This document shows, in pieces, positions 1 to 64,000 of a stretch of 64,000 bases of DNA (position 1 is the stretch's first letter; every line of letters begins with the position of its first letter). The position numbers and the translations under genes were made by a program. A model generated the notes under the pieces. The model had not been told where the DNA came from. It saw only the letters and a program-made list of their open reading frames with translations, and searched no databases. The stretch comes from a phage, in sequence record OM867527.1. One strand, written 5' to 3'.

Positions 1-256
1 TGCTCGCGTTAGCAGTGATTACGACAGCCGGATGCAACAGTCTGAAAGACGAGCATCGGTATATAAACGTCAAGCCGAAGCCGGAACCTTTGAGTGCAGA
101 AGTCTTGCAAGCCATGCAGCCAGACTCGACAACAGTCTTGAAGAAGGCAGACGTTTGGTTGAAGAACTCAGGGCAACTGTTAGACTCCGTGACAGCCAAC
201 TAATTGAGTTGGGTAAGCAGATTCAGGCTGACCGTAAACTTTTTGAACAGGAATAA
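1..256 (+). CDS. hypothetical protein, 3' end only (5'-truncated by window start); predicted coiled-coil
   Basis: Frame 2 is open from position 2 to the stop at 254-256; it sits directly upstream of the portal gene in the same orientation. Confidence 0.4.
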
Positions 257-258
257 CT

Positions 259-2529
259 ATGGAACACCAAGACACTTTTAAGCCTTTACCAGACCCGGCT
301 CAATCAGAGAAGTTAACGGACTGGAAGAAGGAACCAAGTATCCAATTACTGAAAGGTGATTTGGAATCAGCTAAACCTGCTCACGATGCAATCATGGCTC
401 AGATTCGTGAGTGGAATGACTTGATGGAAGTTAAGGGAAAAGCTAAACCCCCAAAGGTTAAGGGACGTTCCCAAGTCCAACCTAGACTGGTTCGCCGTCA
501 GGCAGAATGGCGTTATGCACCATTGTCTGAACCATTCCTCTCATCTAATAAACTATTTAAGGTAACTCCTGTTACTTTTGAAGATGAGTTAGCTGCACGT
601 CAGAATGAATTAGTTCTTAACTACCAATTCCGTACCCAGCTTAATAAAGTAAAACTGGTGGATGATTACGTACATAGTGTCGTAGATGATGGTACTGGTA
701 TCGCTCGTATTGGCTGGGAACGTAAGACTGTTAAGATTAAAACAGAAACCCCAGTCTTCCAGTTGTACCCAATTGAGAACCAGGAACAAGCAGATATTCT
801 TCAGCAGGCTCTACAGCTTCAGGCAGAGAACCCTCGTGAGTATGACGAAACGATGCCAGAAGATATTAAGGAAGCTGTTAACTACTTCAATGAAACTGGA
901 GAAGCTACTTATGCAATCCAGACTGGAGTTACTGAGGTAGAGGTAGAGAAGGCACTGGTTAACAGACCTACTGTTGAAATGCTTAACCCCAACAACGTAG
1001 TTATTGACCCAAGCTGTAATGGTGATTTGGATAAGGCTCTGTATGCAGTCATCTCATTTGAGACTTGCAAAGCAGACCTAATGAAGAACAAAGACCGTTA
1101 CCACAATCTGGATAAGATTGACTGGGAAAGTTCTAGCCCTATGACTGACCCAGACCATGAAAGTAAAACTCCTGGTGACTTCCAGTTTAAAGATGCACTA
1201 CGTAAGAAAGTAGTAGCTTATGAATACTGGGGATTCTACGACATTAACGACGATGGTTCGCTGGAACCTATTGTAGCCACCTGGATTGGTTCTACTCTTA
1301 TTCGTATGGAGAAGAACCCATTCCCTGATGGTAAGTTACCTTTGGTAGTTGTTCCTTACATGCCACGTAAACGTGAACTCTATGGTGAAGCTGATGCTGA
1401 ATTGTTAGGGGATAACCAAGCAATTCTTGGTGCAACAATGCGTGGGATGATTGACCTGTTGGGTCGAAGTGCAAATGGACAACGTGGTTATCCCAAAGGG
1501 ATGTTAGATACCCTGAACCGACGTCGATATGATGATGGGCAAGACTATGAGTATAACCCAATGCAGGGTAATCCTAGTCAGGCCATTATGGAGCATAAGT
1601 TCCCTGAGTTGCCTCAGTCGGCAATAGTAATGACTCAGATGCAGAACCAGGAAGCCGAGGCACTAACTGGTGTTAAAGCATTCTCTGGTGGTGTAACTGG
1701 TGCAGCTTATGGAGATGTAGCTGCTGGTATTCGTGGTGCACTCGATGCAGCATCTAAACGTGAAATGGCAATCCTTCGTCGATTAGCTAAAGGTATGGCA
1801 GACATTGGTACTAAGATTTGTGCGATGAATGCTGTGTTCTTATCCGAGAAGGAAGTAGTACGTATTACTAATGAGCAGTATGTAGAAATTAATCGTGAAG
1901 ACCTTAAAGGTAACTTCGACATTGAGGTTGATATTAATACTGCTGAAATTGATAACCAGAAGTCTCAGGATTTGAGCTTCATGGTTCAAACATTAGGTAA
2001 TACAGTTGACCAGACTATTACGTTATCTCTTGTAGCTAAGATTGCAGAACTTAAACGTATGCCAGACCTTGCACATGAGTTACGTACCTGGAAACCACAA
2101 CCAGACCCTATGGAAGAACAACTTAAGCAATTGGCAATTCAAAAAGCACAGCTTGAGAATGAAGAGTTAAAAAGTAAGATTGCACTCAATAATGCTAAAG
2201 CTAAAGAAGCTATTTCTAGTGGTGACCTTAAAGACCTGGATTATCTGGAACAGGAATCTGGTACTAAACATGCTCGTGATATGGAAAAACAAAAAGCACA
2301 ATCTCAAGGAAACCAGAACCTTCAGATAACTAAGGCGTTGACAACACCTACTAAAGAAGGTGAAACTACCCCCAACATATCTGCTGCTGTCGGATATAAC
2401 GCTTTGACTAACGGGAACTCTTTACAGGAACGTGACTTAGCTGCACAGCAAGACCCGACTTATTCACTTAGTTCCCAGTATTATGACCCTAGCCAAGACC
2501 CAGCATCGGCTCTTGGTATGAACTTATAA
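259..2529 (+). CDS. portal protein (N4 gp59-like)
   Basis: 756-aa ORF placed upstream of a scaffold-like gene and the major capsid gene in the late block; size and position match N4-like portal proteins (recalled). No specific motif verified. Confidence 0.6.
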
Positions 2530-2542
2530 GGCAGACCTTCAC

Positions 2543-2887
2543 ATGAGTAAAGAATCAACAATCGCAGGACTGGAACATCGACTGGAAGCTGCTAAAGGTG
2601 CAGTTGCACATGCAGAGGATGTACGTAAACTTTTGGAGAATCCACTGTTCCGTAAAGTAATCCTTCGCCAGTTCTGTGTGGAAGATTGTGCACGTTACGT
2701 GCAGGAGTCTGGTGACCCACTGCTTGAACCTAACAACCGTGCTGATGCATTGAACATGGCTCAAGCTGCTGGTCACTTACGTCGTTGGCTCGACCTTGCC
2801 ATTCGTATGGGCGAAAATGAAGCTGACGTTATTCTACAGGTAGAAGAAGAACTCGATGCAGTTCGTGCTGAACCTGAAGACGAATAA
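2543..2887 (+). CDS. hypothetical protein (114 aa)
   Basis: Compact ORF between the portal and scaffold-like genes, same strand, short intergenic spacers. Confidence 0.45.
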   Translation: MSKESTIAGLEHRLEAAKGAVAHAEDVRKLLENPLFRKVILRQFCVEDCARYVQESGDPLLEPNNRADALNMAQAAGHLRRWLDLAIRMGENEADVILQVEEELDAVRAEPEDE

Positions 2888-2906
2888 TTAACCGGAGATA
2901 TTTCCT

Positions 2907-4127
2907 ATGACTACGGAAGCTGCAACCACAGCTTCCGACATTCTCGCAATGTCGGATGATGAGATTCTGAATATGGAAGCCCCAGCAATTATTGCTGAGG
3001 AAGATACTTCCACTCAGAACAACCCAGAAACCAACGGCGTACAGACTCCTGATGAAGAAGTTGACCCCTCTGCTGTTGAAGACCTACCAACCGAAGAAAC
3101 CACCACTGAACCTGATCCAGTTGAAGATGATTCAGCAAATTCTTTAACTTCTGATAAAGTTGATGATAAAGTTGTTGACACAGAAGTTGATAGTAACGGC
3201 AAGCCGATTACTAAAGCTGAACCTTCTACTGCTGAACCAGGCCAGGAACAGAAAGAAGAAGGCAAACAGTCTGAAGGTCTGCCTGCTGACTTCAACTATA
3301 AGGAAGGTTATGAGAAGTTGATGGCTCCTTTTAAAGCTAACGGCAAAATGATTACTCCCCGTTCCCCGGAGGAGGCCATTAGCCTGATGCAGATGGGTGC
3401 TAACTATACTCGTAAGATGCAAGAACTTCAGCCGTACCGTAAGGTAATGCTGATGTTACAGAACAACGGTTTAATGGATGAGGAAAAACTTTCTTTCCTG
3501 ATTGACCTGGATAAGAAGAATCCTGAAGCCATTAAAAAGTTGTTGAAAGACTCTGGTACAGATCCTCTGGACTTTAATCCAGAAGAGGAAATTAACTACC
3601 AGGGTGGCAAACACCGTGTTACAGACACCGAAGCAGATTTTGCAACCGAAATTGACGACTTAAAGTCTACTCAAGAAGGACAAGCTACATTAGGTGTTAT
3701 TAGCTCGACATGGGATGCTGCCAGTAAAGATGCTCTTTATCAGAATCGTGGCTTACTCCACACCATTCACGAACAGCGTGAGAATGGTATTTATGACACC
3801 ATTGCTAACGAGGTGAATCGTCTTCAGGTGTTAGGTCAGATTCCGGTAGGTACTCCGTTTATTCAGGCTTACAACTACGTTGGTAACCTCCTTGCACAAC
3901 AGGGAGCATTTAACCAAGTGGCTAAGCCAGAACCGGTACAAACAGTTAAACCAGCAGTTCAGCCGGTAGTGCGTGTAGCGCAACCTAAGCAGACTCTGGC
4001 TAACAACGAGCAAGCTAAAGCAGCTTCCCTTAATCGGGCTGCTACACGTAAAGCAACGCCTATTGTAAACCCACTCGCTATGAGTGATGAAGATTTCGCT
4101 AAACTCCCAGTACCGGGTAGTCTTTAA
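2907..4127 (+). CDS. putative scaffolding protein (acidic, 406 aa)
   Basis: Highly acidic, Glu/Asp/Thr-rich N-terminal third; located immediately upstream of the major capsid gene. Function inferred from composition and position only. Confidence 0.4.
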   Translation: MTTEAATTASDILAMSDDEILNMEAPAIIAEEDTSTQNNPETNGVQTPDEEVDPSAVEDLPTEETTTEPDPVEDDSANSLTSDKVDDKVVDTEVDSNGKPITKAEPSTAEPGQEQKEEGKQSEGLPADFNYKEGYEKLMAPFKANGKMITPRSPEEAISLMQMGANYTRKMQELQPYRKVMLMLQNNGLMDEEKLSFLIDLDKKNPEAIKKLLKDSGTDPLDFNPEEEINYQGGKHRVTDTEADFATEIDDLKSTQEGQATLGVISSTWDAASKDALYQNRGLLHTIHEQRENGIYDTIANEVNRLQVLGQIPVGTPFIQAYNYVGNLLAQQGAFNQVAKPEPVQTVKPAVQPVVRVAQPKQTLANNEQAKAASLNRAATRKATPIVNPLAMSDEDFAKLPVPGSL

Positions 4128-4143
4128 ACAGGAATGAGATGAT

Positions 4144-5346
4144 ATGTTAAACTATAACGCTCCAATTGACGGTCAGAAATCTAGCATTGATGGTGCTGGT
4201 TCCGACCAGATGAATACTTATTACTGGCTGAAGAAGGCTATTATTCAGTCTCGTAAAGACCAGTATTTCATGCCTCTGGCTAACACCGTTAACATGCCGA
4301 AGAACTACGGTAAGACTGTTAAGGTGTATGAGTACGTTCCTCTGCTCGACGATAAGAACATCAACGACCAGGGTATTGATGCTAATGGTGCTACCATCGT
4401 TAATGGTAACCTGTACGGTTCTTCCAAAGACGTTGGTAACATCACTTCTAAACTGCCTCTGCTGTCAGAGAACGGTGGTCGTGTTAACCGTGTAGGTTTT
4501 ACTCGCCTGGCTCGTGAAGGTTCTATTCATAAGTTCGGCTTCTTCTACGAATTTACCCAAGAGTCTCTGGACTTTGATTCTGATGATCAACTGAAAGAAC
4601 ACCTGTCTCGCGAACTGATGAACGGTGCTGTACAGTTGACTGAAGCTGTTCTCCAGAAAGACCTGCTGGCTGCTGCCGGTACTGTACTGTATGCAGGTGC
4701 TGCTGTCTCTGATGCAACCATCACTGGCGAAGGCTCTACCCCGTCTGTAGTTTCTTATAAGAACCTGATGCGTCTTGACCAGATTCTTACTGAGAACCGT
4801 ACCCCAACTCAGACTACTATCATCACTGGTTCTAAACTTACAGATACCAAAGTACTAGGTGGTACTCGTGTAATGTACGTTGGTTCTGAACTGGTTCCAG
4901 AACTGAAAGCGATGAAAGACCTGTTCGGTAACAAAGCATTCATCGAAGTTCAGCACTATGCTGATGCTGGTACTCTGATGAATGGTGAAATCGGTTGTAT
5001 TGATAAGTTCCGTATCATCCAGGTTCCTGAAATGCTGCATTGGGCAGGTGCTGGTGCACAGGTTGGTACTAACCCGGGTTACCGTACCTCTATGGTATCT
5101 GGTCAGGAGCACTACGACGTATTCCCGATGCTGGTAGTTGGTGATGATTCCTTCTCTACTATTGGCTTCCAGACTGATGGTAAGTCTGTTAAGTTCACCA
5201 TCATGACTAAGATGCCGGGTAAAGAAACTGCTGACCGTAATGACCCGTATGGTGAAACTGGCTTCAGTTCTATCAAGTGGTACTATGGTATTCTGGTTAA
5301 ACGTCCAGAACGTCTGGCTCTGATTAAGACTGTTGCACCTCTGTAA
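4144..5346 (+). CDS. major capsid protein (N4 gp56-like)
   Basis: 400-aa ORF downstream of portal and scaffold-like genes; followed by a perfect 8-bp GC-rich hairpin, typical of highly expressed capsid genes. Confidence 0.65.
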
Positions 5347-5363
5347 TAGTCCGAAATAAAACA

Positions 5364-5383
5364 AGGGGGACATAAGTCCCCCT
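5364..5383. terminator. stable hairpin after the capsid gene (terminator or attenuator; orientation ambiguous)
   Basis: AGGGGGAC-ATAA-GTCCCCCT, perfect 8-bp stem; the T-rich tract lies on the minus-strand side and the plus-side tail is A-rich. Confidence 0.45.
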
Positions 5384-5413
5384 CTTAATAAAACTAAATG
5401 AACCACAGGAAAT

Positions 5414-6052
5414 ATGAACATGAGCATTAACGATAAACCGACCACTGACGTAGAAGTGAACGTACAGGGCAACGAAGATACCGTTAACGATATTGCAATG
5501 CCTAGCGAACTTGAAGTTCTTAAGCAACGTGCAACGTTGATGAATATCAAGTTCTCTAACAACATTTCCGTTGAGAAGCTTCGTGAGAAGATTGAAGCTG
5601 CACAAGTAAAAGATGAACCAGTAGTAGAAGCTGCTGTTAACCCACTGGGTGATAAGCAAGAAGCTGGTGTTAAAAAGATGACCCTGGGTCAGAAGATTCG
5701 TGCAGAACAGACTCGACTGATTCGTGTACGTATCCAGAACCTTGACCCTAAGAAGAAAGACCTGCCGGGTGAGATTATCACCGTAGCTAACGAATATATG
5801 GGTACTGTACGTAAGTTTGTTCCGTTCGGTGAAGTAACTGACAATGGTTATCATATTCCGTACTGTATCTACGAGTTCCTTAAAGAGCGTAAGTTCATCA
5901 ATATTACGACTCGTAAGGGTAAGAATGGCTTACCGGACATCCGTGCAACAGAAGCACGTGAGTTCTCCATTGAAGTACTGCCTCCGTTGACTGAAGCAGA
6001 ATTAGCTCAACTGGCTCAAGCACAGATTGCTGCTGGTAGCCTTAACGATTAA
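5414..6052 (+). CDS. hypothetical virion-module protein (212 aa)
   Basis: ORF in the structural block between the capsid gene and downstream virion genes. Confidence 0.4.
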   Translation: MNMSINDKPTTDVEVNVQGNEDTVNDIAMPSELEVLKQRATLMNIKFSNNISVEKLREKIEAAQVKDEPVVEAAVNPLGDKQEAGVKKMTLGQKIRAEQTRLIRVRIQNLDPKKKDLPGEIITVANEYMGTVRKFVPFGEVTDNGYHIPYCIYEFLKERKFINITTRKGKNGLPDIRATEAREFSIEVLPPLTEAELAQLAQAQIAAGSLND

Positions 6053-6073
6053 CGTATAAGCTACAGTTCAACA

Positions 6074-6110
6074 CGGCTCACTGGGGTAACTTCGTGGGCC
6101 GTTTCTTTTT
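6074..6110 (+). terminator. rho-independent terminator
   Basis: 8-bp stem CGGCTCAC/GTGGGCCG (one G-U pair) followed by TTTCTTTTT. Confidence 0.55.
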
Positions 6111-6122
6111 GAACCAAGAGGA

Positions 6123-6965
6123 ATGATTATGTCTTGTTCTGCTGAGGTAGAAGCTAACCGACTCCTTGAAGAGTTGACTAAGGGTGATGACTTTACCCTT
6201 CCTGATATTGATATGTCTGGTCCTGAGTGGGATATCCCTGGTGGGGATGGTTCTCCAATCTTTGGTGCTATTGATAAAGTAACCAACGAATCTCTTACTA
6301 CCCGTGAAGTAGGTGGTAGTGGTACGTTTGATGCATTAATGGAATCTGCACACAACCATCTTAAAGCTGAGTTTAAGGCTAACCGTATTACAGGTGGTGA
6401 ATATACCAAAGCATACATTGCTATGATGGAATCATGCATGAGTAATGCTGTTCAGTTCTTACTTGGTCGTGACCAGGCATACTGGGCTGCTGCATTGGCA
6501 CAGATTCAGGCAGTTACTGCTCGTGTTACATTGGCTACTTCTAAAGCTCAGTTTGTACTGGCTAAGCTTCAGGCATTATCTGCTAAGAGTGAATATGCTC
6601 TCACTAAGATGAAGATTGCTACTGAGTCTGAAACGTACTGTGCTGCATTGTTTAATGTCAATCAGATGTTACCTCAACAGCTTAAGCTTATTACTGAGCA
6701 AACCGAGTCACAACGTGCACAGACACTAGATACTCGTACTGATGGTGCAGTAGTTAAGGGTTCTGTAGGTAAACAGAAAGAACTGTATTCCCAACAGATT
6801 ACTTCTTATCAGCGTGATGCAGAAGTTAAAGCATCTAAGCTGTTTACTGATGCATGGATTACTCAGAAGACTATTGATGAAGGCTTGAATCCACCGAATG
6901 GCTTCACTAACGCAAGTATTGATACCATTCTAACCAAGCTGAAGTCTAACAACGGGTTGAACTGA
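6123..6965 (+). CDS. hypothetical virion protein (280 aa; N4 gp54-like by position)
   Basis: ORF in the structural block between capsid and vRNAP; Gln/Ala-rich helical composition. Confidence 0.4.
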
Positions 6966-6966
6966 T

Positions 6967-9621
6967 ATGGGCTTATTCAGTGGGAAGACCAAAGTATACG
7001 TAGCATCCTCTGTCTATAACATGGCAGGGGATATACATAAACGTCCTAACTATATGAAGACTGTAGTCATTGGTAACATTATTTCCAATACAGGATTCAC
7101 TATGGCAGATACTATCTCTGATAGTTATCTGAATGGACCTGGTATTCGTATGCGACTGTTCTCCAGCTGGAGTAAGAACCACTATGATTCAGAAGTTGGT
7201 ATGGCTGGTTCTTCATTGGGTGTACTGGCTAAGATTGACCCTACTGTAATAGAGGGTCAAATTACACCACCTGCTGGAGAATCAGTCTATGTTCAGGCAG
7301 CAGAGATTGGCTTTGCTGATTTTGAGCAATGGTGTGACCAGTATCTTTATGAGAATGCTCCAAGTCGAATCATGGAACGATTCGACATAGACATTGATGA
7401 AGATACAAATGAAATTACTATGACCTCCCTGGATGGAGGTTCTACTATTAAATTCACACCTACTAACTTTGAACCAGGTGCTTTGTATCTCTATGCTGAT
7501 TACACATTCTATAAGTCCCCTACTACTAATCCACCTGTAGTAGGTCCGACTACTGTCTATGATGATGAGGATGACTTACCATCTACTTTGTTATGGTCTA
7601 CTATCTCAAGCGATACGGCAGCTAATACAACCAATCTTACTAAGACTATACATACGCATTCTGTTTACTCTGATGGTAGACCAGATGAAGATAGTACTGT
7701 CACGGAACCAAGTGTAGATAACTGGAACTCCTACATTAAGGTTTATCGTAGAGGGTTCACTGAGAAACCTGATAATGTGACTGTAGTTGTATCTGATAGA
7801 GTAATGACTCATAAAAAGTTTGGTGAGATTCAATCCAGTACTACTGTAGCTACCAACGTAGTTGATCTAGGTGGAGGTGTTACTCGTACCGACACAATTA
7901 CTACAACTACAGAGACACTGGTTCGTAAGTATTCATCTCAGACTACTCGCACTGATACAGAGATGACTGCTGTTGGTACGCCTAAGATGCTTATCTATAA
8001 GCAGAACTCTGGTAACGTTGCACTGGATTCCCTGTTTAATACTGAGGCTACTGACAATCGTTTCTACCCATTCATTCCAATCAGGAATGATAAACAATGG
8101 GTAGAGAATGACCCAATCTACCCACACTGTAAGAAAGCTCTTTATAAAGCTACTGGTGGAAAAATCGATAAGGTAGTGACTGAGCTTAAGAAGAATAACG
8201 ATATAGGAGACATTCAGTACATTTATGGCACATTCGGTGTATCTCTTAATTCTCCTGAAGATACTGCTAAGGAATACATCTACCGTTTCTTTCAGATGGC
8301 TACTGAAGCATTCCCACCTGACCCAACATACCCGACACTGGAAGCAGTGATTGCAGGGTATCAGGCAGCCAATGATGCAGTTGATGCATATGTAGAATGG
8401 TGGAGTAGGACTGAAGGGCATACTATTGGAACTCCCCCACCACTGCCAGAATACCCTGTAATACCTAAACGAGAGTTTAGGGTGCACAGTAATAAGCATT
8501 ACAAGTATGACATGACTATTGGCTGGAACTATGTATTTGAAACCACCCACTCAGGGCAAGCATGGTCTGGGGCTAAGCAAGGACAACTTCGAGCCAGATA
8601 CGCAGGAGATATAACTCTTACTCGTAAGAACATACGCACTGATAATAATTCAGGCTCAGTTACTGAGTTGGATGTTACTCCTACATTCTACACTATGCAG
8701 GAATATGAGTTACTCTGGCAGGATGGCAATGATACCTATCGTAAACTCAGAGTACTGGGTTTAAACCACAATAATAGGGTATATAAGAATAAGTCAGTAC
8801 ATATTGATGTTGCCGGGGCAATGGGTGATGCAGAAGAGAGTGGATTCATTATTCCATTGCATACTAACATCTACCGTTCAATGTCACTGGTTCGAAGTAC
8901 TCAGCTATCCACTGCCTGTTCCTACTTAGTAATGAACTCATACAAGAAGGTTAAGAAGAAATGGTATCAGACTGGAGCATTTAAGATTGTTGTTGTTGTG
9001 GTCGCTGTGGTTATCTCTGTATTTACAGCTGGTGCTGGTGGTGCAGGTATACTTGGGGCATACGGTGCAGTTGGTGCATCACTCGGCTTTGTTGGATTAG
9101 CTGCTGTGATAGTTGGTGCTGTAGCAAATGCTATTGCTGGAATGATTCTGGTATCCATTATCACTAAAGTATCCACTTCACTGTTCGGTGATAAACTCGG
9201 TTTTATCATTGCAGCTATTGCTTCAATGGTAGCTATGAATGTTGGTACTGCCCTGTCTACCGGTACATCTCTGTCCACTCTGGCAAGTGAAATGATGAAT
9301 GCCCAAAACATCATGCAGCTTACCAGTTCAGTAGGCAATGGTATTAGTCAGTATATTAATGCATCTACGGCTGCTACTATTCAGAAAGCAGAGAAAGTAA
9401 TGCAGCAGTACAATACTGATATGATGGCAATTAATAAGCAGTATGAAGAGATGTTTGGTACTGCTGGACAGGGTGTAATTGACCCAATGCAATTCGTGTC
9501 AATGGAGTCACTGGATTCATTCTTATCACGTACTCTCATGACTGGTTCAGATATAGCCGACCTGTCCTTAGACATGATAGGTAACTACTCTGATATGACC
9601 CTTAATACTGACCTTGTTTAA
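6967..9621 (+). CDS. large virion protein with Gly/Ala-rich multi-hydrophobic C-terminal region (884 aa); possible ejection/channel protein
   Basis: ATG overlaps the upstream stop. Residues ~665-780 (nt ~8960-9310) are an uninterrupted hydrophobic Gly/Ala/Val/Ile stretch (KIVVVVVAVVISVFTAGAGGAGILGAYGAVGASLGFVGLAAVIVGAVANAIAGMILVSII...). Confidence 0.45.
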   Translation: MGLFSGKTKVYVASSVYNMAGDIHKRPNYMKTVVIGNIISNTGFTMADTISDSYLNGPGIRMRLFSSWSKNHYDSEVGMAGSSLGVLAKIDPTVIEGQITPPAGESVYVQAAEIGFADFEQWCDQYLYENAPSRIMERFDIDIDEDTNEITMTSLDGGSTIKFTPTNFEPGALYLYADYTFYKSPTTNPPVVGPTTVYDDEDDLPSTLLWSTISSDTAANTTNLTKTIHTHSVYSDGRPDEDSTVTEPSVDNWNSYIKVYRRGFTEKPDNVTVVVSDRVMTHKKFGEIQSSTTVATNVVDLGGGVTRTDTITTTTETLVRKYSSQTTRTDTEMTAVGTPKMLIYKQNSGNVALDSLFNTEATDNRFYPFIPIRNDKQWVENDPIYPHCKKALYKATGGKIDKVVTELKKNNDIGDIQYIYGTFGVSLNSPEDTAKEYIYRFFQMATEAFPPDPTYPTLEAVIAGYQAANDAVDAYVEWWSRTEGHTIGTPPPLPEYPVIPKREFRVHSNKHYKYDMTIGWNYVFETTHSGQAWSGAKQGQLRARYAGDITLTRKNIRTDNNSGSVTELDVTPTFYTMQEYELLWQDGNDTYRKLRVLGLNHNNRVYKNKSVHIDVAGAMGDAEESGFIIPLHTNIYRSMSLVRSTQLSTACSYLVMNSYKKVKKKWYQTGAFKIVVVVVAVVISVFTAGAGGAGILGAYGAVGASLGFVGLAAVIVGAVANAIAGMILVSIITKVSTSLFGDKLGFIIAAIASMVAMNVGTALSTGTSLSTLASEMMNAQNIMQLTSSVGNGISQYINASTAATIQKAEKVMQQYNTDMMAINKQYEEMFGTAGQGVIDPMQFVSMESLDSFLSRTLMTGSDIADLSLDMIGNYSDMTLNTDLV

Positions 9622-10084
9622 CAGGAGAACCCTCATGGATTTGTCATTCTTTACAGGCAACCAAACCCCACAGCCAGCTGCTATGTCTTGGTTGTCTAAT
9701 AACAATCGTAACTTTAGTACCCCAGCTATGAATTATCAGCCAGGACAGGTAGTTGGTATGGATTTTTTAAACGGAAATCTGGATAACTCACTGTTTGGTT
9801 CAGGTAATGGCTCAGCTGACCAGCTTGGTATGAACATACCCACCATCCAACTAGGACTTGGTGCACTTGGTTCATTAGCTAATATCTATGGTGGTTTCCA
9901 GGCTAATAAGTTAGCCAAAGACCAGTTGAACTTTGCTAAGAGTGTTACTAACACTAACCTGAATAATCAGATTAAGTCTTATAACACTGCACTGGAAGAC
10001 CGTGCTCGTAGCCGTGCTACAGCAGAGAACCGTGACCAATCCACTGCTGATGCTTATATTGCAGCTAATAAGCTAACTCGTTAA
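9614..10084 (+). CDS. hypothetical protein (156 aa)
   Basis: ORF overlapping the end of the 884-aa gene by 8 nt, same strand; Asn/Gly/Ser-rich. Confidence 0.4.
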   Translation: MFNRRTLMDLSFFTGNQTPQPAAMSWLSNNNRNFSTPAMNYQPGQVVGMDFLNGNLDNSLFGSGNGSADQLGMNIPTIQLGLGALGSLANIYGGFQANKLAKDQLNFAKSVTNTNLNNQIKSYNTALEDRARSRATAENRDQSTADAYIAANKLTR

Positions 10085-10096
10085 TAGGAAACCATT

Positions 10097-12043
10097 ATGA
10101 GTCAGATAACATGGCGTAATGTTGATGCACCTAACTTCTCCGGAGTTGGTGACAGCATTCGCACATTTGGCAACATGATTGGTAACGCCACCTCCGGCTT
10201 AAGTGATGCACTGGGTAATTTCCAGAACGCTGCCAAGCAGGAGGCTGGCAATGCCGTCATGATGAATGCTATGCAGTATCAAGACCCTACTGAATACCGT
10301 AATGCTCTGGCATCCGGTGCACTGTTTCAGGGGGTTGACCCTTCATTGGTAAGTCAGCGTACTCTTCAGAATCTGGATGAGCGAGCAGGTACTCTTCTGA
10401 CTCAGCAAGGTCAGCAAGGAACCAATGACTATAATGCTTATAACTTTGGTCGCTTAAAGGATGTTAACTCTGCATTGGATAATGCTTCTCCAGCTATTCG
10501 ATTGCTGTCTGAGGCTTATCAGTCAGGCGACCAGAATCGTATTAATGCTGCATTAGGTCAAACCCGTGAGGCATTATCTACACTTCCTGCTGACCAACAG
10601 TTAGATTTGCTAGGACGTCTACAAGGACAGGGTGGTGCAGCTATTAATCAGGCAACTAATCGCTTTGACCTTAACGTGCGTCAACGTAATGATGCTGATT
10701 CACAAGCTGCATCCGGTGTACTGACGGATATTTTCCGTAGTGCTTCTACGCCTATGGATGCTCTTACACTGGCAGAGTCTGCTATGCAGAATGCTTCCCC
10801 AGGTGTACGTGCTGCAATCATGCGAGGTGTTAACGAGAGATTCCCGGGTACTTACGCTACGTCTTCTTCTGGCTCTGCTCCTGGAACTGCTGGTACTCGT
10901 TCTGGTTCTCCTTATGATGCAACTTATACCTTTGCTGCTACTGATAAGCCTATTACTGAGATGACACTGGGAGAGGTTACTAATCATCAGCAAACTATGA
11001 TTAATAACCCGTCACAAGGTCATTCTCCTGTGGGTGCATTCCAGATTAATAAAGCTACTCTGGAAGACTATGCTCCTAAAGTACTTGGCTCAGATTGGCG
11101 TAATCAGCAAATGACTCCTGAAGTACAGGATAAAATTGCTGAAGCAATCTTTAATGACCGTAAGAGTGGTAACCTTTCTAAGACCTGGGCTGCATTACCT
11201 GACTTGGGTGTGGGTGGTTATAAGGATATGCCTTGGAGTGAAGCACGTCAGTTAATTGCACAGGCAGAAGTAGGTGCACCTCTTGATCAGCTACAGACCC
11301 AGCAAGTAGTCTCAAACATGGCAGGCAATACAGTTGCTGCACGTCAGTCTGAAGATAACACTGGAACTATTACTGCTAACTATGCTCGTGCATTACGTGA
11401 TAACTCTACCATTGGTGAAGTAGCAGACCGTCTTCTTAAGGATGCTTTCAAAGGTTCTGAGAAAGGATGGATGATTGCTCGGCTTAATGATGTTATGCAG
11501 GAATCCGGGCAGTCTCCTGCTGTAGCTGCCGAGATTCTTAAGCAATCTACTACCAACGTACCAGAGGGTATGATTAGTCGAGCACTCGATGCACTTAACC
11601 CATTCATCTCCAATGAGGGTGGTGGTGGTATTCGTATTGACGATACCGTTGCCAGAGAACTAGCACGTTCAGTACGACGTGGGGAAGGTATTGAAGCTAC
11701 TGCTCGTGATAATGTTCTTACTCAGGTACAGGGTAATATTGCTAACGCTCAGAACCAGGTAAACCAAGCAGAAGCCTTGCTTGCTGATACCCGTCGTCGT
11801 GTAGCTGCTGGGCAAAGTGGACTTGCTGCTACTATACCTGCTCGTGAGGCTGAGTTAGTAAGAGCACGTGCTGCACTAGATGCTGCTGTTAATACTGTAG
11901 TAGCTAATCAAGGTAACCTGGTTCCACAGAACTTCCGTTCTAATGCTTCAGTAGAGCGTGAGCGTAGTCGTGAAGATGAAGAACGAGCTAAACGTTATCG
12001 AAAATTAGCAGAGGGTTTACCTCCCTATATGCAACCTCGATAA
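10097..12043 (+). CDS. virion protein (648 aa), possible lytic-transglycosylase-like domain
   Basis: Directly upstream of vRNAP. Segment GHSPVGAFQINKATLEDYAPKVLG...EVQDKIAEAIF loosely resembles the SLT-domain core GLMQI...T...G; weak, by eye. Confidence 0.35.
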   Translation: MSQITWRNVDAPNFSGVGDSIRTFGNMIGNATSGLSDALGNFQNAAKQEAGNAVMMNAMQYQDPTEYRNALASGALFQGVDPSLVSQRTLQNLDERAGTLLTQQGQQGTNDYNAYNFGRLKDVNSALDNASPAIRLLSEAYQSGDQNRINAALGQTREALSTLPADQQLDLLGRLQGQGGAAINQATNRFDLNVRQRNDADSQAASGVLTDIFRSASTPMDALTLAESAMQNASPGVRAAIMRGVNERFPGTYATSSSGSAPGTAGTRSGSPYDATYTFAATDKPITEMTLGEVTNHQQTMINNPSQGHSPVGAFQINKATLEDYAPKVLGSDWRNQQMTPEVQDKIAEAIFNDRKSGNLSKTWAALPDLGVGGYKDMPWSEARQLIAQAEVGAPLDQLQTQQVVSNMAGNTVAARQSEDNTGTITANYARALRDNSTIGEVADRLLKDAFKGSEKGWMIARLNDVMQESGQSPAVAAEILKQSTTNVPEGMISRALDALNPFISNEGGGGIRIDDTVARELARSVRRGEGIEATARDNVLTQVQGNIANAQNQVNQAEALLADTRRRVAAGQSGLAATIPAREAELVRARAALDAAVNTVVANQGNLVPQNFRSNASVERERSREDEERAKRYRKLAEGLPPYMQPR

Positions 12044-12060
12044 AATCTTACATACTAATA

Positions 12061-12086
12061 AAGCCCCATACGGGGCTTTTCTCTTA
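12061..12086 (+). terminator. rho-independent terminator
   Basis: AAGCCCC-ATAC-GGGGCTT hairpin followed by TTCTCTT. Confidence 0.5.
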
Positions 12087-12128
12087 CATTCACTTACTGT
12101 ACAGTGAATCTTCTTATACGATATAAGT

Positions 12129-15100
12129 TTGAACAGGAATCATGCTATGTCAACATTTGACCGTCTGGCAGGTTTCGCAGACAGCATCACTACTGCTAAG
12201 CAAGTCGATGTCTCTACTGCAACCTCTCGGAAACAAGCTGAACAAGGGCAAAACCCTTTCCAATTAACTCCTCAGAACGCTTACCAATTACAGGCAGGCC
12301 GTGCTGGTAACTTAGGTGCTGGTGCATTTGACCCAGGATCTATTCAGGCAGATTTTACTAATGCCTCCCCTCTTGAAATCATAAATAAGTATGGCAATGA
12401 GCAAGGAATGGGCATTCTCAATGCTCGTGTCAATGCAGCTAATGCTGTTCGTCGTGATTTAACTAAGAGTCGTACATATGGTGAAGCACTTGGTGATACC
12501 CTTTCTGGTGTTGGTCTTGGTGTTGCTAATACCCTTGGGGGCATTGCTGCTCTTGGCACAGGCTTGGTCAATGATAATGCCGGGGCATCCATTGCTTCCG
12601 GTCTTGACTGGTTGAATAAAGGAGTACACAACCTACAGTCTGATGCACTGAATGCTCGCCGTAATGTAGTACAGAACCAGAACGTAATATCTGCTCAGGA
12701 AAACGAGAAACTCTATAAGCAGGATATTGATAAAGGAGAGAGTGAACTCGTTGCTTCTCTGTCTCGTATTGGGCGTGATGCTTATGATTCTGTTGCTAAC
12801 ACTTTGTCCAATGGCATGGCTGCTACAGATGGTCTGGCTGAAGGCGTTGGTTCACTGTTTACTGGTGGTCCACTTATCCGTGGTGTATCTGCACTTGGTA
12901 AAGTAATGGTAGGTGGGGATAAAGCTGTTAAGGGCATTACCTTAGCTGCTGAATTAGGTTATCGTCCTGCACGTATTGCACAGACTGCTGGTCGTGTTGC
13001 TGCACCTGCTATAGCAATTGGTGGTATGGAAGCTGGTGGTGCATACCAACAGACTGCCAATGAAATTATGGAAATGCCATTCAGTGAACTGGCTGCTAAA
13101 TCTCCTGTATACCAACAGCATATTAAAGACGGTCTGTCTCCGGAAGAAGCACGTCGTCAGACTGCATCTGAAACGGGTATCACTGCTGCTGGCTTAACTG
13201 CTCCGGTTGCTGCTCTTACTGGTCCACTGGTATCTAAGTTTGAACTTAACCCACTCAAAGTAGGTTCACTGGCTGGTGCTGGTTCTAACATGCTGCGTGA
13301 GACTGTAGAAGAGGGTATCCAGTCTGGTACAAGCCAGCTTGCACAGAACAAGGCAATTCAAGGTAATGTAGATGCTAAACGTGATTTGCTTAAAGGTGTG
13401 GGTGAACAAGCTGGTCTTGGTGCATTGTATGGCTTTGGTTCTGCTGGAGTTGCTCAAGCTCCTGGTGCAACTGTTAAGGCTGCTGGTGCTGCCGTTGGTC
13501 CTGTTGTACGTACTACCCTGGCTGGTGCTTCTCTGGCTGGTAAGGCACTAGCAAAAGTAGCTTCCCCTATTACTAACATTCTGGTTCAACGTGGGGAAGA
13601 AGTTGCTAAGCGTAATGAACAAGCATCCCCTGTATCAGACGCTACGGTTAATGCTGCTGCACAAGAAGCTACTGCTCAGGCAGAACAAGCACAAGCAACT
13701 GTTCAGGAAGCAGTAGATGCAATGGATATTTCTCCTGAAGAGAAAGCTGCTGCTACCCAGTATGCTGCTGACTTAACTCAGGCAATGAAGTTTGGCCCAG
13801 TAGAACTGGAACAAGCTAGTCCAGTAATCCGTGAAGCTGTTTCTGGTTCCACTAACCGTGTTGAAGCTATTCAGAAGATGGCTGACCTGGTTAATACTGC
13901 TGAAGACCCTAACGTTCAAATGGAAGCTGCAATCCAGATGTATGACAACATCATGTCTATGGATAGCTTCATTAACCGTGACCCAGGTGCATTAGCTAAT
14001 CTGGAACAAGGTTCTCCTGCTGCTAATATTGTTGACCAGTTCTCCGGCCTGATGGCTAACGTTCAGAATACACCTAAGGTGCTCCGTGCATTCCGTGCTA
14101 TCCATTCCATGATTCAGGAACAGGCAGAAGCAGGTAAACTGAAAGCTACTGAAGAAGCTAACCAAGCCCAGGCAAATAATATTGCTATGGCTGCTGATAT
14201 GTCTCCAGAAGTACTGGATGCAGACTCAGTGAACATGGTTCTGAAACATGCAAGTGAAGGTAAGATTACGCTGGGGAATCGTCAGCGTGCTGCCCTGCAA
14301 TCTGCTGCTGCTCTATTGCAAGGAGCACGAGAATTTGACGCTAAAGCAGAAGAACTGGGCTTACGTCCTCAAGACATTGTTAGTAAACAGATTAAAACCG
14401 ACGAATCTCGTTCTAATGAAGGCCAGTACTCTGCGTTGCAACATGCTAAACGCATTCGTTCTGCGTACAACTCTGGTAACTTCGATTTGGCTTCCGCTTA
14501 TCTCGACGACTTTATGAAGTTCGCCCAGCACATGCAGAATAAGGTCGGAGCGTTGAATGAGCATCTGATTTCGGGGAATGCGGATAAGAATAAGTCTGTC
14601 CATTATCAGGCTCTTACCCCCTCCCGTGAATGGGTACGTAGTCGTACTGGCCTCGGTGTCAATCCGTATGATACCAAGTCTGTTAAGTTTGCCCAGCAAG
14701 TAGGACTGGAAGCCAAGACCGTAGCTGATATTGCTAACGCACTTGCTACGGCTTACCCGGAGCTTAATGTTTCTCATGTGAAAGTTACCCCATTGGATTC
14801 ACGTCTGGACAAGCCTGCTGCTCAGGTAGTTAAAGAGTTCCGTCAGGGCAATCTTGATGCTGCTCAATCCCAACAGACCAATGAACCAGTGAATCAGGTT
14901 GATGAAACTCCTGTTACGAAACAGGAACCAGTTACCCCTACTGTACAGACTAAACCTTCTGTTAGTGAAGCTGTTAAAACAGAACCTACTATTAAAGAGT
15001 CTAAACCACAGACTGTAAAAGAACCTGAGAACCAGTCTGAAAAACAGGATAATGTTGATCAGTCTACTGAATCTGAAAGAGATGCTTATGTGAAAGAGAA

Positions 15101-18100
15101 TACTATTTCACAAGATACTCTTAATAAGTACGGTGACCGTAAAGAGAGTCCTTGGCTTTTTGCAGATGGTACTGTTGTTGGTTCCAATGGTGACCACATT
15201 AGCCTGTCTGATGTATTTGGTCATGATGGTTATCGTGATATGTCATTAGATACAGGTGCTATTCGCTCTACCTTCTACAAAGGAAGCGAGCAACCATTTG
15301 TATCATTGCAACTGTTTGATAATCAGAAACTGACTACTGAACAATTCAATACTGTTCAATCATTCGTAGAAGCAAACAATGCACTGATTCAGGTTGGTGT
15401 AGATACGTCTGGACGTAATACCAATAATGTTGAGAAGCAAGAAGTATCACTGGCTCAACTGAAAGCAGACTATACAGTTGGTGGTAAACCACTCTCTGAG
15501 ATGGAAACAGTGTTCCCTGTCTATAACAACGAAAAAACACCGAACCAGTTCCTTAAAGCATTTTCTCTACCAGAAGAACCTAAGTCCCGTACCATTGGTT
15601 CTGAATCCCCTTTGACTGATGTTAAGAAAGCACTGTCTTCTGCTGCCCGTTTCGAAGCATTCACTCAAAAAGAAAATAACGCTCTCACAAGTGATGTGAT
15701 TAAGCGTTATCAGGACTTAATGGGGTTTGGTGAAACTCTGAAGACTACTTTATCTGATCGTCTGGCTAAGTTCCTTGCTAACAAGAATGTTGGTAAACGT
15801 TTTGCAGAAGGTACTGAGGCTAACCGCTGGGTAGGTGGTAAGTTACTTAACATCGTTGAGAAAGATGGCGACACCTTTAAGTTCAATGACCAATTGTTAG
15901 AGACTGCTGTACTTGCTGGTTTGCAATGGCGACTTACTGCTACCCAGAATGCTGCTGTTAAAGACATGAAAGGCGTAGCTGCCATTACTGGTGTGGAGGC
16001 ATCCTTGTTACCTGAAGGTATCCTTGCAGAGTTTGAGAATGCTCAGACCCTGGTTGAAGCTACTAACTCACTGGCTCAAAAGATTGAATCCTATTGGGGT
16101 TTGAATCGTAATCCTAATGCACCTCTTGGTTATACCAAGGGTATCCCAATGGCAATGGCTACAGAGATTCTGTCTTCTCTCATTGAGATGGGTGAAGTTA
16201 AAGAGTCCATGCTGGATGTGTCTGAAATTGATCCAGAATCTAATAAGACTGTTGGTCTGTATACCATTGAGAAGTTAGATGATAACGATGCCATTAACAA
16301 ATTCCCTACTGCTATTGAGGAAGCTGTCCTCCTAGAACCAGAAGAGAAGATGTACTTTGGTGATGACATTCCTTCCGTGGCTCAAACTCAGTTACGTAAC
16401 CCAGCTGTTAAGAATACCCCGGAACAGAAAGCTGCTCTTAAAGCTGAGCAGGCTACTGAGTTCCATGTACATATGCCGATGGTTAACTTCTATGAAGCAT
16501 TGGGTCGTGACAACATTCTGGAGCTGATGGGTGCTGGTGCTCTTAATCCTGAACTACTGAATGTGAATACCGCTAAATCTCTGGAAGGTAAAAACCTGTC
16601 CGTGTCTATGGCATATGATTCCTTGTTTGGTGTAATCAACCAGATTAAGGAACAAGAGAATGGTTTGGATACACCTATTCACTACGGTTACAACATGACC
16701 CGTGTAGGTCGTATGCAGATGCTTGGTAAGAACAACCCACAATCCAGCAAGCTGGTACGTGAAGCAATCCTACCAACTTTCTCTACCATCGACTTAAGTA
16801 ATGAAAACAGTCAAACGTTCTCTGACTTCCAGCTTGGACTGGCTCAGGCATTGGGTATCAAAGTTCATAAAATGTCCCGTGAAGTTATGTCGGATGAGCT
16901 GACTAAAGCTCTGGAAGGTAAATTGAAACCTGCCGTTGATATGATGGTTGAGTTTGATAAGTCTGGGCACTTACCTACTGATGCTGTGGATATTCTGAAG
17001 ACCTCTTTGGGTAATGATAAATCATTTGTAGCTCTCATGGCTCTGATGGAGTATGCCCGTTACTTGAACAGTGATGACCGTGCTAACTTTAATACCCCAC
17101 TGTACGTTGAAGCTGATGGTGTAACCAACGGACCAATCAACGCAATGGTATTAATGACTGGTGGTAAGTTCACTTCAGATTGGATTAAGAATACTGCTAA
17201 AGGTGGTTTGTTCTTCGGTAAAGCTGGCAAGACTATGAACGAGCATCATTCACATGAGGATAGTGTTGACCTGTATGAAGCATCCACTAATAGCCTACAA
17301 CAGGCACTGAACGAATTACGTAATACTTATCGTAACAACGTTCCTGTTACGAACCAGATGAAGCATCTCCAGAAGTTAATGGACCTATTCATTAAAGACT
17401 TCAATCTTAAGGAAGATGGTACTCTGGACCTGAAACGCGGTATCGCTAAAAACCCACTGACTATCACCATCTACGGTTCAGGTGCTCGTGGTATTGCTGG
17501 CAAGATGGTAAGTGCAATTACTGATGTCATCTATGAACGCTTCAGTGACGTTCTGCAAGCCCGTGCTGCTGACCCTAGCATTTCCCCGGCTATGGCAATG
17601 TTTGGTAAGGAGGCTGCATCTGAAGCTGACGCTCAGGCTATGCTGGATACTTTCCTTACTTCTATGGAAGCACTGACTGGTAATGTTCCGGTTATGCGTA
17701 AAGGCGAGCTGTCTATTCAGCAGGTAGAAGGTGCTCTGACCGGTAAATTAGACCCTCAGAAGTTTACTGTATCCGGTAATGCTCTGAAGAACTTACAAGA
17801 GAACATGCTTCACTTGTTCGTTGAGCCAATGCGTACTGGTATCCGAAATACTGTTGGTGAAGGTCTGATGTACTCTACTGAAAATTTGCAGAAGGCTACT
17901 CAGATTCAATCACTGGTATTGCAGGATATGTTCCAACAGGCAGTACAGGCTAAACTGGCAGAAAAAGAAAAAGACCCAACATGGAAGAAGGGTGATTTCT
18001 TAACGCAGAAAGAACTGAATGAAATCCAGGAATCATTATCTCCACTGGCTCCAATGATTGAGACTGGTTCCCAGACTTTCTATATTGCTGGTAGTGAGAA

Positions 18101-21100
18101 TACTGATGTTGCTAACCAAGTACTGGCTACTAACTTAGATGACCGTATGCGTGTGCCAATGAGCATTTATGCTCCTTCACAGGCAGGGGTTGCAGGTATT
18201 CCATTTATGACCATCGGTACTGGTGATGGCATGATGATGCAGACGCTTTCTACTATGAAAGGTGCTCCGAAGAATACCCTGAAAATCTTTGATGGTATGA
18301 ACATCGGTATCAATGACATTACTGATGCAAGCCGTAAAGCCAATGCGGCTGTATATACTTCCTGGCAGGGTAACCCTATCAAGAATGTTTATGACTCCTT
18401 CTCTAAGTTCATGAAGAATGTAGACTTCAGCAAACTGTCCGATGAAACCAAACAGGCTATTGCTAAGTCTGCTCTGGAATACGACCAACGTGAAGGTGCT
18501 ACTGATGACCTGTTGCGTGTTGGTGCTGAACAGATTGAACGTAATCTGCGTAACATTGCTCTGGGTGTGGATATTCGTCACAAGGTAATGGACCGGGTAC
18601 AGGTTACCGTTGACCAGATGGCTGCTGTTGGTGCTCCTTATGTGAACAACGGTAAAATCTCTCTGGATGGTCTGACTATTGACCAGCAGGTAGCTAAGCT
18701 GAACGAACTGTTTGATGCTGAATTAAACAAGCGTCGTGATGCAGTACGTGCTTCTAAAGCAGAGCCAACGAAGGTAGAACCAGCGAAAGAAGTGCCAGTG
18801 GTTGAAGTACCTGCTATGGAGAAGGTTGGTCGTGTACTGAAATCTGGTGTACGTCTACTGTCTAATACTGCCATTACTAAACTGGCTAAAGAGATGTCTC
18901 CTGAGCAGCAAGCAGTATTGAAAGAGATACAGAAATCCCTTGTTGCTAAAGACTACAAGGTTGTTTACGGTACACCTTCTCAACTGGATGCTTACGCTAT
19001 TGAGAAGAACATTACTCGCCCAGCACCAGAAGATATTGAAGCTGCTGAAGCTGGTAATGCATACGGTTGGACTAACTTTGAAGATAAGACCATCTACTTA
19101 GTCACCCCTTCCTTAGAGACTCTGGTTCATGAATTAGTACATGCTTCTACTTTTGAATCTGTACTGGCTCACTATGAAGGTACTCCTAATGAAGCTGTCC
19201 AGAACATTGAAGACCTGATGAACCAGTTCCGTACTCTGGATGTTAAGGATGAATCTCCGGCAGTACGTGAAGCATATGCCGATGCACTGAATACCATTAA
19301 TGGTCATCTGTCCAATGGCTTCATTGAACCAGCAATGGCTAAAGCTGCTGCTCTGAATGAGTACATGGCCTGGGGTTTAACCAACCGTGAACTGATTAAT
19401 AAGCAGAAGAAAACCACTGCACTTAAAACTATGGTTCAGGCTGTATATGAGGCGATCAAACGTCTAGTATTTGGACGTAAGAAAGCTCCGGCTAATGCAG
19501 ATGATATGTTCTCTGGCTTACTGTTTAACTCTGCTGTAGTAATGCGTGGACAAGCTCCTACTGCTGCTGTAGCCAAAGACACTACCCTGTTCCATAACAA
19601 AGCATACGGTAACAATACTCGTCTGGAAGAGTTAGGGAAAACCTTCGATAAGCTGATTACTGACTACATTGGTTCAGAACCAGTACAGCAAGTAATTCGT
19701 AAAGGTAAGTTCTCTGATGCAGTAGTAAATGCAACTAAAGTAACTCGTGATGTTCAGGCTCATGGCTTCACCATGAATATGCAGGAACAACGCCTCTTTA
19801 CTAACATTGTTGCTGCACTAGCTACCGAGGCTGCTATTAACCCTGCTGCTATGGCTCGTGCACAGGAATACTACACACATGTTACTAAGAACCTGACCGT
19901 TGAAGCGTTCATGGCTGACCCGGATAGTACTAACCCTGCTGACCGTTACTATGCACAGCAGAAGTTTGACACCATCATGGGTGCTAACAACATTGAGTTT
20001 GATGCACAAGGTCGTTCTTCCTTACTGCCTACCTTTGTTGGTCTGGCAATGGTAAGCGAAGAGGTACGTAAGGTACTGGCTGACATTCCTGTTATGAAAG
20101 CAGATAAGAAATCAGGCAATACTGTTGATGCAATGCTGACTAACATCGGTACTGCTGCAATGGCTAGTCTGAATGCTCGTGTAGCAGGTGATACTAAAGC
20201 CACTAACGTACAGGAAGGTATGGATGCACTGGCTCAGACAATCATGCAGACCAGTCTTAATGCAGAGTCCTTCTATGATTCCGTTGCTACTCCTACCGGT
20301 AATGCTATTGACCGTGCTAACCAGTATCTGGTGGATTCTATTGATGCACTGTCTACCCGTGCTTTGGAAGGTGCTCGTGAAGTTGCAGCTAATACCAAGA
20401 ACCCACTGGTCAAAGGTGCTGCTCATGCTGCACAACTGATAGCTGCTATTGCTACAGAGAAGAATGGTTCAATTGTAGCTGAAGGTGTTATGGCTGCAAT
20501 GAACCAGGGTAGAGTATGGCAACCTTTCCATGACCTGGTTAATGACATAATCGGACGTACTAAGAGCAATGCTTCTGTATATGATTTGATTAAGGCAGTA
20601 CGTGCACAGGTACAGGCTGACCGTCAGCAGTTCCGTGAACACTTGCCTACCACTATCGCATCTAAGTTCAGCCGTAAGCTGACTAATGATGAGTGGAAAG
20701 CAATGCATACCGGTATGGGTAAAACTGACTTAGCTGTTCTGCGTGACACCATGTCTCTGGCTGAAATCCGTGACCTGTTGACTGACCAGAAGATTGTTGA
20801 CCGTGAGGTTAATAAACTGGAAGCAGATTTGCAGAAACAAGCAGGACGTAACTGGCCTCTGATTAATCGTAAATCTAAGCAACTGGCTCAGTACATGATT
20901 AACGGTACGGTCGGAAATAACCTGCTGCGTAATGCTACTGCAATTTCTCGTTTACTGGGTGAACGTAAGACTACACGTTCTGTTGTAGATGTAGCTCAAC
21001 TGGATAAACTCATTACCCTGTATGCACTGGAAGCAATGAATAAGACTGACCGTGAGATGTTATCTTCGCTGGCTCAGACAGAAATTGAAGGCATGGACTT

Positions 21101-22931
21101 TGCTACTTCTTACCTGGTTGGTCAGCGTAAGGATGAAATGGCTAAAGCCAAGTCTGATTCTCGTGCAACCATGAACCAGTACAAAGGGTATATTCCTGGT
21201 GAAACTAAACAAGGAGTTAACCTGATTGTTGCTGAAGATAGTCAGTTTGCTGATTTGATTGAGAAGTCTTATGTGCGACTGGGTACTTATCAGGGTAGCT
21301 CTGCTAACCGTGGTTCAGCACGTAGTTACTACTTTGCACCAGTACAGGCACAGGCTCCATTCTCGCAGGGTATTCTACAGAACGTTCGTAATACTGCTGG
21401 TGGTGTAGACCTTGGTACAGGCTTTACGATGGGAACCATGGTAGCTGGTCGTATTACTGACAAACCTTCCGTAGACCGTATCACTAAAGCACTGGCTCGT
21501 GGTGAACGTGGTAATGAACCACTGCTGCCTGTATATGATGCCAATGGTAATGTGGTTGCTTACGAGCAATCCATTGACCCTAACATGCTGAAGCACATTG
21601 AAGGTGAGAACCATCTTGCTCGTGCAATTGGTGTATGGCGTGGTCGTCAGGTGGAAGAAGCTAAGGCTCAGCGTTTCAACGATATGCTGATTGAGAATCT
21701 GCATAGTATGTACGAGAACGACATTAAGATGTCTGCTTCTAATAAGTCCCAGTACGTTAACCTTCTTGGTTCTAAACTGGACCCAGTAACTGCTGATGCT
21801 CTTAAACTGATGAACAGTGAAACTCGTCAGAAAGCGGAAAGTCTGTTTGGTCCGGGTGAGCTGTGGGTACGTCGTGACATGCTCAATGATGCTCTAGGTT
21901 ATCGTGCAGCTTCTGTTGGTGATGCCTGGTCTGGTAATTCTCGTTGGTCACCAGAAACACTAGATACCTTCAAGAAAGCTATGTTGGGTGTCTTCGGCAA
22001 CCGTGCCTATAAGTATGTAATGGGTGGTGAGAACCTGGTTCAGAATTTAGTTAAAGAAGCTAAGACTCTGATTGTAGTTAAATCGGTGGTTGTACCTGCT
22101 GTTAACTTCCTGGCTAACCTTTACCAGATGGTTGCTCGTGGTGTACCTGTTAAGAACATTGCTAAGAGCATCCCACAGAAAACTGCTGAGATTAACCAAT
22201 ACCTGAAATCTCGTCTGCGTCAGGTAGATGCAGAAGCAGAGTTACGTGCAGCTACTAACCCGAACCAGATTCGTAAGCTGAAGGCTGAGATTCAGTCCAT
22301 CACAGATAGCCATAAGCGTTTGAGTATCTGGCCTCTGTTGGAAGCTGGTGAGTTCTCTTCAATTGCAGATGCTGGTATTGGGCGTGATGACATCCTGATT
22401 ACTGAAGGTAAGATTCAAGAATACATGGGTAAGCTGGCCGATAAGCTGCCTAAATCTGTACGTAATGCAGGTCGTTATGCACTTATCACTAAGGATACTG
22501 CTCTGTTCCAGGGTATCCAGAAGACGGTTGAGTACTCTGACTTTATCGCTAAAGCAATCATCTATGATGAACTGACTCAGCGTAAAGGTAAGACTCGTGA
22601 AGAAGCACTAGGACGTGTAACGGAAGAGTTTATTAACTACGACCGTTTACCGGGTCGATTCCGTGGGTATATGGAAAGTGTTGGTCTGTTGTGGTTCTAC
22701 AACTTTAAGATTCGTTCCGCAAAAGTTGCAGTGTCCATGATTCGTAATAACCCAGTACATGCTGCTATGGCTATGTTGGCTCCAACTCCTACCATGTTTG
22801 GTAACGTTGGTCTGCCTATTCAGGACAACATCTTTAGTATTGCTGCACAGGGCAATCTCGGTTACTCCTTCGGATTCGGGCAAGGCTTACGTGCCCATAC
22901 CCTGAACCCTTGGCTCAACCTCACTAACTAA
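12129..22931 (+). CDS. virion-encapsidated RNA polymerase (vRNAP, N4 gp50-like), 3600 aa
   Basis: Single 10.8-kb ORF. T7-like single-subunit RNAP motifs read directly: TRVGR (R1528), motif A EADGVTNGPINA (D1663), motif B RGIAKNPLTITIYGSG (R1770, K1774, Y1782), motif C KIFDGMNIG (D2055). All five align at one constant offset (+1104) to the N4 mini-vRNAP residues R424/D559/R666/K670/Y678/D951 as I recall them. Confidence 0.92.
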   Translation: MNRNHAMSTFDRLAGFADSITTAKQVDVSTATSRKQAEQGQNPFQLTPQNAYQLQAGRAGNLGAGAFDPGSIQADFTNASPLEIINKYGNEQGMGILNARVNAANAVRRDLTKSRTYGEALGDTLSGVGLGVANTLGGIAALGTGLVNDNAGASIASGLDWLNKGVHNLQSDALNARRNVVQNQNVISAQENEKLYKQDIDKGESELVASLSRIGRDAYDSVANTLSNGMAATDGLAEGVGSLFTGGPLIRGVSALGKVMVGGDKAVKGITLAAELGYRPARIAQTAGRVAAPAIAIGGMEAGGAYQQTANEIMEMPFSELAAKSPVYQQHIKDGLSPEEARRQTASETGITAAGLTAPVAALTGPLVSKFELNPLKVGSLAGAGSNMLRETVEEGIQSGTSQLAQNKAIQGNVDAKRDLLKGVGEQAGLGALYGFGSAGVAQAPGATVKAAGAAVGPVVRTTLAGASLAGKALAKVASPITNILVQRGEEVAKRNEQASPVSDATVNAAAQEATAQAEQAQATVQEAVDAMDISPEEKAAATQYAADLTQAMKFGPVELEQASPVIREAVSGSTNRVEAIQKMADLVNTAEDPNVQMEAAIQMYDNIMSMDSFINRDPGALANLEQGSPAANIVDQFSGLMANVQNTPKVLRAFRAIHSMIQEQAEAGKLKATEEANQAQANNIAMAADMSPEVLDADSVNMVLKHASEGKITLGNRQRAALQSAAALLQGAREFDAKAEELGLRPQDIVSKQIKTDESRSNEGQYSALQHAKRIRSAYNSGNFDLASAYLDDFMKFAQHMQNKVGALNEHLISGNADKNKSVHYQALTPSREWVRSRTGLGVNPYDTKSVKFAQQVGLEAKTVADIANALATAYPELNVSHVKVTPLDSRLDKPAAQVVKEFRQGNLDAAQSQQTNEPVNQVDETPVTKQEPVTPTVQTKPSVSEAVKTEPTIKESKPQTVKEPENQSEKQDNVDQSTESERDAYVKENTISQDTLNKYGDRKESPWLFADGTVVGSNGDHISLSDVFGHDGYRDMSLDTGAIRSTFYKGSEQPFVSLQLFDNQKLTTEQFNTVQSFVEANNALIQVGVDTSGRNTNNVEKQEVSLAQLKADYTVGGKPLSEMETVFPVYNNEKTPNQFLKAFSLPEEPKSRTIGSESPLTDVKKALSSAARFEAFTQKENNALTSDVIKRYQDLMGFGETLKTTLSDRLAKFLANKNVGKRFAEGTEANRWVGGKLLNIVEKDGDTFKFNDQLLETAVLAGLQWRLTATQNAAVKDMKGVAAITGVEASLLPEGILAEFENAQTLVEATNSLAQKIESYWGLNRNPNAPLGYTKGIPMAMATEILSSLIEMGEVKESMLDVSEIDPESNKTVGLYTIEKLDDNDAINKFPTAIEEAVLLEPEEKMYFGDDIPSVAQTQLRNPAVKNTPEQKAALKAEQATEFHVHMPMVNFYEALGRDNILELMGAGALNPELLNVNTAKSLEGKNLSVSMAYDSLFGVINQIKEQENGLDTPIHYGYNMTRVGRMQMLGKNNPQSSKLVREAILPTFSTIDLSNENSQTFSDFQLGLAQALGIKVHKMSREVMSDELTKALEGKLKPAVDMMVEFDKSGHLPTDAVDILKTSLGNDKSFVALMALMEYARYLNSDDRANFNTPLYVEADGVTNGPINAMVLMTGGKFTSDWIKNTAKGGLFFGKAGKTMNEHHSHEDSVDLYEASTNSLQQALNELRNTYRNNVPVTNQMKHLQKLMDLFIKDFNLKEDGTLDLKRGIAKNPLTITIYGSGARGIAGKMVSAITDVIYERFSDVLQARAADPSISPAMAMFGKEAASEADAQAMLDTFLTSMEALTGNVPVMRKGELSIQQVEGALTGKLDPQKFTVSGNALKNLQENMLHLFVEPMRTGIRNTVGEGLMYSTENLQKATQIQSLVLQDMFQQAVQAKLAEKEKDPTWKKGDFLTQKELNEIQESLSPLAPMIETGSQTFYIAGSENTDVANQVLATNLDDRMRVPMSIYAPSQAGVAGIPFMTIGTGDGMMMQTLSTMKGAPKNTLKIFDGMNIGINDITDASRKANAAVYTSWQGNPIKNVYDSFSKFMKNVDFSKLSDETKQAIAKSALEYDQREGATDDLLRVGAEQIERNLRNIALGVDIRHKVMDRVQVTVDQMAAVGAPYVNNGKISLDGLTIDQQVAKLNELFDAELNKRRDAVRASKAEPTKVEPAKEVPVVEVPAMEKVGRVLKSGVRLLSNTAITKLAKEMSPEQQAVLKEIQKSLVAKDYKVVYGTPSQLDAYAIEKNITRPAPEDIEAAEAGNAYGWTNFEDKTIYLVTPSLETLVHELVHASTFESVLAHYEGTPNEAVQNIEDLMNQFRTLDVKDESPAVREAYADALNTINGHLSNGFIEPAMAKAAALNEYMAWGLTNRELINKQKKTTALKTMVQAVYEAIKRLVFGRKKAPANADDMFSGLLFNSAVVMRGQAPTAAVAKDTTLFHNKAYGNNTRLEELGKTFDKLITDYIGSEPVQQVIRKGKFSDAVVNATKVTRDVQAHGFTMNMQEQRLFTNIVAALATEAAINPAAMARAQEYYTHVTKNLTVEAFMADPDSTNPADRYYAQQKFDTIMGANNIEFDAQGRSSLLPTFVGLAMVSEEVRKVLADIPVMKADKKSGNTVDAMLTNIGTAAMASLNARVAGDTKATNVQEGMDALAQTIMQTSLNAESFYDSVATPTGNAIDRANQYLVDSIDALSTRALEGAREVAANTKNPLVKGAAHAAQLIAAIATEKNGSIVAEGVMAAMNQGRVWQPFHDLVNDIIGRTKSNASVYDLIKAVRAQVQADRQQFREHLPTTIASKFSRKLTNDEWKAMHTGMGKTDLAVLRDTMSLAEIRDLLTDQKIVDREVNKLEADLQKQAGRNWPLINRKSKQLAQYMINGTVGNNLLRNATAISRLLGERKTTRSVVDVAQLDKLITLYALEAMNKTDREMLSSLAQTEIEGMDFATSYLVGQRKDEMAKAKSDSRATMNQYKGYIPGETKQGVNLIVAEDSQFADLIEKSYVRLGTYQGSSANRGSARSYYFAPVQAQAPFSQGILQNVRNTAGGVDLGTGFTMGTMVAGRITDKPSVDRITKALARGERGNEPLLPVYDANGNVVAYEQSIDPNMLKHIEGENHLARAIGVWRGRQVEEAKAQRFNDMLIENLHSMYENDIKMSASNKSQYVNLLGSKLDPVTADALKLMNSETRQKAESLFGPGELWVRRDMLNDALGYRAASVGDAWSGNSRWSPETLDTFKKAMLGVFGNRAYKYVMGGENLVQNLVKEAKTLIVVKSVVVPAVNFLANLYQMVARGVPVKNIAKSIPQKTAEINQYLKSRLRQVDAEAELRAATNPNQIRKLKAEIQSITDSHKRLSIWPLLEAGEFSSIADAGIGRDDILITEGKIQEYMGKLADKLPKSVRNAGRYALITKDTALFQGIQKTVEYSDFIAKAIIYDELTQRKGKTREEALGRVTEEFINYDRLPGRFRGYMESVGLLWFYNFKIRSAKVAVSMIRNNPVHAAMAMLAPTPTMFGNVGLPIQDNIFSIAAQGNLGYSFGFGQGLRAHTLNPWLNLTN

Positions 22932-22937
22932 ATGAAA

Positions 22938-22970
22938 AAGCCCCTCATTAGAGGGGCTTTAATTTTATTG
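22938..22970. terminator. bidirectional rho-independent terminator between convergent genes
   Basis: 10-bp stem AAAGCCCCTC/GAGGGGCTTT, loop ATTA, A-tract upstream and T-tract downstream; lies between the vRNAP stop and the stop of the minus-strand gene 23041-23433. Confidence 0.6.
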
Positions 22971-23040
22971 GCTTTTTAAGCCTTACTACTTTGTCGGGTA
23001 GTTCAGTACCTTTCGGTAAAAACTACCTTACACCTTTGGG

Positions 23041-23433
23041 TCAGATTGTACAACCACCACCGTCACAGGTGTTGTTTTCTACAAAGGAAGCCAAAGCCTT
23101 AGCAGTCTCTTCTTTTTCATGAAGTGCCTGACGTAGCAGGTAACCTTCTAATTCCCAAATCTTATTGAATGCATTTTCATATGCATACTGACGACCTTTT
23201 TGCTCATCATAGATAGCCGGGTCTACACAGGCAGATACGCCTTCAACTTTGAAGCCATTCTCCAGGATGATAATGCAATGGGTTGTCAGACCCAGGTTAG
23301 CCAAATCATCTGCTGGGAGAGCAGAAGGGTCAACGAATGCAGACTTCACTGCATCAGCACCATTGAAATAGTAAACGCTCTTAATCTTAGCTTCGATTGC
23401 TTCTTTACTTACTGTTGCCATTATTAGCCTCAT
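23041..23433 (-). CDS. hypothetical protein (130 aa)
   Basis: Last gene of the minus block; GAGG RBS about 8 nt upstream of the ATG. Confidence 0.5.
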   Translation of the reverse strand: MRLIMATVSKEAIEAKIKSVYYFNGADAVKSAFVDPSALPADDLANLGLTTHCIIILENGFKVEGVSACVDPAIYDEQKGRQYAYENAFNKIWELEGYLLRQALHEKEETAKALASFVENNTCDGGGCTI

Positions 23434-23480
23434 AGAGTGGTTTGAATTTGTACTTAAACATGATTGCGTTCATCAATACT

Positions 23481-23510
23481 CAAATAAAAAAGTCCCTCCG
23501 AAGAGGGACT
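23481..23510 (-). terminator. rho-independent terminator (minus strand)
   Basis: Minus-strand reading: AGTCCCTC-TTCG-GAGGGACT followed by TTTTTTATTTG. Confidence 0.55.
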
Positions 23511-23737
23511 TAGTAGCTTTAACGCAGCTAACGAGGCTAGGCCAGTTAACTATTACCACCGGTGCTTGTACCAGCAAACAGGATTGATAGTCCGATAATA
23601 GTTAACTGTAATTGAGCATTATAGTCTGCTCATACTCACACCGTTAGGTATGTTTACAATAACTAGAGTGCCGGACTGTCTCACCGGCATTGTCTTTAGA
23701 GTGCAATGCAATCAGGACTATGTTCTCTATTAATGAG

Positions 23738-23822
23738 TACCCACTACTGGATTTGAACCAGTGACCACAGACACCTTGTTCTCTCGAAGCTTTCCTGCGC
23801 TCTACCACTGAGCTAAGTGGGC
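23738..23822 (-). tRNA. tRNA-like gene with non-canonical anticodon region (possible pseudo-tRNA)
   Basis: Minus strand: 7-bp acceptor stem GCCCACT/AGTGGGT, canonical D-arm GCTC-AGTGGTA-GAGC, T-arm ACTGG-TTCAAAT-CCAGT. The 35 nt between D- and T-arms cannot be folded into a 5-bp stem / 7-nt loop anticodon arm in any register. Confidence 0.4.
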
Positions 23823-25336
23823 ATAAATAGGCGAGTCATGCCAGACTTTAACTGGCTCCTTCTTCGCAATCCTTACATACCCCTACATAATTATTGCGTT
23901 AAGCTTTTTTGTTTAAGTTTAAATGAAGGCGTTCTTGCTGACTCATAATTAGGTTTCCTACTTGCATGGGCTTCCACCATATCATGACGAGTTTGAGACT
24001 GCGGAGCGTCTACCTCTATGCTGTTACCAGCCACCGGTAAACCGGCGTTCTGTGGTCCATCGTCTTCAATCATGTTGTCTTAACCATATAGGGATTCAGG
24101 CAACTATGACGGCAAGTAGGAAATTGGTATTAATGTCTTGGTTTCATGAAGATTTTAGGTTAAGTGTACCAAGACATCAAATAAGGTGGGCGTTTGACGA
24201 ATGACTAGTTCGTTACTACCCGTTTGCCATAAGTACCTGGCGACTTCAAATAACGGGGGATGGAATCGAACCACCAGTATTAAGTCTTATTCGTGCACCA
24301 AGCACGCTAGTGGTTTTACCCACCGGAGGGAATCGAACCCCATCTACTTCACCAGACCCGTCTTAATTCTTCCAATTCAGGGTAGCACTGTCGAGGTGTG
24401 TTCTTTGAATGCCAGGAAACATTTAAAGATACAGTGCTACTTTGAATTAATTGCCAGGGATTTCACCTGGCTCCATCTGTTTTTATAGTCACTCAGATAT
24501 CGTCTGGACTTTGATAGTACAACCTATCAAAGAGTACACTAAGCACAGGTAGCTACCCTGCCGTCTTCTCCACCTACACCGGCTACAGTGTAAACCTCCG
24601 CACGTTAGCCTAATGTACTCATTGATAGGATGTCATAATAGGGGAGGGATGACGAGTCCCTCTTTACCCTATAATTTAGTTTACATGTAAGACCTAACAT
24701 CTCGATGCTGGATGAATAGCTTAATGAACTATCCGACATTATTGGTTAATGTTGTGCTCAACACGAGCGTTAGTTGATAAGGGATCTGAAGCCTTATCCT
24801 AAAGATACTAACCTTTGGGATATAGCCTAAGATTCAGAAATGGCCTCTATAGGGAGAGGCCATTGATTAACCCGAATGTTGCTTTACATTTGCTGTGATA
24901 ACCCATTCTTAAAATAGTCTACCTGACGGATGGGCATAAACCCTAGCGTCAGTGCCATACGGCAAAGATTAAGTTAAGAATGGTTATGATAGGAGTTCCT
25001 ATCTCAAAGGATTCTAACAGAACCCTTCACGATATTAACTATTCAATGTGAAATTCTTTGTTTCCTTCAACAGGTTCTACATCCAAGAAAAAGCTAACTT
25101 TTCCACTTAGTTTAGATTGAACCAATGGACTGGGGAGAGTATTCCAATCCACTGGTTCTGTTGTTGTTACTCTGGCGGCTTGTCACCACCGTTTTTATCA
25201 CTGAGTTTCCAAAGTATAAGCACAGTGATGATAAATGCTATGTATGGAGCCGACACGTCCAGAATCCTGATAAGCAATAGCATCAGAATTACGAACACTA
25301 CCACAAATAGCAGCAGCTTCTGAGCCACCTACCAGA

Positions 25337-25777
25337 TTAACTACGTTTAAGGCCAGCGAACAGCGAAGGCTTAGTAGCAGGTTTCTCTGCTGGTTCTTCA
25401 GCCTTAACTTCTTCCTGCACAACTTCTTCTTGTGCTTCTGGTTCAGATACTGCTTCTTCTTCAGGTTCCGGCGTAGAATTCCCGTTCGGACCACCAGTAG
25501 AGGTCTGGGTTTCTTCTACCTTTAGCTCTCCAACTACTTCTTCCGGCTCCGGTTCTACCGGGCGGTGTTTGGCTTCTTGAGGGTTCTTACGGGAACGACG
25601 AGTTTTCTTCTCTACTCCCACGGGTGGAGTATCTTCATGAACCTCTTCGTTGATACCAACGGAGGCAGTACCATCTGCATTGATGACAATATTAATGTCA
25701 CCAGCAAGATTGATTTGATCATCGACATAAGCTTGTACAGCAGCTTCTACTTCGGACTGGTTCAAAATGATTTGCAT
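25337..25777 (-). CDS. hypothetical acidic protein (146 aa)
   Basis: ORF on the minus block; Glu/Pro-rich C-terminal half. Confidence 0.45.
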   Translation of the reverse strand: MQIILNQSEVEAAVQAYVDDQINLAGDINIVINADGTASVGINEEVHEDTPPVGVEKKTRRSRKNPQEAKHRPVEPEPEEVVGELKVEETQTSTGGPNGNSTPEPEEEAVSEPEAQEEVVQEEVKAEEPAEKPATKPSLFAGLKRS

Positions 25778-25778
25778 G

Positions 25779-26333
25779 TTACGCCTTTATTAAATTAAGG
25801 AGGTTTTGGAAAGCTGGGAGATTTACACCAGCATGGATTGCACCGATTGCATCTGCTAAGTGCTCATTCTTATTAAGAAGTTTGCCCTTCTTATCAGTGA
25901 GCCAGTTGGCTTCAGGATAGATGGCATGAGCAGCACGAATCATCGTGTCCTTAGATGCTGTTTTATCACCGACCAGTGCAAGTTTGTTTTCAATTGGGGA
26001 TACTTCAAAGATTGGACAACCCAATGCACGAAATGCACCGATTAATCCTACGCATACGCCATAGGATTTCATACCATTAGCAGACTGAGAGCCTACTGGT
26101 ACTTCTACGAATACTGCTTTAGCAGACCGTAACCATTTCTCACAACCAAGAAACAAATCATGAGCGGCTTGTATATCTTTGGAGTTGGTTCGAACTTGTT
26201 TGTTGTGGTCAACTTCAGTTTGAACCAGTTTAAGTTCGACCTGCTCGAAGACGCCGGACTCAATGTCCAGCATCCCACGAGCTAAACCCCAATTGCGGAG
26301 ACTAATGTCTGCACCAACAATTGGGATTTTCAT
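25779..26333 (-). CDS. RuvC-like Holliday-junction resolvase (putative)
   Basis: N-terminal IVGADISL and C-terminal HLADAIGAIHAG resemble RuvC-fold catalytic regions (recalled DAADALA-type motif); next to the SSB gene. Confidence 0.4.
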   Translation of the reverse strand: MKIPIVGADISLRNWGLARGMLDIESGVFEQVELKLVQTEVDHNKQVRTNSKDIQAAHDLFLGCEKWLRSAKAVFVEVPVGSQSANGMKSYGVCVGLIGAFRALGCPIFEVSPIENKLALVGDKTASKDTMIRAAHAIYPEANWLTDKKGKLLNKNEHLADAIGAIHAGVNLPAFQNLLNLIKA

Positions 26334-27136
26334 TAACGTTTACCGAACAGTGATTTACCACCAGCAGGGGTAGTACCCGTGCCAGCACCTGCACCTGGTT
26401 TAGGAGGCAAGCCACCTTTACCATTACCACCAGCAGAACCCTTGGTCTTATCACGAGTTTTGCCTTTGTTCTTTTCAAGCCATGCTGCGTAGAATACAGC
26501 CAGTTCTGGGGTCAGTTCTTTCTCAGCCTTCTCTGCTTCCTGAGCCTCGACGACTGTGACCAACAGTTCCGGATGAAACACTTTCTGAATCTCATTTACT
26601 TCACGAGTTTCACCGGAGTCAACGTAACCGTTGTCTCCTTTAACCTGCTTGGATTCCAGAACTTTTTCCAGAGCGAAGGTAACAGTCTGACCTACCAGGT
26701 CAACTGGAACCATGACAGATTTATTAACTTCTGCTTTAGCGTCGTAGTCGTAGACTTTGACAATCTTCTCTTCGAAGTCTGCTTCAGGCAGTTCAGTACC
26801 GGTAGCCATCAGCATCATGTCGTTAATGACAGTGTAACCAGGCAAGAAGTATTCTTTACCGTTCTTCTCGTAAGTCGGCTTGTTACCCTTAGCATTACCA
26901 GAAGTGAAGTACACCTGAGCACGGAACTCACCGGCAGGTACGCCATCAGAGTTCTTCAGGTCTTCAATAATTAACTGCATCCAGTCTGCACCAGAGTCAG
27001 CTTTACCTACGTAAGCTACTTTTACAGTACCGGTGTAGATATCGGATTCTTTTACACCGAAGCCGCCACCACCCAGAGAGTCTTTAGCAGCTTCAACGTT
27101 TTTGGTTTTTTCTTTCAGATTACTGAACAATGACAT
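26333..27136 (-). CDS. ssb: single-stranded DNA-binding protein (N4 gp45-like)
   Basis: 267 aa (N4 SSB is ~265 aa by recall); Gly/Pro-rich flexible C-terminal tail; located in the replication module after primase and ATPase. Confidence 0.5.
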   Translation of the reverse strand: MSLFSNLKEKTKNVEAAKDSLGGGGFGVKESDIYTGTVKVAYVGKADSGADWMQLIIEDLKNSDGVPAGEFRAQVYFTSGNAKGNKPTYEKNGKEYFLPGYTVINDMMLMATGTELPEADFEEKIVKVYDYDAKAEVNKSVMVPVDLVGQTVTFALEKVLESKQVKGDNGYVDSGETREVNEIQKVFHPELLVTVVEAQEAEKAEKELTPELAVFYAAWLEKNKGKTRDKTKGSAGGNGKGGLPPKPGAGAGTGTTPAGGKSLFGKR

Positions 27137-27175
27137 ATGATTTTCCTAATAAGTGATTAACAACCAGGCAAACGC

Positions 27176-27928
27176 TTAAGCGTAGTATTCAGCCAGATGG
27201 TCTAAGAGTTTCTGGGCATCGTTATCAATGTAAGTCTCGGACTTATCGAACATACCCATTGGGGAACGAAGTCGTTTACCAACAGACTTCTTAGTTGGAC
27301 GGGTCTGGAATACGTGCTTATACCCTAAGTCACGTTCTTCTTCCGTAATTTCTAACATCTTGTTTCCATACTTCTCCAGTTCTTTAATGTCTACACGCTC
27401 TGCGTAAACTACTGTAGAGAAGTAGGCTTCAAGCCCGTTATTCTTAAGAGAACCTTTCACTGGGATGAACGTTTTCATCACACCAGCAGCTTCATCAAGT
27501 TCGTCTTTAGCATGAGCAGTAATAATTACTGGCTTACCAAACTTAACGACTTTTTGTTGCAGCAGTATCTTAAAGAACTGTGCAAAATCTCCCCATGCTT
27601 TCTGCGTATTTGCAGAAGGCAGAACATACTGGGATTCCAGCATATCCATCATAAAGGTTGCTGAGTCAATGATGATACCATCAACATCATCTGCCATTTC
27701 TCCACCAGGAGATGCAACATCAAATGCTTCCCAGATTTGGTATGGGTCTTCGATGTTGTAGGTATTGAATTTGTTACGGAAAGGTAGACGCTTACCTGCT
27801 TCAGTATTCAGATAGAGCCAGCGTTCCTGGTTCCGGATATTACGCAGTGATGCTGATTTACCACTCGCTGAGAATCCTGCAATCAGGATTAGCTGAGTGT
27901 TCATATCATTGGGAATTACTTCGGACAT
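27176..27928 (-). CDS. RecA-like P-loop ATPase (Sak4/AAA_24-like)
   Basis: Walker A GFSASGKS near the N-terminus and Walker-B-like GIIIDSATF; ~250 aa, typical of phage Sak4-type ATPases. Confidence 0.5.
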   Translation of the reverse strand: MSEVIPNDMNTQLILIAGFSASGKSASLRNIRNQERWLYLNTEAGKRLPFRNKFNTYNIEDPYQIWEAFDVASPGGEMADDVDGIIIDSATFMMDMLESQYVLPSANTQKAWGDFAQFFKILLQQKVVKFGKPVIITAHAKDELDEAAGVMKTFIPVKGSLKNNGLEAYFSTVVYAERVDIKELEKYGNKMLEITEEERDLGYKHVFQTRPTKKSVGKRLRSPMGMFDKSETYIDNDAQKLLDHLAEYYA

Positions 27929-27984
27929 TATTTTTCCTCATTTAATTTAGGAGTCCTTCAAACCAAGGAAAGACTCCTGTTTGC

Positions 27985-30138
27985 TTACTTGCCAGCGAAG
28001 CGTTTAGCCACGGTGACCATTACGGTTGCATTCAATTCATCATCTGGCAATGGATTAGCCAGTTTCTTATTGAATGAGTGGACGGCTTGCTGTACTTGGG
28101 CAAAATCCCAACCACTGTCAACCAATGCCAGTGCGTACTTAATCATTTGATTATTACGATTACCGGTAGCAATACGACTAGCGAACCAACGCTCCAGATT
28201 ATCCAACGACTGTACTTTCTTCATCTGGTTCTGGAACTGCTCGTTCTTACTAGTACGAGGAATAAAGTCACGCACGTCCAACAGATTTGCTTCAAGATTG
28301 TAATGATAGGAACCAGTCTCGCAGGACATCCACTTCTTGGCTCGCTGGTTAGCAGACTCATCCGTTTCGAATGGTAACCAAGACATGACGTTATTCATGA
28401 ACTCTTTGTATTCCTCAGTATCGAGGTGTAACTCATAGTTCATTGGAATAATCAGTCGGAATCGGTTCTCTTCATCAGAATGACGTTTAGTGGTATAGGT
28501 CATGAACTTATATTCCTTCATCAGTTCATGGCACGTATGCAGTGGTACTCCACCATCACAGTCAATAACAATCATGTTAAATCCTGGAATAACGTTCTCT
28601 TCAGAACGATGCCCATTCTTCATGTGATGGTTTACCCAGTGCATACCGGAAGCTTGGGTTAATACATGCAACTGGTCGAACGGTACACGTTCACCAATGT
28701 AGTCATAAGCAAAGCTATCACTATATGCCACTATCATCTCATTGATGTCAGTTTCCTTCAGAGTTTCCCCACGGAAGAACTCAATACCTTCGTTGAAGGT
28801 TTTCTTAATGATGATGTGCTGTTTGTAACCCCATGCTGTAGCAAGAGTCATCATCTCATTACGAGCTGCATTGCCACTCTTATAGAATGGCAATGACTCT
28901 AGTAAATCAGCATGAGTCACTTCTTTACCTACAGAGGCAATGTACTTAGCCAGCTTCACATAGGCTTTCTCACGATTGAGAATACCCTGGAATGCTGCCC
29001 CAGATTCCTCTACAAGCAGAATTGCTTGTTTAAGATGAGACATTTCAATGAATGAACTCTGGTCAACAAACGCCAGTGCTCCAGCCAGTTTAAGTGCTTT
29101 AAAGTAACGGTGGGAGATTTCGGCCTTACGAATTTCTTCGTGGTCAGCCATAGCTTCTGCTTGTTTCTCACAATCAATTTTGTAAGTAATCAGAGCAATA
29201 CCCACAGCATCTTCCACAACCATCTTAAAGCCGAACAGGTTTGGGTCAGCCAAACTATGGAAGTGATTAGCCCACTTACCTAGAGACTGTACGTTATCCT
29301 GCTTAATCAGGTTACGGTAGATTTCTTCTGGAGACATTGTTGCATGTGCTCGCTTGTCTAAATGCCCAATGGCAAACAGACAGCGACGTGCATACCCTGT
29401 ATCCAGAAAGTCATAGAACTGGTCTTCAGTCTGACCACCATCTAGCAGCTTACTTGGCGTACCAAACAGCAACAGGTTAGCTGGAGTCTTACCATCCAGT
29501 TCTTCACCACGAACGCTTTCAGCAGTGTTCTTGGTTAACTTCTGTTTAACTTTACCCTGGTCATATAGTTCCAGGAACAGGGTTAACACATCCGTGTTAG
29601 CTAACAAGTTTGAACCAATTTCATCAATCTGAAGGTTGATTGAACCACACCCAGCCATTAACAGCTTATGACGTAGTTGTTTAACTGCCGGGGGAGTACC
29701 AGAGTCAAATGTAAATGGGTATGCCCCAGCACGTTTATACTCTGCTTCAACTTTATCAAACTCATCATTCTGGTCTGTACCTTGTCGAGCAGCACGTTCG
29801 TTAGCAATCTTCCATAAACGGTCATTTGCAATGACAGGCATGGTGTCTTCCATAAAACGTTTACGGAAGCCAGTCATGAACCCGTCTTCAATAATATTTA
29901 CCGAGTGACCTTTACCGAAGCCAGACGTTGCTAATGCCATAGCGTAAATGTTGACTGGTAAGTCACCACGGTCTTTAGTGACAATGGTTGCACCCATGCA
30001 GGATGCCATTTTAGCCAGGAAGTAGGCTACTTCGACACGGAAGAATCCTCTGTCGTTGTTTTGTGTCTTGTTACACAACACATCTACAATTTCTTCAATT
30101 GCAGGGTGGTGAGTGACTCCGGTCAGGTCAATACTCAT
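27985..30138 (-). CDS. DNA primase, archaeo-eukaryotic primase (AEP)-like domain (N4 gp43-like)
   Basis: AEP motif I-like MIVIDCDGG (hhhDxD) and downstream PLHTCH. Start placed at the ATG (30138) that overlaps the upstream nuclease stop as ATGA; the longest ORF would start at 30195. Confidence 0.45.
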   Translation of the reverse strand: MSIDLTGVTHHPAIEEIVDVLCNKTQNNDRGFFRVEVAYFLAKMASCMGATIVTKDRGDLPVNIYAMALATSGFGKGHSVNIIEDGFMTGFRKRFMEDTMPVIANDRLWKIANERAARQGTDQNDEFDKVEAEYKRAGAYPFTFDSGTPPAVKQLRHKLLMAGCGSINLQIDEIGSNLLANTDVLTLFLELYDQGKVKQKLTKNTAESVRGEELDGKTPANLLLFGTPSKLLDGGQTEDQFYDFLDTGYARRCLFAIGHLDKRAHATMSPEEIYRNLIKQDNVQSLGKWANHFHSLADPNLFGFKMVVEDAVGIALITYKIDCEKQAEAMADHEEIRKAEISHRYFKALKLAGALAFVDQSSFIEMSHLKQAILLVEESGAAFQGILNREKAYVKLAKYIASVGKEVTHADLLESLPFYKSGNAARNEMMTLATAWGYKQHIIIKKTFNEGIEFFRGETLKETDINEMIVAYSDSFAYDYIGERVPFDQLHVLTQASGMHWVNHHMKNGHRSEENVIPGFNMIVIDCDGGVPLHTCHELMKEYKFMTYTTKRHSDEENRFRLIIPMNYELHLDTEEYKEFMNNVMSWLPFETDESANQRAKKWMSCETGSYHYNLEANLLDVRDFIPRTSKNEQFQNQMKKVQSLDNLERWFASRIATGNRNNQMIKYALALVDSGWDFAQVQQAVHSFNKKLANPLPDDELNATVMVTVAKRFAGK

Positions 30139-31115
30139 GATGGAAAATATCTCTCTCTTTGTTTGCAAATGGACGCGACAGGGCAGTATAGACAACGCTT
30201 AACCTGCCCCTCCACGACCTTGATAGCACCCTTGCCACCTTTTTCAGCCATGAAGATACGAGCAGATGCCATATCGTCAAAGTTTTTGGTACTTCTGGCT
30301 CCAGGTACATCTACCTTAGAAGCATCAGAGAAGTACTTGAACTGTGGCTCTGTTCGCCACAACTCCTCGTCAGTACATTCAGGAATTTCCTCTTCGGGTG
30401 CATTCCAGTACTTTTCAATGAGGTGAATCTTCTCTTCTACCCAACGTTCAGTCTTCTCAACAGATAGCAACGGAATATCCTTATGCATAATACGATTAGC
30501 AGGATAGTTTGGATTGCTATTAGCCATGTGCTTCATGAAGTCAGTAAAGATGTAGTTAATACGAATTACATCCTCGGTAATGATGTCGTTGTGAATCCAA
30601 CGGTACAAGCTGCCCTGCATCTTATGTTCATCATCACGGGAACCAGAAACCCAGGAATAGGTTGAGGTAGACTTAAAGTCCTGCAACAGACCTTCTGTTA
30701 CAATGTCGAACTTACCACCGATAGTCCAACCCTTAACTACCCTGGTTCCACGCTGTTCAATGTAGATTGGGATAAGGTCAGGGTTAGCATCAAAGTCTGC
30801 TTTGGTTGGGTTAATGACTACTGCATCAATTACTCGCTGAGGATAACCTAGCTTCTTCAATGCAGTCTTATGACCCAGCTTCCAGGCTTTCTCGATAGAG
30901 TCATGTAAACCAGTACCCATTGATGTGGAGACGAAATCCATAACATCAATTGACTGGTCACTAAGATCTACACGGTGCTTCATGACGATTTGCTTAATGG
31001 GCTTAAGCAATGTAGTAACAGACAGATACTTAGGGTTATCTACATAGTCATACTCGTCATGCAATAGCCATACAGCCAGAGCCAGTGAGACATCATGATT
31101 GTTGGTTATCTTCAT
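30135..31115 (-). CDS. PD-(D/E)xK-family nuclease with C-terminal Cys cluster (RecB/Cas4-like)
   Basis: GGKFDIVTEG...QDFK is compatible with a D...E.K nuclease core; C-terminal cysteines (CTDEE...CLYCPVASIC) suggest an Fe-S or Zn site. Confidence 0.4.
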   Translation of the reverse strand: MKITNNHDVSLALAVWLLHDEYDYVDNPKYLSVTTLLKPIKQIVMKHRVDLSDQSIDVMDFVSTSMGTGLHDSIEKAWKLGHKTALKKLGYPQRVIDAVVINPTKADFDANPDLIPIYIEQRGTRVVKGWTIGGKFDIVTEGLLQDFKSTSTYSWVSGSRDDEHKMQGSLYRWIHNDIITEDVIRINYIFTDFMKHMANSNPNYPANRIMHKDIPLLSVEKTERWVEEKIHLIEKYWNAPEEEIPECTDEELWRTEPQFKYFSDASKVDVPGARSTKNFDDMASARIFMAEKGGKGAIKVVEGQVKRCLYCPVASICKQRERYFPS

Positions 31116-31377
31116 TATAAGCCTTTTTCAATATGCGATTGGCATAGTGCACAATCTTCTCTGAGTCGTACACCGAAGAGTTTCCAGGTTTACCATTACC
31201 CATACGGGCAGCAGCATTTCGCCATAGAGCTTTAAAGGCACAACCTTCATCGAAGGTCATGCCCAGTGCTTGGATAATATCCTCACACTCTGCTTGGTAT
31301 GGCTCTTGCTCTTTCCGTTGAGGGTGCTTAACTGGCACTACATACCAGTTATTCAATCCACCGGAGAGCTTAGCCAT
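31093..31377 (-). CDS. hypothetical protein (94 aa)
   Basis: Small ORF in the replication module, same strand. Confidence 0.4.
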   Translation of the reverse strand: MAKLSGGLNNWYVVPVKHPQRKEQEPYQAECEDIIQALGMTFDEGCAFKALWRNAAARMGNGKPGNSSVYDSEKIVHYANRILKKAYNEDNQQS

Positions 31378-31682
31378 TATTTCTCCTTTGGAATCATGTT
31401 TGCCTGGAACTCTGGTTCAGACATCAGACCCAGGTTGCTAAGAGACAGATAAACAATGTCTTTTAGGTCAACAGAAGTGTCGAAACGCTGATCCAGACTA
31501 ATCTTCAGTGAGTGATTGGCACGGGCCAAATCTTTATAGGTCACATAAGGTTCATCAGTGAGCAACATTGTGTTCATGGTAAGCAGGGAACCATCATCCA
31601 CTTTAGGAAGTTGGAAAACTACTTGTGCTGCTACCATCCAATGATATTTTTTGACAACAGTTTCTTTAGTACTTTTGGTCAT
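31377..31682 (-). CDS. hypothetical protein (101 aa)
   Basis: Small ORF immediately downstream of DNA polymerase with 4-nt overlap. Confidence 0.4.
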   Translation of the reverse strand: MTKSTKETVVKKYHWMVAAQVVFQLPKVDDGSLLTMNTMLLTDEPYVTYKDLARANHSLKISLDQRFDTSVDLKDIVYLSLSNLGLMSEPEFQANMIPKEK

Positions 31683-34258
31683 GCGAATGCCTTTTGAATT
31701 ATTTGATGAACTTCTTCTGGGGTAGCGTGATTTGGAATTTCAATCTCGTTAGCCCACGTTGGGTAGAATAAGGATAGTTCCCCACCCAAACCAACCTCTG
31801 GATGAGCAATATCAGGATGGTCTTGCCAGTTAACGGCTTCAACCAGATGCTTGTTCGTGAACTGCAAGGTATCCATGTTGTCACGAATCATGAAGTACTG
31901 AGCATCGTGAATGTGAATACTAGGACGAATATCTAACCTGAACGCACTGGCTCTGACTTTACGCATAAACTCTGAACCTGCACGGTTATTCAATAGACAC
32001 CAGCTTTGCCCTAAAGCATTACCAGCAGTTCTGCCTTCTGCTTCTGCTTCATACGGAGTCTTACATGTCCCACGCAATACCTGAGCCAGTAAAGGAGTAC
32101 GCACTCTCAAACCGAATGCGGCAGTAACATAACCAGTTTTGGCAGCCTCGTCTAGCTTAGCCTGAACCCACCTGTCGCTAACTACATAGAGGTCGTGATA
32201 ACGTTTCTCTGTAGTTTTAGCCTTCTCTTCAGAGAAGCCACAGTTTTTCATTAAGCCCATATACGTACCACCATAGGTAAGCAGGAAGGTTGGAGCCTTC
32301 GAGTCACTACGTAATGATTTGTACTTATGCTGAATGGAGTTAATGGATTCTACCGTGTCTACTATGTCTGGCATCTGCTCACCAAAGTAAGCATATGCAC
32401 GGAGACTGTGACCATCATAGCCATCGGTATATACCTTAAGCTTCTGTGGGTCTTTAGTAGTTAGTGCAGAGATTCTGTCTTCCAGCGAGGCGAAGTCCAA
32501 GCCGCAAAATATCCAGCCTGGAGGAGCTTCGAAGCATTTCTTAATCTTCTTGGCATATTTAGAGCCGGATGGAATTGTTTGTAGATTTGGCTCTGAAGCC
32601 GATAGCCTACCGGAGACTGTGCCTCCCAGATTGAGATTGCCGAACAGGTAGTGCCAGCCATCCGGTCCCGGTTGGGCATTCCTGAAAGCTGGTATAAAGC
32701 TAGTGATAATCTTATCCACGAGCTTATAGTCGATAAGTGCATTGAGTAGTTCCTTAACATCTTCACTCTGCGTATGCGTACGCAGTGCTTTAATGGTGTC
32801 ACCGTCAGTAGCAGGTTGCTTGCTCTTAGTAAGACCAAGAACTGGTAAGCCGATATAATCAAATAGCAGCTTCTGTAATTGTGGACCGGAGTTAGGATTA
32901 AACTCGATGTCACAATCAGCAAGTGTTACTTGTTTCTTTTTCAGCTTAGCATTCTTATCGTCTACCCATTCCTGACGAAGCATCAGGGTGAAGTTCTTCA
33001 TGAGCTGAGACTCACGAATAGTTTTCAGAGCCTGGTTCCTGTCAGTTTCCATCTCCTTAGCTACTTGGTTAACGGTATCCATATTCATGGGCATACCGGT
33101 TAACTGCATCTGGATGATGTCTTCACAAGCTGGCTTAAAGATGTTGTTGTAAACATCCAGTTGGTCATCAGCAATGAGGGTATCCCAGTGCTTCTCATAG
33201 GTGTACCAGGTACACAAACCATCAATGAGGTTGTAGCGTAACAGTTGCTCATTAGGAATAAGACGAATGTCTTTAATGTCATCCTGGGCATAGTTACCAG
33301 CATACTCCTGAGCCTGGTCTTTCAGACTAAGGTGATTACCAGCACAACTGTTAGTAGCTAAGTAGGTGATTAACTTAGTGCAATCCCAATTACGCAGCAT
33401 GATTTCCATGCCATGCAGTAAGCCTCCTGTATCAATCAGGTTATCCATGAATAACTGATAGATGAGTACATACACGTCATAGCTAATGTTGTGATACATC
33501 TGCCGTTGGGTGTACTTAATGAAGAACTCACGTAGAAGATTTCGAACAATATCATTTCTGTTGATACGTCCATAAGGTGCTTCAGTAGCTCCAGGAATTG
33601 GCTCGTAGTCAACATTAAAGGCTATGCCTTGTGTCTTACTCCAACAGAATGTAATTGTTCCTATACCGGCGTTATAGTGTTTTAAACCGAATGCTTCAAT
33701 GTCTATAGCCAGAGGCTTATTCATTTCAAGCAACTGGTCTAGCCAGGCTTTAATCTTCTCTGGAGTATCTGGGTAGGCTTCAAACTCAATGATTCCCTGA
33801 CCTGGTTCAGCATACTGCCCACGTATGTGGTTAAGTAATGCATCCATACCCTGAGCAATCTTAGATTTCACTACAGGAGGATCATAAAAGACCTGCCTGT
33901 AGCTAGGTGCATAGATAACCTTCTGCTTACCCCATATTGATTCACAAACATAGCCGAGGTTAGCCTCTGCTTTAGCTTCTTTAGTCAGTATTTTGAAGTA
34001 ATCAGAATCGGTACAGATAATGTACTGAGTCTCTGCATCATCCAGTACTTGTTGCAATTCCTGCTGTATGAACTCTTTAATCTCCCTTGCAGGAGTCTTC
34101 TTCTTGCCGGGGGCAGAATGAAGTTCAATGAAGATGAAATCTTCCATGCTTAGGTCATTAGGCAGCAGGTAGGTTTTAATCATCTCCTCCCTTCGGATTT
34201 GATGACCGAGGATAGCAATAGGATACTTACCCGTATCTTGAGAGGTGATGTAACGCAT
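31679..34258 (-). CDS. DNA polymerase, family A (N4 gp39-like)
   Basis: 3'-5' exonuclease motif LAIDIEAFG (DxE) and Pol I-family signature TVSGRLSASEPNLQTIP, read directly. Confidence 0.85.
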   Translation of the reverse strand: MRYITSQDTGKYPIAILGHQIRREEMIKTYLLPNDLSMEDFIFIELHSAPGKKKTPAREIKEFIQQELQQVLDDAETQYIICTDSDYFKILTKEAKAEANLGYVCESIWGKQKVIYAPSYRQVFYDPPVVKSKIAQGMDALLNHIRGQYAEPGQGIIEFEAYPDTPEKIKAWLDQLLEMNKPLAIDIEAFGLKHYNAGIGTITFCWSKTQGIAFNVDYEPIPGATEAPYGRINRNDIVRNLLREFFIKYTQRQMYHNISYDVYVLIYQLFMDNLIDTGGLLHGMEIMLRNWDCTKLITYLATNSCAGNHLSLKDQAQEYAGNYAQDDIKDIRLIPNEQLLRYNLIDGLCTWYTYEKHWDTLIADDQLDVYNNIFKPACEDIIQMQLTGMPMNMDTVNQVAKEMETDRNQALKTIRESQLMKNFTLMLRQEWVDDKNAKLKKKQVTLADCDIEFNPNSGPQLQKLLFDYIGLPVLGLTKSKQPATDGDTIKALRTHTQSEDVKELLNALIDYKLVDKIITSFIPAFRNAQPGPDGWHYLFGNLNLGGTVSGRLSASEPNLQTIPSGSKYAKKIKKCFEAPPGWIFCGLDFASLEDRISALTTKDPQKLKVYTDGYDGHSLRAYAYFGEQMPDIVDTVESINSIQHKYKSLRSDSKAPTFLLTYGGTYMGLMKNCGFSEEKAKTTEKRYHDLYVVSDRWVQAKLDEAAKTGYVTAAFGLRVRTPLLAQVLRGTCKTPYEAEAEGRTAGNALGQSWCLLNNRAGSEFMRKVRASAFRLDIRPSIHIHDAQYFMIRDNMDTLQFTNKHLVEAVNWQDHPDIAHPEVGLGGELSLFYPTWANEIEIPNHATPEEVHQIIQKAFA

Positions 34259-34267
34259 AGCTTTACC

Positions 34268-34798
34268 TTAGAAAATTAGATGGGAAGCTGCATAGTACTC
34301 AATAGAGGGAAGAATCTTCTCATACTGCTTAATTGCCATAGCATCACCAGCAAGAGTCCAGGCTGCTTCACGAGTACGTGGCAGTTCCTTGTACTTACCA
34401 GTCTGATCCTGGGCTACCAGGCATTCAGGTAAAGCATCCCGTACATCCTGATAGGACATACAACCGCGAACCAGACGATATACAGTCTGGTTCACAAGGT
34501 GTACTTCCATAATCAGACGACTGGAGGCTTTCAGATACTTGTCCATTGCAGGCCATAGTTCTGGATTAAGGGTTAATCGTTCACCGTAGGTTGGCGGTCT
34601 GGCAGCGTTAGAACGCTGATAGAACTCCCCTTGATAAAGGAATCCAGCCGATACATCAATGCCATTAATACGGTCGTTCTTATCAATGATACCGTTTAAC
34701 ACACTATCAAGACGAACCAGTTCCGCTAAGAACAGGTGTTTGACTATCTCACTGCTATTGGCAACTTGCCCAATAGTCGTTGAACCAATCTGAGGCAT
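34268..34798 (-). CDS. hypothetical protein (176 aa)
   Basis: ORF between the helicase and DNA polymerase genes. Confidence 0.45.
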   Translation of the reverse strand: MPQIGSTTIGQVANSSEIVKHLFLAELVRLDSVLNGIIDKNDRINGIDVSAGFLYQGEFYQRSNAARPPTYGERLTLNPELWPAMDKYLKASSRLIMEVHLVNQTVYRLVRGCMSYQDVRDALPECLVAQDQTGKYKELPRTREAAWTLAGDAMAIKQYEKILPSIEYYAASHLIF

Positions 34799-34808
34799 AT
34801 ATCCTCCC

Positions 34809-36119
34809 TTAGAAAGTTAGACCACCATACTTACTGGCAAGATTGCCATAGAACACTACACGCTTACGGGCACGGGACACAGCGACGTAAAGCAGACGAG
34901 CAACCATATCAGGTTGGCGACAGCTTGAGAGGTCATCTGCATCAATGAAGATTGTGTCGTAAGTAGAGCCTTGTGATTTATGGACAGTACATGCATGAGT
35001 AGCACGTAGGTCTGGAATGGTTTCTTTAAGACGGAAGTAAGGTTCCCAGTTCTTCTCCTTACCCAGCCACTTAACCAAGCGGTTGAAGTATTCCGGGTCA
35101 GTAGGTACTGGAACTTCACTTACAATACCACCATAACCAAGGTCCAGAGTACTATCACGAACTTCCAGTTCCAGGTCACCTGTAACTGGAATCATGCGAG
35201 TACTACTATCCTGGTCAATGAGTTTTACGTCCTGCTCGATAGACAGACGATTATCCACACCCAAGCGAACAGCAGAGTTAGATACTAGTTGTTCACCGAT
35301 GGAGTATTCACCTACGTAGCCATTAGCTTCACGAATGTAGTTATTGTAATTAATAACCTGGTCGTTTGTGTAAGCAACAATACGGCTGTTGGTAGGTTGT
35401 GTGAAGTGACTGAGAACCAGTTTCTCCATCTCTTCTCCCTGTACCCAGTCAATAATGCCTGGAATACACTTAATTGGCAGGAAGCCTGTTTTACCTTCTA
35501 CCGTATCACGCAATTGCTGGTGCAATGCTTTGAGTTCCGGTGCATCGGTACGCATCTGTTCAGTCAGATAGTGTGTTGGGATATTACCTGCATATACCGG
35601 AGATTTATTCTCTTTAACAGGCAGAAGTTGAGAAGCATCGCCTACGAATACCAGCTTACACTGGTGAGTACCTTCACGAGCATATTTAAGTAACTGACGA
35701 TCAATCATAGATGCTTCGTCTACGAAGATGATTTTGTTCTTCTTAATATTGAATGATTTAGATGGTACGACATTAGCCTCACCAGTCTTAAAGTCATTCT
35801 TAACAATCAGTCCCTGGAAGGAATGATAGGTAGACGTTGGTCGCCCAGTAGCCTGAGCCAGAACTTCAGCAGCTTTGTTCGTGGTCGCAGTCATAACGAC
35901 TTCGTTATACAGGGGCTTGGTTCCCATAAGGGAGCAAGTTTCCATATATGCAGGCATAGTGTCATCAATGAGGTGCGACATCAGGAATGTCTTGCCAGTT
36001 CCCCCTGGGCCACTAATATTGAATTCGGTAGCATTAGGGTTGAGCAGGAAGTCGAAGAACTCCTTCGCAACCGCTTCTTGCCCCTTGTTCAACGGGGCTT
36101 TGGTAGGTTTGGAAAACAT
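34809..36119 (-). CDS. SF1 DNA helicase (Dda/RecD-like)
   Basis: Walker A GPGGTGKTF near the N-terminus and SF1 motif VI-like TVHKSQGSTYD near the C-terminus. Confidence 0.75.
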   Translation of the reverse strand: MFSKPTKAPLNKGQEAVAKEFFDFLLNPNATEFNISGPGGTGKTFLMSHLIDDTMPAYMETCSLMGTKPLYNEVVMTATTNKAAEVLAQATGRPTSTYHSFQGLIVKNDFKTGEANVVPSKSFNIKKNKIIFVDEASMIDRQLLKYAREGTHQCKLVFVGDASQLLPVKENKSPVYAGNIPTHYLTEQMRTDAPELKALHQQLRDTVEGKTGFLPIKCIPGIIDWVQGEEMEKLVLSHFTQPTNSRIVAYTNDQVINYNNYIREANGYVGEYSIGEQLVSNSAVRLGVDNRLSIEQDVKLIDQDSSTRMIPVTGDLELEVRDSTLDLGYGGIVSEVPVPTDPEYFNRLVKWLGKEKNWEPYFRLKETIPDLRATHACTVHKSQGSTYDTIFIDADDLSSCRQPDMVARLLYVAVSRARKRVVFYGNLASKYGGLTF

Positions 36120-36130
36120 TAAAATCTCCA

Positions 36131-36154
36131 GTAAAAAACCCTCCGTAGAGGGTT
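36131..36154 (-). terminator. rho-independent terminator (minus strand)
   Basis: Minus reading: AACCCTC-TACG-GAGGGTT followed by a T6 run. Confidence 0.5.
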
Positions 36155-36620
36155 AGATGTAAGGGGTTAAATCCGGGGGAGTGTAGTCTTTCCCTTTCAT
36201 AACTTTCTTATTCTCATTGAAGACAGGTTCCCCATCTTCAAACTTAGAATAGTTTGAGCGATTAACTTCAGCCAATGCTCCAGGGACATTCATCCCAAGG
36301 AAAGTACCGACGCCAGTTGCTGTAACAATCTGGTCTGCCAGTGAGTCCAGCAGTTCTTTGCGGTCTTCCTCTTTAATGAAGAAGCTATCTTCCTCTTGCT
36401 TAAGCAAGTTGGATATAAAGCGTAAATGTTTACGTGCATCATCTAGCTTATTTTTATACCCAGGATATTTAGTTTGTAGTACATCCAGCATCTCTACAAC
36501 TTCTTCCAGATGGCAACCCATCTGGGTACTAATGTTCTTACTTGTCGGATTTGGTACTGCTTTCCGGAACCAGGCTTCCGTATTTGCCAGCGTACAAACG
36601 GATGAACTTGTCATGCTCAC
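36153..36620 (-). CDS. MazG-like nucleotide pyrophosphohydrolase (putative)
   Basis: HLEEVVEMLD and EEDRKELLDSLADQIV resemble the paired EExxE / ExxD helices of MazG-type NTP-PPases. The ORF start is GTG at 36620; an ATG lies at 36614. Overlaps the upstream HTH gene by ~80 nt. Confidence 0.35.
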   Translation of the reverse strand: MSMTSSSVCTLANTEAWFRKAVPNPTSKNISTQMGCHLEEVVEMLDVLQTKYPGYKNKLDDARKHLRFISNLLKQEEDSFFIKEEDRKELLDSLADQIVTATGVGTFLGMNVPGALAEVNRSNYSKFEDGEPVFNENKKVMKGKDYTPPDLTPYI

Positions 36621-36933
36621 TCTCTTGGTTAAGGTGGCGATTGTTATATGCCTCCAGAATCAAGTCTCTTACATATGAGCGAATCTCATAAGCAGGACCA
36701 ACTTGTTCTGACAGCCAATCAGCCACATGGGTTGGTAAAGGTCGTAATACGTTTTCCATGAACGTCCGACGTGTATCGGCTGGTTCAATGTTTAGAGAAC
36801 GCAATCGCAAAGTAACCGTAGTGGGGTGAACCCCCAACGTCTTAGCGATAGTTGCGAGGGACAGACCAACAGCATTCATACGAATGATGTCTTCATCGGT
36901 TGCTTTGCGATTACTTCTGAATACTTTACTCAT
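36538..36933 (-). CDS. helix-turn-helix DNA-binding protein (putative regulator)
   Basis: HTH-like segment LSLATIAKTLGVHPTTV; start placed at the ATG with a GAGGAGG RBS ~9 nt upstream (the longest ORF starts at 36963). Confidence 0.4.
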   Translation of the reverse strand: MSKVFRSNRKATDEDIIRMNAVGLSLATIAKTLGVHPTTVTLRLRSLNIEPADTRRTFMENVLRPLPTHVADWLSEQVGPAYEIRSYVRDLILEAYNNRHLNQESEHDKFIRLYAGKYGSLVPESSTKSDK

Positions 36934-36995
36934 AGTACATTTCCTCCTCAAAATTACCCTCACTTTATTACAAGTGAGGGCTTTTGAACAGGCTA

Positions 36996-39038
36996 TTACT
37001 TAGCAGCTTTGATCAGCTTGGTAGCTAACTTAGCTTCTTCTTCAGTCAGACCCATTGCAGTGAATGACTTCTTAGCATGACGTTTATAGTCTTGCAGAGC
37101 ATGGCCTTTCTGATAGTCGGAGTACGTCGTATCGTTAAGGATGCTACGCAGATTATTAGCGTGTGTTCCATTAATTGGTTTAGGGGCAGTTTTAATAGGT
37201 TTGCTTACCTTCACTGGCTTAGGTTTACCAATAGGCTTAGCTGTATAGGTTGCACGTACATCGGCAATCTTAGCTACAACATCACTACCTACGTCGAATG
37301 CACCCCAGGGCTTACGAGCTTTACCACGCAGTTCTACTAGAAGGTCAGCAGCAGCTAACTTATCTTCTGGTGTTGTTGCATTAAGGAACTCTTTGACCAG
37401 TTCCTGGATTTGTTCTTTCACAGTAGGAGCCTTCTTAATAACAGGTTTAAGGTCGGTAGCTTTCACTGGTTCAGCTGCTACAGCTTCATTCAGTGACTCT
37501 TCCATGTTCAGTGTCTCTTTACTAGCAACTGTACGGAATTGTTCTACTGAACCAGATGTGAGATTGGTGTATTTGAGGTTAGTACCATAATGGCCTCCAA
37601 CCATAATAAGTGTGGTAGGTGAACTATGGTTCCCAACGATGGCATCATTAAGCAGCTTCTTACCTACTTCTGTCTTAGACAGGTAGATACCATTATTAAC
37701 GTTATTACGTTCCTCTTCCGGTAGTTCAGCAATAATGTGATACGCAGATACACGCATCTTATTGGTGCTGTACTCAGGAACAGCAAATACATCTTCTGGA
37801 GCTACTTTACCAAGGATAGTTACGTTACCACCGAAGCTACGAATATAGCTCATGGATGCTACGTGCAGACCATTGGAACAGTCCTGACGACGGTCAGGGT
37901 CTACCAAGTCTTCTCGTACCTGCACTTTACAACCTACCCACTGACGAATGTTACCTGAGTGACAGTCAACGAATACACGCTTACCATCCTCTGTGCCTTT
38001 ATATTGCAGGCGTTTGAGGAACAGGATTGAACCATCATCGGCAATAGGCAGTTCAGCAGTTTCCATGAACTTCATCAGGTCTTCCACTGAGTGCAGACGG
38101 TCTTTAATAACCGGAGCCAGACGCTCAAGGAACTTAGTAAAGCCCTTGTAGTCTTTCAGCTTGGCAGACTGGCGTAAGTGACGATGCAGATTCTCAACTC
38201 CAGGGATAACCCCATTGTTGGTAACAGCAACAACCACTTCATCTTCTTTCACTTCAGTATGGAAGTTAGCGTCATCGGTGCTAATAGCTCCCAATGCAGC
38301 TAACTTCTCAGAAGCAGCAGCCAGCTTATCTTGGTTCGTAGTTTTAGCTACTTCAATGTAAGGCGGTGGGGTATGTTTACGGCTGGTGAATACAATGTGT
38401 ACTCCTTTGATGTGTTTAGCTTGTTTAGCAAACTCGCTCATTTCATCATCGGATACTGCACGAATTGCAATAGGCCATTCCTGAGCAAGGGTACGGCTGG
38501 TGTGGGCATAACCCCAACGCAGTACGTCGTTAATAAAGCGAACCAGTGCAGGATGGTTATGGTCCTTATCCCAGCCAGTAACCCACATCAGATTGTCACG
38601 TCTGTCGTAGCAACCGTCAGATACAGTTACTTCTGGTTCATTAGCCTGTACAGCCAGGAAGGTATCCATAGCTTTAGACACCAGTGTCTTAGTAGGATTG
38701 CCTAGCTTAATATCGGAAACGGTATGTGCAGTGGGAACACCAGTACCATCCTGGAAGAACTCTTTAAGTTTAGCTTTAGCTACCTTGAAGAAACGGACGA
38801 ATCCGTTAGTGTTCTTCTCTGCTTCCAGATATTCAGTACGCAGGTTTACTTCCGGTGCAATGTTTACTTCTATCTGGTCTTTGGTAGTTCCCAGACCTTT
38901 GGTTTGTGCTTCAGATACAATGCGAGCAACCCGTGGGTCGCTCTGAGGATATACAATCGTGGAGCCATCAGGCTTCCACAGTGTAAGGTTACGACTGTCA
39001 ACTGCCAGTGCGATGATAGAAATCAGTTCGATTTTCAT
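36996..39038 (-). CDS. rIIB-like protein (putative), 680 aa
   Basis: Large ORF immediately downstream of the rIIA-like gene; N4-like phages carry adjacent rIIA/rIIB-like genes (recalled). No motif verified. Confidence 0.35.
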   Translation of the reverse strand: MKIELISIIALAVDSRNLTLWKPDGSTIVYPQSDPRVARIVSEAQTKGLGTTKDQIEVNIAPEVNLRTEYLEAEKNTNGFVRFFKVAKAKLKEFFQDGTGVPTAHTVSDIKLGNPTKTLVSKAMDTFLAVQANEPEVTVSDGCYDRRDNLMWVTGWDKDHNHPALVRFINDVLRWGYAHTSRTLAQEWPIAIRAVSDDEMSEFAKQAKHIKGVHIVFTSRKHTPPPYIEVAKTTNQDKLAAASEKLAALGAISTDDANFHTEVKEDEVVVAVTNNGVIPGVENLHRHLRQSAKLKDYKGFTKFLERLAPVIKDRLHSVEDLMKFMETAELPIADDGSILFLKRLQYKGTEDGKRVFVDCHSGNIRQWVGCKVQVREDLVDPDRRQDCSNGLHVASMSYIRSFGGNVTILGKVAPEDVFAVPEYSTNKMRVSAYHIIAELPEEERNNVNNGIYLSKTEVGKKLLNDAIVGNHSSPTTLIMVGGHYGTNLKYTNLTSGSVEQFRTVASKETLNMEESLNEAVAAEPVKATDLKPVIKKAPTVKEQIQELVKEFLNATTPEDKLAAADLLVELRGKARKPWGAFDVGSDVVAKIADVRATYTAKPIGKPKPVKVSKPIKTAPKPINGTHANNLRSILNDTTYSDYQKGHALQDYKRHAKKSFTAMGLTEEEAKLATKLIKAAK

Positions 39039-39042
39039 CTGA

Positions 39043-41610
39043 TTAGTTACCTTTCAGTTTATTTAGACGATTACGGTAGAGGGACTTAAACCCAGGAATA
39101 TCCTCTGGATTTTTCTTGAGGTGTTTAACTAAACTACCTAAGTCCAGCGTCTGTAGGATGTCATTTTTATTCCAGCTATAACTGAATAATCCTTTGTAAT
39201 CATTAAGTATTTGGAAATATTTATGATTGCGCGGATTAACCATCATTGTATATGGCTCTAAGTCATCAACTGACTTAATACAACCCATTTCAACAAGTTT
39301 TTCTTTGTTGTCATGCGGTCGATTTCGTAGAAAGTCATATGCCCATTCATATTCTGGTTTAAAAATCAGATTCTGTAATGGTTTGAATGTTAGACCCAGT
39401 ATGTCTAGAATTTCCCAGTACTCTCTGTCATCCAGTCCTATGTATTCCAGAATACCAATACGGTGTTCAGTAACATATTTCTTGAATCCTTTACTGGTAA
39501 TAACAGACATCAACTCATTAAAGCGAACATCATCAATGTGGATGGCACCACGTCGTTTGGCTTTGTTAGCTTCGATTTGATTACGGCAGACAACAGTCTC
39601 TGCTTTCATCTCATCGGATAACTCATACCATTTCCACATGGTTCCAATTTGAGCAGTTGCAGGACTACCAGAACCAACCTGATTGGCTAGTACGTAGTAC
39701 TTAGGCTGTTCTACTTCAACGAAACCATATTTCTCATGACGACTTGGGTCAGCAAATTCTTTCTGAATATACGGCTTGGGTTCCCAATCTCCATTTTTAT
39801 TCCGTACCTGGGTAGTATCAAGAACTGCATTCAATGAAACCAGTGCATTAGTTTTACCCCCTGCTTTGGTTTTATTGGCAGCTATTGTCTTAGCCCGTTT
39901 CTCGGCAGCTAACTTAGCCTGTTCCCTACGGAAGTTAGTTGGCTTGTCCCACTCATTATATTGAGTAAGGTCAATTACCCGATAGCCCATAGCAGTGAAC
40001 TTAGCTACAGCTTCCTCTGCTGCACCCTTCTTAGGACCAACGACGTGAACAAAAGCTGTACGCTCCAAGTCACCTCGGTTGTATTCAGGGAAGTACGAGA
40101 AAGAGTCTGCACAATCAGACAAACGTCTGGTAACTACAACGTTTTTGGTAGTGAATATACCGATACTCTGGTGAGAGTTATTGTATATCCTAAAGTAATC
40201 AGTAAGTTTACCTTTTACCAAGTCAACACGGTTACCTTGATTCATTATGTAACCAGACCACTTAATACCTGAGGTTTTTAAAGCAGCAAGTTGAGGTAGG
40301 TGCAGATGGCGATATACTAATTCCGAGAATGGGGAGTATGTACTTTCTCCACGAGTATCCTTAAGAGCACGCATAGCCTTACCATACAACTTCTTAAGTC
40401 CTGCATATTCAGGACGGGCCAATAATGCTTTATTGGATAGGTTACGCCAGTGCTTGATGTAATGCTTGCGTTGCTTAGCCCACAAACTAGAGGACATATA
40501 GCGTTGAACGGTTCTGTCTGTAACAGCACCCAGGAAAGAAGGATATTCCCAGAAGCGGGTAGAGGATTCAGAGGCGTATTCCTCAACCTGCTTAATAGCT
40601 TCAGGAATCTTAGCCTTAATCTCTTTCTCCATACGGTCTACTAAATCTACACACAGAGTAGTAATACCATCGTCGGTTAACTTCTGGTTAGATAGTGTTT
40701 CACGACTAGGAGCAATAGCTAGAGTATCCGGTGCAGCCTGAACTACTAGATTGTCAGCACCAATAATATTCATGAAGTTGAGGATAAGACCTACAGCTTC
40801 TTCACTAGCAGGGCTGGATACAATTGGGTACATTACATTACCGTAACGAACGAATATGTTACTGTTGCCCATATAGCCTTTATACCAGCTATCAGACATA
40901 TCATATGAACCAGGTTCAAATGACATACCCAGCGTATTCAGTAGAGTGTAGTCACCTTGTTGAATACTATTACCTTCTTCCGTTTTAACAAGTTTAGGAA
41001 TACTAAGTTCAGCTTTAATCTCACCGTTAAATACAATTGATGTGATGTAATGCACGAAGGTATTTACATCATGCTTTCCTAACTGGAATTTAACTTCCAG
41101 ACCAGATTCCTCAGTGGGAATATTGGTAACAATAGGAACAATACCAGGCTTACCATCATTCTCAATTGCAGCCTTAGCTACGTTATATACCGACATCTTT
41201 CCTTGGTTCCATGAAGTAACCTGGAAGCTATCTGTATAAGCGAATGGGGATTTACATCCCAGACCAAAGCCACCAGTAACACTACTATTGGCTTTCTTAG
41301 TAGATGCACCATAGACGCCATAAATGGAACCAATGAGTTCATCCGGGATACCATTACCAAAGTCACGGAAGGTAATAAAGTTATCAGTATCAATAGTGAT
41401 ACGGATAGGAGTATCAGTCTTACCTGCTTCAATATGAGCATCCCAACTATTACAGATAGTCTCACGAACCACTGCTAAAGTAGGATTGTTATACAGGGAA
41501 GTACTTAATACATGAAAGAATGCTGGGTCATCAGAGATGCCAAAGGCAATTGTTTCTTTGCCACCCAGTGTCGCTGAGGTAGCTATTTCATTGGTATCTG
41601 CAACTAACAT
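39043..41610 (-). CDS. rIIA-like protein with GHKL-type ATPase fold, 855 aa
   Basis: N-terminal GHKL-like motifs RETICNSWDAHIEAG (N-box-like ExxxN..DA) and FRDFGNGIPDE (G1-box-like DxGxG), as in T4 rIIA N-terminal domain. Confidence 0.5.
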   Translation of the reverse strand: MLVADTNEIATSATLGGKETIAFGISDDPAFFHVLSTSLYNNPTLAVVRETICNSWDAHIEAGKTDTPIRITIDTDNFITFRDFGNGIPDELIGSIYGVYGASTKKANSSVTGGFGLGCKSPFAYTDSFQVTSWNQGKMSVYNVAKAAIENDGKPGIVPIVTNIPTEESGLEVKFQLGKHDVNTFVHYITSIVFNGEIKAELSIPKLVKTEEGNSIQQGDYTLLNTLGMSFEPGSYDMSDSWYKGYMGNSNIFVRYGNVMYPIVSSPASEEAVGLILNFMNIIGADNLVVQAAPDTLAIAPSRETLSNQKLTDDGITTLCVDLVDRMEKEIKAKIPEAIKQVEEYASESSTRFWEYPSFLGAVTDRTVQRYMSSSLWAKQRKHYIKHWRNLSNKALLARPEYAGLKKLYGKAMRALKDTRGESTYSPFSELVYRHLHLPQLAALKTSGIKWSGYIMNQGNRVDLVKGKLTDYFRIYNNSHQSIGIFTTKNVVVTRRLSDCADSFSYFPEYNRGDLERTAFVHVVGPKKGAAEEAVAKFTAMGYRVIDLTQYNEWDKPTNFRREQAKLAAEKRAKTIAANKTKAGGKTNALVSLNAVLDTTQVRNKNGDWEPKPYIQKEFADPSRHEKYGFVEVEQPKYYVLANQVGSGSPATAQIGTMWKWYELSDEMKAETVVCRNQIEANKAKRRGAIHIDDVRFNELMSVITSKGFKKYVTEHRIGILEYIGLDDREYWEILDILGLTFKPLQNLIFKPEYEWAYDFLRNRPHDNKEKLVEMGCIKSVDDLEPYTMMVNPRNHKYFQILNDYKGLFSYSWNKNDILQTLDLGSLVKHLKKNPEDIPGFKSLYRNRLNKLKGN

Positions 41611-41650
41611 TTATTTACTCTCCAGATTAAATGTTGCTTCTTAATATTGA

Positions 41651-41959
41651 TTAACGTTTACTTGCCATTGCTTGAAGGACAAATACTACAGTATCGGAAA
41701 CTTGTTCATCCGTTGGTTCAACTAATTGTCCATTCTCGTCATACATTTCTTTCAGAAGTGCATTCAGTTCAGCCATACCAGCCAGTATCATTTCCTTGCT
41801 TGGCTCTATCCATAACTTACGTTCCTCTGCCAGTGCAGCAATGCACATACATAGAGAAGCAATGTTAGCTGGGCAAGCAGCAATATCACCTGTAACTGCA
41901 ATTTCGCTAAGTGGAACAGCCTTACCGGTTTTACTATGAATTACTTCAGGGTTAATCAT
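41651..41959 (-). CDS. hypothetical protein
   Basis: ORF; start placed at an internal ATG to limit overlap with the upstream 70-aa gene. Confidence 0.35.
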   Translation of the reverse strand: MINPEVIHSKTGKAVPLSEIAVTGDIAACPANIASLCMCIAALAEERKLWIEPSKEMILAGMAELNALLKEMYDENGQLVEPTDEQVSDTVVFVLQAMASKR

Positions 41960-42164
41960 GAATTTGCTCCAGGTTATGGGCAGGAATAGGGAAGCATGGA
42001 TAGTCACCGGTAGGGTCCAGTGTTACTGACACATGCAGTGTATTGGTCATTTGGGTTAGCATCTGAGCAGCATTGAAATCATCCTGGATACAGGCATATA
42101 CAATGTCACCCTTCTCACCCTCACACATTATGGGTGTGTCTTTGATACGGTATTTAGCAGGCAT
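41952..42164 (-). CDS. hypothetical protein (70 aa)
   Basis: Small ORF with AAGGAAA RBS upstream of the ATG. Confidence 0.4.
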   Translation of the reverse strand: MPAKYRIKDTPIMCEGEKGDIVYACIQDDFNAAQMLTQMTNTLHVSVTLDPTGDYPCFPIPAHNLEQIHD

Positions 42165-42173
42165 ATTGTTTCC

Positions 42174-42428
42174 TTATTTTTTAATAACAATGGGATTTCT
42201 GTAATCCCAGGCTCTATTAAGTTTTTCCAACTTAAATCCTGCATACTCTGCTTCTTTAGACAGGATATCTTCGGCAGTGTCCATTGCATTAATTTTGCGT
42301 AAACGCCCATCTATACAGATGTTTTTAAAACTGCCTATGGATTCTCTGTATATTCCATTGGAATCTTTCTCTAGCATGGTTGCATACCAACTTGCCATAA
42401 GTCCTCCTGGGACAGTTATTGAAACCAA
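42174..42428 (-). CDS. hypothetical protein (84 aa)
   Basis: Small ORF on the minus block. Confidence 0.4.
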   Translation of the reverse strand: MVSITVPGGLMASWYATMLEKDSNGIYRESIGSFKNICIDGRLRKINAMDTAEDILSKEAEYAGFKLEKLNRAWDYRNPIVIKK

Positions 42429-42453
42429 AAAAAGACCTCCCGGAGGAGGTCTT
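42425..42453 (-). terminator. rho-independent terminator (minus strand)
   Basis: 9-bp stem AAGACCTCC/GGAGGTCTT with 4-nt loop, followed on the minus strand by a T7 run. Confidence 0.55.
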
Positions 42454-42457
42454 AGGT

Positions 42458-42694
42458 CTACTTACTATTTCCACCAAAGAAGCGTATCACACGTTCCTTT
42501 GCTTCATCCTGCTCCTTAATGGCTACATAATCCCGTGCATAGTAATATGCACACCATAAGCCAAGAGTACATGCAGAGAAGCGAGCCACTACGAAGAACA
42601 TCTCTTCCAGGCTCTGAGCATTATGTAATGAAAATACAAATTCCAGAACCAGGATGATACTTATAATCATTGCTTGGATAGCTAGTTTTTTCAT
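42458..42694 (-). CDS. small membrane protein (78 aa)
   Basis: Two hydrophobic helices (IQAMIISIILVLEFVF...; CTLGLWCAYYYA). Confidence 0.4.
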   Translation of the reverse strand: MKKLAIQAMIISIILVLEFVFSLHNAQSLEEMFFVVARFSACTLGLWCAYYYARDYVAIKEQDEAKERVIRFFGGNSK

Positions 42695-43635
42695 TCAGTA
42701 ATAGTCTCACCAGGAATTAATTTACGGAATTGAATAAAGTGAAGCAGGTTACCTGAGTACAGTTTCCCTTCTTTATCCATGGATGTAACACCTTGTTCCC
42801 AGGTAACTGGGTTCATGTTATTCACGTACTTCTCACCAAGATTCATAGGTGTAGCCTGATGTTCTGTTGGGGAAGCATGAATAGGTTGGTTTTCCACTAA
42901 CTTAGCAAATAAGCCAAGGTCTTCTTCAATAGTAGATGGTCGTCCCTCAAAGTTGTTATAGGAAGCACGGGCACAGCGTGCAGCACTTACTTTGAGAAGT
43001 AGGCCATGCACTTCTGCATCACTTGGTTCATCGCGTGTAATTCGATTACGTTTGCAGAAATTGTAAGCCCCAACACGGTCAATATGAGCAATATATGGCA
43101 TATGCCATTGACCGTACGGTAATGCTCTTGGTGTGCTTTCTTCGTGTGCCTTACGCATTGCTTGAGCCAGTTCACGAATCTCTGGTTGTGCATCTTTGTG
43201 GTCACGCAGTCCATAGAAATTAGCCCAGCTAGTCGAAGTTACCACTACACGGATGTGTGTGAATGGTTCCAGAATACGGTTAACAATCTGCTTATGTACT
43301 TGCCCACGACGCAGCTGTTCAGCATACACAGCAGCAGCAGATGCAGCGTTATCCCAGATAAACTTAGCATCCTCAATCTCCATAGGAGTGAGTTCTTCCT
43401 CTGCTTGCATACCTTTCTGGTTTTTACCCCAGTGACTTGGCATCACTGGTTCATTACGAACCTGTTCAATAAGCTTAGAGGTAGGAATAGCACGACTGCT
43501 TGAAGCATTACGGTTGAATACACGGTGAGTCATAAACTCACTGTGGATGAATCGGGGATAAACCAATTCAAAGGTTGTGATACGAGTTCCTGTTTCTGGG
43601 TGAACGGAATCTGCAATTACTGATGCCTTAATCAT
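42691..43635 (-). CDS. thyX: flavin-dependent thymidylate synthase (ThyX-like)
   Basis: TTFELVYPRFIHSEFMTHRVFNRNASSSR aligns by eye to the ThyX signature region FTF.V.AP.FV..Q..RHR(x7)S.R, with the first Arg replaced by Thr. Confidence 0.5.
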   Translation of the reverse strand: MIKASVIADSVHPETGTRITTFELVYPRFIHSEFMTHRVFNRNASSSRAIPTSKLIEQVRNEPVMPSHWGKNQKGMQAEEELTPMEIEDAKFIWDNAASAAAVYAEQLRRGQVHKQIVNRILEPFTHIRVVVTSTSWANFYGLRDHKDAQPEIRELAQAMRKAHEESTPRALPYGQWHMPYIAHIDRVGAYNFCKRNRITRDEPSDAEVHGLLLKVSAARCARASYNNFEGRPSTIEEDLGLFAKLVENQPIHASPTEHQATPMNLGEKYVNNMNPVTWEQGVTSMDKEGKLYSGNLLHFIQFRKLIPGETITE

Positions 43636-44078
43636 TAGAATGACCTTAGATAGTTGGTGATACCACTTCTCGTCTCTGTGATTCTCTTAACCTGAACGTA
43701 TACCAGCTTAAACTCACTACGAGGTAGTTCTTGTAATACTGCTACACCTTCAGTAAGAGCCACAGAACACGCTACAGCGGTTTCTTCTTTAAAGGAGTAC
43801 AAGTCTTCATACATGAGGGCTTCATACTCTTTACGGAGCATACAGAGAGCATTTCTTGCCTTATCACTTACTTCTTGTGAACCAGCAGATATAGCTAAGC
43901 TGTATATGATAAAGACTTGTTCAAAAACAAAGTCCAGTAATCTATCAGGATTGTTAGTCCCTATGAATAATTTTGTTGTGTAGGAACGAGCTTTACGATT
44001 GAGTTCATACTCATCCTCTATACCTTTCTTATAAAGAACATGGCTTCGTTCTCTTTTTCTTAGGAATGGGATACGCAT
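43635..44078 (-). CDS. hypothetical protein (147 aa)
   Basis: ORF with 1-nt stop/start junction to the ThyX-like gene. Confidence 0.4.
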   Translation of the reverse strand: MRIPFLRKRERSHVLYKKGIEDEYELNRKARSYTTKLFIGTNNPDRLLDFVFEQVFIIYSLAISAGSQEVSDKARNALCMLRKEYEALMYEDLYSFKEETAVACSVALTEGVAVLQELPRSEFKLVYVQVKRITETRSGITNYLRSF

Positions 44079-44476
44079 TAGTATTTACTACCTCTTCTAT
44101 ACCAGGGGTAGTGATGGGTAGTGCTCTTACTTTTAAACACATCCTTAGTACGAGGATTCTTTTGTATTTGAGCCAGATAAAGTTGTGTAACATCACCACA
44201 CGGGTTAAGCCAGAACTTATCTATGATTCGGTCTACCTTAGATTTCAAATGTGGTTCTGGGGAAACGTAAGTTTCAACAAATACCTGTCTACCTGACCAT
44301 CCATTAGCTAATGTTTGTTTCATCTTGGAGAGCGTATTCTCCAGACTCATTAAATCAAACTTAGACTCAGTAATATCTACCGAGTCATGAATTCCTGCGT
44401 GTGCAATTAGTCTTTCTTCCAGTTTACTAAAGTCCAAATCATGTAGGACTGATTTACCTCGTCTATTTTGAAACAT
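44078..44476 (-). CDS. hypothetical protein (132 aa)
   Basis: ORF abutting the downstream gene. Confidence 0.4.
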   Translation of the reverse strand: MFQNRRGKSVLHDLDFSKLEERLIAHAGIHDSVDITESKFDLMSLENTLSKMKQTLANGWSGRQVFVETYVSPEPHLKSKVDRIIDKFWLNPCGDVTQLYLAQIQKNPRTKDVFKSKSTTHHYPWYRRGSKY

Positions 44477-44490
44477 AACAGTACCTGTAA

Positions 44491-44518
44491 TTAAAAAAGC
44501 CCACGGGTTAGGTGGGCT
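44491..44518 (-). terminator. rho-independent terminator (minus strand)
   Basis: AGCCCAC-(7-nt loop)-GTGGGCT followed on the minus strand by a T6 run. Confidence 0.5.
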
Positions 44519-44591
44519 TGGGTTAGGAGATGGATAAGCAATGAGCTGGAAGTAACTTCCAGAAGTACCCTCTTAGGGATACTTCGGTTAG

Positions 44592-44870
44592 TTACTCTGC
44601 TTTACTGCCACCATTGGTTTGTACAACAGTTACATTAGTAACCTGGTTCTGACCTTTGTTGGACAGTGACCAAATCAGTGCTACTACCCAGAATACTAGT
44701 GACCAGCCTAATACGATATTAAGCACACCAATGCCCCACTTAGAGGCATGGCCTCGTGAGAAAGCAATGATAGTAGGGATAAGGTATACAGCTAATATGA
44801 ATAAGAAAACAAGGATTGCTGCTAAAGATTCCATGATGGTTCCTATGTGGGGTTGAGTTAGTTTCTTCAC
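44592..44870 (-). CDS. small membrane protein (92 aa)
   Basis: Two or three hydrophobic helices (LAAILVFLFILAVYLIPTIIAF; VLNIVLGWSLVFWVVALIW). Confidence 0.45.
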   Translation of the reverse strand: MKKLTQPHIGTIMESLAAILVFLFILAVYLIPTIIAFSRGHASKWGIGVLNIVLGWSLVFWVVALIWSLSNKGQNQVTNVTVVQTNGGSKAE

Positions 44871-44907
44871 AAATAGCCCAACTATGCTGGGCTATTTAGG
44901 CAGCTAC

Positions 44908-45117
44908 TTACTCAGCATCTTTGCTTGCAGGAGCAAGAGCTTTCTTCAGGTAATTACGTACCGAACGATAGGTTTCTTTGGTGTCCATAGTACTATCATT
45001 TACGAATGTGATACGTGCACAATCAGACAGTGGAATCTGTTCCACTCCTACTACATTTGCAGCATTAATGGTTACACGTACATCTGAGGTTGCATGAGTT
45101 ACTTGAAATACTGACAT
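44908..45117 (-). CDS. hypothetical protein (69 aa)
   Basis: Small ORF upstream of the terminator, minus block. Confidence 0.35.
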   Translation of the reverse strand: MSVFQVTHATSDVRVTINAANVVGVEQIPLSDCARITFVNDSTMDTKETYRSVRNYLKKALAPASKDAE

Positions 45118-45126
45118 GTTGTTTCC

Positions 45127-45633
45127 TTATTTACTTTCTTTAGCTTTTACTGGTTTATCCGGTTGATTCATGTACTTGCCATTGTAATTAGCAGGTTCCT
45201 GAACCAGATGAAATAATACTTGAGCTATCCCAGCACCAGCCGGGATATGCAATTTCTTACGACCATGATAGACCAATTCAAGGGTAAGATATCCTTTCCA
45301 TCCTGGTTCTATTACGGTATTGAACACTGATAATGCGCGTCTTGCCCATGTAGACTTATCGTGAACGATAGCTACACAGGACGGAGACATGTTGAACTTC
45401 TCAATTGCTGAAGCCAATGTGAACTTACCGAAATGGTGTGATACTTGATTTCCATCAACGACTTTCACCATTGGAATCAACCCAAATAAGCGATAGAAGG
45501 TAATATCTTGTTTGATACGAATATCATAACCAGCTTCCCCCAATCCATAGCTTACACCGTGTTCGGATACCTTACGGTCTGGAACATCCAGCAATTGGGA
45601 TGAACGATATAGAGAATTACCGTTAACAACCAT
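45127..45633 (-). CDS. dcd: dCTP deaminase / dUTPase-superfamily protein
   Basis: VIEPGWKGYLTLEL and HIPAGAGIAQVLF resemble the dCTP-deaminase conserved segments (recalled). Confidence 0.6.
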   Translation of the reverse strand: MVVNGNSLYRSSQLLDVPDRKVSEHGVSYGLGEAGYDIRIKQDITFYRLFGLIPMVKVVDGNQVSHHFGKFTLASAIEKFNMSPSCVAIVHDKSTWARRALSVFNTVIEPGWKGYLTLELVYHGRKKLHIPAGAGIAQVLFHLVQEPANYNGKYMNQPDKPVKAKESK

Positions 45634-46841
45634 TATTTCATTCCTTTAGGGATATGAACTACCTCCCCAAAAGGTACGGTAGCATTAGGATTATTCAGAA
45701 CACACCAGATGATAGGAATATCAAATGGCAATTCTTCCATTGGACGAACATACATATCAGAGAATATGATTGCAGCGGTTGGCTTATTCTTAATAATCCA
45801 CTCGCGTACTGGTTCTAGGTTTGTACCACCACGACCAGTAATCTTAATCTCTTCGAAAGTATCTTCTTCAGTGATGTCTATTTCTTCTTGAATAATATCG
45901 TCAAAGGTAATTAAGGACATCTTCTTAGGATTGAACTGGCTCTTAACGTAGGCAACCTCTGAGTTAAAACGTAGAGAGTCAGCACTACTAATAGAACCAG
46001 ATACATCTTCAAAGTAGGCTAAGTGTCGTAGACGTCCTTCATCATCTTCCAGTGAAGGTAGATAGATGTCAGTGTAACGACGGTTAGGTCTGGCCCACGT
46101 ATAGTGAGTGTCATTAATGTCGGTAAAGAAGTTCATGAGAACTTCCTGCCATGGAACCACTGGCTTAAGGAATTGGGTAATAACCTCTTCCATACGACCA
46201 GCACCTTTACCGGGCATCTGTCCACCAGCCATCTTCTGGCTCTGCATTGCACGTACTACGTTGTTGACAACAGCACCCTGGGACTGCCCCGAAGTGGGGG
46301 ATTTCATGTCGCCAGCAAGACCTGCTCCAGCACCCCCCGACGGCTTCTGCCTTTTCTGGGGGTTCTTCATCAGGTCATCGTAGATGTCTTCTTCAACCCA
46401 TCCTTTATATTGAGGGTCTTTGCAAATGCCTTCATCGATACCAGTGAACTTGTAACCATCCTCTTCTAACTGAAGGTTAATGAAGTGGTCACACGCCTGG
46501 TTCCAGACTTCTGGGTCACGGCTTCCACGACGAATGTCATGTAGATATGCCACATGCCATAGTTCATGCATTAATACTGTTTCTCTTGCATCTGGACACA
46601 TCCAGATAAAGAAATCAGGGTTGAAATGGAGTTCTATCCCATCAGTACATGCAGTGGGGCAATCCTCACGTTTCCATGAGAATTTAAGGCTACACAGTAA
46701 TGAACCAAAGAACGCAGCACTGCGTCCTAGGAAAGCCTGAGCCTGAATACGGTCATACTCACGCATGAGTTGTTCATCACTAAGTGTGTGCTGAGGAAAT
46801 TGGTTCATGTTGTGATTATCCGTGAATGTAACGAGAGACAT
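45633..46841 (-). CDS. vWA-domain protein with N-terminal HExxH metallopeptidase-like motif (N4 gp25-like)
   Basis: HELWHVAYLH (HExxH) in the N-terminal half; MIDAS-like DVSGSIS in the C-terminal half; directly downstream of a MoxR-type AAA ATPase. Confidence 0.55.
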   Translation of the reverse strand: MSLVTFTDNHNMNQFPQHTLSDEQLMREYDRIQAQAFLGRSAAFFGSLLCSLKFSWKREDCPTACTDGIELHFNPDFFIWMCPDARETVLMHELWHVAYLHDIRRGSRDPEVWNQACDHFINLQLEEDGYKFTGIDEGICKDPQYKGWVEEDIYDDLMKNPQKRQKPSGGAGAGLAGDMKSPTSGQSQGAVVNNVVRAMQSQKMAGGQMPGKGAGRMEEVITQFLKPVVPWQEVLMNFFTDINDTHYTWARPNRRYTDIYLPSLEDDEGRLRHLAYFEDVSGSISSADSLRFNSEVAYVKSQFNPKKMSLITFDDIIQEEIDITEEDTFEEIKITGRGGTNLEPVREWIIKNKPTAAIIFSDMYVRPMEELPFDIPIIWCVLNNPNATVPFGEVVHIPKGMK

Positions 46842-47868
46842 TAGCAGCAGCCTTACGCCACTCAGGTGTAGCCTGAATTTCTGGTAATGCTCTGCCTACT
46901 GTGCGGAAGTACAGAATCTTATGGGTGAACGTTTTAAAGCGTTCAATATACTGAAGAACACCAACAAAGTTCTCTTCAGTAGTTTTGTTAGCCAGATGGT
47001 TAACGGTAGCCCAACACAGGTTGTTATCTTCCGGTAGTGCACAGCCCAGTGGGTCTTTGACTACTTTCTCAATCGTAATGATACGATTATACACCTGAGT
47101 GAATTGAACAAACTCTGTAGCCTTACCGGCAGTAACGTGACCTGCATAATAGATAGAATCTTCATCAGGAAGAGCACCTTCTGGCAGGTTCTTGAGGTCT
47201 TTGTTAACAAAGTCCCAAGTACGTGGACAACAGAACGTTTTGTTCTTATGAGCTGGGTCGAAGTCATGTAGATAGCCTGGATTAGCATGTAAGAATGCAA
47301 CCAGACGTTCATCCCATTGTTGAGGAATCATTACGTCTTCAACAAAGATGTCGAAGTTAAGTTCCATTTCAAAATGAACCACACGAGACTGCATTGCAGT
47401 ACCCAGAGGGTTAACAATGGCACGGTCAGTAGCTTTGTTACCAGCGCAGACAATCATCACATTGGGATGAAGTTTTTTCTGACCAGTCATACGGTCGAGA
47501 ATCAGTTTGTATGCAGCAGCTACTACCTCTTTCTTAGCTGAGTTGAACTCATCAAGGAACAGGAGCCAGCCATTATACCCTTCTGGTACTTCATCCCCTT
47601 CAATGGGGAATAAGTCAGCGAATGGAATAAACTCTGCACGGTCACCATTACGGAATGGTAAGCCAGACAGGTCTTCCGGGGCAGAAGTAGACAGACGATG
47701 GTCTATCAGCTTCATACCAAATTCTTCTGCAATAGAACGAATGATTGCAGATTTACCCATGCCTGGTGATGAAGTCAGGAACGGTACGTTACCTGCTTTT
47801 AAGGCACGGATAATAAAGTTACGAGCTTGACGTGAATTACATACGGTCAAGGAGTCAATGCTTGCCAT
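46816..47868 (-). CDS. MoxR-like AAA+ ATPase (N4 gp24-like)
   Basis: Walker A SPGMGKSAI, Walker B LLFLDEFN, sensor-like VCAGNKATD. Confidence 0.7.
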   Translation of the reverse strand: MASIDSLTVCNSRQARNFIIRALKAGNVPFLTSSPGMGKSAIIRSIAEEFGMKLIDHRLSTSAPEDLSGLPFRNGDRAEFIPFADLFPIEGDEVPEGYNGWLLFLDEFNSAKKEVVAAAYKLILDRMTGQKKLHPNVMIVCAGNKATDRAIVNPLGTAMQSRVVHFEMELNFDIFVEDVMIPQQWDERLVAFLHANPGYLHDFDPAHKNKTFCCPRTWDFVNKDLKNLPEGALPDEDSIYYAGHVTAGKATEFVQFTQVYNRIITIEKVVKDPLGCALPEDNNLCWATVNHLANKTTEENFVGVLQYIERFKTFTHKILYFRTVGRALPEIQATPEWRKAAANVSRYIHG

Positions 47869-47902
47869 TTACTTACTCTCCTAAAGCTAATGGGATTACT
47901 AA

Positions 47903-48232
47903 TTAAGATTTAGTGCAGGGGTATGCCTTGTGTACTGAGTACGCAACAATTTGAGATGTATTCTTCATCTTGAGGATTGCAGAGTCATAAATAACTACTT
48001 TGGCAATCTTAGGCAGAATGACTGAATACTTAATACCTTCAGGAACACAGTTATTTGTGCTCTCGATGTAAGAGATCATACTGCCCATGAAGAATCCCTG
48101 TCCGAACGCATCACGGGTGTCATCCAGGTAAGCCTGAGCACCCTCCAGAATAGGTTCTGGTTCAATTGCTTGTGCATTTGGGGTCAAAGCTATCAGTGCA
48201 GCTACTGCAATACCTTTAAGTAAAGTTTTCAT
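47903..48232 (-). CDS. secreted/periplasmic small protein (109 aa) with signal peptide
   Basis: N-terminus MKTLLKGIAVAALIALTPNAQA has a basic n-region, hydrophobic core and AQA-type cleavage site. Confidence 0.45.
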   Translation of the reverse strand: MKTLLKGIAVAALIALTPNAQAIEPEPILEGAQAYLDDTRDAFGQGFFMGSMISYIESTNNCVPEGIKYSVILPKIAKVVIYDSAILKMKNTSQIVAYSVHKAYPCTKS

Positions 48233-48418
48233 TTAGTTACCTTTCATTTCATTGAGTTTAAGTACACCGATAGGGGTTAATGACCACCCAAGACCAGTAT
48301 TGAACTGTACTAAGCCCAGCTTCTTAAGAGACTGTGCGGTTTTGTTATTACGGTTGCTGGTGGCAGAGCCACCTTGAACCATGCGAAGGAAGATTGCTTG
48401 GGATTGGGTTAATTTCAT
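48233..48418 (-). CDS. hypothetical protein (61 aa)
   Basis: Small ORF abutting the downstream gene. Confidence 0.35.
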   Translation of the reverse strand: MKLTQSQAIFLRMVQGGSATSNRNNKTAQSLKKLGLVQFNTGLGWSLTPIGVLKLNEMKGN

Positions 48419-48603
48419 TTCTTCTCCGGTACGAACTGCATTACGCAGTTTTGATTACGAGGGATATTAAGTTCACATTCATGCTTGAGGGTTTGTGTTA
48501 CAGAATTTGGAGTAGAACCAAAGTAGGTATTAGAAATAGCTACAAATCCTGCACCTATTAAACCACCTAGCAAGAATGAGAAGAATGCAATCTCTTTATA
48601 CAT
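48415..48603 (-). CDS. small membrane protein (62 aa)
   Basis: Hydrophobic helix FFSFLLGGLIGAGFVAI; 4-nt overlap with the downstream ORF. Confidence 0.35.
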   Translation of the reverse strand: MYKEIAFFSFLLGGLIGAGFVAISNTYFGSTPNSVTQTLKHECELNIPRNQNCVMQFVPEKK

Positions 48604-48628
48604 TTCCTGGCTCCAGGATGTTTAAGTC

Positions 48629-48658
48629 AAAAAAAGACCTCCTTTCAATAAGGAGGTC
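48629..48658 (-). terminator. rho-independent terminator (minus strand)
   Basis: GACCTCCT-(7-nt loop)-AGGAGGTC with a T7 run downstream on the minus strand. Confidence 0.55.
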
Positions 48659-48707
48659 AATAGATATCAAAGGAATGTTATGGGTTTTATCAACCCAAAT
48701 AAAGCAA

Positions 48708-48866
48708 TCAGTCTTTTTTAGATACTAACATACCGTATTTATCCAATAACTTACGTGCTCTAGATAGTGGCCCCATACCAATTCCCTTACGGTTATTGTA
48801 TTTGTAATTTTCTAAGATTTCTTTAAGCATTTTTAATGCTTCATCCCTTTCTTCTTCTGCTGTCAT
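48708..48866 (-). CDS. hypothetical small protein (52 aa), not in the ORF track
   Basis: ATG preceded by AGGAGAG RBS; I translated it by hand as MTAEEERDEALKMLKEILENYKYNNRKGIGMGPLSRARKLLDKYGMLVSKKD. Confidence 0.3.
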   Translation of the reverse strand: MTAEEERDEALKMLKEILENYKYNNRKGIGMGPLSRARKLLDKYGMLVSKKD

Positions 48867-48933
48867 TTTTACTCTCCTATATACACAAGAAAGCCCTCGC
48901 TAAGGAGGGCTATAACCACAAAAAGAAGTACTA

Positions 48934-49767
48934 TTACTCTGCAACAGTAACAGGGATTGTTACATCTACCTTACCGTTGGTAACTACTACAGAAGTAGCT
49001 TCACCAGCAGCCACAGGCTTAACTGTCAGTACGTTACCAGCAATGGTAGCTGTAGCACGACCAGATTCTGGAGCAGTCTTGATAGACAAAGCATCAGAAG
49101 AAGAACCAACAGGCATAGCAACAATTGTTACAGTCTTACCATTAGTAGTATCAGCAGCAACAGACAGATCCAGTGAAGCAGGAGTAGCTACCAGTGAGCT
49201 TGCTACGTAGTAGCCTACAGCCAGCAGCGTCTCATCTTCTACCGTGGTTCCATTAGCATCAGTAACAATCACTTTATAAGTACCAGCAGAAGTAGCTGCT
49301 ACATCATTAAGAGTTAGTGTTGCAGTAACAGCAGATGGGTTAGTACTGGAGCTAATATCAGCGAATGCTGCACCAGCGGTATTAGCTTTGAATTGCCATT
49401 TATAAGTAAATGGTGCTTTACCACCTGCTACATCAACATGCCAGTCAATACCTTCACCTTCAATAGCGGAGACTACACGAGGCAGTTTGGTAACAATAGT
49501 CAACCGTGGAGTAGCTTTCATATCAATAGAGATAGACTGCATATCCACGATGTTGTTAGGCCAGAAGCCTTCTTTACTAGGGTCTTTGGCAGAACGTTTA
49601 TACAGCAGATCACGAACACCATGGAAGATAACTAAGCTATCAGGGTAAGTGGCATCCGGGTGTACAAAAGTACCTACTTCTACGGAACCACCTGGAATAG
49701 AACCACTGGCATCCAGTACAGTTGCAACATTAGTGGTTTTGTTAAAACCTACTTTCAAAGTTGGCAT
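48934..49767 (-). CDS. Ig-like-domain virion decoration protein (N4 gp17-like, putative)
   Basis: Thr/Val/Ala-rich beta-strand composition typical of Ig-like domains; lies just after the RNAP II genes, as gene 17 follows 15/16 in N4 (recalled). Start placed at MPTLKVG with a GAGGAAA RBS. Confidence 0.45.
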   Translation of the reverse strand: MPTLKVGFNKTTNVATVLDASGSIPGGSVEVGTFVHPDATYPDSLVIFHGVRDLLYKRSAKDPSKEGFWPNNIVDMQSISIDMKATPRLTIVTKLPRVVSAIEGEGIDWHVDVAGGKAPFTYKWQFKANTAGAAFADISSSTNPSAVTATLTLNDVAATSAGTYKVIVTDANGTTVEDETLLAVGYYVASSLVATPASLDLSVAADTTNGKTVTIVAMPVGSSSDALSIKTAPESGRATATIAGNVLTVKPVAAGEATSVVVTNGKVDVTIPVTVAE

Positions 49768-49812
49768 ATCAATTTCCTCATAAGTAAATAGCAGAGTTAG
49801 TATACATGACAG

Positions 49813-49843
49813 ATAAAAAAATAAACCCTCCGTTAAGAGGGTT
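49813..49843 (-). terminator. rho-independent terminator (minus strand)
   Basis: AACCCTC-(6-nt loop)-GAGGGTT followed on the minus strand by TTTTTTTATCT. Confidence 0.5.
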
Positions 49844-50024
49844 AGTTGTTTACGCAGTAGATAGCAAAAGCTATCCATCCCGCTATTACAAAGCAGCCTA
49901 GTGAGTATGCTCCATAATAGCAGTAAGCAAACTTAGACTTGTGGGCACGGACTATCGTAGCCAGAGCCAGTACGGATAAAACTATCAGTATTAACTGAAA
50001 GATTATTTCAAAAGTGATTAGCAT
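49842..50024 (-). CDS. small membrane protein (~60 aa)
   Basis: Start at the ATG with a GGAGGT RBS; hydrophobic helices throughout. Confidence 0.35.
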   Translation of the reverse strand: MLITFEIIFQLILIVLSVLALATIVRAHKSKFAYCYYGAYSLGCFVIAGWIAFAIYCVNN

Positions 50025-50041
50025 AGTTGCTACCTCCAAAG

Positions 50042-50074
50042 AAAAAATAAGCCTCACTCCCGAAGGAATGAGGC
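50042..50074 (-). terminator. rho-independent terminator after the RNAP II genes (minus strand)
   Basis: GCCTCA...TGAGGC stem with inner pairs and a CGAA-type loop, followed on the minus strand by TTATTTTTTC. Confidence 0.5.
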
Positions 50075-50081
50075 TAGTTTA

Positions 50082-51299
50082 TTAACTTAATGCATAGTCT
50101 GTTTCAAGAATGTCCTGCCAGAGGCTGTCATCCAGCTTACCAGCAGAGAACTCTTGCCCCAGTACCTGAGACAGAATGAAGCCCAGCAGGTCACTCTTAG
50201 CAATGTCAGACAGAATCTGATTGTACTGACGACGTAAGTCGTTACCGTAGTTAGGATGGCAACGGAAGCAGTCATGTACAGTCATTACAGGGAATGGCTT
50301 CTTAGGCAAAGTATTGAGCATAGTTAAGATTACATCTGTATCTACCAATGCAATGGTTTCTGAATCCAGGTAATCAAAGATACGGGTAGACAGGAATCCA
50401 GACTTCTTATAACTAGTCCATAATGTATTAACCATTTCATGGCTAGCACCTGGGACAACTATGTATTCACTGGTTCCCTCACAGAGGGACTTAATATAGT
50501 TCACCTGGTTCATGTTGAAGTTACAACGACGCAGCATCTCACGTACCACCATTCCATCAATAGAGTGAGTGATGTTAGCAGAGAGCATACGGGTCTTTTC
50601 TTCAGTACCCTGAACCATACGAGTGATGTCGAATGGCTTACCTAAGAAGTTAACAGTCTGTACCTCTGGAACCATGACCTTAATGACAGCATGGAAGTTG
50701 TCAGGCAGTACCCATATGTAACGGTTGGCATCAGGGTTACCACATTGCAGTAAGAACTTGTTGAGTGCCCAAGGACCACTAGCAACAGTTTCCATTACAT
50801 TCTCAAAAGTCTTGAGACGAATACCTTCACCGAATACCTCTTTAGGCTTGGCTTCTGAGCCGTAGAATGCAGTCATAACAGCCTGCTTAGTGTCACTACG
50901 TTTAATACGTGATGCTTCACCAAGGATGTCCAGCATCTTATGATAGATGACTGTATAAGCATCACGGCGTAATGGTTTACCATTCTCACCCATGTAATTA
51001 ACTACGTTACACAGTTCAGCAGCAGAACGGTCACCGGTCAGACAGGCCAGTAACTGCAAGCCTGATGATGTAGCATCCAGAGCTACGGCATAGCCAATAG
51101 GCTTACCTGCTTTCATATCTTTCCATGCGTTTACACCAGCAAAGAACAGAGCAGAATCTTCAGCTTCATCTACCAGATTAAGCAGGTTAGCTTCGTTCTC
51201 ATCGAACCAGGCAATACGTTCATCCCATGTCTTCTTATCTAAGCCATAGTTATTAGCAATATCTACTTTCAGGTATTCTTTAGCGGTTAACAGTTGCAT
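50082..51299 (-). CDS. phage RNA polymerase II catalytic subunit (N4 gp16-like, T7-like RNAP C-terminal half)
   Basis: Motif A-like ALDATSSGLQ, motif B-like KQAVMTAFYGSEAK, motif C-like MTVHDCF; 405 aa (N4 gp16 ~404 aa by recall). Confidence 0.75.
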   Translation of the reverse strand: MQLLTAKEYLKVDIANNYGLDKKTWDERIAWFDENEANLLNLVDEAEDSALFFAGVNAWKDMKAGKPIGYAVALDATSSGLQLLACLTGDRSAAELCNVVNYMGENGKPLRRDAYTVIYHKMLDILGEASRIKRSDTKQAVMTAFYGSEAKPKEVFGEGIRLKTFENVMETVASGPWALNKFLLQCGNPDANRYIWVLPDNFHAVIKVMVPEVQTVNFLGKPFDITRMVQGTEEKTRMLSANITHSIDGMVVREMLRRCNFNMNQVNYIKSLCEGTSEYIVVPGASHEMVNTLWTSYKKSGFLSTRIFDYLDSETIALVDTDVILTMLNTLPKKPFPVMTVHDCFRCHPNYGNDLRRQYNQILSDIAKSDLLGFILSQVLGQEFSAGKLDDSLWQDILETDYALS

Positions 51300-51356
51300 T
51301 TTATGTTCCTTTTGCTTCTTGGCTCCCCACTATGAAGAGCCTGCTTATTGGGATTA

Positions 51357-51971
51357 TTACTTCCAGGCCCACTTAAAGCCTTTGTATGTTTTGGGGTTAT
51401 AAATATGACCTCTGCCATCCTTCACAGGGATACCATTGGCTACCGTTATAATACCCCACGTTCTACCACTTACATGGCGTGCAGCATCTGCTGTAGTAAC
51501 AAATTCTTTATAGAATGTACCGTCTAGGTGATAGGCGATAACAGGTTGTGCAGTGGCAATGTTACCTTCTTTCTTGCTACGTGCTCCTTTATCCCTATTC
51601 TCTTTCCAGGACATTAGTTGAATGTTATCCAGAGTATATGGTTTTTGGTCATCTATACGGTCTACAGATGGTTTATAGTCTTTTGCATAGTCACTCGCTA
51701 CATAATCATCCCATAGTTGATGAATATTTGGTTGTTTATCCAACCATTCATAGAAATCTTCTAGTGAATAGTTGGGTGGTGGGTGTCCTCTTTTAATAGA
51801 GTGAGATAGTTGAGTTAGATAAGTCTTCCTGAACATACATACCGGGTCGGCTTTGTTATACCTCAAAGTCCGACATTTACGGCACCGTACCTCATAACCG
51901 TCTTTGCAGGTTGATTTTGGTACGAACTCTGTGAGGTCTTTTGTTTCCCCACAGTCCTTGCAGATTTTCAT
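51357..51971 (-). CDS. zinc-ribbon / HNH-like endonuclease (free-standing homing-endonuclease-like ORF)
   Basis: N-terminal CxxC...CxxC cluster; VDRIDDQKPYTLDNIQLMSWKENRDKG matches the HNH_3-type pattern HHIDxN...NL.L.....EN but with the His-His pair replaced by Asp-Arg; sits between the two RNAP II subunit genes. Confidence 0.4.
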   Translation of the reverse strand: MKICKDCGETKDLTEFVPKSTCKDGYEVRCRKCRTLRYNKADPVCMFRKTYLTQLSHSIKRGHPPPNYSLEDFYEWLDKQPNIHQLWDDYVASDYAKDYKPSVDRIDDQKPYTLDNIQLMSWKENRDKGARSKKEGNIATAQPVIAYHLDGTFYKEFVTTADAARHVSGRTWGIITVANGIPVKDGRGHIYNPKTYKGFKWAWK

Positions 51972-52786
51972 TAGTCCTCCACGAGTTCTTTATGTGCGAA
52001 CTCTATTACTGCCTTATTCCATGAAGTACCCGCATAATTAATATGGTAACCACAGGCATATGTACGCCCACGTTTGTCATATTTGTGAGCCAGAGAGAAA
52101 TTATTACCTTCTTTGGTCACTAACTCCATTACTTCCTTAGCTGTACGACTGTATTTCTCAAAGGCTTTGACTCGTTTCTCATATTCCTGACGGGTTTCAC
52201 CTTCTTTTGGTTTATCCATGTTAGGACGAGAGTCTTTTACGTAGTTAGCAACGTCCCAGTTAATGCAGAGACGTTGATTGTTCATACGGTTGATGTGGTC
52301 AAGACAGACATCCATCTCATGATGGTTCTTCTTGAGGATGATGCTACCCCTGCTTTCGTAGTAACCAGTATCACGGTTACATTTAACAGGCTTAGGAGCA
52401 CTTACGATAGGCAATGGATACTGGAATGCTTCTAGTTCCATCTGTACATCTTCACTAATCTCATAGATAACACCGAACTTGTCGATGGTAGGGTCATAGT
52501 TGAAGCAGTCATTCTCTGCCATCTTATACAGACAGTCAGCGATGTACTGAGCATCATCTGAGTGACTCATAAGAGAGCCAATCATAGTCTGAATGTCAGC
52601 ACGTTTATGTAGGGCAATCTGCACCATTGCATCAATGAGCAGCTTATAATCAATTTCCAAATAGGCAGCGAATGCCTTAAAGTCAATTTCTTCGGAGTCC
52701 TCGAATTCCTTCCTCATGCGAGGGAGTAATTGATTCTTGTTGAAAAGGATTTCAAGTCGCTTCTGATGTTCAATAGATGAGTACAT
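51971..52786 (-). CDS. phage RNA polymerase II small subunit (N4 gp15-like, T7-like RNAP N-terminal half)
   Basis: DxRGRxY-like motif YDKRGRTY near the C-terminus; 271 aa; upstream of the catalytic subunit. Confidence 0.6.
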   Translation of the reverse strand: MYSSIEHQKRLEILFNKNQLLPRMRKEFEDSEEIDFKAFAAYLEIDYKLLIDAMVQIALHKRADIQTMIGSLMSHSDDAQYIADCLYKMAENDCFNYDPTIDKFGVIYEISEDVQMELEAFQYPLPIVSAPKPVKCNRDTGYYESRGSIILKKNHHEMDVCLDHINRMNNQRLCINWDVANYVKDSRPNMDKPKEGETRQEYEKRVKAFEKYSRTAKEVMELVTKEGNNFSLAHKYDKRGRTYACGYHINYAGTSWNKAVIEFAHKELVED

Positions 52787-52806
52787 CGCATATTCTCCTA
52801 ATTAAT

Positions 52807-53040
52807 TTAAACAATACTTGCTATTAGAGTCCTAGTTTTATGTTCACTAGCACATCGGTAATACATTCTTATGTAGTTTCCATGGAAGTTATGTCTCCAT
52901 GCCCACGGGAAGGGTAGTTCTACTTCACACCAGTTATTAGGGCTTTCATATGCCCCTTTAACTGCTTCTTTAATCTTTGGATAATTACCCCATTTATGTT
53001 TATGTTTCTTAGCTATGATTTGCTGAATTGATACCGACAT
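52807..53040 (-). CDS. hypothetical protein (77 aa)
   Basis: Small ORF upstream of the RNAP II genes. Confidence 0.35.
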   Translation of the reverse strand: MSVSIQQIIAKKHKHKWGNYPKIKEAVKGAYESPNNWCEVELPFPWAWRHNFHGNYIRMYYRCASEHKTRTLIASIV

Positions 53041-53067
53041 TGCATATCCTTAAGCTGCGGAGCAGCT

Positions 53068-53418
53068 TTAACTCCAGTAGTTGTAAGCATCACCTAAGTA
53101 TTTACGCCATGCTTCTGGTAACAGCACGTTGCCAGTGACATTAATGAACAGGTATGGGTCCATAAAATCCATTCTCATTACTTTGAAATCCCATTGCGGA
53201 TTAATAGATGCATAAGCAATAAAACCCTCAATGAAGCCATAAATAGCACCTTCTTTGATCCGGTCACCACTACCATCTCTTACCGGAATGGCGAAGCTAT
53301 TACCATAATGACCATAGGCCATTCCCCATCGAGCACCATGCTTCTTATAAGCTAATTTGGCAGCAGCATTAGTATGCTGCCCTAGTGTATTGGTAGTGAA
53401 TACTAAGATTTCTTTCAC
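53068..53418 (-). CDS. hypothetical protein (116 aa)
   Basis: Member of a translationally coupled small-gene operon (4-nt ATGA overlaps). Confidence 0.4.
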   Translation of the reverse strand: MKEILVFTTNTLGQHTNAAAKLAYKKHGARWGMAYGHYGNSFAIPVRDGSGDRIKEGAIYGFIEGFIAYASINPQWDFKVMRMDFMDPYLFINVTGNVLLPEAWRKYLGDAYNYWS

Positions 53419-53612
53419 ATTAATCCCCTTACTTCTTTATAGAATTTAATAGCATCTTCCTGAGTTTCAGGCTTAACTTCATAAACACAGTCAAGAGCTT
53501 GTTCATGGTCACGTTGCTCCTTCTTTGTTCGGCAATGACCACATTTACCATCCCATTGGGATACATGGCCTTTACCACATTTACATTGCTTATCCATTTG
53601 GATTCTCCACAA
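53415..53612 (-). CDS. zinc-ribbon protein (65 aa)
   Basis: CKCGKGHVSQWDGKCGHCRTK gives a CxC...CxxC metal-binding pattern. Confidence 0.4.
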   Translation of the reverse strand: MWRIQMDKQCKCGKGHVSQWDGKCGHCRTKKEQRDHEQALDCVYEVKPETQEDAIKFYKEVRGLM

Positions 53613-53970
53613 AGTAGTTATACATAGCCTTTACTAGCTTCTCTTTAATAACCTCACCATGACATGGTTTTGGATAACAGAAGCACTGTAAGGCTAATCC
53701 TTTCTCGTCAATGGCTTTATTACCAAGACGATTTAATTCATCCAGTACAACTGGATTCTTCCTCATAATTTGTTCATTAAGCCATACTCGATATTTGGCT
53801 ATAACCTGTTCTCTTGAACCGTCTTTACCAATGACAAATGGATTGCCTAATGGTGAACCACGTCCAATATATTCACCGGATTTACCGTGATGTTTATTAA
53901 CAATAATGATTGGACGTGCAGATACACCTAGTAAAGCATTGGTGTCGTCACCTAATGACATAATCTTCAT
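53590..53970 (-). CDS. DUF4326-like protein (126 aa)
   Basis: YIGRGSPLGNPF matches the signature I recall for DUF4326. Confidence 0.35.
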   Translation of the reverse strand: MKIMSLGDDTNALLGVSARPIIIVNKHHGKSGEYIGRGSPLGNPFVIGKDGSREQVIAKYRVWLNEQIMRKNPVVLDELNRLGNKAIDEKGLALQCFCYPKPCHGEVIKEKLVKAMYNYFVENPNG

Positions 53971-54281
53971 GGCTTAAGTACCTGGAATGGGAACACAGGA
54001 CGTTTACTACTCCACTGGTTCATAGCTAATTCACTAGTTTCAGAACCATCATGTAAGTCGTAGATAAATGAAATTACATAGTCTGGTTCTTCCGGGAAGT
54101 TTTCTGTAGAGAAGGGTAGACCTGATTCCTTAAGAATAGGGACTAGAGGAGAATCAGCATTACAATAGAGGGTAAACTCTTCATTGAATGCTTGGCTTGT
54201 CTGAGATACATAATCAATATTACGCATCATCTTATCTACATCAGTAAATGTAGAATCATGTACTACTAGAATAGTTTTCAT
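53967..54281 (-). CDS. hypothetical protein (104 aa)
   Basis: 4-nt overlap with neighbours in the small-gene operon. Confidence 0.4.
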   Translation of the reverse strand: MKTILVVHDSTFTDVDKMMRNIDYVSQTSQAFNEEFTLYCNADSPLVPILKESGLPFSTENFPEEPDYVISFIYDLHDGSETSELAMNQWSSKRPVFPFQVLKP

Positions 54282-54469
54282 ACTGGCTCCTTGCCTGTAA
54301 ATGCTACTACTTTTCCTGACATATTTCGTATGGTTACCTGTGCTGAGTTAACATCAGCAAATTGCTCTGCAACCCAATTAAGCATCTCAGGTTCATTATT
54401 TAATTGTTTGTTAATCACCGTTTTACTATCTGCTGTTACTAAAGTGATTTCATAATTTTCAATATTCAT
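54278..54469 (-). CDS. hypothetical protein (63 aa)
   Basis: 4-nt overlap with neighbours in the small-gene operon. Confidence 0.35.
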   Translation of the reverse strand: MNIENYEITLVTADSKTVINKQLNNEPEMLNWVAEQFADVNSAQVTIRNMSGKVVAFTGKEPV

Positions 54470-54723
54470 GATACTTTCTCCAAAGTTAAGTAAGTCTTAT
54501 TATCTTCAGGCACATAATTACAAATACCAATCTCTTCCTGCCTTCCTTTAGATACCCAAGTACCTTCAGCAGTTAGTTTGGGCTTTCTTGCAAAACCCAT
54601 AAGAGAAGAGTTATTACTAGTATATGTACGTGGTAACAGGGCAACATATTTAACCCATAAAGGTATTGCAATTGTTTGCCCCATGTAATTGAACGGTCTA
54701 CAGGTAGGGTATGTAATAATCAT
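54466..54723 (-). CDS. hypothetical protein (85 aa)
   Basis: 4-nt overlap with the downstream gene. Confidence 0.35.
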   Translation of the reverse strand: MIITYPTCRPFNYMGQTIAIPLWVKYVALLPRTYTSNNSSLMGFARKPKLTAEGTWVSKGRQEEIGICNYVPEDNKTYLTLEKVS

Positions 54724-55080
54724 TTAGTACCTCACAATATATACAGGTTTATTTAGCCTCTGCATGATATCAATCATGTGCTTGGTTCCTTTGGATTTAC
54801 CATCCCAGAAACATACAGCAGCATCTGCAAATTCCCCCATTTCTTTATTCCTACGGAATCCAGCAGACTTGCCATAGGTATCCCATTCAGCAGGGAAGAA
54901 ATGTATTTGCATATTCGCAGATTTCCATAGATAGAAAGCTCTTATATCTGCACCACGAGCCATACCACATACTAATTCTGGGCATTCAGGTATACTTCCT
55001 GAATTTACTAACTTCTGTAGTTCCTCAACCATACGATTGGTATCAGTGAAGTCACGTCCACCAGCTACAATTAGTTTCAT
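54724..55080 (-). CDS. SLOG/DprA-like Rossmann-fold protein (DUF2493-like, putative)
   Basis: LIVAGGRDF and GMARGADIRAF resemble the DprA/SLOG signature (GLARGID) as recalled. Confidence 0.35.
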   Translation of the reverse strand: MKLIVAGGRDFTDTNRMVEELQKLVNSGSIPECPELVCGMARGADIRAFYLWKSANMQIHFFPAEWDTYGKSAGFRRNKEMGEFADAAVCFWDGKSKGTKHMIDIMQRLNKPVYIVRY

Positions 55081-55298
55081 TTCTGATAACCCTCTATGAA
55101 GTTAGTACGACGAATAAGCTGAGTAGATGCCTTAACGGCTGTCTTCTTGAACTCATCTTTGTGTTGGTTTTCCAATATCTTATCCCATTCTTTCTGGTTC
55201 CGTTGTTTCTGTAGAATACGACTACACTTCTTATGATTAGCAACTCCTTTACGTTTGCTACATACAGGGCAAACACCATAATCAGTTGAGTACATCAT
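55077..55298 (-). CDS. zinc-finger protein (73 aa)
   Basis: CPVCSKRKGVANHKKC CxxC...HxxC pattern; 4-nt overlaps on both sides. Confidence 0.35.
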   Translation of the reverse strand: MMYSTDYGVCPVCSKRKGVANHKKCSRILQKQRNQKEWDKILENQHKDEFKKTAVKASTQLIRRTNFIEGYQK

Positions 55299-55603
55299 TG
55301 GCTTAAAGCCTCCAGTAATATTTTACGAATAACATTTACGTCAGATTCAGTACCAATTAAGCCAACAGGCTTACCTGTACTATCCATTACAAAGGATGCA
55401 ATCCTTTCCATCTCTGCTGTAATTAACTTGTCACCACTAATAAGACGATTACGAAGGTAAGCTTCATAAGCTACCTCTACATCTTCTACCGTGGTTCTTT
55501 CATTACGAGTGAATGGATTGCTTAATGGGAATGGTAGGTGGATACGTATATTCCGGTCAGCTATCTTAGCTGAATGTGGAAGTATACAAACAATTTCATT
55601 CAA
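55295..55603 (-). CDS. hypothetical protein (102 aa)
   Basis: First gene of the 53068-55603 coupled operon. Confidence 0.4.
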   Translation of the reverse strand: MNEIVCILPHSAKIADRNIRIHLPFPLSNPFTRNERTTVEDVEVAYEAYLRNRLISGDKLITAEMERIASFVMDSTGKPVGLIGTESDVNVIRKILLEALSQ

Positions 55604-55685
55604 GGTTATTTCTCCTATTTAAATACATATCTAACTATTCAAGAATAAAAAATAGAAGCCCTCCTAATGGAGGACTCCTTACAGT

Positions 55686-55898
55686 TTAGGAATATAGTTT
55701 GAATAGTTTTACTCCTAGCTCCATTACAAACCAAATTGTATAACCAATAGTTACACCACTGAGTAATGAACTGAAGTAACCCAATACAACAGCAGCAATA
55801 TAATTGTTACTGCTTTTAAGTGCATGCAGTGCTTCTTTACCATTACGCTTCTGCCAACCGTTCATGATTAGCAGGGTTACTAAGATGATAATTTCCAT
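55686..55898 (-). CDS. small membrane protein (70 aa)
   Basis: Hydrophobic helices IIILVTLLIMNGW and VVLGYFSSLLSGVTIGYTIWFV. Confidence 0.4.
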   Translation of the reverse strand: MEIIILVTLLIMNGWQKRNGKEALHALKSSNNYIAAVVLGYFSSLLSGVTIGYTIWFVMELGVKLFKLYS

Positions 55899-56016
55899 TA
55901 GTTGTTTCCTAGGATTGGATGATTGAAGGTTACGATACGACGTACTGATTCAGATGTCTGTTTCTTAGTAGCCAGACGTTCTTTCATCTTTTGCACGTCA
56001 GCTTTAGTTCCCATGA

Positions 56017-56199
56017 TTAATGATTTACGCATGATTTAGTACTCCACATAAAGTTAAAAGGTTTATTGTTACGTACAATTCTTACAACCATTTGATAGCC
56101 ATTGAGTTGCACAACACCATAGTGTCGTTTCTGTACACCAATGTGATACCTACGAAAGATACACTCTTCAATGGCATCTTCTATGTTAGTGAATATCAC
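56017..56199 (-). CDS. hypothetical protein (60 aa)
   Basis: 4-nt overlap with the upstream membrane-protein gene suggests coupling; otherwise unsupported. Confidence 0.3.
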   Translation of the reverse strand: MIFTNIEDAIEECIFRRYHIGVQKRHYGVVQLNGYQMVVRIVRNNKPFNFMWSTKSCVNH

Positions 56200-56414
56200 T
56201 GGTTCCTCTTAGCAAACTTTTCAGCTTCATTAGCCCAGAGTTGCTTACGAACTTCTTTGGCTACAATGGAAGCAAACAGACACTTAACGAATACAACTGG
56301 TAACTTGCAGATAAGTACCAGCTTAGTAATTACCCACTTGGCTCCATTGAGGATGTAACCACGTAGGCGATACAGCACATAGCAGAGTATTACAAACGCA
56401 ATGAAGTCCAACAT
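56196..56414 (-). CDS. small membrane protein (72 aa)
   Basis: N-terminal hydrophobic helix MLDFIAFVILCYVLY. Confidence 0.4.
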   Translation of the reverse strand: MLDFIAFVILCYVLYRLRGYILNGAKWVITKLVLICKLPVVFVKCLFASIVAKEVRKQLWANEAEKFAKRNQ

Positions 56415-56418
56415 AGTC

Positions 56419-56604
56419 TTACGCCTTATGAAGTTTACGGATTTGTTTACGAGTAGGTTTAGCTACAAAGAAGTGGTCATAGCAGTGACCATTTTCATCT
56501 TTTACGGATACCTGCCAACGAGCATTCAGTGTCATCTTACTGCCCCAAGGTTGCAACATAACAATCATCTTCTGTGAGTTATAACGGTTACATAATGTAC
56601 GCAT
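56419..56604 (-). CDS. hypothetical protein (61 aa)
   Basis: Small early-region ORF. Confidence 0.35.
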   Translation of the reverse strand: MRTLCNRYNSQKMIVMLQPWGSKMTLNARWQVSVKDENGHCYDHFFVAKPTRKQIRKLHKA

Positions 56605-56710
56605 AATGGTTACTCCTTCATCTAATATAAATCTATATCTATCTGGTTACTGTTTCAGTACCCTTCGTCTAAAGATACTCAAAAAGTAGAAATAGCTTAT
56701 CGTCTAGTTA

Positions 56711-56738
56711 AAAATAAAAGACTCCCCGAAGGGAGTCT
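56711..56738 (-). terminator. rho-independent terminator (minus strand)
   Basis: AGACTCCC-TTCG-GGGAGTCT on the minus strand followed by TTTTATTTTT. Confidence 0.55.
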
Positions 56739-56747
56739 ATTGATTGA

Positions 56748-57128
56748 TTAGAAAGTCAGTTTACGAGCATATTTATTCTCGTCTGCTGGGATGTCAGCAG
56801 CCTCTGCTTTCACACGACGAAGTTGAACTTGCAGGTTAATGATACCTTCCTCACCTGGTTCCAGGTTCTGAGCATATGCAATTAACTGTTCAAGCAAGTC
56901 ATTCTGTGCACAACGCATAGCACGGAAGTCAGCATTGCTGCTATTAGTAGGCAGCGGTTCCTGAGTATCCAGTGGAATACCAGTAGGCAGAGAGATGAAT
57001 TTCTCATCATCAGAGCCTTCGTTAGCTACATAACCAATGTTCAGCCAGAACTGAGCTTTAGGCTTATCAGTTTTAGCAGTGGTAGCAGCAGCGTTAAATT
57101 GACCGAAAGTGAATTTTTGAATAGACAT
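56748..57128 (-). CDS. hypothetical early protein (~126 aa)
   Basis: Start placed at MSIQKF with a GGAGAG RBS (the longest ORF extends to 57227). Confidence 0.4.
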
Positions 57129-57311
57129 TTTGTACTCTCCAGATAAATGATTGTTTGATTTATGGGTTTGTCCGTCGGTGACTAAACCCAAGAAAAGACT
57201 TAGGATTTCGATAAGAAGTGGATTCATTCTTATCCTTTAGACGCGGAGCGTCTTGGTTTTTAGAAGTAGAAGTAAAGTAGATAGTTATCTACTTTTGACT
57301 ATCTATCTAAT

Positions 57312-57342
57312 GTTCAAAACAGGAGACTCCGAAGAGTCTCCT
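57312..57342 (-). terminator. rho-independent terminator (minus strand)
   Basis: 9-bp stem AGGAGACTC/GAGTCTCCT with a 4-nt loop, then TGTTTTGAAC on the minus strand. Confidence 0.45.
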
Positions 57343-57349
57343 AAGTGGC

Positions 57350-57673
57350 TTAGTCTTTAGTCAGGATGTCAATTACTTTGGAATATTCTGCGTTATAGAT
57401 ACGAGCGTTCTCTGAATCCTTGCAGAATTCCTCAATACTTTTCTTACGCAGAGTCTCAGTCATAGCTGTTTCCTCTGCCAGTTTATTAACAAAGGTATGC
57501 ATTTCTAATTTAGTACGAATGGCTTGTTTCTCTGCCATAGTACTTACATATGAATTAAGCATACCTACTGCTTTAGTTGCTGTACTGAATGTATCTGCAA
57601 CAGTAGTAGCAGCTGAGTTAACAGTACCAAGTAAAGTTCCTGCGGTCATACGTACAGTAGCTTGAGTAGTCAT
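57350..57673 (-). CDS. hypothetical early protein (107 aa)
   Basis: Thr/Ala-rich N-terminus; sits downstream of the 550-bp structured intergenic region. Confidence 0.4.
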   Translation of the reverse strand: MTTQATVRMTAGTLLGTVNSAATTVADTFSTATKAVGMLNSYVSTMAEKQAIRTKLEMHTFVNKLAEETAMTETLRKKSIEEFCKDSENARIYNAEYSKVIDILTKD

Positions 57674-58222
57674 GATGATAGCTCCAATAGTTGATGATAG
57701 GACGACATGTCCATAACATGCGGAGCATGTGTAACGTGTAAGGTGGGGTAGGGTAGTGGCTACACCGTCAACATACCGGGGGGGCTAGTTGAGTGTAAGG
57801 GTGTAGCCCCAGCCACACCACTATAGCCATGCATAACTATCACAATTTTGACATGCAAAAATATTATAGGCACTGTCTCTATAAGCAGATAACTTTGAGG
57901 TACTAACATGAAAGATGGATGGGGTAACTACAATCCTACAGACCCTGAGAACTGGTTGCACTTTATTGCCTGTGCTTGTGCTGTAGGATTCATAGGTATT
58001 GTACTCTTGTCACTGGTTCTACCTTATTTATAAATACTATGGGGGATATCTATCTATCCCCTATTCATCGTAGCGTTTGATACTTAAAACCTCATATAGC
58101 CTACCATTTACAAGCAATGGTCCACCTACTTCTATGAAAGCTAGGCTGTGTACTATCACTGGTTCAGAGGAATAATGCAGTAAGTTAGTACCTTTCATTC
58201 CTAATAGTTTAACGTTCATGCT

Positions 58223-58507
58223 TCAGTACCTTTCCTTATAGATTGGGGTGTTGTTCTCGAAGGATAGGATGTACTTGTCTGTATTGAGATGCCAAGGGCT
58301 AAAGCTACCCTGCCAGGACATTGGTGTACCTGGTTCAAGTAGATGTACTACCGAATTCTTATTGTATAGGAAGAGTAATCCTTGTATCTCATGTAGGGAC
58401 TGTTCATCTGGAACCAGGATAAGTACATCAGCATTCAGGTCAGCTATTTCTTTATGGAGGATGTAATTTTCCCCATTAGGCTCTGGATAAATTTTACTGA
58501 TAACCAT
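58223..58507 (-). CDS. early small protein, paralog family member (94 aa)
   Basis: Shares the motif VLILVPDEQSLHEIQGLLFL and an MxIxxIY-type N-terminus with four neighbouring ORFs. Confidence 0.5.
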   Translation of the reverse strand: MVISKIYPEPNGENYILHKEIADLNADVLILVPDEQSLHEIQGLLFLYNKNSVVHLLEPGTPMSWQGSFSPWHLNTDKYILSFENNTPIYKERY

Positions 58508-58827
58508 TAGAGACTCTTGCCGCTAGATAAATATGAGGTAGAAGGGTAGAGGGTAATAAGCCTGCCAGTTAAGGTAGTTACTACCATAGGTTCATTTTCA
58601 GAGAGTATGTACACGGAGGTGTGTTCCGGTATTTCCACGGAATCTACTATCTTAATGAATTGGATAGGTTGCCCTAACATTAAGCAAGTACCTATGAACA
58701 CATCTGCTTCTTCACTTGGCTCATACAAGATGGCAGTAACTCTACCCTTACCTGCCAGAATATTATCCAATGTGTATGGGGATAAATAGCAAGTAGTGGC
58801 AAAGCTAATCAGGCAATACAGGTGCAT
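58507..58827 (-). CDS. early small protein, divergent paralog family member (106 aa)
   Basis: TAILYEPSEEADVFIGTCLMLG aligns to the family motif but lacks the His-Glu pair. Confidence 0.4.
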   Translation of the reverse strand: MHLYCLISFATTCYLSPYTLDNILAGKGRVTAILYEPSEEADVFIGTCLMLGQPIQFIKIVDSVEIPEHTSVYILSENEPMVVTTLTGRLITLYPSTSYLSSGKSL

Positions 58828-58830
58828 ATC

Positions 58831-59145
58831 TTACTTCCTTACATAGTAGTAACGGTATTCCCCCTTCTCATAACGACTCTCCCACTGATAGTCATCAGAT
58901 ACCATCATGTATGGGATAGGGTCATTAGCGTTATAGTTGGTATAGACAGAAGGAGGAATGATACATACAACCTTACGATCAATACCTGCTAAGAAAAGTT
59001 GACCCCTTACTTCATGGTAGTCCTCTAGAGCAGGAACTAAGATTACTTGATGAGGATTACTGCATATGACTTCTTCTAAAGTGAAGTCAGTTGTATACAT
59101 AGGCTCCCTTTCATCATAGCTGGGGATGGTCATTATGAATTTCAT
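58831..59145 (-). CDS. early small protein, paralog family member (~105 aa)
   Basis: Motif VILVPALEDYHEVRGQLFLAG; start placed at MKFIMTI with an AAGGA RBS (longest ORF starts at 59208). Confidence 0.5.
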   Translation of the reverse strand: MKFIMTIPSYDEREPMYTTDFTLEEVICSNPHQVILVPALEDYHEVRGQLFLAGIDRKVVCIIPPSVYTNYNANDPIPYMMVSDDYQWESRYEKGEYRYYYVRK

Positions 59146-59509
59146 GATTGATTTTCCTTCCTTTAGGGATAGGTCTGAAGTAAATGGAAAGTGTTTTATT
59201 AAAGACATTATGGGCAGCTATCAATTCCCAACCAGGTATTTTATAGAAACGTATACCAGGGAAGAACTCTTTGAAACCGTCATAACAGGTGAGGTCATAC
59301 ACCTTTGGTTCGGTAAGTATCTCGGTATTGAGTTGTAGGTTTGCTAAGAAGAGAGAGCCAACAATCTCATGGGATTCTTCACAGTTAGGTAAGAACACAG
59401 ATTGCCAGGGAGCAATGAACTTACTTACTGTTTCTGGTTCCCCAAGTAGATAAGGTTCTTGCTTATGAAGTACTCCGGTAATATCAATATCAAAAGCGTA
59501 GATGCTCAT
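59114..59509 (-). CDS. early small protein, paralog family member (131 aa)
   Basis: Motif SVFLPNCEESHEIVGSLFLANL; AGGAGG RBS; preceded by a hairpin and U-tract. Confidence 0.5.
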   Translation of the reverse strand: MSIYAFDIDITGVLHKQEPYLLGEPETVSKFIAPWQSVFLPNCEESHEIVGSLFLANLQLNTEILTEPKVYDLTCYDGFKEFFPGIRFYKIPGWELIAAHNVFNKTLSIYFRPIPKGRKINHEIHNDHPQL

Positions 59510-59523
59510 ATTTGCATACCTCC

Positions 59524-59561
59524 TGAAAAAGAAATGGGGTAGAGCCTCTCGACTCTACCCC
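59524..59561 (-). terminator. hairpin plus U-tract directly upstream of an early gene (terminator/attenuator-like)
   Basis: 9-bp stem GGGGTAGAG/CTCTACCCC with an 8-nt loop; on the minus strand it is followed by ATTTCTTTTTC, then AGGAGG and the ATG of gene 59114-59509. Confidence 0.4.
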
Positions 59562-59709
59562 TTACCGTTTTCTATCACGGGTCAGTTCATCACCCTAGAT
59601 ACATGTGTATCGTTAGCCTACTAGGTAGGAAAGGAGCCGGGCAACCCTGACTGTAGAAGTTATTAACTCTTTACGAGTACCGCCACTGTCTACTAGGCGG
59701 CATGACTAA

Positions 59710-60000
59710 TCACATCGTCACCGTCATCCGAACACTGTCTTTGCTTCGCCTGACGGAGACACTATGAGGTAATTTTGTGAAGAACACAAGAGCTGAAAGG
59801 CGTTTTTCTAAAGAGTAAGTTTCTCTTGGTTCTAAGATTTTAATGCCTGGACGATTCTCTAAAAGCATCATCCCAGCTAATTCATGGTAGGTGTCTTCAT
59901 CATGTGTGATAATAATGTCATCTGAGAGAATACCAGCTTTAGTGTGGTCTAGTTCTTTGTATTCATCTTTAGAGTCCTGGACTCTCATATAGATTCTCAA
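59710..60000 (-). CDS. early small protein, paralog family member (96 aa); first gene of the minus block
   Basis: Motif DIIITHDEDTYHELAGMMLLEN and N-terminus MRIYMRV match the family. Confidence 0.45.
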   Translation of the reverse strand: MRIYMRVQDSKDEYKELDHTKAGILSDDIIITHDEDTYHELAGMMLLENRPGIKILEPRETYSLEKRLSALVFFTKLPHSVSVRRSKDSVRMTVTM

Positions 60001-60171
60001 AGGTTACTCCTTTTAGTAATAGGGTCATCGGAACATTACATACTATACAGTATCATGAACTTTTTCTATATCATGACTAAAGTGTAACTGTATGGTATCG
60101 TTTCTTCAAGGGGTAACTCACCCCAAGAAAAGAATCTTCTTTAATAGACATAACTTTGTAGCGAGATAAGT

Positions 60172-60861
60172 ATGAGTGAATTAACTAAGCAGCAGATTAT
60201 TAATGCCTTACCTGCTAACTTCAAAAACAGTGTGACCCAGGAGTTGGTAGACACGATTAACAACATTACCCAAGACCAACTGGTTGCTGAGTCCTTCCGT
60301 GAAAACTTTATCTCCTACTCTGGTGTAATGAAGGAAGGTAAGTTTAAGACGCAGGACTACATGAATGCAGTTCAGTATGTGACTTACAAACATATGGGCT
60401 ACTCAAATAAGGAAGCCTACTTCAAGACATTCCCTAACCGACAAGCAGAACTCGTAGCACGAGGAACCAGTGAGAAAGATATTAGTGCTTATGTATCTGC
60501 TTATCACAGAGGTAAGCTAGTTAACCTCATCATGGAACAAAGTTTGGTTCCAGTGTGGATTGTGAACCAGGACAATTATCAGAAGGCTATCAATGTTCAG
60601 GTTGAACTGATGACTACAGCAGTAAGTGAGAAAGTAAGATGTGATGCAGCTAACTCTATCCTTACTCACTTAGCTAAACCAAAGGATCAGGTAACAAATA
60701 TCAATCTGGACTTGAGAGAGAACTCTGGATTAACTGACCTCAAGGCAACACTTGCTGCATTAGCTGAACAGCAAATCAGTGCAATCAATAGTGGTGTACC
60801 TACCAAAGAGGTTGCTGGTTCTAAACTAGTACGTGCAGATGAGGACATTACAGATGTCTGA
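60172..60861 (+). CDS. putative terminase small subunit (229 aa)
   Basis: Directly upstream of the terminase large subunit with an overlapping stop/start; no motif verified. Confidence 0.35.
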   Translation: MSELTKQQIINALPANFKNSVTQELVDTINNITQDQLVAESFRENFISYSGVMKEGKFKTQDYMNAVQYVTYKHMGYSNKEAYFKTFPNRQAELVARGTSEKDISAYVSAYHRGKLVNLIMEQSLVPVWIVNQDNYQKAINVQVELMTTAVSEKVRCDAANSILTHLAKPKDQVTNINLDLRENSGLTDLKATLAALAEQQISAINSGVPTKEVAGSKLVRADEDITDV

Positions 60862-62443
60862 GTTAATTAAACAGGAACTTGACGAATGGCTAGACCAGGT
60901 GGATTACTCCCACCTAAATTCTTCCAATTATGTTCCTAGTCAGTTTGCTCTTACCTTTGCCAACTTTATTAAGTTGGTTAATGGCAAAGAGGGTGAATCC
61001 AACAAAACACCTCCAGTTCACCTGAAGATGTTGGATAAGATGATTAGCCCTAACCAGTATGTAGTTAACCTGTGCTTCCGTGGTGCAGGTAAGACTGCTG
61101 TATTCATGGAATACTTTACTTTATTCCTGGCAGTGTTTGGGCATTTACCAAGCCTGGGTAAGGTAGAAGGAATGATTTACGTATCTGACTCAATGGATAA
61201 CGGTGCTAAGTCTGCACGTAAAAACATTGAGTTTCGTTACAAGAATAGTGAGTTCCTTCAGCAATGGATACCTGAAGCTACCTTTACGGATAACCTACTG
61301 GAGTTCCGTAATGTAGAAGGACATCGGCTTGGTGTTAAGCTGTTTGGTGCTAAGACAGGTCTTCGTGGTACGAAGATATATGGTAAGCGTCCAACACTCT
61401 GTGTACTGGATGACTTGATTAGTGATGGTGATGCTAACTCCAAGACGAGTATGGAAGCTATTAAAGACACCGTTTATAAAGGTGTGAACCATGCTCTTGA
61501 CCCAACCCGTCGTAAAGTAATCTTCAACGGTACTCCCTTTAATAAGGAAGATATCATCATTGAAGCAGTAGAGTCTGGTGCATGGGATGTCAACGTGTGG
61601 CCTGTGTGTGAGAAGTTCCCCTGTAGTAGGGAAGAATTTCAGGGTGCATGGGATGACCGTTTCTCTTACGACTACATTAAAGCCCAATACGACATGGCAG
61701 TTAAAACAGGTAAGCTGGCAGGCTTCTATCAGGAACTTATGCTTCGTATCAGTTCAGAGGATGAGAGACTGGTTCAGGATAGTGAAATTAGATGGTATAG
61801 CAGACAGCAACTGTTAAGGATGAAGTCCTGCTACAACTATTACATTACAACCGACTTTGCTACTTCGGAGAAACAGACCAGTGACTATAGTGTCATATCA
61901 GTTTGGGCTTATAGTTCTAATGGAGATTGGTTCTGGGTTGATGGTGTGGCTAATCGTCAGCTTATGGATAAAAACTTTGATGACCTGTTCCGTCTGGTTC
62001 AAGAATACCAACCACAAAACGTTGGGGTCGAAATCACGGGGCAGCAAGGTGGATTCATTTCCCTTCTTCAGAAAGAAATGATTAACCGTAATGTCTTCTT
62101 TAACTTTGCATCCTCTGAGGGTGGTAAGCCAGGCATCCGTCCTGTAACTTCTAAGCTGTCACGCTTTAACCTGGTAGTTCCCTGGTTCAAAGCTGGTAAG
62201 ATGTACTTCCCAGAAGAGTTGAGAGATTCAACTATTATGGGTCTGTTCATGGGCCAGATTAAACTAGCTACCATTAATGGAATTAAAGGTAAGGATGACT
62301 GTATTGATACTATCTCCATGCTGGGTTATCTCAATCCTTGGAAACCGCAAGCAGGTATGACTATGGTGGATAACAAGGGTGACCCAATGTGGGATGATGA
62401 AGAAGAAGATAGTGTTAACCCACTACGTTCATACATTGTGTGA
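60854..62443 (+). CDS. terminase large subunit (N4 gp68-like)
   Basis: Walker-A-like CFRGAGKT, Walker B LCVLDDLISD, and a C-terminal acidic nuclease-type region (YYITTDFATSE...). Start placed at the ATG with a GAGGA RBS that overlaps the upstream stop (longest ORF starts at 60833). Confidence 0.8.
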   Translation: MSELIKQELDEWLDQVDYSHLNSSNYVPSQFALTFANFIKLVNGKEGESNKTPPVHLKMLDKMISPNQYVVNLCFRGAGKTAVFMEYFTLFLAVFGHLPSLGKVEGMIYVSDSMDNGAKSARKNIEFRYKNSEFLQQWIPEATFTDNLLEFRNVEGHRLGVKLFGAKTGLRGTKIYGKRPTLCVLDDLISDGDANSKTSMEAIKDTVYKGVNHALDPTRRKVIFNGTPFNKEDIIIEAVESGAWDVNVWPVCEKFPCSREEFQGAWDDRFSYDYIKAQYDMAVKTGKLAGFYQELMLRISSEDERLVQDSEIRWYSRQQLLRMKSCYNYYITTDFATSEKQTSDYSVISVWAYSSNGDWFWVDGVANRQLMDKNFDDLFRLVQEYQPQNVGVEITGQQGGFISLLQKEMINRNVFFNFASSEGGKPGIRPVTSKLSRFNLVVPWFKAGKMYFPEELRDSTIMGLFMGQIKLATINGIKGKDDCIDTISMLGYLNPWKPQAGMTMVDNKGDPMWDDEEEDSVNPLRSYIV

Positions 62444-62449
62444 GGAACC

Positions 62450-63160
62450 ATGCAAAAATTATCGGAAGTATATCGTGGTTTGGCACTAAGTACCTTAAAG
62501 GGTACTGGTGCAGTCACGGATAACAGATTAGATATTGAACCAGATAGTAAGCCTGAGATACTGGCTGCTATTAATGAGGGGCTGGTACGACTACATAGTC
62601 GTTTCCCTTTGAGGACTAATAGCTGCATTGTGGAGATGAAGGAAGGTCGTACTGATTATCCTCTTCAATCCAGATATGCTTACTCCAGATTTACTAAGCC
62701 TACTCTTGAGATTCAATATCCATACATCATGGATGGGTTCATGAAACCTTTCCAGGATGATGTTATTAAAATCCTAAATGTGTTTGATAACTCAGGGAAT
62801 CGACGTAGACTGAACGACGATTCAGACCCTCATGCAATTTTCACTCCTCGGCCTGATACTATTCAGTGTATGCGACCTCGACACTTCGAGGCACTTAACG
62901 TAACTTATCAAGCTAAGCACCCAGTACTTACGGGTGATGAAGAACAGGAAGTTGACTTAGCAGACACGCTAATGACAGCACTTCATAACTGGGTGGGTTA
63001 TCGTTACCACACTGGTTTGAATACTCCGGAAGCTAATGCTAAGGCAGCAGAGTATCTGCAAACATATGAAAGCATCTGTGGTGAGGTTGTTGATTACGAC
63101 CTAGCTAATGGAAGTATTTCAATTACCGAAACTAAATTTGAACAACGAGGATGGCGATGA
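62450..63160 (+). CDS. hypothetical virion-module protein (236 aa)
   Basis: ORF immediately downstream of the terminase in the late block. Confidence 0.45.
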   Translation: MQKLSEVYRGLALSTLKGTGAVTDNRLDIEPDSKPEILAAINEGLVRLHSRFPLRTNSCIVEMKEGRTDYPLQSRYAYSRFTKPTLEIQYPYIMDGFMKPFQDDVIKILNVFDNSGNRRRLNDDSDPHAIFTPRPDTIQCMRPRHFEALNVTYQAKHPVLTGDEEQEVDLADTLMTALHNWVGYRYHTGLNTPEANAKAAEYLQTYESICGEVVDYDLANGSISITETKFEQRGWR

Positions 63161-64000
63161 ACGCACATACCCCCTTTGATGCAAATAAGGATTGGACCAA
63201 TCCTTACTGCCAGAATAGTTCCAATGACCCGATGGTAGATGCACTGCTCGGTAATGCTTACCATGTGGTTCGTACTGTGTACTGCAACCTGGGTAATCTT
63301 AAACTCATTTATGATTTCTTGAATAAATACGGAATGGTGTTAGGTGTTCAATCAGAAACTGAACTGAAGGCCATGCCTACCAGTGCATCTTATGTACGAC
63401 TGTATGGTTTTGATAATACTCTTAAAAGAGTTGTTACAGACTATCTGTATGTAGAGGGTGACCGTACTGGTGTAATTCCAGATGACCCTTCCGCTACTGG
63501 TTCCTGGATTTTGGTTGCCACTTCTAATTCAGACAGTGGGGGAGATGATGGTGAAGGTAAAGCATCGCCACCGTATATTCCATACTCATACAATAATGGT
63601 TCTGCTATCGGTGGTGAAACCACTATTCCAGTGCCTGCTGGTACGATTGGCGTGCCGATGATTGTAATTAACGGCTATACCAACTTAGTTGGTTATGGTT
63701 TTACTTATGATGCATCTACACTAACTGTTACTCTGGCTCAACCATTAGAACCAGGTGATGAAGTACACCTGTTCTTAACTGGTACTCCAGCAGTTCCTAA
63801 TAACCCTAATGTGTCTGACTGGGTTCAGATTAACTGGTTGTATAACGGTGGGTATGCTTCGGGTGGCGAGCAAGTAATTGCTATTCCTTACACATTTGAA
63901 TCTGTACCGGCTATCTATAAGAATGGTGAACGTTACTACGCAGGTTTAGCAGATAAGTCTTATGCAGTTGATGCTGCTAACCAACGCATCCTATTGACTG
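63157..64000 (+). CDS. tail/virion protein, 5' portion only (3'-truncated by window end)
   Basis: ATG at 63157 overlaps the upstream stop (ATGA); frame 1 stays open to the window end by my manual translation; Gly/Thr/Asn-rich. Absent from the ORF track because it is not closed. Confidence 0.5.
   Translation, partial: MNAHTPFDANKDWTNPYCQNSSNDPMVDALLGNAYHVVRTVYCNLGNLKLIYDFLNKYGMVLGVQSETELKAMPTSASYVRLYGFDNTLKRVVTDYLYVEGDRTGVIPDDPSATGSWILVATSNSDSGGDDGEGKASPPYIPYSYNNGSAIGGETTIPVPAGTIGVPMIVINGYTNLVGYGFTYDASTLTVTLAQPLEPGDEVHLFLTGTPAVPNNPNVSDWVQINWLYNGGYASGGEQVIAIPYTFESVPAIYKNGERYYAGLADKSYAVDAANQRILLT

Follow-up and report, generated by a model that had tools for sequence, protein, structure and literature searches.

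Macrodomains of DarG and TARG1 remove ADP-ribose from DNA thymidine and from proteins. SLOG, macro, NADAR and DUF4326 domains are predicted to process ADP-ribose in DNA viruses (Iyer et al. 2022, PMC9503650; Iyer et al. 2021, PMC7824862); this published role is a prediction too. The only small stand-alone phage SLOG protein that we found with an experimental anti-defence phenotype is ORF83 of phage DruSM1. Deletion of this DprA/Smf-like SLOG gene lowers plating on AVAST type III (bioRxiv 10.1101/2024.04.14.589459), and EVADES models the product as a LOG-like AMP phosphoribohydrolase. N4-like phages also have an anti-signalling hotspot, encoding Acb4-Sequestin, Bes1, Bes2 and Tad proteins that are proven anti-defence factors (Fedorova et al. 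2026, bioRxiv 10.64898/2026.06.04.730250). In coliphage N4 itself, gp9-gp14 form a block between the terminator after gp7 and the early promoter P3, and a literature search found no experimental function for these genes.

We analysed a window of 64,000 nucleotides that is 100% identical to Escherichia phage HK2, an N4-type, G7C-like phage (Gamaleyavirus). Nine minus-strand genes, O10 to O2 (53068-55603), are the Gamaleyavirus counterpart of the N4 gp9-gp14 block in the first-injected left arm. The block is coherent, but of a kind that has already been described. New here are the probable identity of O10 as a DUF4326 paralogue in which the Cys/His motif is missing, the predicted SLOG-like fold of O5, the likely placement of O2 in a DarG/TARG1-like macro family, of which N4 gp14 is an intact and O2 a degenerate member, and the fusion in other phages of close homologues of O8 with O4 and of O3 with O4, once at the orthologous locus. 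The original prediction had overlooked the SLOG-like O5, the macro-like O2, O10 as a second, degenerate DUF4326 protein, and the orthology of the block to N4 gp9 and gp11-gp14.

Limits of the block

The region had been described as one operon of ten genes. All ten minus-strand open reading frames (O10 to O1) were confirmed in position, but a single operon was contradicted by a hairpin that splits O2 from O1 (53052-53068, plus strand). We found this hairpin to be orthologous to P3, an early promoter used by the virion RNA polymerase of N4. Its template reads AAGCTGC-GGA-GCAGCTT and includes the GCGGAGC heptamer (DNA fold -6.4 kcal/mol, z = -3.25). N4 has this P3 stem-loop too (AAGCTGC-TCC-GCAGCTT, at 4553, upstream of gp15), and the hairpin is kept in four Gamaleyavirus relatives. 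At the equivalent site in KP8, where the stem has a compensatory change, the depositors annotated an 'early promoter'. The HK2 hairpin also fits the published promoter definition (PMC4496689). There are only three GC-TCC-GC hairpins in the 64 kb, all of them intergenic, on the coding strand and at the positions of N4 P1-P3, and all three agree with this definition and with the early promoters annotated in KP8. The P2 orthologue (57239-57253, plus strand) is upstream of the gp2 homologue (56748-57227). The P1 orthologue (57716-57730, plus strand) precedes the gp1 homologue (57350-57673), and its flanks match those of N4 P1 (cacgttacac...tatggacatgt).

A terminator-like hairpin (55654-55679, minus strand), with 11 pairs, a loop of 4 nt and a T-run after it, lies in the 82-nt gap that precedes O10 (DNA fold -7.1 kcal/mol, z = -4.0). 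The hairpin and its downstream spacer are kept in Mimir124, PBM-3, St11Ph5 and 24-32N, and in N4 an analogous hairpin precedes gp8. The HK2 hairpin marks the upstream limit of the nine-gene block, with the P3 hairpin as the other boundary. The block is separated from P2 by two terminator-like hairpins, and the spacer preceding O10 yielded no promoter. In the N4-like phage LUZ7, terminator read-through is extensive (PMC9163698).

The first conserved gene past P3 encodes the RNAPII small subunit (51971-52786, minus strand; 65% identity to N4 gp15, 4.7e-135). The block is upstream of the RNAPII genes, as originally predicted, and these genes are 65-68% identical to N4 gp15/gp16. Because the P3 hairpin lies between O2 and O1, which places O1 (77 aa; 52807-53040, minus strand) downstream of P3, we grouped this small, variable gene with the RNAPII genes. 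O1 is found in 24-32N at 96% identity, is divergent in Mimir124 and KP8, and is absent from PBM-3, St11Ph5 and ECBP1. Its candidacy as a Zn-ribbon protein was unsupported, the Pfam GRF-like match being only 0.089.

Gene overlaps and selection

Six 4-nt stop/start overlaps had been reported, and all are present at the exact positions claimed. Five are of the ATGA type, as described; the overlap between O3 and O2 is not, and reads GTGA. O4 and O3 overlap by 8 nt (ATGGATAA), O8 and O7 abut directly (TAAATG), and a 27-nt gap separates O2 from O1. A purine run resembling a Shine-Dalgarno sequence lies 5-12 nt 5' of the start codon in each of the ten ORFs. The overlaps are compatible with the proposed translational coupling. 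Overlaps of 4 nt are the commonest type genome-wide in HK2 (12/77 same-strand gene junctions in the record), and half of the 12 are within the block (6/9 junctions). This enrichment (Fisher p = 2.6e-4; p = 1.4e-3 for small-gene junctions only) is weakened as a test because the region was picked post hoc.

All ten ORFs are real genes under purifying selection, because dN/dS was 0.03-0.39 in every one of them when compared with five Gamaleyavirus relatives. Constraint on O5, the block's most constrained gene, and on O4 and O10 (0.03-0.14) was comparable to that on the RNAPII subunit (0.04-0.07).

Comparison with the N4 block

As in N4, the block comes after gp1/gp2 and ahead of the RNAPII genes gp15/gp16, and the style of the overlaps is similar. 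Gene order is kept, with O10, O5, O4, O3 and O2 corresponding to gp9, gp11, gp12, gp13 and gp14, respectively. HK2 differs in that gp8 and gp10 are missing, the gp9 and gp11 orthologues are separated by O9, O8, O7 and O6, and O1 follows P3. KP8 keeps the same gene order as the HK2 block. Block content varies among relatives, with O6, O1, O3, O8 and several inserts gained or lost. By type, O4 and O10 are assigned to DUF4326, O8 and O5 to SLOG and O2 to macro; O3 and O9 are Zn-binding candidates, and O6, O7 and O1 are sporadic inserts in the region. PADLOC matched none of the ten ORFs, and PDB sequence searches gave no match.

Proteins of the block

All of the genes in this section are on the minus strand. 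O4 (126 aa; 53590-53970), the orthologue of N4 gp12 (92% identity), had been recognized as DUF4326-like from a quoted motif, YIGRGSPLGNPF, which is present. Pfam agreed (9.2e-23, 81 bits vs a cut-off of 25), and both the GNPF and the CxCxPxxCHG motifs are intact. O4 has 5929 representative homologues and a dN/dS of 0.03-0.13. O10 (102 aa, TTG start; 55295-55603), the orthologue of N4 gp9 (74% identity), appears to be a divergent DUF4326 paralogue without the CxCxPxxCH motif (dN/dS 0.08-0.14). It matched the same PHROG as O4 (phrog_464, 1e-16), and in BLASTP it matched both N4 gp9 (2.6e-56) and N4 gp12 (5e-8). Its match to Pfam DUF4326 (0.011) was below the cut-off.

The prediction of two Zn-ribbon proteins is plausible for O3 and O9 from their invariant ligand patterns, but no Zn-ribbon profile matched either. 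O3 (53415-53597; 60 aa from the annotated ATG at 53597, 65 aa from a TTG at 53612) is the N4 gp13 orthologue (63%) and matched phrog_13804 (dN/dS 0.26-0.39). Its N-terminal CxC-x11-CxxC pattern is invariant and is also found in N4 gp13; the C-terminus is variable. O9 (73 aa, G7C gp9.1; 55077-55298) has a candidate CCHC Zn-binding N-terminus, with CxxC-x8-H-x2-C invariant in 6/6 phages (HK2 and five relatives), and a basic tail. It matched phrog_6887 (dN/dS 0.17-0.24), had no Pfam match and has no N4 counterpart.

O8 (118 aa; 54724-55080) is a stand-alone YAcAr-family SLOG domain. It contains the GMARGAD motif, and of its earlier description as SLOG/DprA-like, the SLOG superfamily part stands (YAcAr PF10686, 4.3e-7, 30.1 bits vs a cut-off of 28.2); the DprA Pfam model was unmatched. 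We found 4829 homologues, with PF10686 carried by 120/120 of the matches listed, and homologues in 1215/50,697 phage records. O8 is present in Gamaleyavirus and KP8, is absent from N4 and ECBP1, and has a dN/dS of 0.13-0.31. Compared by description only, DruSM1 ORF83 is likewise a small stand-alone phage protein of the SLOG superfamily; it comes from a different phage family (Queuovirinae). O5 (104 aa; 53967-54281), the N4 gp11 orthologue (81% identity), is a minimal Rossmann-like protein with a predicted SLOG-like fold, the top structural match being the SLOG protein YpsA.

O7 (85 aa, G7C gp9.2; 54466-54723) travels with the SLOG gene in Gamaleyavirus and KP8 (phrog_1972, 4.6e-17; dN/dS 0.07-0.19). 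O6 (63 aa; 54278-54469) is a sporadic accessory gene limited to 11 Gamaleyavirus-type records. It weakly resembles T4 Dmd (PHROG Dmd 3e-4; BLASTP 5e-4 over 29 aa), and Dmd was not among its matches in a PDB search. No relatives of O5 or O6 were detected outside N4-like phages.

O2 (116 aa, GTG start; 53068-53418), the N4 gp14 orthologue (46% identity), is probably a degenerate member of the A1S_2505/gp14 family, which is modelled with a DarG/TARG1-like macro fold. IPTKD and RIGCGLAG of the gp14 family align with PTKRHW and ALGCGEGGL of a DarG-type macrodomain. The protein is ~30-40 residues shorter than DarG/TARG1, and it had no significant sequence or Foldseek match to these macrodomains. In HK2 O2, Arg replaces the IPTKD Lys and the Gly-rich RIGCGLAG loop is lost, in contrast to DarG/TARG1 and to N4 gp14, where both are intact.

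Domain fusions

We surveyed the best 150 of the 5929 DUF4326 representatives; 30, of which 29 exceed 160 aa, were run against Pfam. The fusion partners among the 30 scanned were YAcAr (7), DprA (2), YpsA (1), cpYpsA (1), NADAR (3), macro (1), DUF488 family models (3-4) and a 3'-5' exonuclease (1). An O8-like SLOG domain was joined to an O4-like DUF4326 domain in eight fusion proteins, and an O3-like Zn ribbon was the N-terminus of seven DUF4326 proteins. One fusion, P0213, is 53% identical to O8 (N-terminal half) and 52% identical to O4. Its locus is between gp2 and the RNAPII genes of an N4-like 69.9-kb contig, with an intact gp14-like gene close by. Another, P0203, consists of a DarG-type macro domain (3.5e-42 to PDB 5m3i) and DUF4326, and adjoins thioredoxin and PolA.

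O8, O4 and O3 most likely act together, because their homologues are fused, in one case at the same position in a distant N4-like phage. The trio is not obligatory, because O8 is missing from N4 and both O8 and O3 are missing from ECBP1. The survey reproduces the DUF4326 fusions to YAcAr/YpsA/DprA SLOG, NADAR and macro domains described by Iyer et al., and the same families are together in HK2. HK2 differs from the published associations in having separate, translationally linked small genes instead of fusions and no NADAR, in that O10 and O2 look catalytically dead, and in that the set includes a Zn-ribbon partner (O3).

Possible role of the block

The role that we predict as most likely is early counter-defence on ADP-ribose adducts or derivatives. 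The original reading of these genes as host-takeover or anti-defence candidates is reasonable and is strengthened by the domain fusions. Our specific proposal, that O10-O2 are an N4-type early block with a domain set bound to ADP-ribose counter-defence after injection, is tentative and falls a little short of an even chance. The block proteins would be made soon after injection, from genes transcribed either by RNAPII at its middle promoters or by read-through that starts at P1/P2, and would bind or dismantle ADP-ribose-containing molecules from host defences. The favoured target would be ADP-ribose adducts on nucleic acid (DarT-type modification), the alternative being soluble NAD-derived signals. 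We favour the former because the partners to which DUF4326 is fused are a Zn ribbon, a 3'-5' exonuclease, NADAR and a DarG-type macro domain, and because a DNA polymerase gene adjoins one of the fusions. The loss of presumed catalytic residues from O2 and O10 argues against the proposal, as do the empty PADLOC and PDB sequence searches, the absence of O8 from N4 and ECBP1 and the two terminator-like hairpins between the block and P2. The HK2 macro member lacks the catalytic Lys and the phosphate-binding loop, and therefore any hydrolysis would fall to the SLOG/DUF4326/Zn-ribbon trio.

It is somewhat unlikely that the block scavenges soluble signals, with O8 and O5 binding or cleaving NAD-derived messengers (cyclic ADP-ribose isomers, Thoeris-type TIR) and DUF4326 then stripping phosphates. 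Viral YpsA-clade SLOG is predicted to degrade cADPR-type signals and DUF4326 to act on ribose-linked phosphates (Iyer et al. 2022, PMC9503650), and N4-like phages are known to carry anti-signalling genes (Fedorova et al. 2026). However, the documented hotspot, likewise an accessory-gene cluster of N4-like phages, is at another locus, the primase-virion RNAP interval (~22.9-28 kb in the window), and its families had no match among O1-O10. The sponge and signal-degrading families Tad, Acb and Apyc also matched no ORF (Pfam, PHROG, PADLOC), and the DUF4326 partners lean to the nucleic-acid enzymes named above.

A role in host takeover or phage nucleic-acid metabolism, that is, an early change of DNA/RNA, nucleotide pools or replication and not counter-defence, is distinctly unlikely. 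The equivalent unit of N4 contains gp8, which reportedly inhibits the host clamp loader, a finding attributed to Yano and Rothman-Denes in 2011. The early-arm position beside transcription-switch genes would suit such a role, as would the neighbours of P0203. O5, O4 and O10, constrained like the RNAPII subunit and kept in three genera, are more typical of core functions, and DUF4326 has been tied to replication and restriction-modification components (Iyer et al. 2021, PMC7824862). Nevertheless, partners of the macro, SLOG and NADAR types are characteristic of ADP-ribose conflict systems (PMC7824862, PMC9503650), and gene turnover in the block among close relatives is typical of accessory regions. 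We regard it as highly improbable that the genes share no pathway, being unrelated small accessory genes with overlaps that reflect genome compaction among very short genes. The genome-wide frequency of 4-nt overlaps, the lack of detected relatives of O5 and O6 outside N4-like phages and the differences in block membership among relatives are consistent with this explanation, but the overlap enrichment holds among small-gene junctions alone, repeated fusions join homologues of O8 to those of O4 and homologues of O3 to those of O4, and the SLOG, DUF4326 and macro-like set recurs in distant N4-like phages.

Organization and conservation of the gene block

We found that the 3-kb region containing ten small minus-strand ORFs (52807-55603; O10 to O1 in the 5' to 3' direction of the coding strand) is 100% identical to sequence in Escherichia phage HK2 (PP514361.1; Schitoviridae, Enquatrovirinae, Gamaleyavirus, G7C-like). 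The window is offset by 258 nt from the HK2 record. The region matches 81 further records, most at 80-95% identity. Early and middle genes are on the minus strand, from ~60 kb down to 23 kb, and the genes for the virion RNA polymerase (vRNAP) and structural proteins are on the plus strand.

All ten ORFs were located at their predicted positions, and the six 4-nt overlaps in the original prediction were exact (ATGA five times, GTGA once). With one 8-nt overlap and one direct abutment (TAAATG, 0 nt) in addition, eight of the nine junctions have no gap. O2/O1 is the sole separated junction, with a gap of 27 nt. A Shine-Dalgarno-like run precedes the start codon of each of the ten ORFs. Judged from sequence, the stop/start arrangement at the eight junctions is of the kind predicted to couple translation. 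In the HK2 annotation, 4-nt overlaps occur at 12 of 77 same-strand junctions, and six of these 12 are among the nine junctions of the block. For this region, which was picked post hoc, the enrichment gives a Fisher p of 2.6e-4 (1.4e-3 with small-gene junctions only).

Comparison with five Gamaleyavirus relatives gave dN/dS values of 0.03-0.39 across the ten ORFs, indicating that all ten are real genes. Constraint on O5, O4, and O10 is similar to that on the small subunit of the phage RNA polymerase RNAPII; O8, O9, and O3 are evolving fastest. One Klebsiella phage record has tRNA features annotated beneath the block. ARAGORN and Rfam gave no RNA gene at 52.8-55.6 kb.

Several proteins appear to be misnamed in PP514361. 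The vRNAP, of 3600 aa (12129-22931, plus strand), is called 'DNA polymerase', and the homologue of coliphage N4 gp2 (56748-57227, minus strand) is called 'RNA polymerase subunit A', although N4 gp2 is an ssDNA-binding cofactor. O5 (53967-54281, minus strand) is called 'antirepressor'. We found no support for this label, nor for 'NrdA-like' (O4) or 'GTP-binding domain' (O8).

The block is a conserved Enquatrovirinae core with fast turnover of small accessory genes. This conclusion is based on orthology with N4 and on variation among relatives. In BLASTP against the N4 early proteins, O10 corresponds to gp9 (74% identity), O5 to gp11 (81%), O4 to gp12 (92%), O3 to gp13 (63%), and O2 to gp14 (46%), and the genes flanking the block match gp1, gp2, gp15, and gp16 (the last two encode the RNAPII subunits). 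N4 lacks O9, O8, and O7, which G7C-like phages have; Klebsiella phage KP8 has O8 and O7 without O9. O6 is limited to 11 records, O1 varies among relatives, and ECBP1 is without O8 and O3. Further small inserts are found in relatives (ORFs of 86, 127, 74, 80, 81, 76, and 58 aa), to none of which we assigned a function.

Between the two RNAPII subunit genes is a gene for a 204-aa HNH/AP2-type endonuclease (51357-51971, minus strand), which overlaps the upstream subunit gene by 1 nt. At the same spot, the HK2 relative Mimir124 has a different, 168-aa HNH gene, other relatives have unrelated ORFs of 53-79 aa, and N4 has none. The site looks like a homing-endonuclease insertion site.

Predicted early promoters and the limits of the operon

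Three vRNAP promoters, P1-P3, have been mapped in N4, with template bases -8G, -9C, -10G, -11G, and -12A giving GCGGAGC (PMC4496689). An early promoter is defined as a template-strand GCGGAGC heptamer centered on a 3-nt loop, with inverted repeats forming a stem of 5-7 bp (PMC4496689). A scan for perfect hairpins whose loop is 3 nt gave exactly three with the coding-strand loop TCC (template GGA) and G+C-rich stems ending in GC. These are a P1-type hairpin at 57716-57730, a P2-type hairpin at 57239-57253, and a P3-type hairpin at 53052-53068, between O2 and O1, each with a stem of 6-7 bp. The heptamer itself is not rare (4 found vs 2.2 expected), but only these three copies have stems. Predicted folding energies as ssDNA are -4.7 to -6.4 kcal/mol.

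The N4 equivalents are at 95, 564, and 4553, ahead of gp1, gp2, and gp15. The stem at N4 4553 is the same as that at 53052-53068, and N4 95 and HK2 57716 have flanks in common. All three sites are intergenic, on the coding strand, and at the end of the genome that is injected first, and they are kept in four Gamaleyavirus relatives. In KP8, the equivalents are early promoters annotated by the depositors, and the third shows a compensatory change in the stem. By structure and orthologous position, we predict that 53052-53068 is a P3-type early promoter.

The block had been proposed to be a single operon of ten genes. Those boundaries are wrong, as the P3-type hairpin separates O2 from O1 and places O1 in the RNAPII-expressing unit. 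Upstream of O10 is a terminator-like hairpin (55654-55679; 11 bp followed by a T-run, z = -4.0). This hairpin and its spacer are kept in relatives, and there is an N4 analogue ahead of gp8. Other sites resembling terminators are found after the gp2 homologue and after the gene for the large RNAPII subunit. Within O10-O2, scans for hairpins and terminators found neither a minus-strand terminator-like site nor a hairpin promoter. The corrected map, with a terminator before the block and P3 between O2 and O1, matters for engineering such phages.

We identified no promoter for O10-O2. These genes might be transcribed by read-through from P1/P2 or from an RNAPII middle promoter. In the N4-like phage LUZ7, terminator read-through is extensive and time-dependent (PMC9163698). 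An AT-rich sequence ahead of O10, TATTTAAATAGG, could be an RNAPII site, but this is only a guess. Matches to sigma-70-like promoters are depleted at 50000-60500 (8 vs 30.1 +/- 4.9 expected), consistent with independence from host RNA polymerase. In the same interval, terminator-like hairpins are enriched (17 vs 6.5 +/- 2.4 expected). Together, the depletion and the enrichment fit an arm that is transcribed by phage polymerases and in which several terminators act as attenuators.

The record as deposited is a circular permutation. By analogy with N4, in which P1 is at nt 95, and with the terminal repeat of Mimir124, the genome's physical left end probably falls just upstream of the P1-type hairpin, at ~57.9-58.0 kb (within 57730-58060). 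If so, six minus-strand ORFs (58061-60000) would lie at the right end of the genome.

DUF4326, SLOG, and other small proteins

The original domain calls were right overall. O4, called DUF4326-like, scores 81.1 bits against PF14216 (cut-off 25; E 9.2e-23) and carries both the G-R-G-S-P-L-G-N-P-F and the L-x-C-x-C-x-P-x-x-C-H-G motifs, which are invariant in 30 fusion proteins described below. O10 falls under the cut-off (16.8 bits vs 25) and matches the PHROG of O4 (phrog_464, 1e-16) and N4 gp12 (BLASTP 5e-8). It keeps PLSNPF; the CxCxPxxCH motif is missing.

O8 had been called SLOG/DprA-like, of which the SLOG part holds (YAcAr family PF10686, 30.1 bits vs a cut-off of 28.2) but DprA proper does not. 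We found 4829 homologues of O8, and PF10686 was present in 120 of the 120 listed. The loops AGGRD, GMARGAD, and DGKSKGT show little or no variation. O8 had no Pfam match to DprA/Smf (PF02481) at E <= 1, and it is a single domain of 118 aa without the multi-domain architecture of DprA. The 'DprA' labels on O8 of relatives are correct at the superfamily level only. We also considered O5 as a paralogue of O8. This was ruled out at the sequence level (BLASTP E 0.25; hhalign probability 1.3%), and O5 may resemble SLOG proteins at the level of fold only.

O3 and O9 are candidate Zn-binding proteins with four-ligand patterns. O3 carries CxC-x11-CxxC, which does not vary and also holds in N4 gp13 and seven fusion proteins; O9 carries CxxC-x8-H-x2-C, which is the same in all six phages compared. 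Neither protein matched a Zn-ribbon profile. For O1, a Zn-ribbon assignment found no support; its one match, GRF-like, had an E of 0.089, and the candidate ligands are not conserved. O6 weakly matched PHROG 2102 (Dmd, the T4 antitoxin of RnlA/LsoA; 3e-4 over 30 residues) and, in pairwise BLASTP, T4 Dmd itself (5e-4, 28% identity in a 29-aa alignment that is in register between proteins of similar overall length). A PDB search with O6 did not return Dmd, and a BsaWI fragment scored alike.

O2 is a degenerate member of the gp14 family

O2 belongs to NCBIfam NF049995, the A1S_2505 family of phage non-structural proteins (82.5 bits vs a cut-off of 45; E 2.4e-23), and to phrog_2072 (2e-36). The family consensus includes FGSNxxGxHGAGAA, IPTKD, and RIGCGLAG. 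All three motifs are lost in HK2 O2 and its Gamaleyavirus orthologues, and kept in N4 gp14, KP8 gp019, and a homologue on a 69.9-kb N4-like contig. HK2 O2 has IPVRD for IPTKD and a deletion of 8 residues at the RIGCGLAG site. Despite this loss, O2 is under purifying selection.

In a weak hhalign match, the family motifs IPTKD...RIGCGLAG were in register with the PTKRHW...ALGCGEGGL motifs of a macro domain of the DarG type. We take the lysine of IPTKD to be catalytic, by analogy with DarG and TARG1. HK2 O2 has neither the lysine of the PTK motif nor the Gly-rich phosphate-binding loop of the DarG/TARG1 macro clade. We found no link between the O2 family and macro domains at the profile level; a Pfam scan of 56 family members found no macro domain, just weak, spurious matches to 5-FTHF cyclo-ligase. 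Foldseek gave no significant match for O2. N4 gp14 (intact) and HK2 O2 (degenerate) are a natural active/inactive pair for a macro-like comparison.

The 'ADP-ribosylglycohydrolase' of some relatives is not an extra inserted gene; it is the O2 orthologue under another label. In hmmscan it matched phrog_2072 (function unknown), and its fold is alpha/beta and not that of the helical DraG/ARH proteins. The gp14 family is present in 459 phage records, well beyond the N4-like phages. The siphovirus Rhodobacter phage RcPacific has a gp14-like protein (L012 2501-2869) annotated as 'ADP-ribosyltransferase'. In contrast to the truncated HK2 type, the gp14-like gene of NAN33P5, a phage named as a Gamaleyavirus, is full-length (OZ035750.1 66308-66685) and 73% identical to N4 gp14.

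Fusions link O8, O4, and O3

An exhaustive search with O4 gave 5929 representative homologues. From the 150 best, 30 were scanned against Pfam; 29 of these 30 exceed 160 aa. The SLOG-type partners of DUF4326 in these 30 proteins were YAcAr (7), DprA (2), YpsA (1), and cpYpsA (1), and the other partners were NADAR (3), macro (1), DUF488-type (3-4), and a 3'-5' exonuclease (1). By BLASTP against the HK2 proteins, eight are fusions of an O8-like SLOG and an O4-like DUF4326 domain, and seven are fusions of an O3-like Zn ribbon and DUF4326. The survey independently reproduces the SLOG-Macro-NADAR-DUF4326 association of Iyer et al. (PMC9503650, PMC7824862); the Zn-ribbon partner is an addition here. 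These fusions show that O8, O4, and O3 should be studied together.

One fusion protein, P0213, shares 53% identity with O8 and 52% with O4. Its gene is in the orthologous place, between gp2 and the RNAPII genes of the 69.9-kb contig, and an intact gp14-like gene is two genes downstream. On this contig, from a distant N4-like phage (L013; Logan SRR25400119), SLOG and DUF4326 form a protein of 226 aa (5001-5681), with the gp14-like gene near (6460-6849). GCTCCGC hairpins are missing from the contig, and its early promoters may therefore be of another kind. A second fusion, P0203, joins a DarG-type macro domain (3.5e-42 to PDB 5m3i) to DUF4326, and its gene adjoins genes for thioredoxin and a family-A DNA polymerase.

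Possible functions of the block

The best-supported reading is that the early-expressed set would bind or dismantle molecules containing ADP-ribose. DarG, TARG1, and NADAR proteins reverse the ADP-ribosylation of DNA bases. Our preferred targets would be nucleic-acid adducts of the DarT type, a preference based on the partners of DUF4326 (DarG-type macro, NADAR, exonuclease, Zn ribbon) and the likeness of the gp14 family to DarG/TARG1. The main alternative, scavenging of soluble NAD-derived signals by the block, is what Iyer et al. predicted.

In a more far-reaching version of the adduct reading, which we consider rather improbable, the early module of the N4 family would undo nucleic-acid ADP-ribosylation and so counter defense of the DarT type. 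N4 gp14 would be a minimal mimic of DarG, and the SLOG, DUF4326, and Zn-ribbon proteins would be a second enzyme set, not characterized before, that recognizes and clears ADP-ribose adducts or their remnants. In G7C-like phages such as HK2, the macro protein (O2) and one DUF4326 protein (O10) would have been turned into binders that lack catalysis and serve as decoys or sensors. If true, DUF4326 and viral YAcAr SLOG proteins would for the first time have a biochemical function.

A PADLOC scan of all ten proteins gave no meaningful match, and PDB sequence searches with O2, O4, O8, O6, and the O2- and O8-family profiles returned nothing relevant. Deletion of ORF83, a DprA/Smf-like SLOG protein of phage DruSM1 (Queuovirinae), lowers plating on AVAST type III (bioRxiv 10.1101/2024.04.14.589459). 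We found no other experimental clue to the role of a phage SLOG protein, and any homology between ORF83 and O8 would be putative. In the literature consulted, we found no experimentally established function for DUF4326, stand-alone YAcAr-type SLOG proteins, or the N4 gp14 family. Among 50,697 phage records, DUF4326 is present in 1178 and stand-alone YAcAr-type SLOG in 1215. The block puts these families and gp14 in a compact unit of tractable coliphages (N4/G7C), and its value is in concrete, testable hypotheses about DUF4326, viral SLOG proteins, and N4 gp14.

N4-like phages have a known anti-signalling hotspot, at a locus other than this block. If ADP-ribose counter-defense holds, the block would be a second anti-defense locus in these phages, beside the hotspot between primase and vRNAP. 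Rfam gives a tRNA at 23738-23822 (minus strand; 53.9 bits, E 8e-9), where HK2 has no annotated gene; ARAGORN found no tRNA anywhere in the window. The vRNAP-primase interval (22931-27985) corresponds to what Fedorova et al. 2026 described in N4-like phages as an 'anti-signalling gene-acquisition hotspot', and it contains an unannotated gap of 965 nt (24074-25038).

Follow-up and report, generated by a model that had tools for sequence, protein, structure and literature searches.

By profile comparison, the five minus-strand genes between positions 58223 and 60000 of OM867527.1 (genes A to E, Table 1) are homologous, have the appearance of expressed genes and form a single superfamily restricted to the Schitoviridae. 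The record is that of Escherichia phage HK2 (Gamaleyavirus, Schitoviridae), an N4-like coliphage, and the whole 64,000-nt stretch that was analyzed is referred to below as the window. On the same sequence evidence, E is the ortholog of N4 gp70, D is the ortholog of N4 gp71, and the other three (C, B, and A) are additional gp71-like copies. With the HK2 ends placed by homology, the array probably sits immediately before the right terminal repeat, within the part of the genome that enters the cell last. The best explanation, to which a probability of about 0.5 is given, is that the genes encode non-enzymatic accessory binding proteins that would be expressed from the last-entering end at the middle stage of infection.

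Gene organization

All five ORFs proposed by the sequence-only reading (94, 106, ~105, 131, and 96 amino acids) were confirmed in the ORF listing. The ORF of gene C extends from 58831 to 59208, and the GenBank start (MKFIM, at 59145) gives the 104-residue protein; this start is overlapped by the disordered C-terminal tail of D. At TAATG, the stop of B and the start of A overlap. In E, the start codon is a TTG; it lines up with the N4 gp70 ATG and has an AAGGAG ribosome-binding site 5 nt ahead of it. E is the first gene past gp69 and is oriented divergently from it, with an identical layout in N4, G7C, KP8, and JWAlpha. ORF F is the final gene in the D-C-B-A-F block; it was considered as a further superfamily member and rejected, as the superfamily HMM gives no match.

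Table 1. Coordinates of the array genes and neighboring features in the window
Feature	Position	Strand	Remarks
Predicted left terminus (terminal-repeat start) and P1	57716..57815	-	BLASTN of G7C ends; N4 left-end match; hairpin scan
Hairpin GGGGATAGATAGATATCCCC	58042..58061	-	Terminator-like scan; closes the D-C-B-A-F block
ORF F	58061..58219	-	52 aa; phrog_19797 match; annotated in HK2
Gene A	58223..58507	-	94 aa; extra gp71-like copy; phrog_16338 match
Gene B	58507..58827	-	106 aa; G7C gp71.2 ortholog; divergent, without His-Glu
Gene C	58831..59145	-	104 aa; G7C gp71.1 ortholog; phrog_11661 match
Gene D	59114..59509	-	131 aa; N4/G7C gp71 ortholog; phrog_9160 match
Conserved structured non-coding gap	59510..59709	-	gp70/gp71 alignments; RNAalifold
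Gene E	59710..60000	-	96 aa, TTG start; N4/G7C gp70 ortholog; phrog_7213 match
Conserved element AGATTCTTTTCTTGGGGT(5 nt)ACCCCTTGAAGAAAC	60100..60137	.	Divergent gp69/gp70 intergenic region; alignment
gp69 (terminase small subunit)	60172-60861	+	Divergent from E

Homology of the five proteins

Membership in the superfamily was defined by detection of each family with a profile built from the remaining families, and all five were detected in this way. Leave-one-family-out HHalign with deeper profiles gave 96% for A, 88% for B, 94% for C, 94% for D, and 88.5% for E, with E-values from 4e-9 to 3e-6, and hmmsearch recovers every member. Comparison of the family profiles with each other by HHalign gave 95% for A and C (E = 2e-8), 93% for A and E (E = 4e-7), and 64% for C and D (E = 6.5e-5), while gp1, used as a control, had no match to the family profiles. 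These comparisons bear out the proposal of a tandem array of true paralogs, including the copy described as divergent (B), which belongs to the superfamily by its leave-one-out match (88%, E = 3e-6). When all six-frame ORFs of at least 50 amino acids in the window were searched with the superfamily HMM, only A to E matched. Small KP8 paralogs were tested as additional members and do not belong.

The motif strings that had been quoted as a shared central motif are present verbatim and are aligned in register by MAFFT unaided. The common N-terminus was also upheld: its third column is I, L, F, or V in 87 of 91 family sequences, and the stretch is modeled as a beta-strand in both AlphaFold predictions (A and D). 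Every HK2 array protein has a match to one of PHROG 7213, 9160, 11661, 12099, and 16338 (E = 1e-41 to 1e-63); PHROG cross-matches connect A, C, and E, and C (phrog_11661) cross-matches phrog_16338. PHROGs lists these as five separate families of "unknown function", whereas here they merge into one superfamily, which unites gp70 and gp71 with the extra genes of Gamaleyavirus, Moovirus, and Kaypoctavirus.

In pairwise comparisons, E shares 31-33% identity with N4 gp70 (YP_950548; tblastn E = 2e-9 over residues 1-79; BLASTP 76 bits) and 79% with G7C gp70, and D shares 24% identity with N4 gp71 (YP_950549; BLASTP, colinear over 114 amino acids, E = 2e-7) and 89% with G7C gp71. Identities of C to G7C gp71.1 and of B to G7C gp71.2 are 85% (tblastn) and 84%, respectively. 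The array proteins of N4 and G7C are all annotated as "hypothetical protein", and the paralogy of gp70, gp71, and the extra copies is not mentioned in the N4, G7C, or HK2 annotations or in the literature examined, where nothing relevant to gp70 or gp71 function was found. For decades N4 has served as a model phage; to our knowledge, its gp70-gp72 have neither an assigned function nor an assigned expression class.

Position relative to the genome ends

The array had been placed at the start of the early block and at the first-injected end, and neither placement held. The true first early gene is gp1 (57350-57673), and the orthologs in N4, G7C, KP8, and JWAlpha follow the terminase genes at the right end, where the annotations put them directly upstream of, and outside, the right terminal repeat. 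N4 and G7C have the same orientation and slot as HK2, from the terminase small-subunit gene to the right terminal repeat. The position in HK2 was inferred from genomes whose records start at the left end. The conserved left-terminus sequence of N4, TGGTGGGGCTACACCC, maps to ~57815, downstream of the array.

An early, first-injected array for host takeover or anti-defense, transcribed by the injected virion RNA polymerase (vRNAP) at the start of infection, is very unlikely. The array does share its orientation with the early and middle genes, it consists of small, diversified, multi-copy genes like many anti-defense loci, and it seems to precede gp1 on a circularized or arbitrarily opened map, which puts it immediately upstream of that gene; the GenBank record of Moo19 even numbers the array genes gp1-gp6. 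Against this stand the right-end location of the orthologs, the terminus sequence downstream of the array, and the promoter content of the region. In N4 the left end enters first, and vRNAP hairpin promoters are restricted to it (PMC4496689). Such promoters were defined as hairpins whose stem is 5-7 bp and whose loop is 3 nt (GGA or GAA on the template strand). In the hairpin scan, canonical GC-TCC-GC hairpins of the early-region minus strand were confined to 57724, 57247, and 53061; gp1, gp2, and a third site each have one, the early promoter P1 ahead of gp1 being the hairpin ACATGC-TCC-GCATGT at 57716-57730. No vRNAP-type hairpin promoter was found by the scan in 58000-60200, and the array is therefore probably not an N4-type early unit. 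For searches that target the "first-injected end" for anti-defense genes, the corrected map matters, as circularly permuted GenBank records give the array the look of the first early genes although it probably enters last.

Transcription signals and the gp70-gp71 gap

The element at 60100..60137 is almost unchanged between HK2 and N4 and, by pattern search, has a single exact site in the window; it is a candidate cis-acting site, for example a promoter, of the module. Each of the conserved blocks that precede E and D is likewise unique in the window. ACTTTAG, GATTCTTTTCTTGG, and TTAATAACYTCTWCAG were evaluated as recurrent middle-promoter motifs and were at chance frequency or unique in the window. 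The sole sigma-70 site returned by the scan, a weak one inside the gp69 coding region, was set aside because coding constraint explains its conservation.

The gap of ~200 nt between gp70 and gp71 is conserved in alignments of HK2, G7C, Jgk1, N4, KP8, JWAlpha, and metagenomic relatives, with compensatory changes in three helices (RNAalifold). It holds a CCGCC/GGCGG helix at 59680-59701, an invariant block, TTAATAACTTCTACAG, at 59651-59666 and, ~25 nt ahead of the D start, a GC hairpin followed by a T-run (59536-59561, terminator scan). The order of hairpin, T-run, and ribosome-binding site ahead of D is seen again within the middle-gene block, in at least four clear gaps. There was no Rfam match in the region. 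The structured element is a candidate regulatory RNA common to several subfamilies.

In the N4-like phage LUZ7, the ORFan cluster in the equivalent position at the right end is covered by mid-infection transcripts (PMC9163698). The HK2 array is probably transcribed from a start within the conserved intergenic region of gp69 and gp70, and the middle stage is the most likely time; this timing is an analogy because the LUZ7 cluster belongs to a different protein family. gp70 would then form a unit that ends at the conserved structured element with its intrinsic terminator, and D-C-B-A-F would be a tightly coupled operon into which transcription would continue past the terminator upstream of D. 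The proposed read-through is uncertain because that terminator is strong and lies ~25 nt upstream of D.

Protein properties and the His-Glu pair

The five array proteins are 90-135 amino acids long and mildly acidic (pI 4.7-6.1, net charge -2 to -6). AlphaFold models were obtained for A (pLDDT 74, pTM 0.63) and D (pLDDT 79, pTM 0.72). Both are predicted to run b1-a1-b2-(acidic loop)-a2-b3 and then into a beta-meander, and the motif of the sequence-only reading maps onto b2, a2, and the acidic loop between them. The A model has matches in BFVD to independent models of C-type, A'-type, and N4-like gp71 proteins, and also to small uncharacterized proteins of KP8 and Achromobacter N4-like phages. 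Fold searches with models A and D returned no convincing structural neighbor, a result that is provisional because the confidence of the models is only moderate. The family had been described as unrecognized, and searches agree: Pfam, NCBIfam, PADLOC, and a PDB sequence-profile search gave no match for the array proteins, with 0 matches in Pfam and NCBIfam and 0 to the defense-system models of PADLOC at E-values up to 1. No DNA-binding fold was detected in the array proteins. The idea that they are DNA mimics was dropped, as they are only mildly acidic.

The earlier description of a His-Glu pair in four of the five copies is accurate, but the pair is not invariant across the family and the suggested metal or catalytic site was not sustained. 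The histidine is found in 68 and the glutamate in 64 of 91 family sequences. The pair is replaced by D-V in B and by N-L in the Moo19 gp3-type copies, and other residues also stand in its place in the JWAlpha copies and in every one of the five KP8 copies; in the Moo19 ortholog of B, which has EEAHEFIG, it is restored. Only one Gly, one Pro, and one Asn/Gly are near-universal. A general metal or catalytic site is unlikely because the pair is lost in B and in the Moo19 gp3-type, KP8, and JWAlpha copies. It is thus highly improbable that the genes encode small enzymes or metal-binding proteins with the acidic loop and His-Glu as an active site, even though the four HK2 copies, like most members from Gamaleyavirus, Moovirus, and N4, have the pair after an E/D-rich loop. 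The Walker B/DExH motif II of RecA-like helicase domains was named among the closest known systems; the array proteins have no Walker A motif, 94 amino acids are too few for an ATPase, and no enzyme family gave a profile match.

Distribution and evolution

A tblastn search with E gave 86 phage records, all from the Schitoviridae, and when 1.84 billion cluster representatives were searched exhaustively by HMM, 15 clusters matched, all from this N4-like phage group and none outside it. With D alone as the query, nothing beyond close Gamaleyavirus orthologs was found. The description of the array as diversified and multi-copy was borne out, with copy number varying from 2 to 7 among relatives. 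N4 has only two family members, compared with five in HK2, and gp70 (E) is present as a single copy per genome and is the conserved anchor of the module. In tblastn comparisons across loci, gene A has no counterpart in G7C; divergent forms of it are seen in other members of Gamaleyavirus, and Moo19 has one as gp6. An indel between HK2 and G7C covers the segment with A and F, both of which G7C lacks.

The array genes evolve fast. Their dN is 10-50x that of gp69 and TerL, and dN/dS is 0.15-0.33 for all five genes versus 0.02-0.03 for terminase; because this range indicates purifying selection, the five ORFs are regarded as real coding genes. That they are decaying duplicates or gene-call artifacts without function is extremely unlikely. 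Some copies are disrupted in some genomes (UE-S5a and locus L004 have a disrupted or partly duplicated B, and ECBP1 has a frameshift in D), and G7C has no A. Decay is nevertheless at odds with dN/dS values well under 1, with the ribosome-binding sites and translational coupling, with ORFs that are intact in dozens of genomes and 684 database proteins, and with predicted folds that agree between copies.

Functional interpretation

Under the favored explanation, each protein would be a non-enzymatic binding module acting on a host (or phage) macromolecule, which is the weakest of the inferred steps, and the modules would diversify through duplication, divergence, and loss. The most likely class would be modulators of host defense or host physiology. 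An anti-defense or host-takeover role is possible. The superfamily, always just upstream of the right terminal repeat and expanded 2- to 7-fold depending on the lineage, constitutes a testable accessory module, and the practical weight of the finding is moderate.

A further reading, in which gp70, the ~200-nt structured RNA with its terminator, and the variable gp71-like proteins together form a late-acting rather than early counter-defense locus, conserved in Schitoviridae at the genome end that enters last, is considered speculative and rather unlikely. The RNA element would gate expression of the paralogs, and the paralogs would have a fold not described before and be a new class of diversifying effectors; they might, for instance, inhibit host defenses that act on replicating or late-stage phage DNA.

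A role at the genome end is also doubtful as the main function, and it accounts for several observations. Here gp70, gp71, and the additional copies would act on the genome-end DNA (right terminal repeat or concatemer junction), in end protection, terminal-repeat regeneration, terminase site finding, or replication, rather than on host defenses. Synteny is strict in Enquatrovirinae, Rothmandenesvirinae, and others (terminase genes, gp70, structured element with terminator, gp71-like copies, right terminal repeat), the intergenic elements are highly conserved and unique in the window, and single-copy gp70 is found wherever it was sought. A purely accessory role fits less well than a core genome-end role in one respect, because gp70 and gp71 are conserved in a fixed position, beside the terminase genes and the terminal repeat, across three subfamilies. 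On the other hand, fast divergence, variable copy number, and disrupted copies are unusual in core replication or packaging factors, and mildly acidic proteins in which no DNA-binding fold was detected do not favor it.

The LUZ7 cluster bears on both the genome-end role and the accessory binding proteins favored here. It consists of 29 small ORFans (gp87-gp115) that immediately precede the right terminal repeat (PMC3715699, PMC9163698), and its authors propose a replication-related role for this mid-transcribed cluster (PMC9163698), which would favor a genome-end function. It occupies the same slot as the HK2 array, past a gp69-like gene, on the Watson strand and ahead of the right repeat. Its proteins, of ~55-75 amino acids, are nevertheless an unrelated family without a gp70 ortholog, and as candidate superfamily members they were rejected, since the superfamily HMM gives no match. 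Because LUZ7 fills the slot with an unrelated family, the slot appears to be a permissive accessory site rather than the seat of one conserved function. The LUZ7 cluster is itself multi-copy, with 16 members connected by BLAST, a copy number far above that of HK2.

Identity of the phage and of the five genes

Five neighboring minus-strand ORFs (A–E, with E farthest upstream), each a 'hypothetical protein' in GenBank, were located exactly where the sequence-only reading had placed them. The TTG start of E lies 5 nt downstream of an AAGGAG site and aligns in register with the ATG of N4 gp70. By megablast, 57900-60200 matched Escherichia phage HK2 (PP514361; Schitoviridae, Enquatrovirinae, Gamaleyavirus) at 100%, and 58 more related records aligned at 80%–95%; window coordinates equal HK2 record coordinates plus 258. 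Since the window encodes a virion RNA polymerase ORF of 3600 aa (12129-22931), the label 'N4-like' was correct. Orthology was assigned by comparison with annotated relatives. A 625-bp HK2 segment (~57900-58525) containing A, ORF F (outside the family), a hairpin and a small plus-strand ORF is missing from G7C. All five genes are under purifying selection (dN/dS = 0.15–0.33), and their dN exceeds that of the neighboring terminase genes 10–50-fold.

Coordinates of the array, neighboring elements and related features (window positions unless a locus is named)
Feature	Position	Strand	Description
A	58223-58507	minus	94 aa; no G7C counterpart
B	58507-58827	minus	106 aa; divergent copy; G7C gp71.2
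C	58831-59145	minus	104 aa from MKFIM start, also GenBank's choice; G7C gp71.1
D	59114-59509	minus	131 aa; N4 and G7C gp71
E	59710-60000	minus	96 aa, TTG start; N4 and G7C gp70
ORF F	58061-58219		52 aa; phrog_19797; in 625-bp segment
Hairpin	58042-58061		In 625-bp segment; closes D-C-B-A-F block
Hydrophobic ORF	57908-58033	plus	41 aa; annotated in GenBank; in 625-bp segment
gp1	57350-57673		First early gene
gp2	56748-57227		Follows gp1
vRNAP promoter hairpin	57716-57730 (57724)	minus	Ahead of gp1
vRNAP promoter hairpin	57239-57253 (57247)	minus	Ahead of gp2
vRNAP promoter hairpin	53052-53068 (53061)	minus	Third early site
Non-coding element	59510-59709	minus	~200 nt; between gp70 and gp71
Conserved block	60100-60137		AGATTCTTTTCTTGGGGT(5 nt)ACCCCTTGAAGAAAC; divergent gp69/gp70 (terminase/gp70) intergenic region
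Gaps with hairpin + T-run	55604-55685, 48604-48707, 44477-44591, 23434-23643		Examples, middle-gene block
HExxH protein	L017 (KP8) 5353-5685; L011 (Jgk1) 4535-4852; L002 (UE-S5a) 922-1251		Right-end arrays
Small KP8 ORFs	L017 4976-5182, 5157-5351, 5685-5855		56–68 aa

Homology among A–E

Under unguided MAFFT, the motifs quoted in the sequence-only reading fell into register. PHROG cross-hits joined A, C and E, each protein also having its own PHROG of 'unknown function'. HHalign of shallow family profiles gave 95% for A-C, 93% for A-E, 64% for C-D and 15% for B-D, in the right register, while the control, gp1, had no match to these profiles. Deeper profiles combined the families with Moo19, Jgk1, N4, KP8 and metagenomic members. 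When each family was left out in turn, it was found by the profile of the rest (A 96%, B 88%, C 94%, D 94%, E 88.5%; E-values 4e-9 to 3e-6), making the shared motif more than a chance resemblance. Of the window's six-frame ORFs of 50 aa or more, the superfamily HMM matched only A–E. This specificity and the leave-one-out recovery identify B as a true member despite its divergence; its Moo19 orthologue contains EEAHEFIG. The profile comparisons indicate that A–E form a real superfamily, not previously merged, and bear out the proposed paralogy, divergent copy included.

Predicted fold and the His-Glu pair

AlphaFold2 models were built from a superfamily alignment of 70 sequences. Those of A (pLDDT 74, pTM 0.63) and D (pLDDT 79, pTM 0.72) share the order b1, a1, b2, a2, b3, then a beta-meander, in which the motif spans b2, an acidic loop and a2, the last holding a near-invariant Gly. 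In BFVD, Foldseek matched only uncharacterized small Schitoviridae proteins, among them C-type and gp71-type members, four from KP8 and others from Achromobacter phages, the KP8 and Achromobacter matches mapping to the right-end arrays of their phages. Searches of Pfam, NCBIfam and PADLOC with A–E returned zero matches, in keeping with a family that the earlier reading did not recognize.

That reading also proposed a metal or catalytic site at the His-Glu pair. The pair is indeed common (H in 68 and E in 64 of 91 family sequences); it is substituted in HK2 B, the Moo19 gp3-type copies, all five KP8 copies and the JWAlpha copies, so that a catalytic or metal site common to the family is unlikely. 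Just one Gly, one Pro and one Asn/Gly are near-universal.

Genome position and early promoters

In the annotated N4, G7C, KP8 and JWAlpha genomes, the orthologues follow the terminase genes at the right end, where they directly precede the right terminal repeat and are oriented towards it. The left ends of N4 and G7C begin TGGTGGGGCTACACCCC and TGACAGGGGCTACACCC, respectively, and the HK2 equivalent lies at ~57815, downstream of the array. On the early-gene strand, a scan for N4-type hairpin promoters detected just three GC-TCC-GC hairpins followed by A(A/T)GGA, the same number as N4's known early promoters P1–P3; the known P2 sequence of N4 was found again at the equivalent place. None was found in 58000-60200. 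In N4, hairpin promoters occur nowhere but at the left end, the first to be injected (PMC4496689). Terminal repeats of 390–440 bp and an entry of the DNA driven by transcription are summarized by Ceyssens et al. (PMC3715699). The right-end orthologues, the predicted ~57815 terminus and the interval free of such hairpins speak against an array that opens the early block at the first-injected end, so the reading of its position and timing is not supported. The HK2 record was opened arbitrarily and the Moo19 record between gp70 and gp71, numbering the array gp1–gp6, which makes the array appear as the head of the early block.

GenBank calls the gp2 homologue 'RNA polymerase subunit A', a name that looks propagated and misleading; in N4, gp2 is not a polymerase subunit but a cofactor that binds single-stranded DNA and recruits RNAPII (PMC4496689).

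Intergenic elements and expression

The non-coding element between gp70 and gp71 is kept in every relative examined (HK2, G7C, Jgk1, N4, KP8, JWAlpha and metagenomic relatives). It contains two helices showing compensatory changes, the invariant block TTAATAACyTCTwCAG and, ~25 nt 5′ of the D start codon, a GC hairpin followed by a T-run. Rfam gave no match to this element, which may be a small RNA, a gp70 3′UTR or an attenuating leader. The original observation is confirmed, and it is extended to a single superfamily accompanied by this conserved structured element. The block between gp69 and gp70, a candidate promoter, operator, packaging site or origin, occurs once in the window and hardly differs between HK2 and N4, though the flanking proteins are only ~30% identical.

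Within D-C-B-A-F, consecutive genes overlap or are separated by no more than 4 nt, and another hairpin ends the block. Given the terminator ahead of D, D–F would be expressed by read-through. At least four clear gaps between minus-strand genes of the middle-gene block (23400-56000) show the same hairpin, T-run and RBS layout, the next start codon falling within ~20–45 nt of the hairpin and T-run. By analogy with LUZ7, whose middle promoters are GC-rich hairpins, these gaps may be dual terminator and promoter sites. The LUZ7 right-end cluster, although its protein family is unrelated, is covered by mid-infection transcripts (PMC9163698), which by analogy places the HK2 array probably in the middle expression class.

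Distribution, copy number and possible function

Copy number varies between relatives: two in N4, four in G7C, five in HK2 and KP8, six in pSb-1 (seven in related contig L008) and seven in Moo19 (gp1–gp6 plus the gp70 orthologue gp86). Achromobacter phage JWAlpha, of a different subfamily, has one gp70-like and four gp71-like genes, two of the five matched by HMM and the remainder assigned from motif and BFVD fold matches. gp70 is present once per genome in 86 phage records, every one Schitoviridae, and when 1.84 billion cluster representatives were searched exhaustively with HMMER, only 15 clusters were returned, all from this phage group. The superfamily was detected in three Schitoviridae subfamilies. 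B is broken or partly duplicated in UE-S5a and locus L004, and D carries a frameshift in ECBP1.

The proteins are small and mildly acidic (pI 4.7–6.1), with no conserved catalytic residues found and no match to curated families. Their size, lack of catalytic residues, fast divergence, varying copies and occasional decay fit non-enzymatic binding proteins, which would serve as accessory factors and would most likely modulate host defense or physiology; this functional step is the weakest one inferred here. The main rival, suggested by the strict synteny of gp70/gp71 with the terminase genes and terminal repeat across subfamilies, would have the proteins act at the genome end, in replication, packaging or protection of the ends. 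What stands is a real ORFan superfamily in a model phage group, its map position now corrected.

Other families in the right-end slot

In LUZ7 (L068 8699-14346), 16 of 29 right-end ORFans were joined by BLAST into one paralogous family unrelated to that of HK2. Multi-copy families specific to a lineage thus repeatedly occupy the slot ahead of the right terminal repeat. Some right-end arrays also encode a ~105–110-aa HExxH protein (LVHELNHF; phrog_1365, unknown function), which has no Pfam match and is absent from HK2. The KP8 array includes three small ORFs that look alike by eye (GNVY...INIRT...LIGT.Y) and would be a second multi-copy family in this slot.
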